Under the pieces are notes generated by a model. The model made no database searches, was not told the origin of the DNA, and was given only the letters and a program-made list of their open reading frames with translations. Positions 1 to 64,000 of a stretch of DNA of 64,000 bases are shown one piece after another. Where the stretch lies: the NCBI GenBank assembly GCA_965645245.1, contig OZ287068.1:3100001-3164000 (forward strand). Reading direction: 5' to 3'. Made by a program: the position numbers and the translations under genes. The number at the start of each line of letters is the position of its first letter. The first letter of the stretch is position 1. This DNA comes from Massalongia carnosa (lineage: Eukaryota).

Positions 1-1291
1 TGCCTTTGCAAATTTCACCTCGGCAGACGAGACGGCCACAGTGATCGATAATCTCAATCACTTTGAGCTACAAGGTCGGAAATTACGTGTTGAATACAAG
101 AAGATGCTACCCTTGCAAGAGCGGGAACGTATTGAACGGGAAAAGCGAGAACGACGTGGGCAACTCGAGGAACAGCATCGGCCAATTGCCAACAATCAGC
201 TTCACAGCCAGGCATCATTGTCTTCATTGTCCTCTCACATGCCCGCAACATCACCTTCGCCAATTTCTTCGCGAAATGAGAAGCCAGGTACGACGATTGA
301 TCAGCATTTCTTACCTCGAGCTAATACATGTCGTCAAGCTGTAGACCTGAACGACCCTCAAACCCTGGCTTTTTACTCGGATCTCTTGCTGTTCAGAGAC
401 GACCTGTCACGTGAAGCTCTCATCTTCCCCTCTGCCCTTTCTCCCAATCAGCGACGTCTGGTGCATACTTTGGCACATCATATGGGACTGAGTCATATTT
501 CTCGCGGTAATGGGGATCAGCGCCAAGTTCATGTAGTGCGTGCACCTCCAGGAAGCAACATCAGTCCCCCGATCCCACAAGTCTCCGCAATTCATTCTGG
601 GGATGCTTCCCGCCGAGGGCTCAACCGAGCTGCCACAATTGACTTCAACGAGGCCAGGAGCGCCGAACCCGGACTGTACAACACACTCCGCGGTCAGCAA
701 TCATCAGGGTTCCTAGGTGTACCGGATTCTCCAGGTGGATTCGGGACGCAGCAGAATCTGCGTAATGCAAAGTCATTTGCGGATTTACGATCATATACTC
801 CGTCTCCAGTCCCATCGTCTGCCAGCTTTCCCCCGGCTCTGCAGTCGAATATCGCCAGGTTTCAAGAGTATGGCCCTGGAAGCGCCGCGTCCATCACGCC
901 CACGCTGACTCCGACCGCTTCAGGCTCAGCGCTTGGTCAGCATCGCGATGAGAGCCTCCTTGTGAACGGACTTGGAGGCTTGTCTTTGGGTGGGAGTTTG
1001 GGACCAGCCGGACCTAATGGAGGCAGCCCGAGGCGTCTACGAGGAATGTTTAATTGGGATCAAGATAATCAATCGCAACCGTCGACGGGACCTATTGGTA
1101 GCAGTCGATCGTTCAGCATGAACTATGAGGACCCGTTGAGGAATGGAGGGCAGAGTTTACCCTTGAGACAACCAAGAGGCCCCGGAGCCGAACGTGGGAC
1201 CGGCTTTTCGCGGCCCCGCCAGAACGGACATCAAGGACGAGGCAGTGATGAGTTGAGAGCCTCGTCTAGCGTGGAGATCATCGTTGAGTAA
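1..1291 (+). CDS. PIN4: RRM + R3H RNA-binding protein (Pin4/Cip2-like), 5'-partial
   Basis: The window opens in an RRM tail (AFANFTSADETATVIDNLNHFELQGRKLRVEYKKMLP), followed by ERERIEREKRERRGQLEEQH and an R3H motif (LSPNQRRLVHTLAHHMGLSHISRG). Probable short in-frame intron from GTACGA at 288 to AG at 338 or 344. Stop TAA at 1291. Confidence 0.8.
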   Translation, partial: AFANFTSADETATVIDNLNHFELQGRKLRVEYKKMLPLQERERIEREKRERRGQLEEQHRPIANNQLHSQASLSSLSSHMPATSPSPISSRNEKPGTTIDQHFLPRANTCRQAVDLNDPQTLAFYSDLLLFRDDLSREALIFPSALSPNQRRLVHTLAHHMGLSHISRGNGDQRQVHVVRAPPGSNISPPIPQVSAIHSGDASRRGLNRAATIDFNEARSAEPGLYNTLRGQQSSGFLGVPDSPGGFGTQQNLRNAKSFADLRSYTPSPVPSSASFPPALQSNIARFQEYGPGSAASITPTLTPTASGSALGQHRDESLLVNGLGGLSLGGSLGPAGPNGGSPRRLRGMFNWDQDNQSQPSTGPIGSSRSFSMNYEDPLRNGGQSLPLRQPRGPGAERGTGFSRPRQNGHQGRGSDELRASSSVEIIVE

Positions 1292-4200
1292 ACGCAAAAC
1301 GGGGGAGTCATGCGCATTTGGGAACTGTTTGGGCATTACCGGAACATGACTTAATGAAAGATGACGACACGACAAGTAGAAAAACAACTATCTGGGGCCA
1401 CCCTACCATCAACTCTGGATATGGTTTTCGTGGCATTTATCTCAGACCTAGGCAGCCCACCATGGATCTCGTGGAATTCGAATCTTCTTGCCGCCTAACG
1501 CTTATGATTTTCGCATTGAATTCTCCTTTTCATCCCGACCGACACCATCGTCGTTAATAATCCGCTCGGCTTCTCGTTCGAATATGTATTCCTCAACTCA
1601 AATTGTACAGGCCTTTTCATTCTCCGAGGAACAGTCGAGTTTTTTTATGGGAAATCCTTTGCCCATGATGGCGGTTGGAAGGTCCATTTCCATTCCTGAT
1701 TTCTCCTCATCAGTCTTTGCGTACGTTCTCCATGATTGTAACGAACATTCGACTCAGGTCAAGACAACCGTTCAGACGAATTATTTGGGTCCATTGTGGA
1801 AGATACGGATGCGGAAGAGAGAAGAATCAAGATTGGTTATCGGAGGCCCTTGTAACTAACTCTCTTTGGGCCAATCTACACGAGGGATTTTTCAAACATT
1901 CGTTTTTGTTTTCTTTTTCCGTACTCCTTCCTAAAAAGAGGGTTTGATGACATATTGGGTTGTTTCTCGCGCTTTTGTCGTACCATAATTTAATAGAGAG
2001 GGGGGGAGAAGTTCACGAAACAGACAGTAAAGATGTTAATTATATTTCTCTCCTGTAATACAAAAAATATCACATGTGTGTGAGCTGTGGTTTGGTGAAA
2101 CCATCAAGTGCTTCAACTCGATCTTCCCCTTCAGACACCTTCCAGGGCTTCCCCTCTCGATAGCTCATCCAAGACAACAATCCCTGTGGAGCGAGACTAC
2201 CTCCGAACGAATCCAATATCCAACCCCCAAAGCTATCCCTCCAGAGCATTACTGGATTCTGGCGCCCATGTCACTTTTGACAAATTGAACATTCTCATTT
2301 CCCTTGGTTTTAGGGGATTTTCTCAAAAGATTTTATTATAGACATCTTCCTCGAGTAACTACAATCATTGCAAAGATTGTTCGGTAGTGCTGATGATATT
2401 GAGATTCTGCTGGTACAGACTTGATACCTCATCCTCTCTCATCCTCAGAACCTTCTTTAACCAGCTCTATTGGTTCTAGGTGCAGAAGCATCTTCGAAGT
2501 TGTAAGTTAAACTCTGGTCGTCGGTTATCTAACCAAGTGTTCTCCAATCTTTGGGGGGGGGTTCGAGGAGTGACTGCTCGTTAATAGTCACGACTCCATG
2601 AAGAAAAGTTCAAGGAAGAAGATATTTAAGGACTATTTCGCAGTTTTTTATGCGATTTTCTTAAGTGTTTTTTGCTATCGTAATTTTCTGAAAAGACTGT
2701 GAAGGATAACCCGGCTTCTTGTGTATTCCTCTCTCTCTCTTGCTCTCCTTCCCTCTTTATACAATATGTATGATAAGTTCTGCTGAGTCGAGTTTACTCC
2801 GTCTACTCTCTTTGCTATTTACTGCTTTTTACAGCTGAGTGCTTCATTCTGTATAGCTTCGTTATACTCTACATAACCTCATACTAAACTAAACTACGCT
2901 GCTCGGCTCATCTCTTTTCTTCCTCGCTCAAGCCTATATTATCTTAGTTTGCTACCCTCAGACTTGACTCGGCTCATTTTATTACTGCAAAATGCAATTG
3001 AAACCCCAGGCAAGATCCGAGTCTCGAGCTCATTTGAAACATTGTCTCCAAAAGACCGATTCTCAAAAAGTAATTCATCTCACAGCATCCAGGCTTTCCA
3101 ACTCCGTAGACAACTCATCGCTTTCATCAGTTTATCATTTTTTTCTGAAATTCAGGGCAAACCAACCGAACCTCACTCCAATATCGGCAGCGATCTATCC
3201 ACCAAGCCTTCATGATTAGTCGAAGTTTCCAGAAAGCCTGCACAGCGCTCTCAACGCTCAGCCAGCTACCGTCGAATGCAAAACCCGTATATCTGTAATC
3301 TGCTTTGAAGAAGATGACCTCGGCTGCGTAGCTGGGCTTTCCAAAAAAAAAAAGATTTCCTGACGGCTTTTTTAGCCAAGCGTCTAGATATAAACACATT
3401 GTTCTTCCAGGTAGGCTAACGAGATACAACAGTGATAACCACCAGAATCAAGCAGTATTATAGAAACCAACGCGGCCGTGCAATAAAGCAGAGCCGCCCA
3501 TATTTCCTGGACCCCTCTCCAACGGTCCTCCCCCAATGGCTCTGGCGCAAACAGTCCCATCATCTAAAGTCCGCCATGCCAAAAGTTTCGCAAAATTCTC
3601 CGACTTCAGCCTTCCAGACCATCAGAGAAAATGAACCGTTTACCTCACCTCACGCACGGTCTTTGCCGTCCTCTACGGAACGAGGAGTCTCTCGCTCCGG
3701 ATCGCCTACTGCGCTGCTCTGTCGCCGCCAAATCCTGTTATGCGGACGGTTGGATAACTAGGTGAACGGGCTCGGAAAAATTTGTCGACCCCTCCGGTAG
3801 GAGGAGATCTCCCATCGGAGTTTTCTTGGCACGATATTCTCTTGGACAAAAAAGCCTTTACAGACTAAACGAAAACACACGGCCTGAACCCAAATCCACC
3901 TACAGGCAGTGCTTTTCTCAAGCGTCTTCTTTTCCCCCCAATCCATCCATCCTTTCTTCCCACTCCCTCAAACTTCTGTCATTCGTTCCGTTTCCATCTC
4001 CTACCTAGGTCCCGATTTATCCAAACACATACATCCCCCCGGTTCCTCAAGTATATTGTATAAATGTATCTCTCGCGTTATGTCCCACACACAATACCAT
4101 CCCAAAATCTTCCCCCCTACCCCCTCCCTTTCTTCGGAGATAAAAACTCCTATATATGGTTTGCTAAGAGTGCATACCTACCCATCTACCTCTGGGGGTT

Positions 4201-4898
4201 TGGCAACCAACCAACCGACCAACCAATCCGTTCGCTAAAGATACCTTCAAACCAGCTGAGGTTGTTCATGTCGTTTATTTTGTAACGAACTGAAAGACTA
4301 GCGAGAAAGAGAGAGAGAGATGTATACCCTAGAGTTTCAGACATACATGGAATCAACAGCTGGGGAATCGTTGCGTGGTGGATGGATGAGTTTATTATTG
4401 GGGGGGGTGGGTTGGGGGGGTTGGCTTTAATTCTGTCGTTGGCTGCGTGCGTTAGACTGGGTGGAAGATGGTAGGCTGATGAGGGAAGAAGTCTCTTAGT
4501 GAAGATGTGCAATTCGACGACGGACGGCAAGTGGGGGAGCTAAAGGGAGAAAAGGACGGAGAGGCTGGAGAAAAGATTGGGGGGGGAGGGAAGTGTCTGA
4601 GACTTCGCCGCATATTCCGCAACACAAGGGATAACTTGAAACTTGCCATATCCGAAGAAGAAGCCTTGGTCCTTATAGCAATGCTGAGAAGCTCTGCATC
4701 CCGATAGCTTGACATCAGTTTGATCCTCAAACCCATCGAAAAGAAGTCCCTTCATTCCTTTCCCTTCACTTGATGCTACAAAGCCACTCTCCATCCCCCT
4801 TTCCAGCCGCATCCCAAGCTCTTCAAAGACCAGACACAGATAACGTCAACCTTTACCCGTCTCATCCGTTACAAGCCACAAACTTGCAGCCCACCCAA

Positions 4899-5661
4899 TC
4901 AAGCATCCCCCTTTCCTTTCTTCTTCTGTTCCACTTTGAGTAGTAGTGCGCGATTGATATGTGGCAATACGCCACCAAATGCAATCGTGGCGCGGATGAG
5001 TGTGTCTAATTCCTCATCGCCACGGATGGCTAACTGCAAATGGCGCGGGGTGATACGTTTTACTTTCAGGTCCTTGGCCGCATTGCCGGCCAGTTCGAGC
5101 ACTTCGGCAGTGAGGTATTCGAGGACGGCGGTGACATAGACAGCAGCTAGAAGCGGGAGATGAATAAGCATTACTTGCTTAGAGACTGTCTGATTTGGGC
5201 TAAGGAAGAAAAGGCAACGCACCTTTTGCGCCGACGCGCATTTTGTTTTGAGTGTTGTTTTTTAGGAAGCGCTTGACACGGCCGCAGGGGAACTATTAGA
5301 TCGGAAATTAAGGTTAGCTAGGAGTAGGTCCATATAATTCAGAAGCTATGATCTCGAAGGCGGACATGACGCGTGAATGTGATCTGTAATCAGTGTAGAC
5401 TTTGAAGCTGAAGCAGCAGAAAAATCTGCTGCTGTGACGTTGTTTCGAAAAGCGTTGCGATTACAGTCGCTGATTGCGACGCGAAAGGTCCATCTCCGTT
5501 ATCGATGGGCGATCCCTCACCAGCAAATCTTGAGAATAACAAATCCAACGGTAAAAACGTACTTGTAGACCCGCCTTCGCACTATGCGACTTCTGGCTCT
5601 TTCCTGGCACCTCCTTTGGACCTGCTTTACCACCAGTAGATTTTCCCTTTCCACCAGCCAT
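4899..5661 (-). CDS. HTZ1: Histone H2A.Z
   Basis: Three exons (5661-5563, 5292-5223, 5146-4899) with GT-AG introns. They splice to MAGGKGK...[97 protein letters not shown], the diagnostic H2A.Z sequence. Confidence 0.98.
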
Positions 5662-7091
5662 CTCGAATTGGGTTTGTTCGACGAGGATTTGATGAATTTA
5701 TGATCGCGTGCACGTAATAGTATAAACACGATCCGGAAGCTGGATGGGAATGTGGAAATATGTTCGAAAAGGTTAGTTGTTGAGATATTTCAAGGTGATG
5801 GCTAAGAATGTCGGAAGGCGGCAAGACGATGTTGTGACTTGTCGTGTCGTTCTGGAAGAATGTTGTTTTTCGCCTTTAGTCGACTATTCCCAATGTGGTT
5901 ACCCTGTTCGGCTGTCACTCCACGTGATTAGTCCAAATCTGTTTTTGTTTTGGCAGTGGCGAGCAAGCAGCGACGGAGACTCCATAATCACTATGTTCTG
6001 TCAGATATCTGCGGGCAGTGAGTCAAGTAGAAAGTTTCGTCTCGTTCAGGGTTTCTGTGTGGTTTGAAGAGGTGCTATTTCAAGATCCTGCGGTTGGCTG
6101 AGCTTATAGAAAACCACTGAGGAAAACGAAGAAGACATTGGTAGAAGTCCTGCCAAGAGTTTCTGAGAACTTGAACGACGCTCTCATATACAAGCTGAAT
6201 ATCAGGTTTAGCAAAGACTGAGATAGAGCATTAATAAACTTTGATGTGTAGAACTGAGGACGATGCTCTCTATCAGTAACTTATGTTGTCGTTGGCGTGG
6301 GAGGATTAACCGAAACTTTACTAGCTACGAATTACGAATACGAGAAGTACAGTTATCGGGCCGTCTATAATCCGAGCCAGGAACTTCTACAAGCAAGGAT
6401 CCTATTGAATTTACGCTCTATGCTACACGGACTGTAGCTTTCAAGAGCCAAAAATAAAACGAAGGTCATGCCCGCAGTCGAACTGAGGTTATTCAGATTC
6501 ATTAGAAGATTCTCAAAACCGAAGGTGAACCACTACACCACACCACCGTTTTGAAGAGAAGATTTCATAATCAGGTCCACGACGGGATTCTCATAGTGGG
6601 TGCTCCCAGCGCTCATTCAAACGCGTTGGATCTAGCCGGAAGAAGATGAATTAGGCCTTGGAGAAACAGACATATCTTTTGAACCGTCGGAGTAGGGATG
6701 ATAGGGACTAGGGTGATCTGATGCAGAGTTGTGCTCATTCCCATTGATGTCTATCATCAAGCAAACAGAACAAGGGAAATTATCTTTCTTCTTTTCTTCT
6801 TTAACAACCTACTGGGAATCTAGTACACTCAAGAGAAGCGTTCGCATTGGAGTGGTCTCGCACTGCAAAGGTTTACAAAGCTTAGTCGACTTGATTGCAT
6901 CCAATTTATTATACCTGTAATCTACCTCTTACATGTATTCCTTACGTATTGAACATGGAAGTGGAGGGCTTTTGTACAACAAATCCTAGGTAACCATCCC
7001 AACTCCATGTTTGCAATATACCAGTATGAGTATTCCTCTTATCAATACCAGCAGATTTCCTAACTCCATCAGCTTCATTCCCTTGGCTGGC

Positions 7092-8373
7092 TTAGATAAG
7101 TTTGTCAAACGCAGGAATAAGGGTTTGTGCAAGCCAAAAGCTAAACACTAGCTTCGGGCCGGTCATGAGTAGCTTGGGAGTTAGGCCTTTGAAGAAACTC
7201 GAGAAGCCCTCGTTCTTCATCATGCTGCTCACAATCTTAAAGCCGCTTTCTGGGTTCTCGAAATTGCGGTTCTGAATACGGGTTTTGATGACGTCTAATG
7301 GTGCGGAGACAAGAAGTGATGCTGAAGCGCCGGCAATGGAGGCCACGAAATTCTGTAACCAGGTTGCTGAATTGTAATCGTTCAATTTATAGAAATACTC
7401 TTTTGCAACTGCGGATCCACCGAAAAGCTAAAGCAGGAGTCAGCAAGTCAAGCCATTTTCTTACAGCGTCTTGATTACTCGAAGCAAGTTCCAAAGCAAT
7501 GCTTTACATACCGCAAATGATCCAGGGGCATTTCGGGCCGCTGTCCAACCCGCGCCTCGGTAAAGACCCATTCCTTCATCTGCCACTATTCGGAATACAC
7601 CTCTTCCTCTAAATGCCTCTGGATTCGTTTGGCGCTTGATCTTTAAGACGTCAAGTGGGAGAAGGATGATTTCGCCGATGCCAATCAAACTGCACAGCAG
7701 CCGTCAGGTTCTATCTTCCAAAGTGCTGCCGCCATTCTTCTCACCTCCCAGCAGTGGCGTGCAACATGGCCTTCCCAGTCCCTTTGCCAAAGGCATTGTC
7801 GAATTTATCTCCATGATGTAGGGCAAGGTAGTCTCGCGCAAATGGTTGTCCCCCATACTTGTATATTCTTTGCAGTATCTTCGAGGTTAATCAGCCTTGT
7901 TGCTCCCAGCATTCTATTCTGTAGAGTCTCAAGGCGCCTAACCTTGTATCCTGCTGCATATCCTAAACCGGGGAATAAAGAGGTGAATTTGCGACCAATT
8001 GTGGCATCTGCATAATTCCTGAATATGACGGTATTAAGTCTCGAGGTGGATTTAATCTGTAGCAATTAGATATGAGAGATATAAGATAATAATAGGAGGC
8101 TTACCTTCCCCTGATTGCTCATCAACCGTTTTGCTGTTGTATCGACCTGGAGCAGGAAATAAGCCTCGATGTAGAAAAAGCTAATGGAGGTATGTTACCG
8201 GGTGAAAGATGGCGAGCTCAGCAATACCAGCGGATCCTGCACAAGTGAGCTTGAGAAGAGCAATCTGTTTAAAAGAAATACATACCTGAACCGAGGAGTC
8301 TTGCGGTTGCTGATTCCTTTTTGAATTCTTTTGCTGCCGCACCAGGAACTAATTCCACCACAGCTGGAGCCAT
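7092..8373 (-). CDS. GGC1: Mitochondrial GTP/GDP carrier
   Basis: Multi-exon gene: KESATARLLGSG, HPVDTTAKRLMSN, LFPGLGYAAGYK, PLDVLKIKRQTNPEAF, PLDVIKTRIQN, FFKGLTPKLLMTGPKLVFSF. Shows carrier PX[DE]XX[KR] signatures and matches Ggc1/Yhm1. Confidence 0.95.
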
Positions 8374-8613
8374 AGTTCCCTTTTTAATATCAAGATAGTT
8401 CAGTGATTTCAGGGAATATAATATAAGGCGAGAACAGTTGACTGACAGCGAAAGGCAAATTAAAAACGATATTTGAAAAGGTGTACTTGTGCAGTTAGAA
8501 AATTGGTTGTGCACCAATTATATTCTGTGCAGGGAGCTCTCTCATGTCGAGCTAGTAACGCTAAGTTAGTAGCTCCAGAGACTCCGGGGAAATATTTATC
8601 CTAGCATACCATG

Positions 8614-8659
8614 CACGCGGGTGACAAAATAAATTGCAACGTGTAAGCGAATTTACCCC
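8614..8659. repeat. Left terminal inverted repeat
   Basis: Exact reverse complement of 9895-9940. An imperfect subterminal extension (TTTCAAxTTTTxATCTCATCATCAA) pairs ~8680-8713 with ~9861-9894. Confidence 0.95.
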
Positions 8660-8712
8660 TGAATGCCCCATCAAAACACCCTCCTTTTTTTCAACTTTTT
8701 ATCTCATCATCA

Positions 8713-9816
8713 ATATCTCGACCCAAAAAGCCTCATTATGATACTCCCACAAAGGCCAAAGTTCAAGGAGCTTATCAATTTCTCATCTCACATGCAATTC
8801 CATTCGATCCACGGGCCATTTTTCAGGAATTTGGCGTGGCCGAGCGCGCGGGCTATAACATCATCAAAAGCGGAGCTTCTTCTCGCACACGTCACAATTC
8901 TTCTCTCGTTGAGACTCGGGGTCGAAAGCGAAAGATTAGTGATGATCAGCTGAAGGAGGCAGATCACATTCTGCAGGATCAAGATCTATAATTGGAAGGA
9001 AAACGCTACACATGGGATGCTTTAGCACAGGAGATTGGGGCCGACGTGATGGGACGTACAATGAAGAGAACTCTTACAGCTGCCTTGAATTATCATAAAT
9101 ATCTAGCCTGTGTCAAAGGGTGGCTGGCAATGGCATCAGAAGAAAGAAGAGAAGAATTTGCTACAGTTATGTTAAATAAATATCCTCGGTCCGAAGACTG
9201 GCATCGCGTACGATTCAGCGATGGGATTCATTTTGGCTACGGGCCTGAAGGACAGTTACGAATCATTCGTAAGCCCGGAACAAGATATCGTTGGGATTGT
9301 ATTCAGCATCGTGATGCACCACCTGAGAAAGATCGTAAAAGAAAGCACTGCTGGGCAGCAGTTGGTTACAATTTCAAGTCGGATATCTACTTCTACGATG
9401 TGCCCAGCAATAGCAATGGAAAAATGACTCATCAGGTGTATATTGACGCTATTCTTGATCCCGTCGTCAAGCCCTGGTTGGAGCGTGGAGATGACTTCGT
9501 ACTTGAAGAAGATGGAGATTCTGGTCATGGCACGGGCAAGACACGAAACGCGGTCAAAAAGTGAAAGTTAGATCACGATTTAGAGCACTATTTCAATTGT
9601 GCTTCATCTCCTGATCTAGCTCCCATTGAAAATTGCTGGCAGCCCGCAAAGCAGCATGTTCGTAAATTTCCTCATTGGGACGATGCAAGTTTGGAGCAGC
9701 TGATTAGGGAGGGATGGGCTCGAGTCAGTCAAGAATTTATCAATGAAAGGGTGTTATCCATGCCCAAAATATTGAAAGAGGTAAAAGATGCAAAGGGGGC
9801 GATGACTGGTTATTGA
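8713..9816 (+). pseudogene. Tc1-like DDE transposase, inactivated
   Basis: One continuous frame: HYDTPTKAKVQGA...ETRGRKRKIS...WHRVRFSDGIHFG...FVLEEDGDSGHG...SSPDLAPIENCW...GAMTGY*. Probable start ATG>ATA at 8713, and in-frame stops TAA 8989-8991 and TGA 9562-9564. Confidence 0.9.
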
Positions 9817-9894
9817 TCTCATGTAATTTAGATGAATTTTATCAGCTATGCAGATGATGGTTGATGATGAGATGAAAATTTGAATAAAAAAGGG

Positions 9895-9940
9895 GGGGTA
9901 AATTCGCTTACACGTTGCAATTTATTTTGTCACCCGCGTG
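9895..9940. repeat. Right terminal inverted repeat
   Basis: Exact reverse complement of 8614-8659. Confidence 0.95.
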
Positions 9941-12900
9941 CCATGCAAGAGTATCTTTGAGAACAAATATTATGTATGCTCTACGACCATGTATGTTAGT
10001 GCTTATGATGCTCAACAGAGATCCTCACCCATAGATTAGAGTGCGATTGTATATCTGGGCAAATTCAACGTTTCTGCGTTATCAATTTCCCGAGCGTAGT
10101 TAACTCCAGACAGCGAGAAAAACCAGTAGCAAACCCAAAGTCAAAAAGTTTACCCACTTAGAGACCAGATTCGATCATTGCTCATTGCGTTTGAAGTACA
10201 CTGTACTGAGGAACAGCCTATTCCCATTCAGAAAATGCTTTTTCTTTAACGATTTCTTCTTTTCGTTTGTAGTTTCCCCTCGATTAGTTTCTACGCAACC
10301 GGCTACAGATAGACGCAAACAGCCTACAGGCCCAAAGCGACGTTTTGGCTGATCAAGCCATTGCTCTAAAGCCAACCCCTGCTCTTCATGCGTAATCACA
10401 ATAGCTTCTTCATTCATCGCTCAAGCTAAGAGACCCTACTTGCCATTTTCTAAAATATATTCCCATGAGCCTCTAGAAAGAGCATCCCATCTCATAGACT
10501 AAGAAAATAACTAAACGCCTAAGCTCAGTATCTCCGGTGTAATCAAATGGGCTTCTATGCACCCAACAACAGTACCTTTCATCGCCTATGGGTTTTCTTT
10601 CTTCGAGTAATCTCCTATCAGCGATTTTATATTTCGCATGGACCGAGTTTCCTGTTTGAGTGGACCATTGGTGTGCCACGTTACATGGCGCAGGAGACAC
10701 ATTCCGAGAAGAAGAATATGAACGGAAATAAATTTTGATGAGGGGATTAGTGATATTGGGCCTTGTGAGGAGTATTATAGGGCTTAGGAACATTTGATCT
10801 GTGACCTGGCACGAGGTGGCAGGGATTTCGTTCTCATGGAGAATCCTACATGACAGCCGAAGGGTGATAAGACCTTCGGAATCAATATCGTTGCCTACAT
10901 TCATGCCTATGCGATTTGCAGGAGGGCCTTTCGGGAGTGAGACCTCACATTTAGGCCTTCTCTCATCCCCTTTGAGAATCGCTCTCTTGGCTTACTTTTA
11001 ACTTGAAGAAATGGAGTGCTGACGCATCATTCATCTCTCTTCTACTTACGCATGAAACCGAATCGATCTTACCGGTCTGGTCTCTTGGTGCAAATCTGAT
11101 TTCACCCAGGAGAGATTAGGAAGTGGTAGTAGTTACCTGTGATTATGAGATTTGGAGACAGAAAAACTCCTTTGTGGGGATGTATGAGACGAAATGAATA
11201 GTATGGCTTTACCACCTATGTTCTACGCAACCATGAGCACACTGATGAGGGGTGATGAATGGCAAAGATGCGTGTTAATGGAAGGAGGTGTGACGCGATA
11301 GATAGATGGTCAACTGAGCAGTGAACACACACAAATGATCGAATGAGTCTACGACTGCATGAACATGTGATGAACTCGACTAGACGACTGCACAATGTGT
11401 TGTCACTATGACTATGTGACAAAGATGATGTGTGTTGAGATGTACGAATGTTGAGGAATAGATGTGTTGAGGGGGATGTAGGAGAAAATGCCAGCAAAAA
11501 GCCCCTTTTATCCCACTCTCAGCTGCACAGGCCTGCCCTGTCACCTGATCATCTATATAGCACGTGTGGCAGTTATGATGATGCTGGAGGGAAATCATTC
11601 GGGTAGTTCTTAAAAGGCTGAGAATGCGCAAAATCGAGAACTTTAGAGTTCGTCGGTCTTTTCCAGCCTCGCTTACAAAAGGATCACGATGAGAAATATA
11701 TATACCTTACTTTACTGTTTACTTTAAAGGCACGGGGAAGCTGCCTAAGGGCTGAAGAGGGTCGCTGTAGGGATCGTAGGTTTGTAGGTCTACGACCAAA
11801 GAAGCATGCTTACTTTGGCAAATATTGGGAGCAAGGATCTCGTAGTATTTTTAGTCATGAGTATTCGGATCAGTTTAACCATCAGGGCCATCGCTTTTGC
11901 TCAAAGAGGAAGTTTCTGCAGACAGTAACACCAAAATATATGCTTCAATAAGCCGAATATATCATGATTGCGAGACAAGCTAATACTCGCACTTGATAGA
12001 AGGATGTTCGGACTGTTAGTAGATAGCCACATCAGTCCTCGCGCTGGCAGGCTGCTGCCTCACCCACTTCTGGTTGTTCTGAACCACGTTGAGCGGAGGA
12101 ACCACAGTACCACAAGCCATCTCTTTAGCAAGGGTAGCGCCTTCGTCATTAAAACAGCATTAAGAAGCGCCAGTATCGTGGATACGTTTACTCAAAAACG
12201 TATAAGACAAGTGTTCATTAATGGATCAATTGCTGCGCACCTCCCACTACTTGAACTGTTGCCACTTTGAAAGAGTCTGATGGCTACGAACATTTTCCGA
12301 GTCACGCAGGAAGGATATCGAAGACGTAAAGTGCTACTTCTCAAAGCCTGGAGAGGAATAGCGGGATCCTAGATCCGCAGATGCAGATGTATGCTAGAGT
12401 ACACCATTATTTGGCCATCGAGAAGCAGGACCAGGTATGTACGAGATACTGCGAAGTCTGTATTTGTTTCTTCTTCCATGTGATTGCCAAGCCGGCTATC
12501 ATTAGCGTGGAAATCTACTTCTAACAACACGGTCGACAATTATTTTGGGGTGCTCCGTACCAATAACAATATCATCGGCTTTCTTCATCGACGATTTTTC
12601 AAGGGGTAAAATCTGACACATTTTAAAAATTTGCCGGATATGGACGACGTTAAAGACTTCCAAGTCGCTCGACCCCTCGAGATCGACCTTGATCTTATCA
12701 TGCAATCTTCAACTTGAAAGCTTAGTAGTTGCTATAGCCTCTAAACCGGAGCTGCTTGTGTGGGAGACTTCATCCGAGTATTTAAGTCATATGATCTATA
12801 CCAATCTTATGGAACAGGCATTCATCAACGTCATTCTGTTGTTCATATTGTTGATGGAATGTAACTAGTGCGCGGTTGTTGATTTCTGGCAAGGGGCAAC

Positions 12901-13539
12901 ATAGGCGGCAATCTGCTGTGGGATGAAGTTATCGTGATATTATGCTGTTCCTCCAGTTGAACTATCGTTGAGCGCTTACGACCATCTTGATGAAACTTTT
13001 TGTATCCTGGCCTTATCACGTTCTATCACTGACCTAAGTAGGCGCCATCAGGATGGCGCTTTTTAATGGCGAGTTTTCTTGGTGAAGCCAAGAGGACAGC
13101 TTCGATTGTCTTTCTACATTTTCAAATTATATTCATTCCAAAGCCTCAAGCCTCGCAAAGGAGAAGCAGACACGCAAGTCTCTAATGACCTACCTACCGG
13201 TAGAGGCATGTGCGGTATTATCCTTGCGGCCTGTTAATCGCTTGTGAGCTATATCGTAGCTATGCACAGTCTTTTTTGTCATCATCAGCGAACCGCATTA
13301 ACCGTTACGCCAAATTTCGGACTCTGACATCCAATCCTTATCACAGTCGTCGAATCAGACGTGGATATGCCAATTGGCTGAAAAGAATAATTCAATCTTT
13401 CAGGTGTGGTTGATATACTTTACTTTTCGACATTAATAAACCGTTGTTCTTAACATTCTTGAGCTCGTTCTTTTTCTTTTTTCACTTCTTCATGTAAAGG
13501 TTTTTACTCTGATACGCAACTCAATTTTATCCTCAGCGA

Positions 13540-16500
13540 ATGATGTTTCCTTCCTCTGCAGTCTTTGCGCTACTTGCTTTGGCAAAATGTATCTTGTCCT
13601 TAGAAGGAGCTCTTGACTTGTGTAACATAAATTTCGAGCACAGGAAACCAACCCCAGTTGCTCCATTTTCCCTACATGGGGCGTTTGATGAATATGGCCG
13701 TGACTCCGGGGTACCAAACATCATGAAAAAAGACAATTATGGTCTCTGGCAGTATGATCTTATGACAGAATTGCCATCATTCTCCCAGGTGTATATCCCG
13801 GGACCTTATGAAGATCCTGAATCCGATATGTCCCCAGCAATTGGAGAATTTCGCAATTTTACCGTTGCCGGCCATTTATCACTAGTTTCCCCTCGGGGAA
13901 ATATAGTTAATGTGGATAGATATCCGGGATCTCCAGCCTTAGCTTATAGAATCATACTGAATGAGACCGACCTTGGATACTACCTGTCTCCTATCGGCTC
14001 CCGGAGGATTCATGTTGTCATCTACTTCCTTGGGACAGTTCCCATCTTGACCGGATTTGCTAGTATTCGAATCTATCAGTGTGCTTTCTATGCTGTAAAG
14101 GTCACGAAAGGGCAGTATACTTCCTATGACAGCACCCTCAAGATTTCGGCAAAACGGTTCAGTTCCTGGGACAGCTTTGGAGAATTTCAAAAATCGTATT
14201 AAATGTTTAATGTCTCTTGGCAAAAGTTCAAACAAGAAGTCCAACACGACACCAAAACTTCACCGCCGTACCATTCATTCTGATAGCGACGATGGAATAT
14301 GATATCGATGACTGGGAAATTAAGATCGATATTGGCGGTCTCGGGGCCATGGCCCAATTGATGAGCAGAAATCTGGAGCAACAAAATCTTGTCTGGGTGG
14401 TTCCTTGCATTCGTGGTATCGAGTACCCCAAAGACCAACGAGCAAACCCGATGACGGTAACTATCTTTGGGGTTCACTATATTGTTCAGGTCCAGTACCA
14501 TCGTCTCCGGAACATTACCTATGTGCTGTTGGACGCTCCAGTGTTCCGAGCTCAAACCACCACTGAGCCTTACCCTCGGTGGATGGATGACATAGACAGT
14601 GCCATTTATTATTCGACATGGTATGTGTCCTTAATCTAGTGCTCTGTCGTCACCAAAGTTTTAGCAATCTATACGCACCCCGTATGTTCAATCACCCCCC
14701 CTCCCCCCAATTTTGTTCATTGAGTTCTATTGGGCTTACCCTTCTTTGCCTGTGTTTTGCTATTTAGCATTTTTTTGTCATTATGGGCTTTCCTTAAAAC
14801 AATCTACTCGATGACCAACCTACAATTTTCTCCTTATAAGATTTTATACTATTTTTTGTGACCAGAATCGTCGCTGATAGCACTAACCTAATCAATAGGA
14901 ACTCTTGCATCGCTGAGGCTATAAGACGTTTTCCGATAGATCTCTACCACATTAACGATTTTCATGGAGCTCTAGCTCCGTTACACCTGTTACCTAGGGT
15001 TATACCGTGCTGTTTATCGCTGCACAATGCAGAGTTTCAAGGGTTATGGCCAATACGAAGTCATAGGAAGTTGATGAGTTGTGTCGCATTTACAATCTAG
15101 ATTTGGTCATTTTACGACAATACGTTCAGTTTGGCGAATTTTTCAATCTGCTTCATGCAGGTGTGAGCTATCTTCGTATCTGGCAGAATGGCTTTGGTGT
15201 CGTGGGTGTCTCTCAGAGTATTCAACACGATCATTCGCTCGATATCCCAAATTTGGGAGACTCGATAAGATTGGCAGCCTTCCGTATCCGGATCCTGCTG
15301 ATACAGAAGAGTTGGTCTTAGATGCTCGAGCATCTGCTCATACAATGGCAACTGGACCAGGATTTCGAAGCTAGAAGACCAAGTCTCAAGAGCCAGACTC
15401 AAGAGTGGGCGAACCTTGAGAAAATCCCCGAGGCCGAAATATTTGTCTTTATTGGTCGTTGGTCGATGCAGAGAGGTGTTGATCTGATAGCGGACGTTTT
15501 CCCTGCCATCATAGAGAAGTATTTGAACGTTCAGCTCATCTGCATTGGACCTATCGTGGATCTTTATGGAAAATTTGCAGCCTCCAAGCTTGATAAACTT
15601 GCTAGCCTGTACCCTAAAAGGGTTTGCTCTAGGCCAGAAGTCTTAGGCGTTCTGCATTTCGTGTCTAGTGGCGCTGAATTTGCCTTGATGCCCTCCCGTG
15701 ATGAGCCTTTTGGCTTAGCAGCAGTAGAGTTTGGTCGAAAAGGGGCTCTTGGCGTTGGTGTCCGCGTTGGAGGGTTAGGAAATATGCCTGGATGATGGTT
15801 TACGATTGAATCAACTTCGTCTAAGCACACGATCAGTCAGTTCAAGATGGCTATTGAAGCGGCGTTGGCATCTAAATCTGAAAACCGTGCGATCATGAGA
15901 GCACAGTCTACGAGGTAGAGGTTTCCGGTCGCGCAATGGAAAGCCAGTCTCGCCTTATTGCATGACACCGCCATTAGAGAATGCCAGAGAAAGGCCACAA
16001 CCAAAAAGTCCAAAACAAACAATACATTTGGAACGATAAAGCCCTCCATCAAATCAACTATTCCGTCAAGGCTTCTCTACCCGATGGATCGACGTAGAGT
16101 ACCAGTTCCTTTACCACCAAGTATGCCGCCGAGCGAGTCAACAACTCGAGTTGCAAGTCCTTCTGGGATATCTAGGCTTGAGGCAGGTCTCCCCTCCTTG
16201 GGCCGTATAATAGGCCCAGGCCATATAACGGAATCTGCTGAGCGTAAGCGTCCCCGCTTACGAGACGTATATCGAGGACGTAGGAGTAGAGGCCCTTTAA
16301 GGTATGAACCTAAATGTACCTTAATAACTTTATTCCGCTGAACTTTCAATATTATACTTTAGCCTTATCTTTGTTTTCATTTTATTCTTCCTCCTCCTCC
16401 CTTCGCTTATATTTAGGTTTGATTAAACCACTTGACTAAATAATCGATTCAATATAGCCAACCTCTACCGATTCCACCAGGGACAAAAGCAGCTAACAAT

Positions 16501-18960
16501 GCCCCCATGAAGTATTGTTCGCTCCGAGAAGGTGCTCTGGTAACTAGTTCCTTGAGTATTGACCACCAGATGAAGCCTTTGGACAGGATAGTAAAGTCTA
16601 TAAGCTTTACCGGTGCTTTTTCAATTCCTATTGTTATCGAATCTGGATACCCGAAGAGCCAAGTGAATAGACAGGGAAACGAGATACTAAACGACGATAT
16701 GCTTGAGAAAATGGACGATGGAAACTCTTCTAACAAGGGGTATTGTTAAGGTCTTAGCTTATAGCAATCATACCACGGTTCAAGATATTATGGACGAATA
16801 CTTTTTGACACCCGAGCAAGCGGGGGCTAGTAAAAGATTAAGCAAACTTGCCTCACTCAGACAGACGCTGGAAGCGCATATCACAGGTAATATTCTCGGT
16901 GTAACTAGTTCGCCTTCTCTCGCTTCCGCTGGTACTTTCAGGGCCCAGGAACTTTCTATAAACGCCTATGGCTCATTTCTAGCCGATGATCTATCGTTCT
17001 CGCATACCAGATCTTGGTTTCATAATTTTGCGCCTGAAGCTGCAGTTCCGAGGTCCGCTGAAGCAGATAAATCCCCAATACCGATAGCCCTAGAAACGAG
17101 TTTTACCCCAAACCTGGCGAGCTTGCCACTACTACCTCTGGACTCACATGTGAGCCTCGAGAGTCTGCTTCAAGGAAGAAAAGATTACCGGTTGCAAAAG
17201 GCCAAGCCTTCCTTCACTGATGCTACAGGCTTTTATTATCATGCTTTCTTCACAAAACTTCATGACCTGAACAGTAGAGCTTCAGAGGGTTCTCTGTGCA
17301 TAGAAAACTTCTTGGTTCAGAGCGAAAATGACTGGCTAAATCGCTTCCGGGGTGTTATGATGAGGAAGTCCCCCAATAGCTCTCTGGCTAGAACCGAAGG
17401 CCGTGGCAACCCCCTATACGCTGAGTTTGGCGAGGGCGAATGCCAAGATCAGTTCGCCTTGGAGGACGGTTATCGATATCCTACGGGCCTGAGAAACTTC
17501 TTCCTTCGACGAATTGGAGAGTGGCCAGTATACTCTTTTTTCCTTGCGTTCGTAAGTTCCCTTTACACCAAGGCGCCTGACGAAGACTAACATCCCCAAG
17601 GGGCAAATCCTCGGGGTCAGTTTCTATCATGTCACTCTCCTAACGGGCAAAGCTAGTCAGTCTGCTCAACAGTTCTACGTCATGGCTGGTATTTATATCG
17701 TTACATCCTTGTTATGGTGGGTCTCATTCCGTATGTTTAAATCGTTATACGTGCTCGTTGCGCCGTTTGCGTTTTATGGGTTGGCGTTTTTCGTTCTCGG
17801 AGTCACAAACTTTGCCCGTTTCGTACATGACAGGGATTGGATTGAGAATATTGCCACTGCCTTCTACGCCGCAGCATCCTCGAGCTATGGGTTTTATTTC
17901 TCCTTAAATTTCGCGAGCGAGCGTCTGTAATCACAACCCCTGCGTCGATAGTTCTCATCTCTGATTTCTCCCCAGGAGATGTGCCGGTCGCGACTTGGAG
18001 CTTTCGCGCGTGTGTGATACAGGGCAGCCAACAAATATACTTGGTGGTGCTCTGGTATTGGGGTTCTCGGGCTTCACTGTCTATGACCACCTCTACTACT
18101 AGGCTCGTTCATGACCCGAGCCTTACGAGGATCGCGCTGCCTATCGCACTGCTGATGTGGATCGTTTGCATCGTTCTATTCCATGGCTTGCCAGATTATT
18201 ATCGGCAAGCGCCTGAGCGGATTCCTTCGTTCTACAAACCCACCACGCACCGAAAAATCATCCTGGTAAGTGCAACATCGTCGTTCGGACCCAGGTTTCC
18301 GTCGTTCCGCTCTACTGACCACATCATCTCAGTGGTTCTTTGTCATGGTGGTAATTCGGAATTTCTTTCTCGCGCTACCATTCAGCCACAACTGGAAGTA
18401 TCTCTGGTCTAGCAGCCACGCACCGGCGTGGGCCGTGACTATCCTCGTCCTTGCCTTCTTCGTTGGCATTTGGGCTGCCATGCTTGCTTTCTTCGCTAGA
18501 CTTTCAACTTGGCACTTGTGGATCCTGCCTATGTTCGCTGTTGGCTTAGGCGCTCCACGCTGGGGTCAGATTCTGTGGAGCACATCCTCCATCGGCGCTT
18601 GGATCCCTTAGGCTGGATCGCCCCTCGCGGTGCTTTGGTTGGCCGGACGCTGTGGCTTTGGCTTGGAGTGCTCGACGCCATTCAGGGCGTCGGCTTTGGC
18701 ATGATCCTGATGCAGACCCTGACGCGGCTGCACATTGCCTTTGCCATGGGCGAGGCGCAGGTGCTTGGAGATATGGCCATGATCATCGCTCGTGCCTCCG
18801 CCTTTCAGTCCAACGGCCCCGGTTCCGTCTTCCCGAACCTAGCGGTCTCCGGCGTGCAGGGGTTGAAGAGCGTATGGTTCTGGGTTTGCCTGCTGCTGCA
18901 GTTGAGTATATGTGTAGGATTCTTCAAGTTTTCCGGAAAGAACAGCTTCAGAAACCATGA
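13540..18960 (+). pseudogene. ags: Alpha-1,3-glucan synthase (Ags/Mok family) pseudogene, N-terminally truncated
   Basis: GT5-type motifs: [101 protein letters not shown] multi-TM C-terminus ends FFRKEQLQKP. In-frame stops at 15793-15795 (GNMPG*W), 15916-15918 and 18609-18611, plus several frameshifts (e.g. ~15070, ~18930). Confidence 0.88.
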
Positions 18961-19927
18961 CGCTCCGGACAGGCTAACCGTTTGGGATGGAGGCTGCCTG
19001 TAGTGTACTCTCACACAACCGGTCCCTTCTTTCATTTTCTGTTTCCATCGTCATCTTGGGTTAGCCAGGCGAGAATCATACGGGATCCGACTTCAACGGT
19101 TGTTTACCGCAGCTTTCATGTATCCGATGCAGCGTTCGCTAGCGTATGAGTCGGGGCGGTTTATCGCGTTCCAGTCCCTTCTTTCTACCTTCTTTCTACC
19201 TTGCATCGTCCCTCTTGTTGAAAAGTCCGTCTCTTATTGAACCGATTTCCCTCTTAATGGGAACGTGATAGGTGGCTGACGAACGCCAGGCTACGTGGAA
19301 GAAAATGAACCTGTCCATTGCCAAACCGTTTTGATTTGAGAAAAAAACCAACGTGCGTCACAGAGTACTATAGACTACGACATAGTACTACCTCTCCACC
19401 TATCAAATTTCTGATTTCTGACGCAAAGGTGCGCTGGCCAAAGATAAGCGATCGGCAACAGACATCGAAATACCGAATCCACTGGAGAAGGTTCGTGAAG
19501 CTACATGCGAGCCAATCATCTTTTACTAGACGTTGGAGGTAGCACTAGGGGATAGCGGCGGGTGTAACCGAAGCACGAGCCCCTATACCCTGCATAAGTA
19601 TCGACTAGGGCATGTACCGCGTTTTTACGATTGTATGTACGAATTGCGACCCGCCAAAACATGCGCAAAAAAAACTCAAAACACAAATGCACAAAAACAC
19701 AAAACCACCCCTACCGCCTCCCGCCATCCCGAGCTCCTCCAGCCTCCCCACCCCCCCAGCCTCCCTCCTCCCCACAAACCATATCCAAACTCACCCACTC
19801 CAACCATCTCATCCAGCCCGCTCTTTATTTCCTTCCCAACCTCTCCTTCAACCTTCACTCGTTTCTTCTGCACATATATTTGGCGTGTGCTCGCTTTGAG
19901 TACAAGCCTACCCTCTCGTTCCTTAGC

Positions 19928-21034
19928 ATGTCCTGGCTGCGACGCTTGTCACGAGATCGATCTTACAAAGGCGAATCTAGTCCCCAAATGCCTCCTCGGC
20001 CCGCTTCCTTCCAAACGGATACCAACCATAACAGCAACAACATCAACAACAACAATAACCATAACAACAACAATATCAACAACCAATCCTTGCTATATAA
20101 AGACACGCAGTATTCCAGCACCCACAACTCACGAGACAAACTGTTATCATATCGCGCATCTGCACCGCAAGACCAGCAATTCAATTCACCTCAACGTCCT
20201 CCCGGCACTGCGAGCGATGCGACCATGCATACCGCTCCGTCCAACATGACATCCGCCCCGGATCCTTTAACGAAAGCCTTCAACGAAGCCATCAAGCCAT
20301 ATATTGATCAAATTGAGACCTTAAAGAACGAGCTGGAGGACACCACGTTGCAGCTTCAGCAATTGGAGGATGAGCGGGCAGACATGCACGCGTGGATCGA
20401 CAAGCGCGGTCTTCGAGCCGGTGAGCTCTCCATGAATCTAACCCGTTTCTCGTCATCTGTGCTGACTTATTATTCAGACGTGCCGCCTTCCATCGCGCAA
20501 GCCATGAACACCGACCCCTCCGCCGCGCAAACCCTCAATTACCACCTCGACCGCAAAATGACGGTCCTCAACCACGATCTGCACCGCCTGCAGGACTCTC
20601 TCTCCACCCACCTCCCCACCTCGACCTTCGCCACCACGCTGGAGACCCTCATTCCATCCATTGAAAACCTCTCCTCCCTCCCCAACGGGCCCCCCCTTGC
20701 GTTTGAGCTCATCATCAAACTCGGCGGCAACCTGAACTCGCACGGCGGCGACGAGGGCTGGAACAACGAGGCCGACGTCACCAGCCGCGCCGCCTTCTAC
20801 GGCCGCCTGGACGAATGCATGGTCGACGTGATTCGGCAGCGCCTGTCCCAATCCCACGGCGAGGACCCCCCGTGGATGATCATACGCGACATCAAGCGGC
20901 TGGAGAAGACGGGCTCCTTCCTCAAGAGCAAGATCGGTTTGCAGGCGTATTTCCCACGCAGCTTGGAGGTCATGCAGTACGAGGTCAAGAGGGGGGAATC
21001 GCAACTGGCGAGGCCGCAGCGGGTGTCTCCGTGA
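19928..21034 (+). CDS. Hypothetical fungal protein with Asn-rich N-terminus and coiled coil
   Basis: MSWLRRLSRDRS..., poly-N tract, coiled coil (YIDQIETLKNELEDTTLQLQQLEDERADMHAWIDKRGLR). In-frame 57-bp GT-AG intron at 20421-20477. GC-rich, coding-like 3' exon. Confidence 0.8.
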   Translation: MSWLRRLSRDRSYKGESSPQMPPRPASFQTDTNHNSNNINNNNNHNNNNINNQSLLYKDTQYSSTHNSRDKLLSYRASAPQDQQFNSPQRPPGTASDATMHTAPSNMTSAPDPLTKAFNEAIKPYIDQIETLKNELEDTTLQLQQLEDERADMHAWIDKRGLRAGELSMNLTRFSSSVLTYYSDVPPSIAQAMNTDPSAAQTLNYHLDRKMTVLNHDLHRLQDSLSTHLPTSTFATTLETLIPSIENLSSLPNGPPLAFELIIKLGGNLNSHGGDEGWNNEADVTSRAAFYGRLDECMVDVIRQRLSQSHGEDPPWMIIRDIKRLEKTGSFLKSKIGLQAYFPRSLEVMQYEVKRGESQLARPQRVSP

Positions 21035-22299
21035 ACGAGCATTTCCGGACCCTGGGGAGAGGGGTTGGAAAGGGTATATGGCTAGGGAAGATTTCAAATT
21101 ATCACGACGCTCATGATTGGATATGACGGCGTCCAACCTTGGGTATCTTGCAATGACGATTACGACCTAGCCGTGTGCGGGGCTTTTGTTTGGAAGCGCC
21201 AAAAGCGGGTTTTTCTTTCATTTCCCTTCCCTTGTGGGAAACTTGTTTTCTAGAAACCTTTTCACGGATGGTGGTGGATTGGGTGGATACCTAATATAGC
21301 GCGAATTTGTGCGTTTGGATGAACGGGTGGACATAGGTAAGTAGAAAGAGGGAGAGACGGGACTTGTTGTACCTAACCTTCCTAGCTACCACCCATCTAT
21401 CTACCTAACTACCTTTCTATGGTATTTATCTCTTATCGCCAGACGGGGGGGGAGGGGGAAGAGTCCCCCAAATCAACCGACAGCCACACACACACACATA
21501 ACACATACGTCAGGGCATGTTTCTCGGCTCTCTCTCTCTCTCGTTTCGCGCTCCCCCTTTTACCTGGCAATGTGAACCCGAATAAGCTAGTTTATTTTAC
21601 GTAATGTATGTATGTAAATATATATACGCTGCATATACATATACATATCCTAAACACATGAACAGCGCGAAAAGCCCTTATCCCTGGATTGAAAAGAAAA
21701 ATTTTTTCTTCGCTGGAGTGCTTATTTATAGTGGAGAGTCAGAGAACCATAGATCAATCCGTACGGTTGGGGGGGAAATCAAGAGCTATGCATGCATGAT
21801 GCATGCATCTTTTTGGAGCTGGGTAATGGAGTTGGAATTGATTCGGGGTTTGTATGTGTTGTGGACATTTTTGAGATGATCGATTCGGTCATGGTGTGGG
21901 CAGGAAGGTATCAATAGACACAGTATGCAACGTAGGGTTTTCCCTAGATGGACCGGCAATTAACCGGTGCGGTTAGACTGCGCTTTGAGAGTAGGGTTTG
22001 GTTTAGGAGAAGCGTGGAGGAAATCTGAGCGAGTGAGTAATGCTTTCTTCTTCGTGTTTGTTTTGTCTATTCACTATGTAATATAGTCGTCAGTTCTAGC
22101 AATCATTCACCACAGGGATAACTAGGCCCCAGTGCCGACCGTGACATATAGTTACCTATCTACGTACGTAGGTACGTAAATCCTCCTGTGTTAAGAGAGG
22201 GTTAGGCGTTTGAAAGTTGGACAACTGACATTTAACAGTAATACATATCGATTCGTGCAAAATGGCAATAAACGAATGCCTCATAATATGTGATGACAT

Positions 22300-23811
22300 C
22301 GGTATTCGGTAACAAACACCTTTTCTTGAAAGTGAACGGTTTGCCGTCAACTTTGGATATGAAGGCAAGCCATCAAGAAGAATATTGCGGAAGAGATTGT
22401 GTTTTTTCGAAAGCCTCCTTCTAATGTCTTCGATCTCGTTCAGTCGCTGTATCATCTCGCTTTAAACTTGGCTTCCCTTTTCGATGTCTGCAACGATTCA
22501 CGTGTCTTTAGGTTTAAGTAATCATCTGAAAAAGCATAGTGATTTTAAAAGCCTATTTATCGCCTGGATAAGAGCGTTCTCCAATGGCAAACTCGAGCGG
22601 GATATAGCACAACGTCCCTTCATTTAGAATTGTTTGACTCGTTGAACCCTGAGAAGAAATGCCAAAGTAGCAGAGCACTGTCCATGAGCTCCTTGATCGG
22701 GAACTGTATTTTCAGGCTTAGTTAACATGGAGTGGATGATCTCTTGACTACACATGCATTGTAGACCATGACTAGTGAAATTGAATGCTTATCCCATACT
22801 ATGCTAAGTTCTTTCCCAGAACATACTCTAAGTAAAGTGTCATACGAGGTTCGTCAGCTTCGAAGAACTCGACAGCAGATTGCTAAATTTTGTCAGTTCA
22901 GAACATATCAGTAGATTAGTTGTGAAAGACGTACCTAACCGCGTAGCCCGCGCAAGATGTTTGCCTAATTTACCCAAGTCTTAGCGGCTTCTGTCTAGAT
23001 TGGCTGCCGCCATATCTTTGCTGCAACTAATCTGAAAACTTTTGGGATGCGTGTCTTTCCGATAAATTCGTGTTGCGAAGTATGCGCCTAACTAGCTGGC
23101 TGCGGGGGATCTTGTGCTTTGACTACATCCTTTTTTTTTTTAATAGTCCTCGATTCTGATGCAGCATTCAGCGTATTCGAACCGCTAGAAATAAGCTCTC
23201 AATCATGAGTGAACACTTCGGTGAGCCGAGGAAGAATCTTGATTAGAAACTTCAAGCCGTCGCCAAGTAAGCAGCCATGTATTGCGTCTGAAACCCGCTT
23301 TGTTATGTTCAATGCTGAAGACATATTGAGGGGTGGCGATATCTTTAGCGATAATAAACAATAGAAGTAGATGAGTTATGTATACAATGCTATTCATCGT
23401 TCGTGTGCGGAATGAGGTGGTAATACAACGCGTTAATTCAGCAATCGCCTCATCGTGCTTGGTTTCACATAGTTCCGACCCTAGCACGAGTTGTGAATAC
23501 ACATTGATGCGTTTGCAGGAGTACAAGAATTCTGCCGTTGCCGATGCAGTTTTCGCTGTATGACACTTGCGCAGAATGGTTCTTATCTTCAGGGCAGGCG
23601 TCTTCGTCTTCAGAAATATCTGGTGGCGACCTCAAATTTTTAGTGATCGAGAGTCTAGCAACCCATCTCTGGTTCTCCGCTAGATTTAGAGAATAGATCG
23701 CTGAGTTAGTTACGGGTATGAGGATTGCCAAAACGTTGGCGCAATTAAATCACTCACGTCGAACCTGTCCACACGATGGAGCAAATTGCGCTCCTTCAAA
23801 GTGGTAGGCAT
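22300..23811 (-). pseudogene. Ser/Thr protein kinase pseudogene
   Basis: Manual minus-strand translation gives kinase subdomain remnants in order: LYLEYVLGKNL (~22838-22805), IIHSMLTKPEN (HxDxKPEN), VLCYFGIS (DFG position, ~22680-22655), GTLCYIPLEF...PGDK*AF...ITMLF (subdomains VIII-IX, ~22618-22530). Candidate ATG at 23811 and GT-AG introns. Many stops and frameshifts; boundaries are approximate. Confidence 0.7.
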
Positions 23812-24168
23812 AGCACTAGGAGTTGTCAAAGCTGTGGTGATGATTATAAAGGAGCTTGGGAGTCTGGAAGCCTGACAAAGGCACTAAGGCAATAAGAGAG
23901 GGGTATTGTGAGGCTGCAAGAGCGAGGATCTAGTCATAGGCCCATTGGACAGTTACTGCTCGACTTGAAATGCGACGTATTTCGACAAGCGTTTAGTTTT
24001 ATCATTGGCTGCTATGGGCTGACCACAAGGCTGAGTAAGTAGGCCTGCTCTATAATATTCTGGTCCCCTCGCTCACAGCAATAGGATTTCATTGGCCTTG
24101 AAGCTCTACCAAAACTTAACTAGAGCACCTTTCGCATCGACTATCTCAAATTTCAGTAAAACACACAA

Positions 24169-27100
24169 ATGGCTGTAGATCCGTGGGAAGCTGCGCGCAC
24201 CCAGTACATGAAAGATTTGAGCAATGAAGAACAGAAGCTTTTTGAAACAGCCACACTGGAAAACCTCCTTGATAGTACAACAGCGGCTCAGAGGGAGCAT
24301 GAAGAGAAAAGCCATTCGCGACATGTCTCGAGGAAGTTAAAACCGCTTGTCAATGCAGTTCTACAGTATGGCACGGCACTCGACATCTATGCCAATACAT
24401 ATTCCATTGCTATGGCTCCTTTATGGGGAAGCATTAGAGTTCTTCTTCATGTACGAGCCACATTCTATGAGATACATGGAGTTATATAATCTTCTCTCTT
24501 TGTTAACGTCGTTCAAGATAGCACAATCATTTGAGAAATACTTTCAAAAACTCATCGACATGCTTGAGAGAATAGGGGATGTTCTCCCCAAATGTCAAGT
24601 TTATCATAACTTGTTTTCAACCAATGAAAGACTTCTACAAACAATCTCGGTGGCTTACGTCGATATAATTCACTTCTGTTGGACAGCGAAGAAGGCTTTC
24701 CGCAAAATGAAGAAGTCCACGACTAGTATGACTTTTTCTTTCAACTTTCAACGTATGCTGATATTTTGTTAGTATACATGACTCCGAAGCTTTGTTGGAA
24801 GGATGTCAACAAGGAATTCGACGAAACGCTAGATGGTTTCCGTAGTCATGTGAAGAGCGTTGAGAAAGAGGCTGGTATGTTGAGTATGATAGAAACTCAC
24901 GAAGGATGGGCTGTGGCAGAGCGCGAAAGAAAACGTAATTCCAAAAATTTACCGCTGTGTCATTTATGCCATTAATTTTTCAGCAGTCAAAAGAAGAGAT
25001 CAACTGTTGTCATGTCTTTCAGAGATTAGGTACACTGCGAACCATCAAAGCGAGCGCAAGAAACACCACCCAGGAACCGGATCTTGGTTAAAAGAGACTG
25101 TCGAGTTCAAGGATTGGGAAGCAGGCGCTCAATCACAGTGTCTGTGGTGTTACGGTATACGTAGGTTACTGACATTGAAACCTCTATCAGAATAATCGAG
25201 GAGACTGATAATTTTGGTATCTTTAGCCGGCTCTGGAAAGACCGTCTTAATGTACAAATCAAATGACTATTTTGAAACATTAGACAGGGTTAACACTGTT
25301 TAGGTCATCCACTATCGACACGCTAGCAGAAAGTATTCTTGAGAGGGATATCACTCTGCCCTCAGCGTCTTATCAAGATTTAGTCAAAAAAACCACACGT
25401 CTCAGAACTGCAATCGTCTATCATTACTGCGAATTTTCTGATTCACGATCCTTAGAGCCAACAATCATCTTAGGGACATTGATCAGACAACTGTTAGAGA
25501 CAGTGACTATACCTGAAGCTTTATACCAGCATATTGAACGATACTTTACACCGCGTACTAGACAGGCAATGCCTGAAGAACTGCTTGCAGTTCTTGAGGA
25601 TGCTCTACCACAGTTCTCAAAGATATACATATTGATCGACGGCCTAGATGAATGCAACAGGAAAGACATACATTTTCTTTTGCAAGTGTTCAATAAGCTT
25701 CTACAATCAAAGTTTGGTCACTCGACACTCAAGCTTATCGTTTTTAGTCGTCATAATGATGCAATAACCCGTTGTCTGACTTCGTACACTAGCGTTGAGG
25801 TATCGATAGATAAGATATCACTTGATATTAACTCTTTCATTGAAGAATCGGTGAAATCAAAAATATCTTGTGGGGATTTGGAGATTTCAGATGTATCATT
25901 AGAAAGAGACGTAATAACCACGCTGAAAGAGGGTGCACATGGAATGTAAATTTTGAATACTAAACGCTCTTATATATCACATGATTGTGACTAATTACGT
26001 TAGGTTTCTATGGGTTCATTTTCAACTCCTGGATCTGTGCGATGCCGCAACAGATCTTGAGGTTAGAGAAACCCTTCGAAATCTTCCAGAAGGTATGATC
26101 GCAACCTACAGCCGGATTCTGGAAAAAATAGCTGGAAATCGAACCAAAAAAGCTCTTGCTCAGCAGATGTTCAAATGGATTGTTTGCGCAAAGCGGCCAA
26201 TGTCCCTAGCTGAATTGGCCGAGGCCGTTGCTTTCAAATCTACCGACACTTCCTGGAGCCAGGAGAAAATTCCAAATTATGGGCGCTTGTATGAAGCTTG
26301 CGGAAATCTCGTTATGATTAATGAAGAGGATAAGACAGTCCGACTTGCTCATCATACCGTTCAACAATTCTTGCTTGAATCAGCGAGGGGGGTAGTTGAG
26401 TGCTTTCATATCTCTCTTCCACAGGCTGAGATAGAAGTAGGAGAAATTTGCGTTGCATACCTATCATTTTCAGATTTTGAAACGCAAATCGCTGTAGCAA
26501 ATCACCACATTTTGCCTGGATATCGCATACCTAAACCAATGGCGATTGGGAAACAGGTCGCTTCTCAGTCAGGCTTAAACAATATAACATCGTCAATATT
26601 CAAGGCTAGAAATCACTTTCGTACCCGTACATCTTTATTACCGTCTATTGACTTCGACCTTTCAAGGTTTGCGAAGTTGAGAATGCCACCATCACGAACG
26701 CTGCAAGAAAGATATCTCTTTATAGATTATGCAATTCAAAATTGGATCAGCCACACATCAGCATTTTCGGAACGTGATACAAATATATGGATATCATTCA
26801 GAAAGCTAGCCTTTAATAAGTGTCTGCCATTTGACATTAGACCATGGGGCGATATTAATGAGCTGAAAAAGAAACCCTATGCAGATTTTATTCAATGGGC
26901 CATAAGTGCACAACATTTGCCATTGCTGCAGCTTCTTCCACAAAATTGCTGTATTGTAGATGAGTGGTTTCTTCTAGCGATTCAAAACGATAACTTAACA
27001 ATCATCGAACTGCTGATAGCCAAGGGAGCGGACGTCGAGGCGAAGAATAGTCATGACGAGACAGCGCTGCACTGGGCAGCTGAAAATGGGCACACGACAA

Positions 27101-30100
27101 CCGTCGAGCTGCTGATGATCAAGGGAGCGAATGTCGAGGCGAAGACTGATCATGACGTGACGGCGCTGCACAGAGCAGCCGAAAACGGACACACGGCGAT
27201 CGTCGAGCTGCTGACGATCAAGGGAGCAAACATCGAGGCGAAGAATGATCATGACGAGACAGCGCTGCACTGGGCAGCCGAAAACGGACACATGGCGATC
27301 GTTCAGCTGCTGACGATCAAGGGAGCGGACATCGAGGCGAAGGATGATCGTGACATGACGGCGCTCCACTGGGCAGCCTGGAGCGGGCATACAGCGATCG
27401 TCGAGCTGCTGACGATCAAGGAAGCGGACATCGAGGCGAAGGATGGTCGTGGCATGACTGCGCTGCATTGGGCAGCCGAAAACGGGCATACGGCGATCGT
27501 CGAGCTGCTGACTATCAAGGAATGGGCAGCCTGGAACGGGCATACGACGATCGTCGAGCTGCTGACGATCAAGGGAGCGAACTTCGAGGCGAAGAATGAT
27601 CGTGGCATGACGGCGCTGCACTGGGCAGCCTGGAACGGGCACACGGCGATCGTTGAGCTGCTGACGATCAAGGGAGCGAACGTCGAGGCGAAGGATGATT
27701 TTGGCATGACGGCGCTGCACAGGGCAGCCGAAAACGGGCACACGGCGATCGTCGAGCTGCTAACGATCAAGGGAGCGGACGTCGAGGCGAAGGATGATCG
27801 TGGCATGACGACGCTGCACTGGGCAGCCGAAAACGGGCATACGGCGATCGTCGAGCTGCTGACGATCAAGGGAGCGGACGTCGAGGCGAAGGATGATTTT
27901 GGCATGACGGCGCTGCACAGGGCAGCCGAAAACGGGCACACGGCGATCGTCGAGCTGCTAACGATCAAGGGAGCGGACGTCGAGGCGAAGGATGATCGTG
28001 GCATGACGACGCTGCACTGGGCAGCCGAAAACGGGCATACGGCGATCGTCGAGCTGCTGACGATCAAGGGAGCGGACGTCGAGGCGAAGGATGATCGTGG
28101 CATGACGACGCTGCACAGGGCAGCCGAAAACGGGCACACGGCGATCGTCGAGCTGCTAACGATCAAGGGAGCGGACGTCGAGGCGAAGGATGATCGTGGC
28201 ATCACGACGCTGCACAGGGCAGCCGAAAACGGGCATACGGCGATCGTCGAGCTGCTGACGATCAAGGGAGCGAACGTCGAGGCGAAGGATGGTCGTGGCG
28301 CGACGGCGCTGCACAGGGCAGTCGAAAACGAGCACACGGCGATCGTTGAGCTGCTGACGATCAAGGGAGCGGACGTCGAGGCGAAGGATGATCGTGGCAT
28401 GACGGCGCTGCACTGGGCAGCCTGGAACGGGCACACGGCGATCGTTGAGCTGCTGACGATCAAAGGAGCGAACGTCGAGGCGAAGGATGATTTTGGCATG
28501 ACGGCGCTGCACAGGGCAGCCGAAAACGGGCACACGGCGATCGTCGAGCTGCTAACGATCAAGGGAGCGGACGTCGAGGCGAAGACTGATCGTGACGCGA
28601 CGGCGCTGCACAGGGCAGCCGAAAAAGGGCACACGGCGATCGTCGAGCTGCTGACGATCAAGGGAGCGAATGTCGAGGCGAAGGATGATCGTGACATAAC
28701 GGCGCTGCACTGGGCAGCCTGGAACGGGCATACGGCGATCGTTGAGCTGCTGACGATCAAGGGAGCGGACGTCGAGGCGAAGAATAATCGTGGCATGACG
28801 ACGCTGCACAGGGCAGCCGAAAACGGGCACACGGCGATCGTCGAGCTGCTGACGATCAAGGGAGCGAACATCGAGGCGAAGAATGATCATGACGAGACAG
28901 CGCTGCACTGGGCAGCTAAAAATGGGCACACGACAACCGTCGAGCTGCTGATGATCAAGGGAGCGAATGTCGAGGCGAAAAATGATCATGACGTGACGGC
29001 GCTGCACAGAGCAGCCGAAAACGGACACACGGCGATCGTCGAGCTGCTGACGATCAAGGGAGCGAATGTCGAGGCGAAGAATGATCGTGACATAACGGCG
29101 CTGCACTGGGCAGCCTGGAACGGGCATACGGCGATCGTTGAGCTGCTGACGATCAAGGGAGCGGACGTCGAGGCGAAGAATAATCGTGGCATGACGACGC
29201 TGCACAGGGCAGCCGAAAACGGGCACACGGCGATCGTCGAGCTGCTGACGATCAAGGGAGCGAACATCGAGGCGAAGAATGATCATGACGAGACAGCGCT
29301 GCACTGGGCAGCTAAAAATGGGCACACGACAACCGTCGAGCTGCTGATGATCAAGGGAGCGAATGTCGAGGCGAAAAATGATCATGACGTGACGGCGCTG
29401 CACAGAGCAGCCGAAAACGGACACACGGCGATCGTCGAGCTGCTGACGATCAAGGGAGCGAATGTCGAGGCGAAGAATGATCGTGACATAACGGCGCTGC
29501 ACTGGGCAGCCTGGAACGGGCATACGGCGATCGTTGAGCTGCTGACGATCAAGGGAGCGGACGTCGAGGCGAAGAATAATCGTGGCATGACGACGCTGCA
29601 CAGGGCAGCCGAAAACGGGCACACGGCGATCGTCGAGCTGCTGACGATCAAGGGAGCGAACATCGAGGCGAAGAATGATCATGACGAGACAGCGCTGCAC
29701 TGGGCAGCTAAAAATGGGCACACGACAACCGTCGAGCTGCTGATGATCAAGGGAGCGAATGTCGAGGCGAAGAATGATCATGACGTGACGGCGCTGCACA
29801 GAGCAGCCGAAAACGGACACACGGCGATCGTCGAGCTGCTGACGATCAAGGGAGCGGACGTCGAGGCGAAGAATGATCGTGGCATGACGACGCTGCACTG
29901 GGCAGCCGAAAATGGGCACACGGCGATCGTCGAGCTGCTAACGATCAAGGGAGCGGACGTCGAGGCGAAGACTGATCGTGACGCGACGGCGCTGCACAGG
30001 GCAGCCGAAAAAGGACACACGGCGATCGTCGAGCTGCTGACGATCAAGGGAGCGAATGTCGAGGCGAAGGATGATCGTGACATGACGGCGCTGCACAGGG

Positions 30101-30957
30101 CAGCCTGGAATGGGCATACGGCGATCGTCGAGCTGCTGACGATCAAGGAAGCGGACGTCGAGGCGAAGACTGATCGTGACGCGACGGCGCTGCACAGGGC
30201 AGCCGAAAAAGGACACACGGCGATCGTCGAGCTGCTGACGATCAAGGGAGCGAATGTCGAGGCGAAGGATGATCGTGACATGACGGCGCTGCACTGGGCA
30301 GCCTGGAACGGGCATACGGCGATCGTCGAGCTGCTGACGATCAAGGGAGCGGACGTCGAGGCGAAGAATAATCGTGGCATGACGACGCTGCACAGGGCAG
30401 CCGAAAACGGGCACACGGCGATCGTCGAGCTGCTGACGATCAAGGGAGCGAATGTCGAGGCGAAGGATGATCGTGACATGACGGCGCTGCACTGGGCAGC
30501 CTGGAACGGGCATACGGCGATCGTCGAGCTGCTGACGATCAAGGGAGCGGACGTCGAGGCGAAGACTGATTTTGGCACGACGGCGCTGCACTGGGCAGCC
30601 GAAAACGGGCACACGGCGATCGTCGAGCTGCTGACGATCAAGGAAGCGAACGTCGAGGCGAAGAATGATCGTGACGTGACGTCGCTGCACAGGGCAGCCG
30701 AGAAGGGACACACAGCGATCGTCGAGCTGCTGACGATCAAGGGAGCGGACGTCGAGGCGAAGGATGATCGTGGCATGACGGCGCTGCACTGGGCAGCCTG
30801 GAACGGGCATACGGCGATCGTCGAGCTGCTAACGATCAAGGAAGCGGACGTCGAGGCGAAGGATGATCGTGGCGCGACGGCGCTGCACAGGGCAGCCGAA
30901 AACGGGCACACGGCGATCGTTGAGCTACTAAAGGCTGCTCAACGGCTTCACAAATAA
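24169..30957 (+). CDS. Fungal NLR-like STAND protein: N-terminal helical domain + NACHT + winged helix + 40 ankyrin repeats
   Basis: N-terminal Goodbye/DUF7708-like segment (LKPLVNAVLQYGTALDIYAN...APLWGSIRVLL). HPGTGSWL, intron-split Walker A (WCYGI-PGSGKTVL, ~25140-25250), Walker B YILIDGLDEC, GMFLWVHFQL, VRLAHHTVQQFL, then the ankyrin array. Multi-exon; no lesion seen. Confidence 0.95.
27001..30930 (+). repeat. Tandem array of 99-bp ankyrin-coding units (40 units, one truncated)
   Basis: Consensus A[DN]VEAKxxxxxT[AT]LH[WR]AAx[NK]GHTAIVELLTIK[GE], near-identical at the DNA level. Units counted by hand from the ORF translation. Confidence 0.97.
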
Positions 30958-33258
30958 TACCACCCTATCCGCCCACCACCTTTGAATTACAAAAGTGGCA
31001 TTGACGGTGGGAAAAATTGAAAATATAATTAATGATGGCGCTGCAGGTAAAAAATACGGTGAGGGAGAGGCCGGCTTATCCTATAAACTTCTTTTCGCCG
31101 CAACGCAACTACGGCGATGCAATATGTATAACAACGGCTTTTCCGAGAGGCTCCATCCGAGCTCTTAAACAGAATGTTAATGAAATGCCATCGCAGCAGC
31201 TACCTGCCTGATCAATCAGGTGCCGCGGAAGCCTCGCCGGCGTTTTCACAGAAAGCAAAAAAGTAAAGATCCCCCATTATCTGACTGTTGTTGACAGATC
31301 GAATCCGAACGCTTCCTAATTGGAAATATTTAGCCAAGGCTAGGGAAGGGGTGCGTGTGGTGTGTGAACTTATGACTGTATGTGTGTCATATATATTATA
31401 TGCTTTGAAGCTCGTTGGTGGGGTTTTTGGGGGGGGAGGGGGGGAGGGGGGGGAGGCTATGGTTTGGGTATGTAGCTCTTACTATTATCATCGTTATCAT
31501 CGTTATCATCATCATCATCACTCTCTCTAGGTTAGTAGGTAAGTAGGTAGGTATCTCTCATTTAGGTTTCTTTTACATGGTTTCCTTCCTCCTTTCCCAA
31601 GTCCCAATTTCCAGATTCCAAACTTCCTCAATCTCTTCCTCTCCGGTGATTATCTCGTCCCATCTCGTCCTACTTATCTTATTCCCCCTATCCAACCCCC
31701 TGTCCAATCCCCTGGGGCCCCCTCGGCCCCCTTTCCAAGCATTTTTTGTCTTTGTTTTGTTTTACTCCATACTTGATCCCCGTACCTCGGTGTATGGTGT
31801 GAAGAGGATGGATATCTATTTAACTGTCAAGTATACTTATTTGTTCCTCTACATCATTCATGGTGTATCAAATAGCAGTTTATCCCGTTAGGAAGGGGGG
31901 GGGTTTCAAGTCCGGTTCAGATCCGTGTCATTCAGCTGTCATCTACTACTCAGCACTCCTTGTATTCACCCATTCGTTCGTTCAACAACTTACCTTACCA
32001 CAACATAGATCATATCATATCATATCCTATCCCCTCTTCAAACTTCCCCTCCACCTCCCACTACTCCATTTCACAACAAACAGAATATATCTATCCCGTG
32101 ACCTTCTGTTAAAACGCACGCACGCACTCATTCAGAGCAACCTAGATTTATCCTCAACCAACCAGCCTAGCCCGGTAAATATTTTCGGATTTTGAGATAG
32201 GTAATCCCTCCCCCCCCCCCTGCCCTAATCCCCAGAGCCCCCATAATCACACACGGGGGATGGAGCCCGAAAAGCCGGGCAAAAACTATTTAAAAAAAGC
32301 AGCGCTGGATGGGGACCGGACGATACGGAAAAAGGAGAAGAGATTAGTAGGAAAGGAAATAAAGGGGGGAGGGGACGAAGGAAGTGGTGGTTGGTGATGA
32401 TAGTTCCGTTGTTGATATTATCATCATTAATATCATTAGTATCATATCATGACTAGAGAAGAACAGACAAACGGGGTAAGTTCGGGACATGTACGAATGG
32501 AAAGGAATTGAGAATTACGTTGTCGTAGATGCATGCGTGTCGTGTGCATGATCCATCTATCAATTTACCAATCCATCCATCTAGCAGTGCCCGATTCCGC
32601 TCCGGGCTTTAAAACCAGTCACAGGCAGGCGTGTAGGTATAAATATAGATAGACAGATTAAATAAATAGACAGAATTCCCGTGCCCTGTTCCCTCCCTCC
32701 CTATGTAGAGTAATATAAACAAACAAACAAAAATAGAGTGGGTGGTTAGATAGTTGGGTAGCTGGGTAAGCAGATGGGATTTATGTACCTCTAAGTAGCC
32801 AGCCTATTTATTAAACCCTCTAAAAGGAGAAGAAGAAAAAACAGAACCCCTTTTCCCCCTAGAGATCCTTCCCTCACATCACAGGAGTTTGTTCTCTTTC
32901 TCTTCCTTCGCTCCTTCCTCTCTCCTCTTCTCTTTTTCCGTCTCTTTTCGGGATTTAGCAGATTTTCCTTGCCTTGCCTTGCCTAGCCTAGTAGGTAGGG
33001 GGTACTCCGGAATAGGTACTGTAGAGGGCAGGTCTCTCTCTAGGAGTTTCGTATGTGTGGGTTCATCAATACGACGCGCGTTTTCGGTGTCAACTAATCA
33101 CCTCTCTATACCTACCTAGTTGATTTAAATGGAGATTGGCACGGGAACATTTCTGTTCATTATCGTCCTTTTTGTCCTTTGCTCCTTTGTTCTTGATGCT
33201 CAGAATTAAATATCCTGCAACAAAAGAAACCACACACAAAAGGAGCTGATTATGTTTT

Positions 33259-35655
33259 TCAAAATTTTTCCATGTACTCGGCCTCTACGTGACCGACTAA
33301 TTCATCCTTGTAGGCTACGACGAAATCCAAAGTAGCATTGCCGAGCGCGATGCAGAGTTGAAATATGCAGCGCCGCCACTTTATCTTGGTGAGCGGGTTC
33401 TTGTGGCTCTTCTCCATCCAGAGCTTGCTGCAGTCGACGCCGTAGTGAACCATGCAAAGGGCTTGAACCGCTATATGTAAAAAAACAACACCAAATTAGT
33501 TAGAACTTACATAGATCTAGAAAACTAATCTGAAGCGGACAAGCATTTCTATACGGATTTCTGTAGATCACCAAAAAAATAAATAAAAGACGAGCTTACA
33601 CTCCGTTTTACGCGTCGGCGGCGTAGATTCCTCATTGTAGTAAAGACTGGTAGAGAATGTTCTCATACCAGTATCCAAAAAGCCGACCTGAACGCTACGA
33701 ATACATGCCGTAGTCAAAATTCGGCCCTCTTCCACCTCCTCGCCCTGTGGATCGGTTAGCTATCTTCCGAAACTTTGCATCTTTTAGAGATGGATCTGTA
33801 CGAACTCTCTTCAATAGCCAAGTCATCTGATCTTTGGCTCTATAGACGCCTTCTGACTCGTCGAGATAGCGATCGACAAGGAGATGTTTGGACGGATCAT
33901 AATTGTGCGAAAAAGCCATGCCATAACTGTAGCGCGATAATCTGGACACCACGGTCGGGCTAGTTACAATGCCGGGCAGATCTGAGTGCTCTAAGCCCCA
34001 AAGTGTGGCTCCGCGGCATATAGAAGACCATCTAGCACCTGTCAGACTTTCGAACTAACAAAGTTTGCAGCGGGAATGAAAGAGCAGGAATGAAAGAGCA
34101 CGAACGCGCCGTTGACCTGCATCACTTGTATACCATCGTTTACATGGCATTTCACCAACCGGTCGTACAGATACCGATTTTCACCAAAGCCACCAACAAG
34201 AAGAATCGACTACGTCGCCTAGGTGTTAGAAAGCTCACGTCTGTTGCCACATGGATTTCAATCAGTACCTTTATGGCGAGCCCTTTTTCTGCTACTTCGG
34301 CGATCTGCTCCGCAACTAAAGCCTCAATCTGTAATGATATGTGATCGAAGACCGTCCGCAGCGCAGAACTGTGTCAAATTAGCCAACGCGTAAAGGGAGG
34401 TGGCTATTAGGCCATCTTAGCTGTTGTTGAAAGAAGTGTCTTAGAGTTAAATCAGAAACACTATAATGCTTACATTTTGATCGTAATAGTATCATCAATG
34501 ATACCGTGGTTCGGGTCATCCTTCACACCTTTCAAGTCCACCGAGTAGTCTTGGTCGTTGTTCTCGCTGAAACAGCGCTTAATGCCATACTCGAATTCTC
34601 GCATCATTTTCTTCCGACTTCCTTCCCGGATTCGGTTGTATTCGGTTTCACCTATGATGGTGCAGATGTACTTCTGGAAAGCTAGGTCTAGGAATACTGA
34701 GCCGCATAATCCGCCTTGAACAAATACCTGGTGTTAGCTTAACTTTGTATGCAGGCAGAATGCAGGTAATTTGCACACCAGATCCAATTGCACATTCTCT
34801 AATCTTCAAAGGGTTCAAGCTTTGAACTTCGTAGCTGATCAAGTCCTGGAAAGGGTTTATTTGATTAGCAAAACACTGGCTAATGTAGAGTGGATGTCCT
34901 AACCACCGTACCACCCCCTGCATCACATACTACGAAGGCGTCTCCAGTCTAGACGGGGTTTAATTGATGTCAGTTTAATTGCTTTAAAGTTTTTCATTTA
35001 CCGGCCTCACCTTGAGTGAATTTTCGTCCGCCTTGTCTTTCAAGGTCGCAAGAGCTGCAGCTTCGGGCTCAGTTACCAACTTAATGTTTTTCGGCATGCC
35101 TGCGTTTCGAGCTGCCTGGACGGTTTTTTCCTTTGCCCCGGGGCTCCATATAGCGGGCACAGTCAATATGACCCGTAAAGAGAATATATCCTCAAAGTTA
35201 GGATGAAACTTTCGAATATCATCAATTGTGTAATCCCACAACAGTCTGAGATAATCGGCCACGACCTCTTGGGCCGTCTTGTTCACCTTTCTGAGTAATG
35301 TATTGGAGTTCTTGACTGGCTCTACTGTTGTCGCATACTTATGATTCTCTTCAAGAAGAACTTTTATCCACATAAATGACTCATCTGTAAGGCCAACACC
35401 GTAACCCCATTTAAGGGGCTTTCCGTTCAAATAGCTGATTGATGACGGCACTTTGTCTTTGGAAGCGTTTTGCGCCAATGGATCGGGCCAATTGTTGATG
35501 AGGCGAATGACCTTTGGGCCTCCATTGACAGCCCACGATACTCCGGAATGACTAACCAGCGTTCACAAATCAGCAACTATACTGCCAGGCTATCTTAATA
35601 CTTACGTTGTCCCGAAGTCGATGCCGACAACGATTTCTGAACTGTGCGTTTCCAT
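33259..35655 (-). CDS. Atypical Hsp70 / actin-like ATPase (HSPA12-like)
   Basis: Spliced motifs: VVGIDFGTTHSGVSW, NWP, KVPSSISY, VILTVPAIWS, VTEPEAAA, FVVCDAGGGTVDLISY, GGLCGSVFLD, ILLVGGFGEN, WSSICRGA, SRYSYG, QMTWLLKRG. Lacks the canonical peptide-binding domain signature and EEVD. Many GT-AG introns; the reading frame reconstructs without stops. Confidence 0.93.
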
Positions 35656-36257
35656 CTCGCGGAACCCAAATGCGATAGAGATTGTATTTGGGAGCAAATG
35701 CACCAGAGAGACGATGAGGCTCCGGCTTCCCAAGGATTAGGAGATGATCAAAAGTTCTTAGGTGCGGGGCAGCCATCCCTTCAAATGTAAGGCTCAAAGC
35801 TTTGAACAAGGCTGCGCTGAGCTGAACAGATTTTCGAAATACTAAAGCGGCAACGGGTTTTCAGCCTGAGCTTGGGGGTTAACTAGCTCAGCAGATAAGC
35901 AGAAAGAAGCAGGCCCTGTATAGTTCTAAATCTGTAACGCGCAGGTGTCGTGCTATTGATTGTGATGTTCTAGATCGTAGCCACGAAACTTGCAAGCCAG
36001 CCTCATGGGTGAGGCTGGCTTGGTCGTGTTAGAAATGATTACAAGATCTGGACTATCCCATCCACAATAGTCGAACTTATTGGAGTCACACAGTTCGAGA
36101 CCTATAACTTAAACCTGGAAGCTCTGTGTCCCTAATCAACCTTGTGAAATCCCCAACCGATTGCTTAAGTAAGAGCCGTAAGTGAACGTTAAGAGATACC
36201 CATCCATTCCACGATTGACAAGAAAACCAGTACAGTTTCTCGTCCATTCTCACAAAC

Positions 36258-37354
36258 ATGACCGCCGAACCCCCCTCTGCAGATATGCTGAGCATGATCC
36301 TTGTTATGGGCGTTACTGGTGCTGGCAAATCTTATTTTATCAACAAGCTTGCAAATTGCGAGGCTGTCGAAGTTGGAGATAAACTGAAATCTTGTACGAT
36401 ACGCCTGGAGCAAACGAAGCATGAAACAAAGCTTACCGTCATTTAGGCACTGCGACTTGTCAAGCAGTCCCCGTGAATATTGGTAGAAGTAAGGTGCTGC
36501 TAATTGACACACCTGGGTTCGATGATTCGACACGTACGGACTCAGAGATTTTGACTGAGATATCGCGCTTGCTCGCAGCGCAGTACGAAGCTGGCGTCAG
36601 CCTCAAAGGCGTGTTCTATCTGCACCGCATTACCGACATCCGATATCAAGGAGCATCGGTGAAAACTTTGAACATCTTCAAGAAGATCTGCGGCCAGCTA
36701 GCATTAAAAAATGTTATACTGGTCACGACCAGATGGAATGAAGTTGAGGAATCGCTGGGTGCAAGTCGAGAGCAACAGTTAAGAGATAATTTCTGGGCCT
36801 ACATGTTAAACAATGGCTCGACCATGGCACGCTTTTACGGCGATAGGGACTCGGCCATTGGGATGGCGAGCCAGCTAGTCAGCCAACGGGGCATTGTGCT
36901 AGAAATACAACGAGAGCTGGTTGACGAGGGCAAAACGCTCAAACAGACTGTTGCAGGTGCTTTTGTCAGTGACGATATATCAGAAATGAAAACGCAATAT
37001 GAGCAGGAGCTCAGAGACTTAGAGAAGCTTCGGCAAACACTACAAGACGGCGATCGCGCCATGAAGAGACAAATCCAGCAAGACTGGGCCCGAGAACAAG
37101 CAAGACTACAGACCGTTCATGTAGATGAGGAGAGATTGCGCAGAGAAATAGGAGCTGAGGTACGTGAAGAGATTAGTCGTAAAACGAACAAGAAGAATGG
37201 CGGCATTTGGAAAGTGATGCCTCTGCTTCCGTCACTACTTGGCATTATCGGGATGTTTGTTGGCATCCCTCCTGGAGCCACAGAGCTGTTGACATCATGG
37301 TTCTCGAACCTAGACCTTGGAGAGTCGGTTTCTGATTTTTTTGCAAACTTCTAG
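36258..37354 (+). CDS. AIG1/GIMAP-like (TRAFAC) P-loop GTPase with coiled coil and C-terminal hydrophobic anchor
   Basis: G1 GVTGAGKS, G2 KSCT (across intron 36394-36446), G3 LIDTPGFDD, YLHRITDIR, G4-like VTTRWN. Coiled coil (EMKTQYEQELRDLEKL...), then hydrophobic LLPSLLGIIGMFVGIPPG near the C-terminus. Confidence 0.92.
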
Positions 37355-37838
37355 GAGTGGTAGAGTCGCTGGGAAAACTCTGGACTTGGTAAGGGTTAGT
37401 GCTGCAGCTTGCTGGATCCTTCTGGTTACCTTACATGCAATAAAATTCCTTTAAACCATCTAGCTGGAATATCATAACGTGACTCCTTCAACTATAGAGC
37501 CTTTGTGTGGTGGGACCAGATTCGGCCCCTTTATGCCCTGTCCGCTGAAGGTTGTATAGTAGTATGTGTCTATTGAAATAGAACGCGTTTATTGGTTGAT
37601 CTACCACCCCAAGATAGTCGGAAACGGAGTTAGGCAGCCTGACTTCCAAATATTATGTTTGCTATAAATACATTAATAATGGCTTACAAGCTTGAAAGCT
37701 GATAGGATAGGTTCCGTTGGAATGCGACGCCCGACTTCATTGAATTGGTCTTGCTGCTTTAATCTCTGCACAGTAAGCGAGCATAGAGAGGATGGGCAGG
37801 ACACGAAAATGTAGCTGCATTGGTTCAGCACACTGTCT

Positions 37839-39723
37839 ATGTCCTTCAGCATCCATTCTAATAAAGAGCCAAGCTCAGACATGCCGCTTCACTCTGGCCA
37901 AAGAATTCGAAGCAAAATGCAAAACAAATCCCCCAAAGACCATACCAATCCGCACAAGCATGAACAGTTCTCTGACCGGATCAGTGCGTCTTACAGCGTT
38001 CCTGCGCAGTTTCCACTTGAAAATGCGCAGTCGCAATCAAAAAGATTACCGCCACCCCCACCCACAGAAAGATCTGTTAGGAAGGACGACTATCTCGAGG
38101 ATTCTCTTGATGCAAAACCTGAACTGACGAGGAAATTAAGCGCAAAAGGGATTGACGATGGCATGGCTAAAATCAGCTCTGCACAGAGCAATCGCGCGTT
38201 TTTAGATTACTATGATGGACAATCCAGGTACAACGAACAGGGCCACCGAGGCGCGAATAACTCGGCCGGTAGGACTTCGAACTACTTCAATGAAGGGGTT
38301 GCCGGCCGGCGCAGACAGAAGGAAGGTAAAAGAAATTGCATCCATTCAGCGTTGGGAGATAAGTAACTAATGCTGGGTAGATCACCGTTCATCGCGAGGA
38401 GATGAAAGTGGCGGAGTAGGTTGAAATCCAGACTAACAGTCTTTCATGGCACAGACATTGGCTGAAGATGTGTTAGTGGTCATTCCGCGCAGGCCTGAAA
38501 AAGATGAAAAATAATATACAGGAAAGCATCAACGATGAGTACTATTACTCAGATGAGTACGATAAGCCAGCCGAGCCGCACCGAATAAATCATGAAGAAC
38601 GCATTCACATATTGCAACATGAGAATGAACAGCAAGCGAGAATCATATCAGAGCTGCAGAATGATCTCAATCATGAGATCGAGAATAGTAGAAAGATCAA
38701 GGAATCAGCGAATAAGATGGCATTTGCTATGGAGAGCAAGGAGATTTTCATAGGACCACAAGCTAGCGATGACGTGATCTACTCCCGTTTTCAGTCGCTG
38801 TTGGGGCAGATCAAAACCTGGTCTATTCCGTTTGCACGAGATCTCACAACAATCTCTGAGGATCTATCATTAATTAACCTTCAAGAATTTCAAAAAGTAG
38901 CTCCGGCTGTCTCTGATCTCCCACGCTTTCTTCAAGTTCCAAAAAACGCTCGTCTATTTGTTCGAGGATATGTTAGCCTTGCTATGGCAGAGTCACTCTT
39001 CCGCACTTTTCCTAACGAACCTCATCCAGGCTCAGATGCAGAGGATGTCTGGATGGACAAGGAGGTCGCACATAGTGTTTTTCTAATAGAGAACAACCTC
39101 TTTTACGCAGGTAAAAGGTCCTTCCGCGCTCTGAGATTACCGCTGATATACCCATTTCCCAAGACCGCAAAGCCGTTTCATACCGCCAACTTCACGACTG
39201 GAGAGCACTGACAGCGACTCTGATTTCAAACCTTGACGGCTCAAGCAAAACGGGTAAGGGCATGGAAACACATGTAACGAGCTGTAGTAATCGGATCATG
39301 TCTTTTGTTGGAAACTGGGCTGCTGCCGAGAATAGAAAGGCGTTGGAAGACGATCTCTTGGAGATTCTATTTGGTGCAGTGAAGTTTGCGCAATTACTGC
39401 GCCGGCAGCGAGCATGTTGGTCAGTCCGGTACTTTGGCCACGTCATTCAGAGATCTTGGAAACTTAAGTATAGCCAAAACCCAATGTTCTTCGACGAAGC
39501 TACCATGTACGACAAGGACGAAGATGAGGATAGCGATGGCAAAAAGGTTCAACTACCTTTCAAAAGAATAGTGGAAATTGTTGTGTCTCTGGGTCTCTTC
39601 AAACGTGGCAATACTGACGGCGAGCGCTTCGAATATGATTCATGTATGGAGAAGTCCGAGGTTAAGTGTGGAAAAACTTGGACTGGAGCTGGCCATGTAG
39701 AAACCCAAGAGCGAGTTGTATGA
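37839..39723 (+). CDS. Coiled-coil protein with conserved fungal helical domain and GrpE/MIEAP-like C-terminal beta region
   Basis: Exons 37839-38325, 38381-38415, 38477-39110, 39164-39723 join in frame. Disordered N-terminus, coiled coil, then SDDVIYSRFQSLLGQIKTWS, LHDWRALT, AVKFAQLLRRQRACWSVR, FFDEATM, VEIVVSLGLFKRGNTDGERFE...EKSEVKC. The gene model is well supported; the GrpE-like label is inference. Confidence 0.75.
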
Positions 39724-40399
39724 GAAGCTGAAAAGCTGCGGCAACATGTTCTTTTCCATCGAAGTAATCATTATTCGTTTCCCGTCTAGAGTAACACTCG
39801 TGAGGTCCAGAACTCGATATGTTTCCTATTCACCTTGGCGCGCCTTGATATACTCAAGGGATCCCCAAGCGCAATGTCAATATAAGTGGAAGTGAAGAAG
39901 TCCATAAACTCTCTCTGTAGGCTCTTATTTTCCACGTAACCGTTGGTTATAATGTACAGAACAAGTTGAATAGAAGAAGATTGTGTCAATGAAGGTTTCT
40001 CGTTTTTGATGATATTTCGCTGCGCCTCCTACGCACGGACCCAGAAGGAAACTAAAACCAAAAGGCGTCATCATGGCTTGTTTACTGTGTACACAGTAGG
40101 TAGCATGTTCCGGTACGAAGTATTCCCCTTGGAGCGCTCACTACGGAATCCTTGAAAGGGCTAAACACCTTTAGACCTAGACTCTTGAGGAGGAGGAAAG
40201 ACTTTCTCCCAAACGAAAGGGGCATTCGCAGGGACATCTCTCCGAGGAATTTGTTATGCTTCTCATCTTTCCTTTGTTACTTGTCATCGTTCTGTCTCGT
40301 CTTTCTAGCAGCGACGTGAATATACCGAGTATGTTGTTAGCAATAACCCCAGAAGTCAGATGGGCTCGATCAGGACCACAACAGGGCCGATCTAAGCCA

Positions 40400-41945
40400 C
40401 CCCGCTTTGATCCAGCAACTGGAGTCGTCTTTCAAAGGCTCGAAAGTGCTGATACTAAACTCTGACGGGTATTTGGACAGAATCAAGCGGTGGTCTAATG
40501 CCTGCGACAAATGAGCGGTTTGGACACGCTCCAACATCCATCTAGCCCCGTATCTAACCAAAGATCACCTTACTAGGGAGCTGTAGTCCTCGAGACGTCC
40601 GCAGCGGAAAATTTCCTCCGCCGTATTATTTGCCCGCTCCCACTTCCTCGACCTTGCCGTCTATGGCGGAGATCACTCCGGCAGTGGAGCGTGGCCAAGT
40701 CATTGACCTCTCTCATGTGTGACGCGTGACCGTTGACCCCGTCGCCAAAAGGATTTAAGCCTAAGGTGGCTGTCTCTGGGAAGACGTGGATAATGCGGCG
40801 GGCGAACACGGTCTGGTCACGGTTGGAGGCACTGTCAACCATACCGGCATCGGCAGCTTGATCTTGGGAAGCGGATATAACTGGTTGTCCGGGCAATATG
40901 GGCTGGTGATCGACAACCTTCTTACGGTGCAAATCGTGCTCGCAGATAGCTTGATTGTCACAGCGTCAGAATCAGAATATCAAGATATTTTCTGAGCTAT
41001 TCATGCCGCCAGGCAATCCTTTGGCGTAGTGGTGGGACTCATCTACCGCGCGCACGAGCAAACTTCTTCTGTGTGGGCCGGGAAGCTTGTTTTCAGGCCG
41101 AACAAGCTTGAAGCACTAGTTGGGGTTGCGAACCGGCTCATCACCTCCTCGCAAGGCGAAAGCAGCCTCATTCTCGGCTTCGCCTACTCCCCATCCCACT
41201 TCAAACCGGTCGCCGTTGCTCTCATCTTTTTCAATGGTCCCGCCGCTGCCGCGGAAGAATTCTTTGCACCGCTTCTCGCTCTGCAGCCTGTCATCAATAT
41301 GGCCGCCTTGATGCCATATCCCCAACTCAATAGCATCATCAACCGCGCCTTCCCTTACGGAGGCCGGAAGTCGTACAAGGGTGCCACTTTTCCACCCCTA
41401 TGCGCCCTGCATTTTTCCAAGCTGTCGTTGACGACCTAGTCGGCTTCATCCAACGCATGCCCGGCTCAAGCAGCACGATTTAATTCGAGTATCTACACAC
41501 GGGGAAAACATGCGAGGTGTCGCATGCAGCGACTGCGTTTGTGAATCGCGTGCAGCAGCAGAACGTGCTTTTGATCGTGAAATGGTTGAATGCGGCGGAT
41601 GACAAGATGAGCAAAGCGTGGGCAGGGGAGATGGCGGAAATTTTCAAGGCGGAAATGGCGCGGGGGAAGAGGGAGGGGAAGGTGAAGCTTGAGGTCAAGG
41701 GTGTGGGGGAGTATGGGAATTACGACAGCAAGTTTTGCTTTCACTTCTTTCCTGTTTATATTTTTGCGGGCATGAGAGAAGCCATGGTTATCTGAACGAT
41801 GACTATGAACGTGGTTAACTTTGGAACTATAGGCTTGAACCAAAGACGCCAAGTGATTTTCGGCCAGAATTACGAGTGCCTGCAACAGCTCAAGGGGCTC
41901 TATGATCCGCACAATCAATTCAACAAACCACGTGTTCAGATCTAG
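40400..41945 (+). pseudogene. FAD-linked oxidoreductase (BBE/6-hydroxy-D-nicotine oxidase family) pseudogene
   Basis: [50 protein letters not shown] (W>stop at 40993-40995), YGNYD, and a BBE tail IFGQNYECLQQLKGLYDPHNQFNK. Stops and frameshifts throughout. Confidence 0.85.
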
Positions 41946-44304
41946 TAGGTGACGCCAAACATATGAGATCGAGGAAGCCCTACGTCAGATCTTGGTAGAT
42001 TAGCTGATTTAAAGATCAGGTGCCTCCTTGTCGCAGGCATTCACGGTTGTTCTAGTCGTTGGTTGTTGGAATCATGCGGTTTGGGACGTAGCGCTCGGTG
42101 GTGACATGAAGCCAAATGATACCCTCTTTTATAAATAGCGGCTTTGTCGTAACAACGGTAGGAGGAAAAACTTCATTTCTCTGATCGGCGAGTGAGTGAA
42201 CGAGAAAAATTCTTTTGATGTGGAGACTTGGATTAATGGGAATTCGATCCTCCTTTTCACCTCTTCGGCTTACACACAACATGACCATCGCCCCAGCCCA
42301 ATTATTTTGCTCTGACGCGCGTTTATCGCTGTCTGCCCGTCAAAGTTCTAAGAAACAGCCTCTGTGAATTCAAATGCAACCCCGATATTGATGTTGAGAA
42401 GAGCAAACCAGTCAAGAAGTCTGCTCCGCGGGAGTCGTATCAACATTGTAGCGGTATCCGGCCACGTCACACGAATAGGTGAAGACAAAATCATACAAAG
42501 GTGAAAGCATGCCTTTTTAGAAGACCATCTAAGTTAAGCTAAGCTAAGCTAAGCTACTACAAGATAGGAAGGAACTGTAACATCTTAACAAGGCTACCTC
42601 AGACTTCAAAGTGGCAGGGTTGGGCAGGCGTGAGCAAAAAATGGAAGGGAGAGGATTCCATCTATGCTTTCCCTATACCAACCAGTCTAAGGAACAATGA
42701 TAAAACAACTGTTACAAATTCACCTCATGCAAAGTGGTAGATAAAGGTATTAATAACAAACTCCTTTTTTCTTACTTTCCCATTTGGTTATCTTGGGCTA
42801 GATGGTTGAGGAAGTAGATGAAGAAGACGAATGCACGAAAGAGAAGGACAGATTTGTCCCAAGAGGAGGGAAGGTAGGGTAGTTAGGTGACTAAGGCATT
42901 CCCCACAACGAATCTTGAAGAAATAGTTATTTTCTCTGCTCTGCTCTGCTCTGCTCTTTTCTCCATCCATCCTCACCGATTCCCATCTATCTATTTCTTC
43001 TATCCTTAACACCACCAGGTTACCACCATACTCTTCCCATAAACATCCCCCATCTAACCCCTATTTCCAAATAAAACCCATCACGTTTGTGTGTATCTCA
43101 TAACCCCCCCCTCCTCCAAATATAACCCAAAACGAAAAATATTCCTAAAGTCATCATCAATCGTTGTTGTTTTTTCTAATAAGTATTGGGATTTTTCTCC
43201 TATCTGTTGTTCAACACTGGTGGATGCAGTGATCATAATCAATAGCCCAGAAATGAATTAACGTAGACGGACTAAGGGGGGGGGGGGGGGGGGGGTGTCA
43301 AATATACATTACCTATTCCATAACATCAATGCCTCACTCACTCATCAATTCCCTCGCTCCTTTATCTTACACTTTGCACTCCTTTCATTTTTATTTTATT
43401 TCTTCTCTCTTTCCGTTCTGTACCCTTCATCTATTCTTAATGCGTTTCTTCTCCTTTTCTTCTTCTTCTTCTTCTCTCCCGATCTGCATAACCAATCCGC
43501 AAACGGCCTACCCAATCACCCACGTACAACCTTATACTCCAATCTTTGACTTCACGAATCCCCCCATCTCCAACCACGCGCCATCCCCTCTCCCCTCCTT
43601 CAAACTACGAAACACACACGCCCCCTCCATATACCCACCCCCCCCTCTCGAGCCCTCGGACGCACAACACAACCAAAAAAAAAAAAAATTCCTACCATAC
43701 TCTCCCCTCACTTCCTCTACCTACCTACTTACTCGCACCACACCGCCCTACCCTACCCTCTCCACCTATCCATCCACCCACCAAGCGAAAGTTACCAATC
43801 CTGGAGCGTGTATGCGCGAATAGTCAAAAGGCAACGAACAGATGTCCAATGCGGGCGTCAGTCATACATATCGATCTATCTAGGTACATAATCCTGTATC
43901 CAGTGCCAAGTTACGGCAAGAAACGTCGATACATGCATGATGAGATGATACAGGTACCTATGTATTGTACGAGTACCTATGTAGCTTAGGTACCTGCCCT
44001 AAACAAGGGGATAAGGAAGTAAGCGCGAGTGAGTTTTGCAAAGCTTGGTTTTTGCAAAGAAGAGAGTTGGGGGGGGGCAATTAAGAATTTATATGTCTAG
44101 TCACCATTATGAAGATCCCTTCGTCTTACGACCAGGGGCTGGTTATCTTTGCCAACGCGCGAAAACAGAAAAATAGTCCTTTAAAGGAGAAAATAAAAAA
44201 TAAAATGGGAACTCTCCGTTCCTCGCGAATCTCTTCTCGCCCGTGCCCCGTTCATTTTCCCTCTGCCCATCTATACATTCATACCTTCCGCCAGTTCCAT
44301 TAAA

Positions 44305-44963
44305 TTAATACGCGAACCCACCCGCCGCGGCCGCAAACGCAGCCAGCAATCCGCCCGCCACCGCCCTTCCACCCGCCGCGTTCGGCTTGCTCGTCGCCTG
44401 GGCCGCCGTGGCTACACTCTTACTGCTGCTGGTACTGGTGCTGGTGGGAGCCGGGGTGATGATGGCGTCTGTCCGGGGGGGAGACGAGGAGCCGGTGGGG
44501 GCGTGGAACGGCTTGGCGGTGGCGGTGCCCGTGCAGAAGAGGGTGGAGTCGCGGTCGTCGTAATTGAGGTTGGTGCAGAATTGGTAGAAGCAGCTGGCGA
44601 GGGAAAGGGTGGGTTAGAGTCTGGGGGTTGGGGGGAGACGGGAATTGGGGGGGGCTGACTTTTCTTCAATCCTCACCGAGGAGCAGCTGCAGGCGTCGTC
44701 GTTGGCGTCGCAGTTCTCGTAGGGTTGGATCGGCTTGTAACAATCGAAGTAAGGGCTATGTGGTGAACGGGGCTATCAGTCTAGTTGATCTACAGTGAGG
44801 AGGGGGGATTCTTGGTAGATTGGTGGAAGGGGTTTTGAGCTCACGTTGGCTGGGCGCAGTTTTCGGGGGCGACGTCGGTGGCGTCGACGCCGCTCCAGTA
44901 AGTGTTTTCGGCTGCCACAAGGCTGGAGAGACCAAGGAGCACGGTGGAGGCGAAGAACTTCAT
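44305..44963 (-). CDS. Small secreted 8-Cys (CFEM-like) GPI-anchored protein
   Basis: Signal peptide MKFFASTVLLGLSSLVAA and two introns. Mature region ENCAQPTPYFDCYKPIQPYENCDANDDACSCSSVRIEENCFYQFC...LFC, a Ser/Thr-rich stalk, and the GPI-type tail KPNAAGGRAVAGGLLAAFAAAAGGFAY*. Confidence 0.75.
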
Positions 44964-46342
44964 TGTGAGGATTATGGAATGTGGGTGTGGAGAGGAAGTA
45001 GAAATGGAAGCCGTTATGTGGAAACTAATATCAAGCAGGTTGGATTTTATTGCTGGAAGGAAGGTAACTAAGAAAGAGAAGCAGATTGCTGAGTATGATC
45101 ATTGCTTGTGAAGGGCAAGAGTAGGAGAGATATAGATAATTTTTCGTGGTGAGGGACCGGGGTTCACCACCGCGGAACGAGTGTTCTATTCCGCTGCAAC
45201 AAATAGCACGGGAAGGTCTTTACGAGGCTGAAACTTGGCTAGGAACTGATAAGTTTGTCACGACCCCAATCCTCAGGCGGGATGGGCTGCTCTTGGCAGG
45301 AACGGCATGTTCGCTATGCCCACCGTCGCCAGCGAATTCGAACAGCAGCAACAGAATTGACGTTGTATGCGACATGCCTAGGGAACGAAGTAGTAGTAGA
45401 GCTTTCGCATTGTCCAACCGCACATTCTGGTTTCTGGTTTCTGGTTTCTGCTTCTGTTGCTTGGGAGAAAACCCGTTCGGTAGATCCCTCTCTCGTGCCT
45501 CTATTCAAAGTTGTCGGTACGCGTGTGAGATGTACAGCGTATGTACTGTACAGAATAAAACGGGGTCTTGGCACAGGATCAATACATCAATACATAAAAA
45601 CATACAATCACACCAATAAATATCCCACCATGCGGAAGCCGTTTTCATTTCCCCCACTCAAGTTTCAGGGCCAGGACGGGAAAAGGCGTCAGGTGTTTTC
45701 CGATACTCCGTAACCACTCGGTATGATCGTATAGAGTATGTACCGAGGAGCGAGTAGCGGGAACGTCCCAAGTCAGTCACCCTGGTGAGATCCTAATTCT
45801 CAAGCGTCATTCCAGGATCATTCTTCATCTATCGCTTGCTCTGTATTTTCGAGGTGTTTTGACTGCCTCCAAGGGTATAACGGCAGAATCATTTTCCCCC
45901 GGTTGAAGACATCCAGGTGCGGACAACAAATGTCTACTCTTTTCCACTGCTGCGAAATGAAACCCTTGGCATGACAGGCAGCCAGCGTTGTTTGCATGAC
46001 AAACGAAGCCCTTCAAGGCTGTGATAAGCTCCAAGCCTTCCGGCTCGCGCAATGCTTACAAATATGGAGTTAGCTTTGCGTTAAAAGGGAAGGACCCGAC
46101 GCGGATCATGCAAGTAGGTGAATGACGTACCTATAGAGAGGGTGGTCCTAGACAAGGTAACTTACCTAAGCTATTCCATACTTGGTTACCTACTGCCTAC
46201 TTAGCCTAGTGTGCGGAATATCATTGTAACCGAAAAGCACACTTACAATCATCTGCCTGCATTCAAAACAATTGAATGTTCAATATCTATCGCATAAAAC
46301 ATTTCACTAACCTCCCCGTGCTTTGTTCGCATCGATCATCTG

Positions 46343-46373
<31 letters not shown>

Positions 46374-46383
46374 CTTCTTCACT

Positions 46384-48295
46384 ATGGATAACTGGAGCAG
46401 CCCTTTGGGTTCCCGGTATGCTTCCTCGCAGATGCTGGAGCTATTTTCTCCTCGCCGGCGGGCCAGTACCTGGCGGCGTTTGTGGATCTGGTTGGCGGAG
46501 TCGCAGAAAGAGCTCGGCCTGACCATCTCAGACGAAGCCATCTCTCAATTAAAAGCCCATGAAATCATCAGTGATGAGAGTTTTGAGATTGCTGCCGTTG
46601 AAGAGAAGCGCCGCCGGCACGATGTCATGGTATACCAGCGGAAACCTTATACATCGTGAGATCACTGCTGATGAATATAGGCTCATGTGCACGCTTTCGG
46701 TGAAGAGGCTCCTGCTGCGCGTGGGATCATCCACTGGGGGTTAGAGCAAACCTATTTCTCTTCGGCTTCCTAAACCTGGACTGATAACTGCTTAGCGCGA
46801 CGTCCTGCTACGTCACGGACAACGCTGATCTAATTTTTCTCCGGGAGGGTCTCTCCACTCTCCTTCCAAAGCTCGCTGGCGCGGTCCAGAAGCTGTCCGG
46901 TTTTGCAAGTGAACATAAATCACTCCCTTGCCTCGCATATACCCAGTCTGTATTTTGGGTCTGCGCTGCCTGAGGCGCTATCCTGATATGTATATCACAG
47001 TGGCCAACCAGCACAACCGACTACTGTGGGAAAAAGGACCTGTCTTTGGATTCTCGATTTGTTGATGGATTTGCGCAACCTTGAGCGGGCTAGATCGGAC
47101 CTCCGATTCCGGGGCGTGAAAGGAACGACAGGCTCTCAAGCTTCCATGCTCGCCATTTTCAACAATGATCACGATAAAGGTAATTTTCTCCTCCCTACCA
47201 ACCACTTTCCATGCCGCAGGAGACTAAATTTAGCCAAAGTGGAACAACTGGACGAACTCGTGACAAGAAAAGCAGGCTTTGCTTCTGCATATTCAATCAC
47301 CAGCCAGACATATTCGAGGAAAGTCTGTTTTGTGATCCGAAGTCGTATGGGCCATTCTGACGATATAAGATTGATCTTGACGTTTCCCATGCGCTGGCCT
47401 CGTTCGGCGCCACTTGTCAAAAGATTGGCGGGGACATCCGTCACTTGGCCATGTTTAAGGAAATAGAGGAACCGTTCGAAAAGGTACGCGAACCTTCCAG
47501 TTACTCTACACGCGGAATCTAAACCTACTCATAGGATCAAATCGGCTCATCCGCAATGGTATATCTTCTCCTCAACCGTCAATTCCAAAGCCTAACCCCC
47601 CCCCCCCCACCAGGCGTACAAACGCAACCCTATGCGCTCCGAGCGCCTCTGTAGCCTAGGTCGCTATCTCTCCAACGTCCCCACCAACACCGCCGCCACC
47701 TACAGCGCTCAATGGTTTGAGCGTACGCTTGACGACAGTGCCATCCGCCGCATCGATATCCCGGGGATGTTCCTTGCCGCCGATGCCCTGCTGCAGCTGC
47801 TTCTTAACATTGCCGATGGCCTGGTTGTCTACCCGGCCGTGATAGCGCGTCGCCTGCACGAAGAACTGCCCTTCATGGCGACGGAGAATATCATCATGCA
47901 CGTCGTGACGAAGGGAGGGTCGAGGCAGGAAGCGCACGAGCGCATTCGCGTTTTGAGTATGCTGTTGCCCTCCTTTCCCCGTTGCATGTTATACCCTTTT
48001 TATCTCTCGAATAATCTAACCCCCTCCCTTCAACCCCAAATTAGGCCGCCAAGCCTCCGACATGATCAAAATCCACAGCCAACCCAATGACCTGATCGCA
48101 CGCATCCGTGCTGATAATTTCTTTGCCCCGATCGCTGGGGAGTTGGACGAGCTGCTCGATCCAGCCACGTTCGTCGGCCGCGCGCCCGAGCAGGTGGAGA
48201 AATTCCTGGGGAAAGGCGGGGAGGTCGACCTGGCGCTAAGGGAGTATGGGGAAGGGCTGGGAACGGGAGGGGAGAGGATAGAGCTTCATGTTTGA
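46384..48295 (+). CDS. ADE13: Adenylosuccinate lyase
   Basis: [86 protein letters not shown] (fumarate lyase signature), [22 protein letters not shown]. Multi-intron. Confidence 0.97.
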
Positions 48296-49654
48296 AGAGG
48301 GATTCTTGGATGGGGGTGATTTTTTCTTCTTCTTCTTTCTTCATTTTTGCCTAGGTAAAACCCTCATGGTCGGAATAGGAAAAAAGAAAAAAAGCAACCG
48401 AAAAGAACACCCAACGATTTACTCATCCCACCATCTTCCTCTTACATCATTTGTCATCTCGGAAACCCTTCCCTTTCCTCCCCCCTTACCAAACCAACCA
48501 ACCAACCAACCAACCAACCAACCAAACCACCACAAACCAACTTGCCAAAACAAGCTGTCCCTACCTACCTACCTACCTACCCACTTACACTCAGGACCGG
48601 GGGGGGGAAAAAAGAAAAAAAAAACCAACCAGAAGCCACCCGGGGGGGGGGGCACTTTTACTTGAATCTGCTTTCCCCCTTCTTCTTCTTCTTCTGATAG
48701 AAAGAAGGGGTAAAGAGAAAGCGAGGAGGGTGGCCAGACGGATAAAATTAAAATTAAAATTAAAAGATTAGTGGCAAGTTATTCAGTTATCCAGTTGCTC
48801 TGTAACGCGTTCCGTTCCGTGAAGCCACCGAATGAATATCCGTGTACGCGTGGTCGCCTGTCCCATCTTGCTTTCGCTTTTGGGGGGAGGGGGGAAAGGG
48901 GGAAAGCAGATTCCTCGGAATGATTCATTCGATGAGTATCCTACTGACCAGGGGCGAACGGCGCGCCAGGCCAAGTTATTATTGTATGTACAACAACAAT
49001 TTAAAAAAGTTCCCGGGTAACGACAACACCGACAGCAAAGCTTACGCTGACTGCCATTGATTCCTTCGCTGGAGGTTTCCCTCCTCATCCTCTAAACCGT
49101 CAATCGCACACCGTCCGATTGACTTCAACAACAACAACCCTTTTCCATCCTGTTTATTGAAAATTAAACCCTCGAAAAACATGAGGGGAAAGATGCACGC
49201 AGGGATAAAAAAACCGCCTGGAAAAAACCCCCCGAAAATCCAAACGCATTGGCTCAAAATAGAATTTGAGCCGGGGGGAGTATCTCATGCAGTAAAGAAA
49301 AACGCCATAACTCGGGAAATGTAGAAGACTACGCCGCGAACTTAACATAGGAAAAAATGAAAGAAGAAAAAAGAGGGGGAAATAGTCCGCTTTATGCCAG
49401 GAGCCCGCCCGGAGTGCTCCGTTATCCATGCGTGAGTTGGGTGTCCCAATCCGTCCATTCAGTCCAGCCAAACCCGATTTTGATACACCTCCTCCCAAGT
49501 TCCAGATCCTGACTAGCGTCAATGCGTATTCATGCACCGTCGAGGATAGCATAATTTCCAAACTCCAATGATGTTGCCGAATGGATCCTCTCATAAACCT
49601 TCGTTCGCTCGCTCTCTCGCTAAGTTCGCTGGACATCGCAAAGCTCATCACTTC

Positions 49655-52228
49655 TTACAATGGAATCTTGCCTTCCCAGTTCACACCTTCTTTGGCGCAC
49701 CACTCGCCAAGGAGACTCCATCCCATCCTAACCGCCTCAATGCCGCTGCTAATTGAGCCCAGTGGTAGGTAGAACCCTCCATCACCATACCTGCGGAGCA
49801 CTAGCCTCTCCTTGCCCTTCGCGGCGCCGGGAACTTTGGCGCGCTTCGCCCAGGTCTTCGGGTAGGATCTTTGCAACTCGTCGATTGGAAGCCGCGAGAT
49901 TCCCGTAAGCCAAGATTGCCGGGCCAGACGCGAATTCTCAGTGAATTTAGACTTAAATTCAAGATATTCTCGTCGGCCGTTGGTTGCTTTGGCCGCGGAA
50001 TCAATAGCAGGAAGTATACTCTCTTGGTTGGGTGTAGCAGTGCGAGCTTCATCCAGACCAGCCGAAGGAAACGGGTCACGATCTAGGCGATCGAGTTCGT
50101 ACAGAAGAATAGTATCTCGGCAGACAGCCTCGAGTTGAAGGCAAAGGCCGTGCAGATGCGGGATTGGTTGGGCTACACCTTTCACGAAATGCAAGTATCC
50201 AAGGAGGGAGCGCCATGCGCTAACGTCTCCCAGCTTGTGCATGACCCGTAACGACTCATCCCCAACGCTGAATGCCAACATATAGCAGAGGACCGTCTCG
50301 AGCGCGATCGCGATGCCTCGGTTCTTAGCCGCTGGATCGATGGGCTCTTTGGATTGCAAAATCTCGTCGGCCTCGTGCTTCAGCTTTTGTCCTAGTTTAG
50401 AGTACTGGACTTGCTCTGCCTTCCACAAGGCGATTTCGCCTTTTCTCTCTGGAGTAAGGTTATTAGAAGACGCTACATTATATGTAGCCTTCGCATCTCG
50501 AGTAGCGCGTTCTGCGCTGCTAGGTGCAGTAGGGGTAACATTCCTAGTGCCTCCGGATGGCGTCTTAACATCGCCATCGGCTGAAGCAATACGGTGCATA
50601 GCTGTGCCTTTGATGTCGCGTTTGGGTGTAGGTACGTTTGGTTTTTGTCTATTGCTTGGCTGAGAAAGTGCCGGCGACTTGGTGGCAGTTCGAGCAGGTG
50701 TGTAAGGTTTGTGAACAATGTTGGCAACACCAGAGGGCTTTTGGCGCTTGGATGATTCTAAGTCTTCCTTTTCTTCCGATCGACGACGCTTTTCCCCAGC
50801 TTTCACCGGTTCCTGCTCTTTTCGCTTCTGAATGGCCTTGCCCTCCTGTTGATCGCTGCCTTGGTTTCGCTGAGTAATGGCAGAGGTGGATGCGGCTAAG
50901 ATTGTGGCTGGTTTCTTTGGACCAGGACGCAAACCAATGATTCTTGCTAAATTCTTTCGCGCTGATTTAGGAATTTTTAGCTTCACTATCAGGCTCTTTC
51001 TTTCGGACTTAGTAGGCACAAGCTTCGAGACTGGCGACGCGATAGATTCTTCCTTAACGTTGCTGCTGAGACCGTTAATAAGTGGTTTGACACCGACGAC
51101 CCCATTGATCTTGAGAGCTTTGTCTTTCTGATCGGTTGATGTACGCTGTTTTGCATGGGGCGTGTCTCGTACCGAGCCGGAGGTCTTTGCAACTGGGCTA
51201 GATGGGTGGGGTTTGGACACAGAAGGATTGTTTCCCTTTTTTGAGGTGGCGTTCACATCCTTAGAAGCAAGCTTTGCGGTATTCTGGTTGTTTCGGGAAG
51301 GGGTTGGAGCTGCTGGAAATTTCGTGACGGAGGAAGCTTTAGCGACCTTCTTTTGCACAAACTTCTCGGTAGCGGCTGTGCTAACGTTTGCTTTTCTTCT
51401 CGCAAGTTCTTCTTCAACGCTGGGAGGGAGGGTAGGGGAGAGCAATGGTGGTAGCTTGGGTATATAGGTCCCTTCCTTTGGCGGTACATTCGTCACAATC
51501 TCAGGTGGTTCTGGAGAGGTACGAGGTTTCTTTGCGGGTGAGGGGACTGTGTCCTGACCGGTAGACTTGGGTCCTTTATCTTCTGAGATAGCCCCGATAG
51601 GCCTGCACCTGGTCAATAAAATTGTGATCCTGCAGGAAGAGAAAAGAAAAGAAAGAAGCACAGCTATAGCTACATACCTCTTCTGGCCCTGTAGTAGCTG
51701 CTCTTTATGAGGCTCGTCCTTCTCAACCAAAACTGCTGGCGCAGTCACCTTTTCCTGAACCTTGTTCCTCCCGCTGACTCGTGGCAGGACCTTTGCGCCT
51801 GCCTGTCCAGCGGTCTTGGCCTTGTAGTCTTGTAAGCTAATTTTTTTCCGCGGAGGTTGCCCAGGGAATGGGGTGCCAAGTCCACTGCTCGATTTGGTAG
51901 TTGTGTCTGGTGATTTTTCCGGAATCCCTCCCTTACCGTCATCCCAATCTCCCACCGCCGTGAGCATCGTGTCGTCGAAGAGATGAGAGTTGAAGGTGAG
52001 ATACTGGAGCGATTCCTCGTTGGCACTAAAGGGAGAACCTCTCTTCCAATCGTTGGCCTGATGTGAGTCCACACGGCATGTAGTAGGGACCGTTAGGAGA
52101 TAAGGTGTTGCGGGGAAAATGTGTTCGGAAATGTGTTTAAGGCGGGCATCAGTGTCGCAGGTCTCGAGGATGGACTTGTTTTGCATTGATTTGGATATAT
52201 GCGACGCATTGGTCATGTTTGTGCCCAT
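49655..52228 (-). CDS. Low-complexity nuclear protein with Ebp1/AF4-like C-terminal domain
   Basis: 857-aa ORF including an in-frame intron (~51603-51677). KKISLQDYK, LPPLLSPTLPP, a long S/P/K-rich region, and a helical C-terminus (GQKLKHEAD...ETVLCYMLAF...WRSL). The family call is from memory of motifs. Confidence 0.65.
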   Translation of the reverse strand: MGTNMTNASHISKSMQNKSILETCDTDARLKHISEHIFPATPYLLTVPTTCRVDSHQANDWKRGSPFSANEESLQYLTFNSHLFDDTMLTAVGDWDDGKGGIPEKSPDTTTKSSSGLGTPFPGQPPRKKISLQDYKAKTAGQAGAKVLPRVSGRNKVQEKVTAPAVLVEKDEPHKEQLLQGQKRYVAIAVLLSFLFSSCRITILLTRCRPIGAISEDKGPKSTGQDTVPSPAKKPRTSPEPPEIVTNVPPKEGTYIPKLPPLLSPTLPPSVEEELARRKANVSTAATEKFVQKKVAKASSVTKFPAAPTPSRNNQNTAKLASKDVNATSKKGNNPSVSKPHPSSPVAKTSGSVRDTPHAKQRTSTDQKDKALKINGVVGVKPLINGLSSNVKEESIASPVSKLVPTKSERKSLIVKLKIPKSARKNLARIIGLRPGPKKPATILAASTSAITQRNQGSDQQEGKAIQKRKEQEPVKAGEKRRRSEEKEDLESSKRQKPSGVANIVHKPYTPARTATKSPALSQPSNRQKPNVPTPKRDIKGTAMHRIASADGDVKTPSGGTRNVTPTAPSSAERATRDAKATYNVASSNNLTPERKGEIALWKAEQVQYSKLGQKLKHEADEILQSKEPIDPAAKNRGIAIALETVLCYMLAFSVGDESLRVMHKLGDVSAWRSLLGYLHFVKGVAQPIPHLHGLCLQLEAVCRDTILLYELDRLDRDPFPSAGLDEARTATPNQESILPAIDSAAKATNGRREYLEFKSKFTENSRLARQSWLTGISRLPIDELQRSYPKTWAKRAKVPGAAKGKERLVLRRYGDGGFYLPLGSISSGIEAVRMGWSLLGEWCAKEGVNWEGKIPL

Positions 52229-53000
52229 TGTAATTGCGAGTTGATGCTTTTGTAGGTTTCTGTTTCAATGTATGTGTGCTTAGAAGGCGTCAATGTGGAT
52301 GACAGCGGTAAATAATGAATGTGGGGTTACATTAGAAGAGAGGTTCGCTGCAGTTTAGAAGAATCCTAATAGTGTTGAGTGTTCTAGGGGTGAATGGTAT
52401 TGTCGCATGAATTCATTATTCTTGTTCAGTGGTTGCCCGCCTTGACGACAACAGGCTTGAACCCACGTCAATGACGGTTTTGGTGTCTGCATCCAATTCC
52501 CGGAGAGAATGATACGCTATTGTGACTCATTAAGTATGGGCAATGGTTCTGTGCAAAGGGGAAATATTATCAATGACAGTCGACCTGTGATGGTTATTGC
52601 CTTCATTCGGCGGCTGCAACAAGCAGGGTTCAAAGGCTCAATGATTAATCAGACGCAAAAGTTTCTCTGAAGATGGAAGCACTCTAACTGGCTCAGCACG
52701 ACAACGGCAGCGGATCGCGAAGTAAACTCGAAGTCGACAAAAAATGTAAGGGAAGGGGGATGGGATGTCGAAGTGTTGAATGTTGAATGTTGAAGCGTGA
52801 AGTGCGAGTGATGGAGGGACCGGTTAACGTTATCGATCACCAGCATGTGAAGCGGTATTTAGGGCTGACCTTTTGCGTCAACCGAAGCCCAAAAAGTTAT
52901 ATTTTTAAACTCCTATTGGTTGATGTTATAGGGTTATTTTCCGATTGCCCTGTTTAGGTAAGATACCCCAACTTTCACGTAGTACAGAGTACAGAGTACA

Positions 53001-53120
53001 TGTACCTACTTGTACCTACTTGTACCTACTTGTACCTACTTGTACCTACTTGTACCTACTTGTACCTACTTGTACCTACTTGTACCTACTTGTACCTACT
53101 TGTACCTACTTGTTCCTACT
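53001..53120. repeat. 10-bp minisatellite (TGTACCTACT)x12
   Basis: 11 perfect copies at 53001-53110 plus one variant, TGTTCCTACT. Confidence 0.97.
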
Positions 53121-54078
53121 TGTGCATTCTAGTACTGAAAAGGACAACATCGGCACTGTAAATACCTATATGATACCTTATACCGAGTACTCAATACGCC
53201 ATCTCCCTAGATCAGATTGGAGGCTGACACACCTCCCGGCAAAAATTCCTTGATTTCCAAACACTAGGTTCATGCTTGCTACACTAACAAACAGATTCAT
53301 GGCCTGATTCAGAAATTATGATATGAGTTTGATGATGATGATGGCGAGATGGTCTGCAAAAGGCAATTGGTTTTTCGCTAGGCGTTCATCATATGGATAT
53401 GTTGTTCTACTCGCATCAATGTCATCGTAAGGCAACCACCATAGGTGATGAAATCATCCTGGTCTCATATGCCGAATAACTTTACAAGGTACTATATGAT
53501 GTGTACTATGGATCGAGCACTGAAACAGGCCATGAGAATACACACTCTTGTAGTACTTTCGATTCCGCAATCCGTCTTACGACATCTGAATGCTGATGGA
53601 CAGGTTCATTCAAAGCACATTACAAGGGCTGCTTTGTACTGATATTCATAATAAAAGTATTAACTGGTCTGGAGATGAGGAACAAGCGACTGCTGGATAG
53701 ATTGATTCCCGAGCAGAATAAGGTGAACCGTACTGGGTTGTGATAGTAAAGACCAGGTATAAGCACAGCCGCAGTCACATACAAGATGCAGTTTCAATGA
53801 GATGTTTGTAACGGATCTAAAAGCCATGCTACGCTAATAGCTATCAGGTTAGGCTAAAGAGGCTGACGGAACGGAACAACAAAGGCACGCAAATCCAAGC
53901 TTTGCAGCGTGTCCTTCATCAATACATAACTTTCTGGGAATCACCAAGTGTAAGCAGCAACGACAACGATGTGCAATTGAGCATTCCCACAGCTCAACTT
54001 ATTCTCTACTTCCGAAATCTAGGACTGGTACCAAAACTTTGAGTACATGCTGGGTCTGGCTTAGCATCCACCGTAATT

Positions 54079-55133
54079 ATGAATATCTTTCGAATCGCTG
54101 GTGAGGAGAATGAATGCTAGCTCCGGAAGCTCTGAATATATTCTTACGATTTATTTCAATAAATAGCTGACCTGTCCCATTTCATCTCGATCCTTATCTT
54201 GCTTCGGAAAATGAAATCCTCGAATGTGAATTTCTGCCCTTTGCTCGGCCTAAACACGAGGGCCTCGCGCTAATCACTTCCCTGGCAGAGCTGTTCGGGG
54301 ATATCCTTCAAATCGCAAGCATTATACTTGATCGTATACGTTACGAGATATCTTGGTGGGAAGCTCCCGGCCTCCCTTAATTGTACAAGCGATCAACTGA
54401 GGAGTGGAAAGCTGACATTTGTTGGGCCGGGGCAAAGATATTTTTTGGACCTTCACTACCGGCTCTGTTTGGAATACAACCTTCAAGTTGCTCTTTCTGC
54501 TGTCCTCTGCATACACCGTCTATTTGATGCTAAACGACTACAAACCAACACATGACCCTAATATCGATACTTTCAAGGTCCAATACCTGCTTGGAGGAAG
54601 TTTGGTGCTGGCAGCCCTATTTCCTTACCGTTACCAGTTCACAGAAGTCAGCCATCCCATCCTCATTCACCCTGAACTGTCGCAGGTACCCTTGATAGTT
54701 TTTATGGCTGACAAGCTCCCATTCGGGAACCGATTGCAGATTTTGTGGGCTTTCTCGATCTGGCTCGAATCCGTCGCCATCTTGCCGCAACTCTTCATGC
54801 TGCAGCGCACTGGCGAGGCCGAAACCATAACCACGCACTACCTGTTCGCATTGGGGCTGTACCGCGCGCTGTACATCCCCAACTGGCTGTATCGATATTT
54901 TGCGGAAGGGTACGTGGATCAGATCGCTTGGCTCGCTGGTACGGTCCAGACGATTCTGTACTCGGACTTTTTCTGGATTTACTATACTAAGTACGTCTTT
55001 TTCTTTTCTCTTTTATCACGGATGTTAGGGGCTCCACCGAAAGGCCACCATCAGGAGTCTCAAGAAGTTTTGCTAAATGTATCTTCATTCTTCCAGGGTG
55101 CTACAAGGCAAGAAATTTAACCTGCCCGTGTAG
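54079..55133 (+). CDS. ERD2: ER lumen protein-retaining (HDEL/KDEL) receptor
   Basis: MNIFRIAADLSH, SCSGISFKSQALYLIVYVTRYLD, DTFKVQYLL, WAFSIWLESVAILPQLFMLQRTGEAETITTHYLFALGLYRALYIPNW, VLQGKKFNLPV*. Multi-intron. Confidence 0.97.
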
Positions 55134-55954
55134 AAAGTAGGTTTACCATGGGCGGTGGTATTTTCTAGATTTCTAACCCATATGCTTCGGAGTATGTTTT
55201 CTCTACCGGGAGCTCCAATTTTGTATTATATTACCGATTTGGCTCTCTTCCGGGAAAGGGTCACACTTTAACGGGCTATAGTTCACAGAGAAAAAGAGAA
55301 GCAGAGAGTGTGACACAGGGACCTTGATTTTCATGCTATACAAGTTTGTACGAGTACTAAAAAGTATTCTCACTTCATTTTTCTCGGAAATCTGCATTGG
55401 ATGTTTAGGGTTTGAGATTGCACCATTCCAAATCGTGGTAGGTTGACTAGCCAGTATACCTATTTCCCTTTCACACAGCTTTACTCCAGCGAATCGGTGA
55501 TGGTTGCCCCGCGGGACTTGGAGGGTCGTCTACCTGTGCACTTAGCTACCCAGGCACATATATCGAGAGGAGAGGTTTCCTAGCCAAAAAGGTAAGGGAA
55601 AGCGCGGTCTTTTGTCACTTTATTTTTATACATAGTCTGAGAGATTATCGCATATGGTTTATCGGAATGAGTCTTGTGAAGCGAAGAATAGGTATTGGAA
55701 TATGGTGAGATTTCAGATCGTTGTGTGTTAGTTGCGACGGGCAGCAATTCCATTTCCTTTGTCTTCGCTTTACAGGAGTGGTTGGGGATGAAAGCAAAGC
55801 CGTTCAATCAAGTAATCTAACAACATATTGATACGTTGAAGGATTTTCAAACTCTCCTATCCTGAGCCTACACCCTGCTTCTCCGTGGGAGATATACCTG
55901 CCCATCGAGAAGAAGACGTAAGCACATAGTTACAATGAAGAAAAGAGGGCCAGC

Positions 55955-57254
55955 TCATAATTCATCATCCGATGTTTCCTCTTCATCATCTATCGTCGCG
56001 ACGGCGGGCCGTCCCTGGCTCTTTTGGCGAGTTTCTACATTCACCACCCCCTCATCGGCAGCCCCTTGCTGTGCCTGCGCGAAGGGAAGCTTTCTCGGCG
56101 GTGGAGGCGTAAGGACTCGCGCTGGCGCTTTAGTAGCGGTCGTTTCATGCGAGTGTCTCCTAGAAGGTTGGGAGATAGGCACCGAATCTAGATCATTATC
56201 GTCGTCGTCGGTTTCGGTTAAGGAATGGTCGGAGCGCTCGGGCATGAGGGTTTTCGGGGGCCGGGGGTCATTGTCATCGTCGTTGTCGATGGACATCATT
56301 TCGTGGCTTTCGGCTTCTTCGTCAGTGGTGGATGCTGTTGATACTGCGCGCCCGACTGCTGGATGAGGAGGAGCGCCTTTTGCTTTGCGCTTTGTTGGGC
56401 GGGAGGCTGTGAATTTTCGGGGGTTGATGGATTCGTGTTCGCTTTGAAGGGTTGCGGCTATGTATTTTGGAAGAGGTTAGCGGGATTTTCCAAGAGAGCG
56501 TTGGTAATGGGTGACGTGTGGAGCTGATAGGCAGGCACCTTTGCCAGGGTCCAGCTTTGCTCCAGCGAGAAGGCGATGCAAATCGCGGATCTTCGACTTC
56601 TTCGCATTGAGCAGATCTCGGAATTTCTCTAGCAGATCATTCTCTTGCTCGATTTTCGCCTCGATGAGATCTTCCAATTGCCTGTTAAGCTTTTTAATCG
56701 CTTTGCCTTGGTCCTCGTACTTGCCCTGCAAGTCATCGATTTCCTTTTCTAGCTCCGTCGTGCGCGCGACTGCCGTCCCTGCCCAGCTGATAGAGTCAAT
56801 TTCTAAATCTTCGTCTTTGCGCAAAGCGATTTCCCCCAGCCGCTGCGTGATGCCGGAGATGTTCTTGCGGAATATGATCACCAGCTGGTCATCGCTGATC
56901 GTGGCGCTAGTTTCAAGCGTCGTGAGAGCGTCTTTCTCGGCAAGCTTTCCATGGGAAGATTGACGGAGGAGAATGGAGTGTAAGAGCGCCTCCCATTGCT
57001 CGTTGTTGAGGTGACTGCTCTTTGCGCGAAATTTGTGGATGCGGGACTGCTTGACTATTGTTAGCCGCTATGATCAGCATTGCCCATAGGGTACTTGTTT
57101 GAAAGGCTTTACTGTTCGAGATGTATGGGCTTAGTCCCTCAGTCGCAAGCAGCCTAAGGTCTAAGGGTGCGGGGCCATTTGAAGTGACATTGACGAGTAC
57201 ATATTCTCCTTCCTGATCACTGCGGGGAATGCGCAAAATCAATGCTAGAGGCAT
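55955..57254 (-). CDS. XRCC4: XRCC4/Lif1-like NHEJ protein
   Basis: LRIPRSD...VLVNV...LDLRLLATEGLSPY head, RKNISGITQRLGEIAL, coiled coil ending LLEKFRDLLNAKKSKIRDL, acidic tail ETSDDEL. Two introns. Confidence 0.85.
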
Positions 57255-57920
57255 AGCTGTCGCAATTGGATAATGAGCATGAGTAATGGAGCATGAGAGC
57301 AATTTCAGCAATAATTCATTTCAAAAGCAGAACATAGACATGCAGATGATTGCCTATCAATTAGGTGGGCCGCGTGTGAGGGGCCCAACACGCAGCTGTA
57401 AGGCTGGAGCGCGTTTAAAGCTAACGCTAGTACAAGGGTAAGCCATAAAGAGTCTAGCCTCAGTTCAGGGCGCGACCAACCACCTTTGCCACACACCTCA
57501 CTACTCAACCTCCCAGTTTCATTTTTTCTTCACCTCACCACCGTCGACCATTTGTATTTCGGGGCATTTAGGGCCTACATTTTTCATTGCCGGAGCTTTC
57601 AATTTCTTACGGAGTTAAGACGTTGCTCCTTCAGCTCTGAGGCCACTATACGTCGTGGACACCCTTATCAACAAAACCATTGACGCAGCCTTCAGCGCAA
57701 TCATGCATTAACGCTCAGTTCAGACATGCCTCGTAGCCTGACAACACAAAACTTCCACCTTTTACGATTGTCGCGCGCCATTAAACTCTCGGCATTTTCA
57801 CTTCACAGTGGCTCGGATTTTACCCCACCTTAGCATTTCGAATTCCTTCAGCTTGAACTCGACATCACCATCTGCAAGCACCTCGCAAAATACCTACCAC
57901 AGTCAACCAAACCTGCCACA

Positions 57921-60900
57921 ATGGAGCCACTAAATTTAAAACCTCGACAGGCCGTTCAGGAAGATATTGAGTGCTGGGATGATGATGAAGATCTTCAAGG
58001 AATCGACAACTTACAGTTTCGTAATACATCTACGACAACCATTGGATCTACTCAAGCTTCCTACCACAGAGACTCAATTTCCTCACGTGTATCGGCAAGA
58101 TCTGATAGAGACTCTAACGGAGGAGGCGATGAGGACTGGCAGGTACTGCTGCCTACAGACGATGAGAGCTCTACATCCAGTGCGATCGCCTCAGCACAGA
58201 GTGCTGGAATCCCGATACCTGCAAATGTACCATCATCCGCACTCCTTGGCGGCACCATAAAGCGACTGGGGGGTCGTCGCCTCAAGAAAGTATTCGGTGA
58301 TGACTGGGGAGAAGATTTGGAATTGTCAAATGTGGAGCATGGTGTTCTGAAATTGAAGAAGAATGATGGAAAAGAGTTTGAGGATGCGTTGCGACAATTC
58401 AGCGCCGAGTTCTCCAACTTGCCAAGTCCTTCTAAGCCACACCCTAGTATGACCTTTATGGAGCGTGTGGAAACCAATCGGCAGAAAAACCCGATGACCG
58501 GTATGTTGGACAAATTTCGCGATGACGATGAAGATAACTTTGGAGACGTTCCCACAATTAAAGTCGCAAAGAATCGGCCACCAAAGAAGGCTATCAACTT
58601 CATTCCGCTACCATCTAAAACAAACAAGGATTTTGAAGACATCGAAGAAGATCTCGAATTCCCAGCAGACGGTGAGCTAAAACTCTCCGCCCGGAAGGAG
58701 GTACCAAAAACACCTTCATCACAGCTGCACGATGATTTTGACATGGAATGGGCCGAAGGCAGCCTAGGCACAAGGTTTGGGGGCACAAAACGAGATGGAC
58801 GATCTAATCCAGGTTCATCAATTTCAGCTTTCAGCCCAAGCACGTCAAGTTGTCTGACCGCTGAGAGTGAAGACGAGGGCTTGGACTGCTTAGTCCTTCC
58901 AGATGGTCCGATAAAGTTTGATGAGGTTTTGAAAAAGAGACTAGAGAACGTATCCCCAGATTCGGCAATCCAGGTAGAGGAGAAGCAAGGTGACACTCCC
59001 GCCGCGCCGACGAAAGAGGACTTCTTTGCTGGGATTGAAATTGGCGATGGAGATGTTTTTGATTCTGGTAAGCTTACGCTTAATCGCAACATCAAACACA
59101 AGGTTGCTCGACAGACAAGCCCAGTTCGCCGGACTGCGATGACCTTAACTTTCACCAGTAAGGCTCAGCCGGGCACGACAAGAATACCAAAGCCTCAAGG
59201 AAATGACCGAGCTCGTTCTACTCTGGAACCTGTTTCCGAGAGCGGCGGCCCTATGCCAAAGTATCGCAGGCCACTATCAAGACTAGGAGGCCATTCATCA
59301 CAATCCTCAGTCTCCAACATCCCAACTCCCTCAACTCCTTCATCCCATATGGCGGCTCCATCTACTCCAAGCCGCCGTGGACTCAACAACAAGTCGTCAC
59401 GCGATACTTTGAGAGCAGAGCAAACAACAAACCCGGCTCATTTGCTACGTTCCAAACGTTCGATGCCCGTTATGAGAACTCAACCTTCGCCAGCTCGCTC
59501 TCAACCCAACAATCAACGTCCCCCATCCAGAGGAGACTTTGGCACCCGCCAAGCTTTTCCCTCGCGCCCTAAAACACCGGTTGATCGGTCCGGAGCTGAG
59601 TCTAGTTTAGCAAACTTACGAAAACCTCCTGTACCTTTTCTTCCCGCTGGAACATCGCATGCCCAATCGCATCATATCAGCATCAAAACCACCCGACAGT
59701 TCCATCGCCCTAACTCATCTGATTCTAACGAGAATGTTCCGCTTAACCGCCCAATATCTCGGCTGTCGAATCCACATCATCGGCCTATTACACCTACTTC
59801 GCGGAAAGATCATGCTCCTGAATCTCTCGCTCGAGAAGCTGCCTCCAAGCGCACCCTGACAAAGCCTACTCGCCGCAGAGCTTTTGGTGATGGCACAGAA
59901 CTTGAGATTTTTGACGATCTTCCTACCTCTGCCTCAATGGAGTCCAAGTTTGTAAGACAGCCTATTGCTCGAGGAGCTCCGAAATCCGTCCAATTACGAA
60001 GCAAGCTTGGTTTGTCACAACCACATCATTCAACCCCTTCAGGCACCGATTCGCCGGTCCCAACTCCACAAACGCCCCTCAGTCCGGTGAAGCAAGATAG
60101 TACGCCGCGCTTTGCCCGCGACACAAATGCCTCTCGCCTGGCTCGTGAACACCGCATTGGTTCCGTTGCCGCAACTCTTCACGCTGCGCCAAGTCTCCCA
60201 ACGGTCCGGGAGAGTGGGCCCCTCAACCCTGTCAGCACCAACTGGAAGGCTCACATTGCTGCAAAGGGACTTGCTTCACCCAGCGTTCCGCGATCCAAAC
60301 GCGTGAAAGCACTACCTCAGAAGCCGCGTTTGATCAAACCAATGGGCGAGGGAGTAAATAGCGCCAAAACTTTGAAGGGCATGCAGTGGAATCCAACACT
60401 TTTCAAGTGGGAGGGGAACGAGAACGCTCTTACTTCTTTCGACCCGCCTGCACAACCACCGCACTCGCCCAAGCATGTCATGGGAAGCGGAAGTTTAAAA
60501 GTAGCGCCAGCCCTTATTGCTAACGTAGGAGCTACTAAAGGTAGTGTGCAAGTTGTAGGTGGGATGGTATTTGACCCACAACGGATGTGCTGGCTCAAGA
60601 TGGCGCCGTCCTACGCCTCTCGGCAACATTCCGCCACGGGCTCCAATCCCAGGTCGCCAGAGACGATTGAAGAAGATGAGGATCCTTTCGCTGGACTGGA
60701 TGACCTTGACGACGGAAAAGACAAGAGGAGCGTCGCTGGCACGAATCACGAGGATGATCTCTCAGTCGGTATGGGCACCAAGGCATCGGTGGATGATGAA
60801 TGGCTTGTTGGCGAGGAATTTGACGTTGGACCGGAGTTTATCAAGCGGCAAAGGGCCGAGGAGGAAAAATGGAGGAGGAAAGTGGAAGGCTGGGTCGGGC

Positions 60901-60992
60901 TAGGAATCCGGGAAGGAGGATCTGGGACAGGGCATGAAGGAGAGGATTGGAGATGGGCGTTGAGGGGGAAGGTTGAGATACTTACAAGCTGA
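57921..60992 (+). CDS. byr4: Septation-initiation-network inhibitor Byr4/Bfa1-like
   Basis: 1023-aa ORF: IECWDDDEDLQ, GIPIPANVPSSALLGGTIKRLG, FGDGTELEIFDDLPTS, GMQWNPTLFKWEGNE, VVGGMVFDPQRMCWLK, GEEFDVGPEFIKRQRAEE. Confidence 0.88.
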   Translation: MEPLNLKPRQAVQEDIECWDDDEDLQGIDNLQFRNTSTTTIGSTQASYHRDSISSRVSARSDRDSNGGGDEDWQVLLPTDDESSTSSAIASAQSAGIPIPANVPSSALLGGTIKRLGGRRLKKVFGDDWGEDLELSNVEHGVLKLKKNDGKEFEDALRQFSAEFSNLPSPSKPHPSMTFMERVETNRQKNPMTGMLDKFRDDDEDNFGDVPTIKVAKNRPPKKAINFIPLPSKTNKDFEDIEEDLEFPADGELKLSARKEVPKTPSSQLHDDFDMEWAEGSLGTRFGGTKRDGRSNPGSSISAFSPSTSSCLTAESEDEGLDCLVLPDGPIKFDEVLKKRLENVSPDSAIQVEEKQGDTPAAPTKEDFFAGIEIGDGDVFDSGKLTLNRNIKHKVARQTSPVRRTAMTLTFTSKAQPGTTRIPKPQGNDRARSTLEPVSESGGPMPKYRRPLSRLGGHSSQSSVSNIPTPSTPSSHMAAPSTPSRRGLNNKSSRDTLRAEQTTNPAHLLRSKRSMPVMRTQPSPARSQPNNQRPPSRGDFGTRQAFPSRPKTPVDRSGAESSLANLRKPPVPFLPAGTSHAQSHHISIKTTRQFHRPNSSDSNENVPLNRPISRLSNPHHRPITPTSRKDHAPESLAREAASKRTLTKPTRRRAFGDGTELEIFDDLPTSASMESKFVRQPIARGAPKSVQLRSKLGLSQPHHSTPSGTDSPVPTPQTPLSPVKQDSTPRFARDTNASRLAREHRIGSVAATLHAAPSLPTVRESGPLNPVSTNWKAHIAAKGLASPSVPRSKRVKALPQKPRLIKPMGEGVNSAKTLKGMQWNPTLFKWEGNENALTSFDPPAQPPHSPKHVMGSGSLKVAPALIANVGATKGSVQVVGGMVFDPQRMCWLKMAPSYASRQHSATGSNPRSPETIEEDEDPFAGLDDLDDGKDKRSVAGTNHEDDLSVGMGTKASVDDEWLVGEEFDVGPEFIKRQRAEEEKWRRKVEGWVGLGIREGGSGTGHEGEDWRWALRGKVEILTS

Positions 60993-61682
60993 TTGCCTCA
61001 AGAGCGTTAACTACGCGCTTCGGCAACAGGGCTTCATTTCACGGCTGTAATTTAGGGTTATCTAAGAGAGCTAATCCCGCTTTGCTTAATGAATGCAAGT
61101 TTTCACGGTTTTCCGATCTATTGCAGTAGCAATGCATATATGCTACCTTCTGACGATGATTCCTACTACATTCTTCTTCTCCAGCACTCACATTCTTAAC
61201 TCTTGTAGACTTTGTAGAAAGAACGAAATTAGACCATTAATTGACCTATCCCTAGCATCATGGCTCTAACAATGAAAGCTCTCCCATAGTCATCTTCCCA
61301 ATATGTAGCGACCGTTGGTAAGGAACAGAAAACATCATCAAGAACAAAGTCTCTCGTTTGCTCCAGCTACGACGCCTTTCGAATATACATCGATGCTCTC
61401 GGTTCATGTAGCAGAGGAGTATGAGGTGAAGTTCAAGTACAATTTTGTACGTTTGGGCCAGATTCTCCTACAATAAAACATGTCCGTTAATGAGTATGAA
61501 GTGGAAAGAGAAAGGAGGAAATGGGGGATCTCAATTTAAGGATTTGGATGACGCTAGTTCGCTAAGCGAGATATTTATCTGCTAGGGCTGAACTATGGCG
61601 TCTATTTGGTGTGGACGTCAGGAACTGATCAGATCACTGAATAGCACTCTCTTTCCGTTTTTCGGTTTTTTCTTTTAGCACG

Positions 61683-64000
61683 ATGCTGCGGACATATATT
61701 GCCCGGTCTGCAGCTCGCTTGGGACGGCAGAAATGTTTTAATGCTTTGAGGGCATTCAGCGTAACTTCTTCAAGGTCGGCCGAAGTGGAGCTTACGATTG
61801 GTAGGTTACTGTGCAATCTGGTCTTTGACTATTCTGACACTTCTCTTAGATGGTAAGAAGGTGTCAATAGAAGGTATATTCGGCAAGACGAGTGAAGAAA
61901 GTGGCCCCGGCTGAAGGTTGCTGTAGCTGGTTCGGCTTTGATACAAGCATGCGAGAAGGCGGGGGTCACAATACCTAGGTAAAGCTTCTTACGACAAGCT
62001 TGGAAACAAACAGCTTGCTAACAAAGGTTCAGATATTGCTATCATGAGTGAGTGATCATAACAATACATAACGGACAATGACCGCTAAAGGATTCTATAT
62101 AGAAAGCTCATGATAGCTGGAAACTGTATGGCAAGCAACTATACGTGCAGAGGAAGCACATGTGCTGATTGAGTAACACCAGGCCGAATGTGTTTAGTCG
62201 AAGTTGAGAGATCACCCAAACCAGTAGCGTCATGCGCTTGGCCTGTGCAACCAGGAATGGTTGTCAAAACAGATTCGCCACTTGCTCACAAAGCTCGAGA
62301 AGGAGTTATGGAGTTCTTACTGGCAAATCACCCACTAGATTGCCCAATATGTGATCAAGGAGGGGAATGCGATTTACAGGATCAGTCAATGCGATATGGC
62401 GCAGATCGAGGTCGATTTCATGAACTAAGCGGCAAGCGGGCAGTAGAAGATAAGAATATGGGCCCTTTAATCAAAACTTCCATGAACAGGTGTATACATT
62501 GTACAAGATGTATACGGTTCGCAAATGATGTGGCTGGCGCACCGGAACTTGGATCAACGGGACGAGGCAATGATATGCAAATTGGAACGTATCTAGAAAA
62601 GAGTTTAGACTCGGAGATGTCAGGGAATGTGATTGATCTTTGCCCTGTCGGAGCTCTTACATCAAAACCATACGCATTTCGAGCTCGGCCATGGGAACTT
62701 ACCCATTATGAATCCGTGGATGTACTGGATGGCTTAGGCTCGAACATCAGGATCGACGCAAGAGGTCTAGAAGTCATGAGGATTTTACCCAGACTAAATG
62801 ATGACGTTAACGAAGAATGGATTAACGATAAAACTAGATTCGCTTGCGATGGGCTCAAAACTCAAAGACTGACAACACCTCTTATCCGACGCGACGAGAA
62901 ATTTCTTCCAGCAACCTGGGAACAAGCGCTGACGGAAATTGGGAATGCATTTCAAAGGATTGCACCGAAAGAAAACGAATTCAAAGCAGTTGCGGGCCAT
63001 ATGGTTGAGACTGAATCGTTGGTTGCTATGAAAGATCTAGCCAATAAATTAGGATCCGACAACCTTGCTTTAGATCAGCCACAGGGTAGTCAGCCAGTTG
63101 CGCACGGTATTGACATCCGCTCAAACTATCTCTTTAACTCCAAGATCTATGGTGTTGAGGAGGCGGATGTCATACTCCTTGTATGCACAAATCCTCGACA
63201 CGAAGCGGCCGGCCTTAACGCAAGAATCCGAAAGCAATGGATTCGCTCGGATCTCGAAGTTGGCCTGATCGGCGAACCCTTCGAAAGCACTTTCGAATTT
63301 GAACATCTTGGTGATGACGTAGCTGCGCTGAAGAAACTCCTTACCGGTCCTTGGGGCAAAAAACTCCAGTCCGCTAAGCGCCCGATAATCATTGTAGGTA
63401 GCGCCGCTGTCGAGCACCCTGACGCTAAAGCCATCTTCGAAAGCGTTGGCTCCTTTGTCGACAAGAATGCCGCCAACTTTATCACTCCTACGTGGCAAGG
63501 CTACAATGTTCTTCAACGAGCCGCCTCTCGGGCCGGCGCCTACGAAGTCGGCTTCATCACCCCATCCCCGGCTGTCGCCCGGACCGTCCCCAAAATCATC
63601 TGGCTTCTCGGGGCCGATGAAATCTCGGCCACCGACATCCCCCAAGGCGCGTACGTCATCTATCAAGGCCACCATGGCGACCGCGGTGCACAGATTGCAG
63701 ACGTCATCCTCCCAGGAGCCGCGTACACGGAAAAACATGGCACCTACGTCAACACCGAGGGTCGTGTGCAACTGACACGCGCCGCGACATCCCTTGTTGG
63801 TGCCGCGCGCGACGACTGGAAGATTCTGCGTGCCGTCAGCGAGTACGTTGGCGCCCCCTTGCCGTATGACGATATTGAATCGCTGCGCGATCGCATGGAG
63901 GAGATCAGCCCTGCGCTGAGGCGGTATGATATCGTAGAGGGAACATCGTTGGCCGCCCTTGGGAAGGTGCAACTGGTGGATCAGAATCGGGGTAGCAAGA
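61683..64000 (+). CDS. NDUFS1: NADH:ubiquinone oxidoreductase 75/78 kDa subunit, 3'-partial
   Basis: Mitochondrial presequence MLRTYIARSAARL. Fe-S motifs IPRYCYHE, GNCRMCLVE, NHPLDCPICDQGGECDLQD, RCIHCTRCIRF, DLCPVGALTSK, PRLNDDVNEEWINDKTRF. Runs off the window end. Confidence 0.98.

Follow-up and report, generated by a model that had tools for sequence, protein, structure and literature searches.

Do the three neighbouring genes at positions 33259-39723 of the window (a 64,000-nucleotide stretch of Massalongia carnosa contig OZ287068.1, positions 3,100,001 to 3,164,000) work as one unit, and what would such a unit do? The first-pass annotation saw here an HSPA12-like Hsp70, an AIG1/GIMAP-like GTPase and a GrpE/MIEAP-like coiled-coil partner (called G3 below). 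Once short canonical GT..AG introns are spliced out, all three genes are intact with one terminal stop each, as that annotation had it, and we were able to find full-length homologues of matching length for all of them. The features are:

33259..35655, minus strand: Hsp70-like (HSPA12-type, NBD-only) ATPase gene, 576 aa in 10 exons; ATG at 35655, stop ending at 33259
35655-35606, 35551-35011, 34948-34904, 34845-34779, 34714-34474, 34368-34269, 34209-34106, 34031-33806, 33744-33600 and 33470-33259, minus strand: exons of the Hsp70-like gene
35656..36257, no strand: shared divergent promoter; the start codons of the Hsp70-like and GTPase genes enclose 602 bp
35809, 35862, 35998 and 36012: the four AGGCTG/CAGCCT sites of this promoter
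36258..37354, plus strand: AIG1/GIMAP-type GTPase gene, 347 aa; ATG at 36258, stop ending at 37354; 2 exons (36258-36393, 36447-37354)
37214..37270, plus strand: C-terminal segment of the GTPase (aa 302-320), hydrophobic and predicted to anchor it in a membrane
37839..39723, plus strand: G3 gene, 571 aa; inferred ATG at 37839, stop ending at 39723; preferred model of 4 exons (37839-38325, 38381-38415, 38477-39110, 39164-39723)

These models agree with the spacings first proposed, i.e. divergent ATGs about 600 bp apart and a third gene about 480 bp past the GTPase stop (the G3 ATG lies at +484 bp). Nearby accessory genes had also been taken for pseudogenes, which the single neighbour examined does not bear out: this NLR-like gene (~24160-30957) reads intact after short-intron removal, GT..AG introns restoring its Walker A motif and its NACHT-to-WHD junction. 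The broken look of ORFs in the window is due to introns.

The Hsp70-like gene has GT..AG introns of 54-130 nt, and residues 1-576 of its Usnea orthologue P0121 align across 33262-35655 (tblastn). Pfam HSP70 matches P0121 with 40.9 bits at model positions 134-335 only, the DnaK nucleotide-binding domain (NBD) aligns to residues 8-356, and the ATPase motifs are invariant or nearly so among 30 orthologues, so the Hsp70 assignment holds. No canonical substrate-binding domain was detectable by Pfam or in the DnaK alignment. As an atypical Hsp70-family protein in which the NBD alone is recognisable, it may resemble HSPA12A/B; its Atlas look-alikes include a chordate 'HSPA12A' cluster (score 0.96).

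The GTPase gene has a single intron of 53 nt. With exon 2 alone the Pfam AIG1 score is 26.5 bits, against a cut-off of 27; the full-length orthologue P0002 reaches 47.9 bits, and the best solved relative is GIMAP7 (3zjc, 2.7e-12, residues 13-304; phmmer), followed by GIMAP4 and GIMAP5, which confirms the AIG1/GIMAP call. The alignment to GIMAP7 covers 290 residues including the helical extension. GIMAP1 and GIMAP5 have C-terminal tail anchors, and the fungal GTPase likewise has a C-terminal hydrophobic segment: aa 302-320 give the top Kyte-Doolittle 19-residue mean of the protein (1.94), and the segment is kept with its flanking prolines and glycines in 14 aligned orthologues. Judging from these sequences, the tail would insert into a membrane.

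G3 is spliced from introns of 55, 61 and 53 nt in the preferred model. Its exon 1 (37839-38325) is low-complexity and without sequence homology, and was called only from its open frame, from splice sites of good quality and from homologues, whose N-termini are long and disordered. The rest matches the G3-family HMM at 38477-39208 (E 6e-89) and 39115-39720 (E 1.4e-85), and an intron position after the 'L-aromatic-aromatic-x-G' motif is common to the loci. No Pfam family matched G3 proteins, and the family is large in fungi (1658 representative clusters in a profile search at E<=1e-3).

We then ask whether the trio stays together elsewhere. Its layout, with the Hsp70-like gene divergent from the GTPase gene and G3 downstream on the GTPase strand, is found across several fungal classes and in no fewer than two deep clades. 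Order and orientation are kept in named Lecanoromycete and Dothideomycete genomes, as seen from consecutive locus tags or accessions:

Bacidia gigantensis: G3, GTPase and Hsp70-like are consecutive (KY384_005016/17/18)
Delitschia confertaspora: G3, GTPase and Hsp70-like are consecutive (KAF2200938/39/40)
Decorospora gaudefroyi: G3, GTPase and Hsp70-like are consecutive (KAF1830152/53/54)
Setomelanomma holmii and Alternaria dauci: Hsp70-like and G3 identifiers two numbers apart
Blastenia, Loekoesia, Amniculicola, Macroventuria, Polycauliona and Flavoplaca austrocitrina: adjacent pairs of trio genes

Among 41 metagenome loci, 17 extend 1400 bp or more upstream of the GTPase, and an opposite-strand Hsp70-like gene is found there in 14 of them (12 distinct; L006 equals L007 and L021 equals L022). 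A same-strand G3 is found downstream in 14 of the 17 loci with at least 1400 bp past the GTPase (13 distinct). The two partner-lacking loci that were placed in the GTPase tree, L032 (without Hsp70-like) and L034 (without G3), fall outside the partner-bearing clade (support 97/93). Two G3-family members, Stagonosporopsis SVAN01_09152 and Loekoesia Q9225_007930, lie on contigs apart from the GTPase/Hsp70-like pair of the same genome, and may be paralogues or an effect of fragmented assembly. Outside the trio, no shared flanking ORFs of at least 70 aa were found at E<=1e-6 (window, L001, L002, L006, L011, L014, L017), and the Pfam content of the flanks varies between loci. Homologues do cluster in other fungal genomes, and with the same arrangement across distantly related fungi the trio probably works as one unit.

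A comparison of gene trees had been suggested as well, and the major groups do agree among all three. The Hsp70-like proteins of clade A are recovered as a clade (99*), as is a group of L022, L026 and L027 (97*), and the Lecanoromycete, Pleosporales-like and Leotiomycete-like groups recur in the G3 tree. The module exists in several deep paralogous versions and, as a whole, seems to have split into clades A, B1 and B2. The median terminal branch is 1.32 in the G3 tree, as compared to 0.57 in the ATPase tree and 0.15 in that of the GTPase; such fast evolution of G3 relative to its partners is unusual for a core cofactor.

What G3 does is the least certain part. Structural models of two homologues (P0257, pLDDT 74.3; P0263, globular part, pLDDT 90.4, pTM 0.90), rather than of the window's spliced protein, predict a disordered N-terminus, a long coiled-coil helix, a helical bundle and a small beta domain, the same order as in GrpE. 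Among 48,161 chains, the three best fold matches of the P0263 model are all GrpE proteins whose structures were solved with Hsp70 domains bound: GrpEL1 9bls_B (Z 6.2, rmsd 4.6, 111 aligned), GrpE 1dkg_B (Z 5.8, rmsd 3.8, 110 aligned) and GrpE 4ani_A (Z 5.5). The count of chains at Z>=5 is only 2, and all three matches are below the reliability level of the tool (Z 8). Foldseek gave nothing for the G3 models at E<=1e-3. Unlike the fold search, the sequence tests against GrpE were all negative: GrpE is not among the 51 PDB sequence matches of G3 at E<=10, is absent from the best 25 of 187 weakly matching Pfam families (search over 70 G3 members), matches none of 12 G3 globular pieces, and gets a probability of 0.09% from hhalign (G3 vs E. 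coli GrpE). The G3 core is also about twice the size of GrpE, with additional helices. Support for the GrpE-like label is weak, and a GrpE-like action of G3 on the Hsp70-like ATPase is a serious candidate that we put a little below even. Support for the MIEAP-like label is weak as well. MIEAP (SPATA18) has an N-terminal coiled coil followed by a globular C-terminal domain, as does G3, and is the second-nearest Pfam-named Atlas cluster to it, but this one weak row (score 0.78) is below the tool's level for any lead, and Pfam MIEAP matches no G3 protein tested.

Alternatively, G3 could be a regulator or adaptor of the GTPase (e.g. a GAP, a GEF or a coiled-coil scaffold) instead of an ATPase cofactor, its GrpE resemblance being an architectural coincidence. 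The weak fold scores and negative sequence tests would fit this, as would the position of G3, which where present is always directly 3' of the GTPase on the same strand, and the long coiled-coil helices that both proteins carry. One annotation, P0408 (800 aa), even fuses the GTPase (residues 11-323) with G3 (residues 404-799), but this comes from the automated annotation of a metagenome-assembled genome, in which two genes may have been merged by mistake. Against this, the three top fold matches belong to one family, an Hsp70 exchange factor, and an Hsp70-family ATPase is in the same conserved cluster. We consider the GTPase-regulator role unlikely, though it is the strongest of the competing explanations.

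The first-pass annotation further proposed a role in non-self recognition or cell death, with the GTPase as a membrane effector triggered by non-self. In animals and plants, AIG1/GIMAP and HSPA12-type families are associated with immunity or stress. The window trio lies 2.3 kb from a DUF7708-NACHT-ankyrin NLR, the L022 trio sits amid two NACHT-ankyrin genes and a HET gene, and the several deep module versions and the large G3 family would also suit such a system. However, NLR/HET neighbours are found in only 2 of 12 contexts, the rest being housekeeping, P450/UbiA or transporter genes, and chance adjacency is plausible because NLR genes are very numerous in such fungi. Pfam finds no NACHT, HET, HeLo or other death/recognition domain within the trio, and the GTPase (56-58% identity between the window and Dothideomycete orthologues) and the ATPase (about 50-60% between classes) are strongly conserved, unlike fast-evolving recognition genes. 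An immune, allorecognition or cell-death role is accordingly quite improbable.

The shared divergent promoter, roughly 0.5-1.7 kb across loci, carries a conserved motif. In 13 shared promoters (10,199 bp), AGGCTG is the top enriched 6-mer (5.9-fold), with 41 sites vs 6.6 expected under a first-order Markov null (2000 trials; mean 6.6, sd 2.5, maximum 19), and with 28 sites vs 5.1 expected when L002, L016 and L027 are left out. Its density is 4.02 per kb, as compared to 0.68 per kb for the remaining sequence of these sources (whole loci, not matched intergenic DNA). The window sites at 35998 and 36012 form an inverted pair, CAGCCTC..GAGGCTG. No trimeric heat-shock elements were found in any of the 13 promoters. 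As quoted in section 15 of PMC2873923, GAGGCTG is common to upstream regions of Crz1-dependent yeast genes, and Aspergillus CDREs read GTGGCTC and GAGGCTC. AGGCTG overlaps the Crz1-associated motif and the promoters lack heat-shock elements, which suggests that calcium, membrane or cell-wall stress, rather than heat, induces the genes; Crz1 itself is a possible but doubtful regulator, proposed from motif resemblance.

Regulation might then be all that is shared, with products that act independently in one stress response. Shared regulatory DNA can keep divergent gene pairs together, and the motif is concentrated in the shared promoter. G3 is nevertheless outside the reach of a bidirectional promoter, yet keeps its downstream place as counted above, and the GTPase-G3 spacer is only mildly enriched in the motif (13 sites in 8,027 bp); the apparent whole-module divergence is also easier to reconcile with co-adapted partners than with nothing but shared regulation, and we consider the regulation-only explanation very unlikely. 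Passive synteny without functional meaning is hardly credible. Gene order is expected in common among close relatives (e.g. other Teloschistaceae), but here order and orientation are the same across classes and two deep clades, with no flanking ORF in common among the loci compared.

Among the known systems closest to the trio is DnaK/mortalin with GrpE/GrpEL1, whose ATPase has the same Hsp70-superfamily NBD with intact ATPase motifs; unlike that system, the fungal cluster has no J-domain gene, and has the GTPase as an obligatory third member. Unlike vertebrate GIMAPs, the fungal GTPase does not belong to a tandem GIMAP array; it is one conserved orthologue within a cluster of three genes, paired with an Hsp70-like ATPase and G3. 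Hsp70 and AIG1 families are reported to be convergently co-expanded in the nematode Halicephalobus mephisto and in oysters (PMC6872716); compared with that statistical association, the fungal genes are single copies that lie physically linked, along with a third partner.

With order and orientation kept across fungal classes without flanking synteny, and a promoter with a conserved motif, the proposal that the trio is a conserved unit is upheld. We regard it as very probably a selected functional unit, and consider the chances somewhat better than even that it is one conserved, co-regulated functional module of filamentous ascomycetes working as proposed here. The conserved module is real and apparently undescribed so far; its mechanism we infer as follows. 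The conserved hydrophobic tail would tether the GTPase to a membrane, and the GTPase may, by analogy with GIMAPs, cycle between GTP-dependent assemblies. The Hsp70-like protein would be a dedicated ATP-driven partner. G3 would be a cofactor of this ATPase, because of its GrpE domain order and best fold match, and most likely a nucleotide-exchange or adaptor factor connecting the ATPase to the GTPase. Induced by calcium, membrane or cell-wall stress, the module would be a membrane or organelle stress-homeostasis device rather than an allorecognition system.

The trio consists of a gene for an Hsp70-like ATPase, a gene for an AIG1/GIMAP-type GTPase and G3, a gene for a coiled-coil protein. Their models in the window are as follows.

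Gene models of the trio (coordinates, strand, gene, exons, protein length)
33259-35655, minus strand, Hsp70-like ATPase, 10 exons, 576 aa
36258-37354, plus strand, GTPase, 2 exons, 347 aa
37839-39723, plus strand, G3, 4 exons (preferred model), 571 aa

The fungal DNA of the window has short introns, and plain ORF lists appear broken up; once canonical GT..AG introns of 53-130 nt are removed, all three genes are intact, as the first-pass annotation had proposed, and the spacings it gave are also correct (the divergent start codons are 602 bp apart, and 484 bp separate the GTPase stop from the inferred G3 start). It had further taken neighbouring accessory genes to be pseudogenes, which does not hold for the single neighbour checked, a DUF7708-NACHT-ankyrin gene that is intact after intron removal. 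This large NLR-like gene (about 24160-30957, plus strand) encodes DUF7708, NACHT (NPHP3_N) and a winged-helix domain together with about 34 ankyrin repeats, each 33 residues long and almost the same in sequence, and it ends 2.3 kb from the stop codon of the Hsp70-like gene. Exon 1 of G3 is of low complexity and its position is inferred; downstream of it, the model is backed by homologues and by an intron position common to several loci. A G3 model with a single 167-nt intron gave way to one in which a 35-nt mini-exon lies between introns of ordinary size, since homologues conserve the residues immediately 5' of the first acceptor. Two sequencing runs aligned to the locus, one of them probably its source, are identical to it in sequence, with neither variants nor skipped introns. 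The nearest protein matches of the window come from lichen-forming Lecanoromycetes, mainly Teloschistaceae (73-78% identity for the GTPase). The window flanks (1-23000 and 40000-64000) carry genes for an R3H protein, histone H2A, a mitochondrial carrier, a glycosyltransferase, adenylosuccinate lyase, the KDEL receptor and the NADH dehydrogenase 75-kDa subunit, ordinary housekeeping genes which place the trio and the NLR-like gene in a normal chromosomal region.

We consider it very likely that selection has kept the trio as a functional unit. In three named genomes, all three genes carry consecutive identifiers.

Trio genes with consecutive identifiers (species, identifiers)
Bacidia gigantensis, KY384_005016/17/18
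Delitschia confertaspora, KAF2200938/39/40
Decorospora gaudefroyi, KAF1830152/53/54

The identifiers of the Hsp70-like gene and G3 differ by two in Setomelanomma holmii and Alternaria dauci, and adjacent pairs of trio genes are found in Blastenia, Loekoesia, Amniculicola, Macroventuria, Polycauliona and Flavoplaca austrocitrina. Scanning metagenome contigs with the GTPase alignment retrieved 41 loci (L001-L041), in which the partners were sought by tblastn and a G3 HMM. The Hsp70-like gene lies upstream on the opposite strand in 14/17 loci with at least 1400 bp upstream of the GTPase, and G3 lies downstream on the same strand in 14 of the 17 loci with at least 1400 bp downstream of it; some loci are duplicates (L006=L007, L021=L022, L011=L012, and L024 is nearly equal to L025), so the independent counts are about 12 (Hsp70-like) and about 13 (G3). 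Several G3 pieces from these loci, all first detected by tblastn, were in the training set of the G3 HMM, and the detections independent of that training are L022, L024, L025, L026 (weak, E 1e-3), L029 and L033. In all loci lacking a partner (L030, L032 and L036 upstream; L028, L034 and L041 downstream), the AIG1 gene is a more distant one; the GTPase tree puts L032 and L034 outside the partner-bearing clade (support 97/93), and the other four are too short to place. One further locus, L009, was considered as a case of a missing Hsp70-like gene and rejected, as its contig ends after 98 bp of where that gene would be, and these match the N-terminus weakly (E 0.33); it was counted as not assessable.

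Around the trio, gene content varies from locus to locus, and a comparison of the window with six orthologous loci found no shared ORF of at least 70 aa outside the trio at E<=1e-6. The same arrangement in named genomes and metagenome loci, with no such shared flanking ORFs, bears out the earlier proposal that the three genes form a linked unit. The sole recurrent flank gene seen encodes a Na+/H+ exchanger, upstream of the trio in two clade B loci (L020:303-776 and L027:3-569, both on the minus strand; clades A and B are the partner-bearing groups of the GTPase tree), which suggests local synteny inside clade B. Another clade B trio, L022, has two NACHT-ankyrin genes and one gene with a HET domain around it, and it is the only locus with NACHT/HET neighbours among the 11 scanned.

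NACHT-ankyrin and HET-domain flank genes in L022 (coordinates, strand)
304-3141, minus strand
16013-16594, minus strand
18170-20787, plus strand

G3-family members unlinked to the trio also occur: Stagonosporopsis SVAN01_09152 and Loekoesia Q9225_007930 are on contigs other than that of the GTPase/Hsp70-like pair of the same genome, and may be paralogues or an effect of fragmented assembly.

The trees of the three families agree in their major groups. In the GTPase tree, the partner-bearing genes split into clade A, which includes the window, and clade B. The Hsp70-like partners of clade A form one clade (support 99*), together with sequences from Terfezia, Orbilia, Neonectria and Nemania, and those of L022, L026 and L027 form a separate one (support 97*); the trio-linked ATPase of L020 nests among Meristemomyces, Patellaria and Cenococcum proteins taken as unlinked paralogues, so that many members of the large fungal Hsp70-like family may likewise belong to trios. 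The G3 tree, which has long branches and weak support, recovers the same Lecanoromycete, Pleosporales-like and Leotiomycete-like groups with the clade B copies outside. Terminal branches have medians of 0.15 (GTPase), 0.57 (ATPase) and 1.32 (G3), a rough rate comparison only since the trees differ in rows. Among the Hsp70-like sequences, P0145 (from a Xanthomendoza sp. MAG with a Teloschistaceae label) is 67% identical to the Dothideomycete Delitschia protein, as compared to 51-56% for the other lichen orthologues; it could represent an additional gene copy or stem from another fungus that is present in the assembly.

The Hsp70-like and GTPase genes share a divergent promoter (35656..36257 in the window), and 13 such promoters were compared. 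Trimeric heat-shock elements are absent from all 13, and dimeric heat-shock half-sites, STRE, UPRE-like and ACGT-core motifs are sporadic. The most enriched 6-mer is AGGCTG, which (counted as AGGCTG/CAGCCT) has 41 copies in the 10,199 bp of the 13 promoters, as compared to a mean of 6.6 (sd 2.5, maximum 19 in 2000 trials) under a first-order Markov null; without L002, which has a tandem array, and two near relatives (L016 and L027), 28 copies remain against 5.1 expected. The motif occurs at 4.02 per kb in the promoters and at 0.68 per kb elsewhere in these sources. The window promoter has four AGGCTG/CAGCCT sites, including an inverted pair at 35998 and 36012. The array in the L002 promoter (L002:9482-9545) is a 16-bp unit repeated four times in tandem with CAGCCTT in each unit, which suggests that the conserved motif was amplified locally. 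One study describes GAGGCTG as a motif that upstream regions of Crz1-dependent yeast genes have in common; the AGGCTG core overlaps it and is close to the Aspergillus CDREs mentioned there (PMC2873923). This likeness to Crz1-type motifs is a resemblance in sequence and does not amount to evidence of Crz1 binding at these promoters.

Domain searches place the GTPase in the AIG1/GIMAP family, in agreement with the first-pass annotation. Full-length orthologues score above the gathering cut-off of 27 bits for Pfam AIG1 (PF04548; 47.9, 41.2 and 47.0 bits for P0002, P0016 and P0068, respectively), and exon 2 of the window gene alone reaches 26.5 bits because the P-loop is encoded in exon 1. Both the G1 P-loop (GxxxxGKS) and the G3 motif (DxxG) are present in the window translation and kept across 14 aligned orthologues. 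GIMAPs are the closest solved structures (GIMAP7, 3zjc, E 2.7e-12; GIMAP4, 1.8e-7; GIMAP5, 3.8e-7), and the GIMAP7 alignment spans GTPase residues 13-304 (290 residues), including the C-terminal helical extension. Further features of the protein are a long helical region and, at aa 302-320 (Kyte-Doolittle mean 1.94), a conserved hydrophobic C-terminal segment, which is a predicted membrane anchor.

The ATPase was described earlier as an atypical Hsp70, and the description fits. Pfam HSP70 (PF00012) matches the orthologue P0121 with 40.9 bits (cut-off 20.6) at model positions about 134-336 of 599 only, and the largest exon of the window gene alone with 14.3 bits. The DnaK nucleotide-binding domain (NBD) aligns with residues 8-356, and 30 orthologues show little or no variation in the phosphate-1, phosphate-2 and adenosine motifs. 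No canonical substrate-binding domain and lid were detected, every PDB match ending inside the NBD, so the protein does not count as a classical Hsp70; its last 200 residues or so form a region of another kind, annotated as DUF8340 (PF27033) in the precomputed and Atlas annotation. A chordate 'HSPA12A.1' cluster is among its ESM Atlas look-alikes (rank 26, feature-based score 0.96), which is a lead.

G3 had been called GrpE/MIEAP-like. Four full-length proteins and 12 globular pieces have no match to any Pfam model in the library searched, including MIEAP (PF16026, E<=10), and the single MIEAP signal is an Atlas row (score 0.78); the MIEAP half of that call is thus not upheld. Searching 1.84 billion representatives with the G3 profile retrieved 1658 clusters at E<=1e-3 (191 at E<=1e-30); the members checked by name are all from ascomycetes, and the Atlas rows are consistent with this.

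For the GrpE half of the call, the evidence is a fold ranking. A model of the full-length G3 homologue P0257 (pLDDT 74.3) begins with a disordered N-terminus, followed by a 54-residue helix, a helical bundle and a small beta domain; Foldseek found no match to it at E<=1e-3, and a wide structural search matched its long helix only, against unrelated coiled coils (Z up to 6.4). Since these matches were limited to coiled coils, the globular part was modelled alone (P0263, 122-row alignment, pLDDT 90.4, pTM 0.90). Foldseek again found no match at E<=1e-3, and the model was aligned to each of 48,161 representative chains.

Top-ranked chains for the P0263 globular G3 model
Rank 1, 9bls_B, human GrpEL1, mortalin-bound, Z 6.2, rmsd 4.6, 111 residues aligned
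Rank 2, 1dkg_B, E. coli GrpE bound to the DnaK ATPase domain, Z 5.8, rmsd 3.8, 110 residues aligned
Rank 3, 4ani_A, Geobacillus GrpE, Z 5.5, rmsd 4.7, 110 residues aligned

Chains at Z of at least 5 numbered only 2, and the GrpE matches cover about 110 of 301 residues; by the guidance of the search tool, Z scores of 5.5-6.2 are too low to prove a common fold. The matches nevertheless carry weight because one family takes ranks 1-3 and is the exchange factor of Hsp70s, and because G3 adjoins a conserved Hsp70-family gene. All sequence routes from G3 to GrpE, MIEAP or GIL1 are negative: GrpE (PF01025) is found in 0/12 globular pieces at E<=10, none of the 51 PDB hits of the G3 profile is a GrpE chain, and hhalign gives a probability of 0.09% against E. 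coli GrpE. These sequence criteria place G3 outside both the GrpE and the MIEAP family.

The most likely mechanism, as we infer it, is that the GTPase would be seated on a membrane, that the Hsp70-like ATPase and G3 would be an ATPase-cofactor pair acting on or with it, and that a non-heat stress signal would switch the trio on. G3 could instead serve the GTPase: it is invariably downstream of that gene on the same strand, and the two are fused in one automated annotation, P0408 (Flavoplaca limonia, 800 aa), where a GTPase part (P0408 residues 11-323), ending ahead of the hydrophobic tail, is joined to a G3 part (residues 404-799). P0408 comes from a metagenome-assembled genome and may have arisen as an artefact of merged gene models; a read-through product or a true fusion is the alternative. 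There is little support for the trio as an immune or cell-death system, the role in non-self recognition or cell death first proposed for it: recognition or death domains (NACHT/NB-ARC, HET, HeLo or similar) are found in 0/3 trio genes, conservation of the core proteins is strong, and only 2/12 contexts have an NLR or HET gene next to the trio.

Compared with known kinds of systems, the pair of ATPase and G3 resembles an Hsp70-type ATPase with a possible exchange factor, to which a GIMAP-type GTPase is added. A more ambitious version of the ATPase-cofactor reading, which we regard as rather unlikely, is an ancient machine in which a GrpE-fold exchange factor, diverged past sequence recognition, would drive an HSPA12-type ATPase that remodels or disassembles membrane-anchored GIMAP/AIG1 assemblies. 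If true, such an ATPase-GTPase partnership would account for the co-expansion of Hsp70 and AIG1 in stress-adapted animals, and would give a mechanistic, genetically tractable handle on the HSPA12 and GIMAP families. On this reading, much of the large fungal Hsp70-like family may act in comparable trios, given the nesting of the L020 ATPase among presumed unlinked paralogues and the 1658 clusters of the G3 family. The closest precedent for the trio is the joint expansion of the Hsp70 and AIG1 families reported for the nematode Halicephalobus mephisto and for oysters, where it is noted without explanation (PMC6872716). Outside subscription journals, the literature search found neither a fungal cluster of the GIMAP/AIG1, HSPA12/Hsp70 and mitochondria-eating protein families nor a paper joining GIMAP, fungal and Pezizomycotina; a snail paper naming GIMAP and mitochondria-eating protein was set aside, as these are merely entries of an expression table.

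Conserved non-metabolic gene clusters are uncommon in fungi, and where one persists in several classes although its flanks are not syntenic, this suggests that its proteins need to be inherited and expressed together. The trio also supplies a first context and a testable role for the large fungal G3 family. GIMAP/AIG1 GTPases and HSPA12-type Hsp70s are important in animal immunity and stress biology, and a linked single-copy version of both, with a third obligatory partner, in transformable organisms would make the joint working of these families directly testable.
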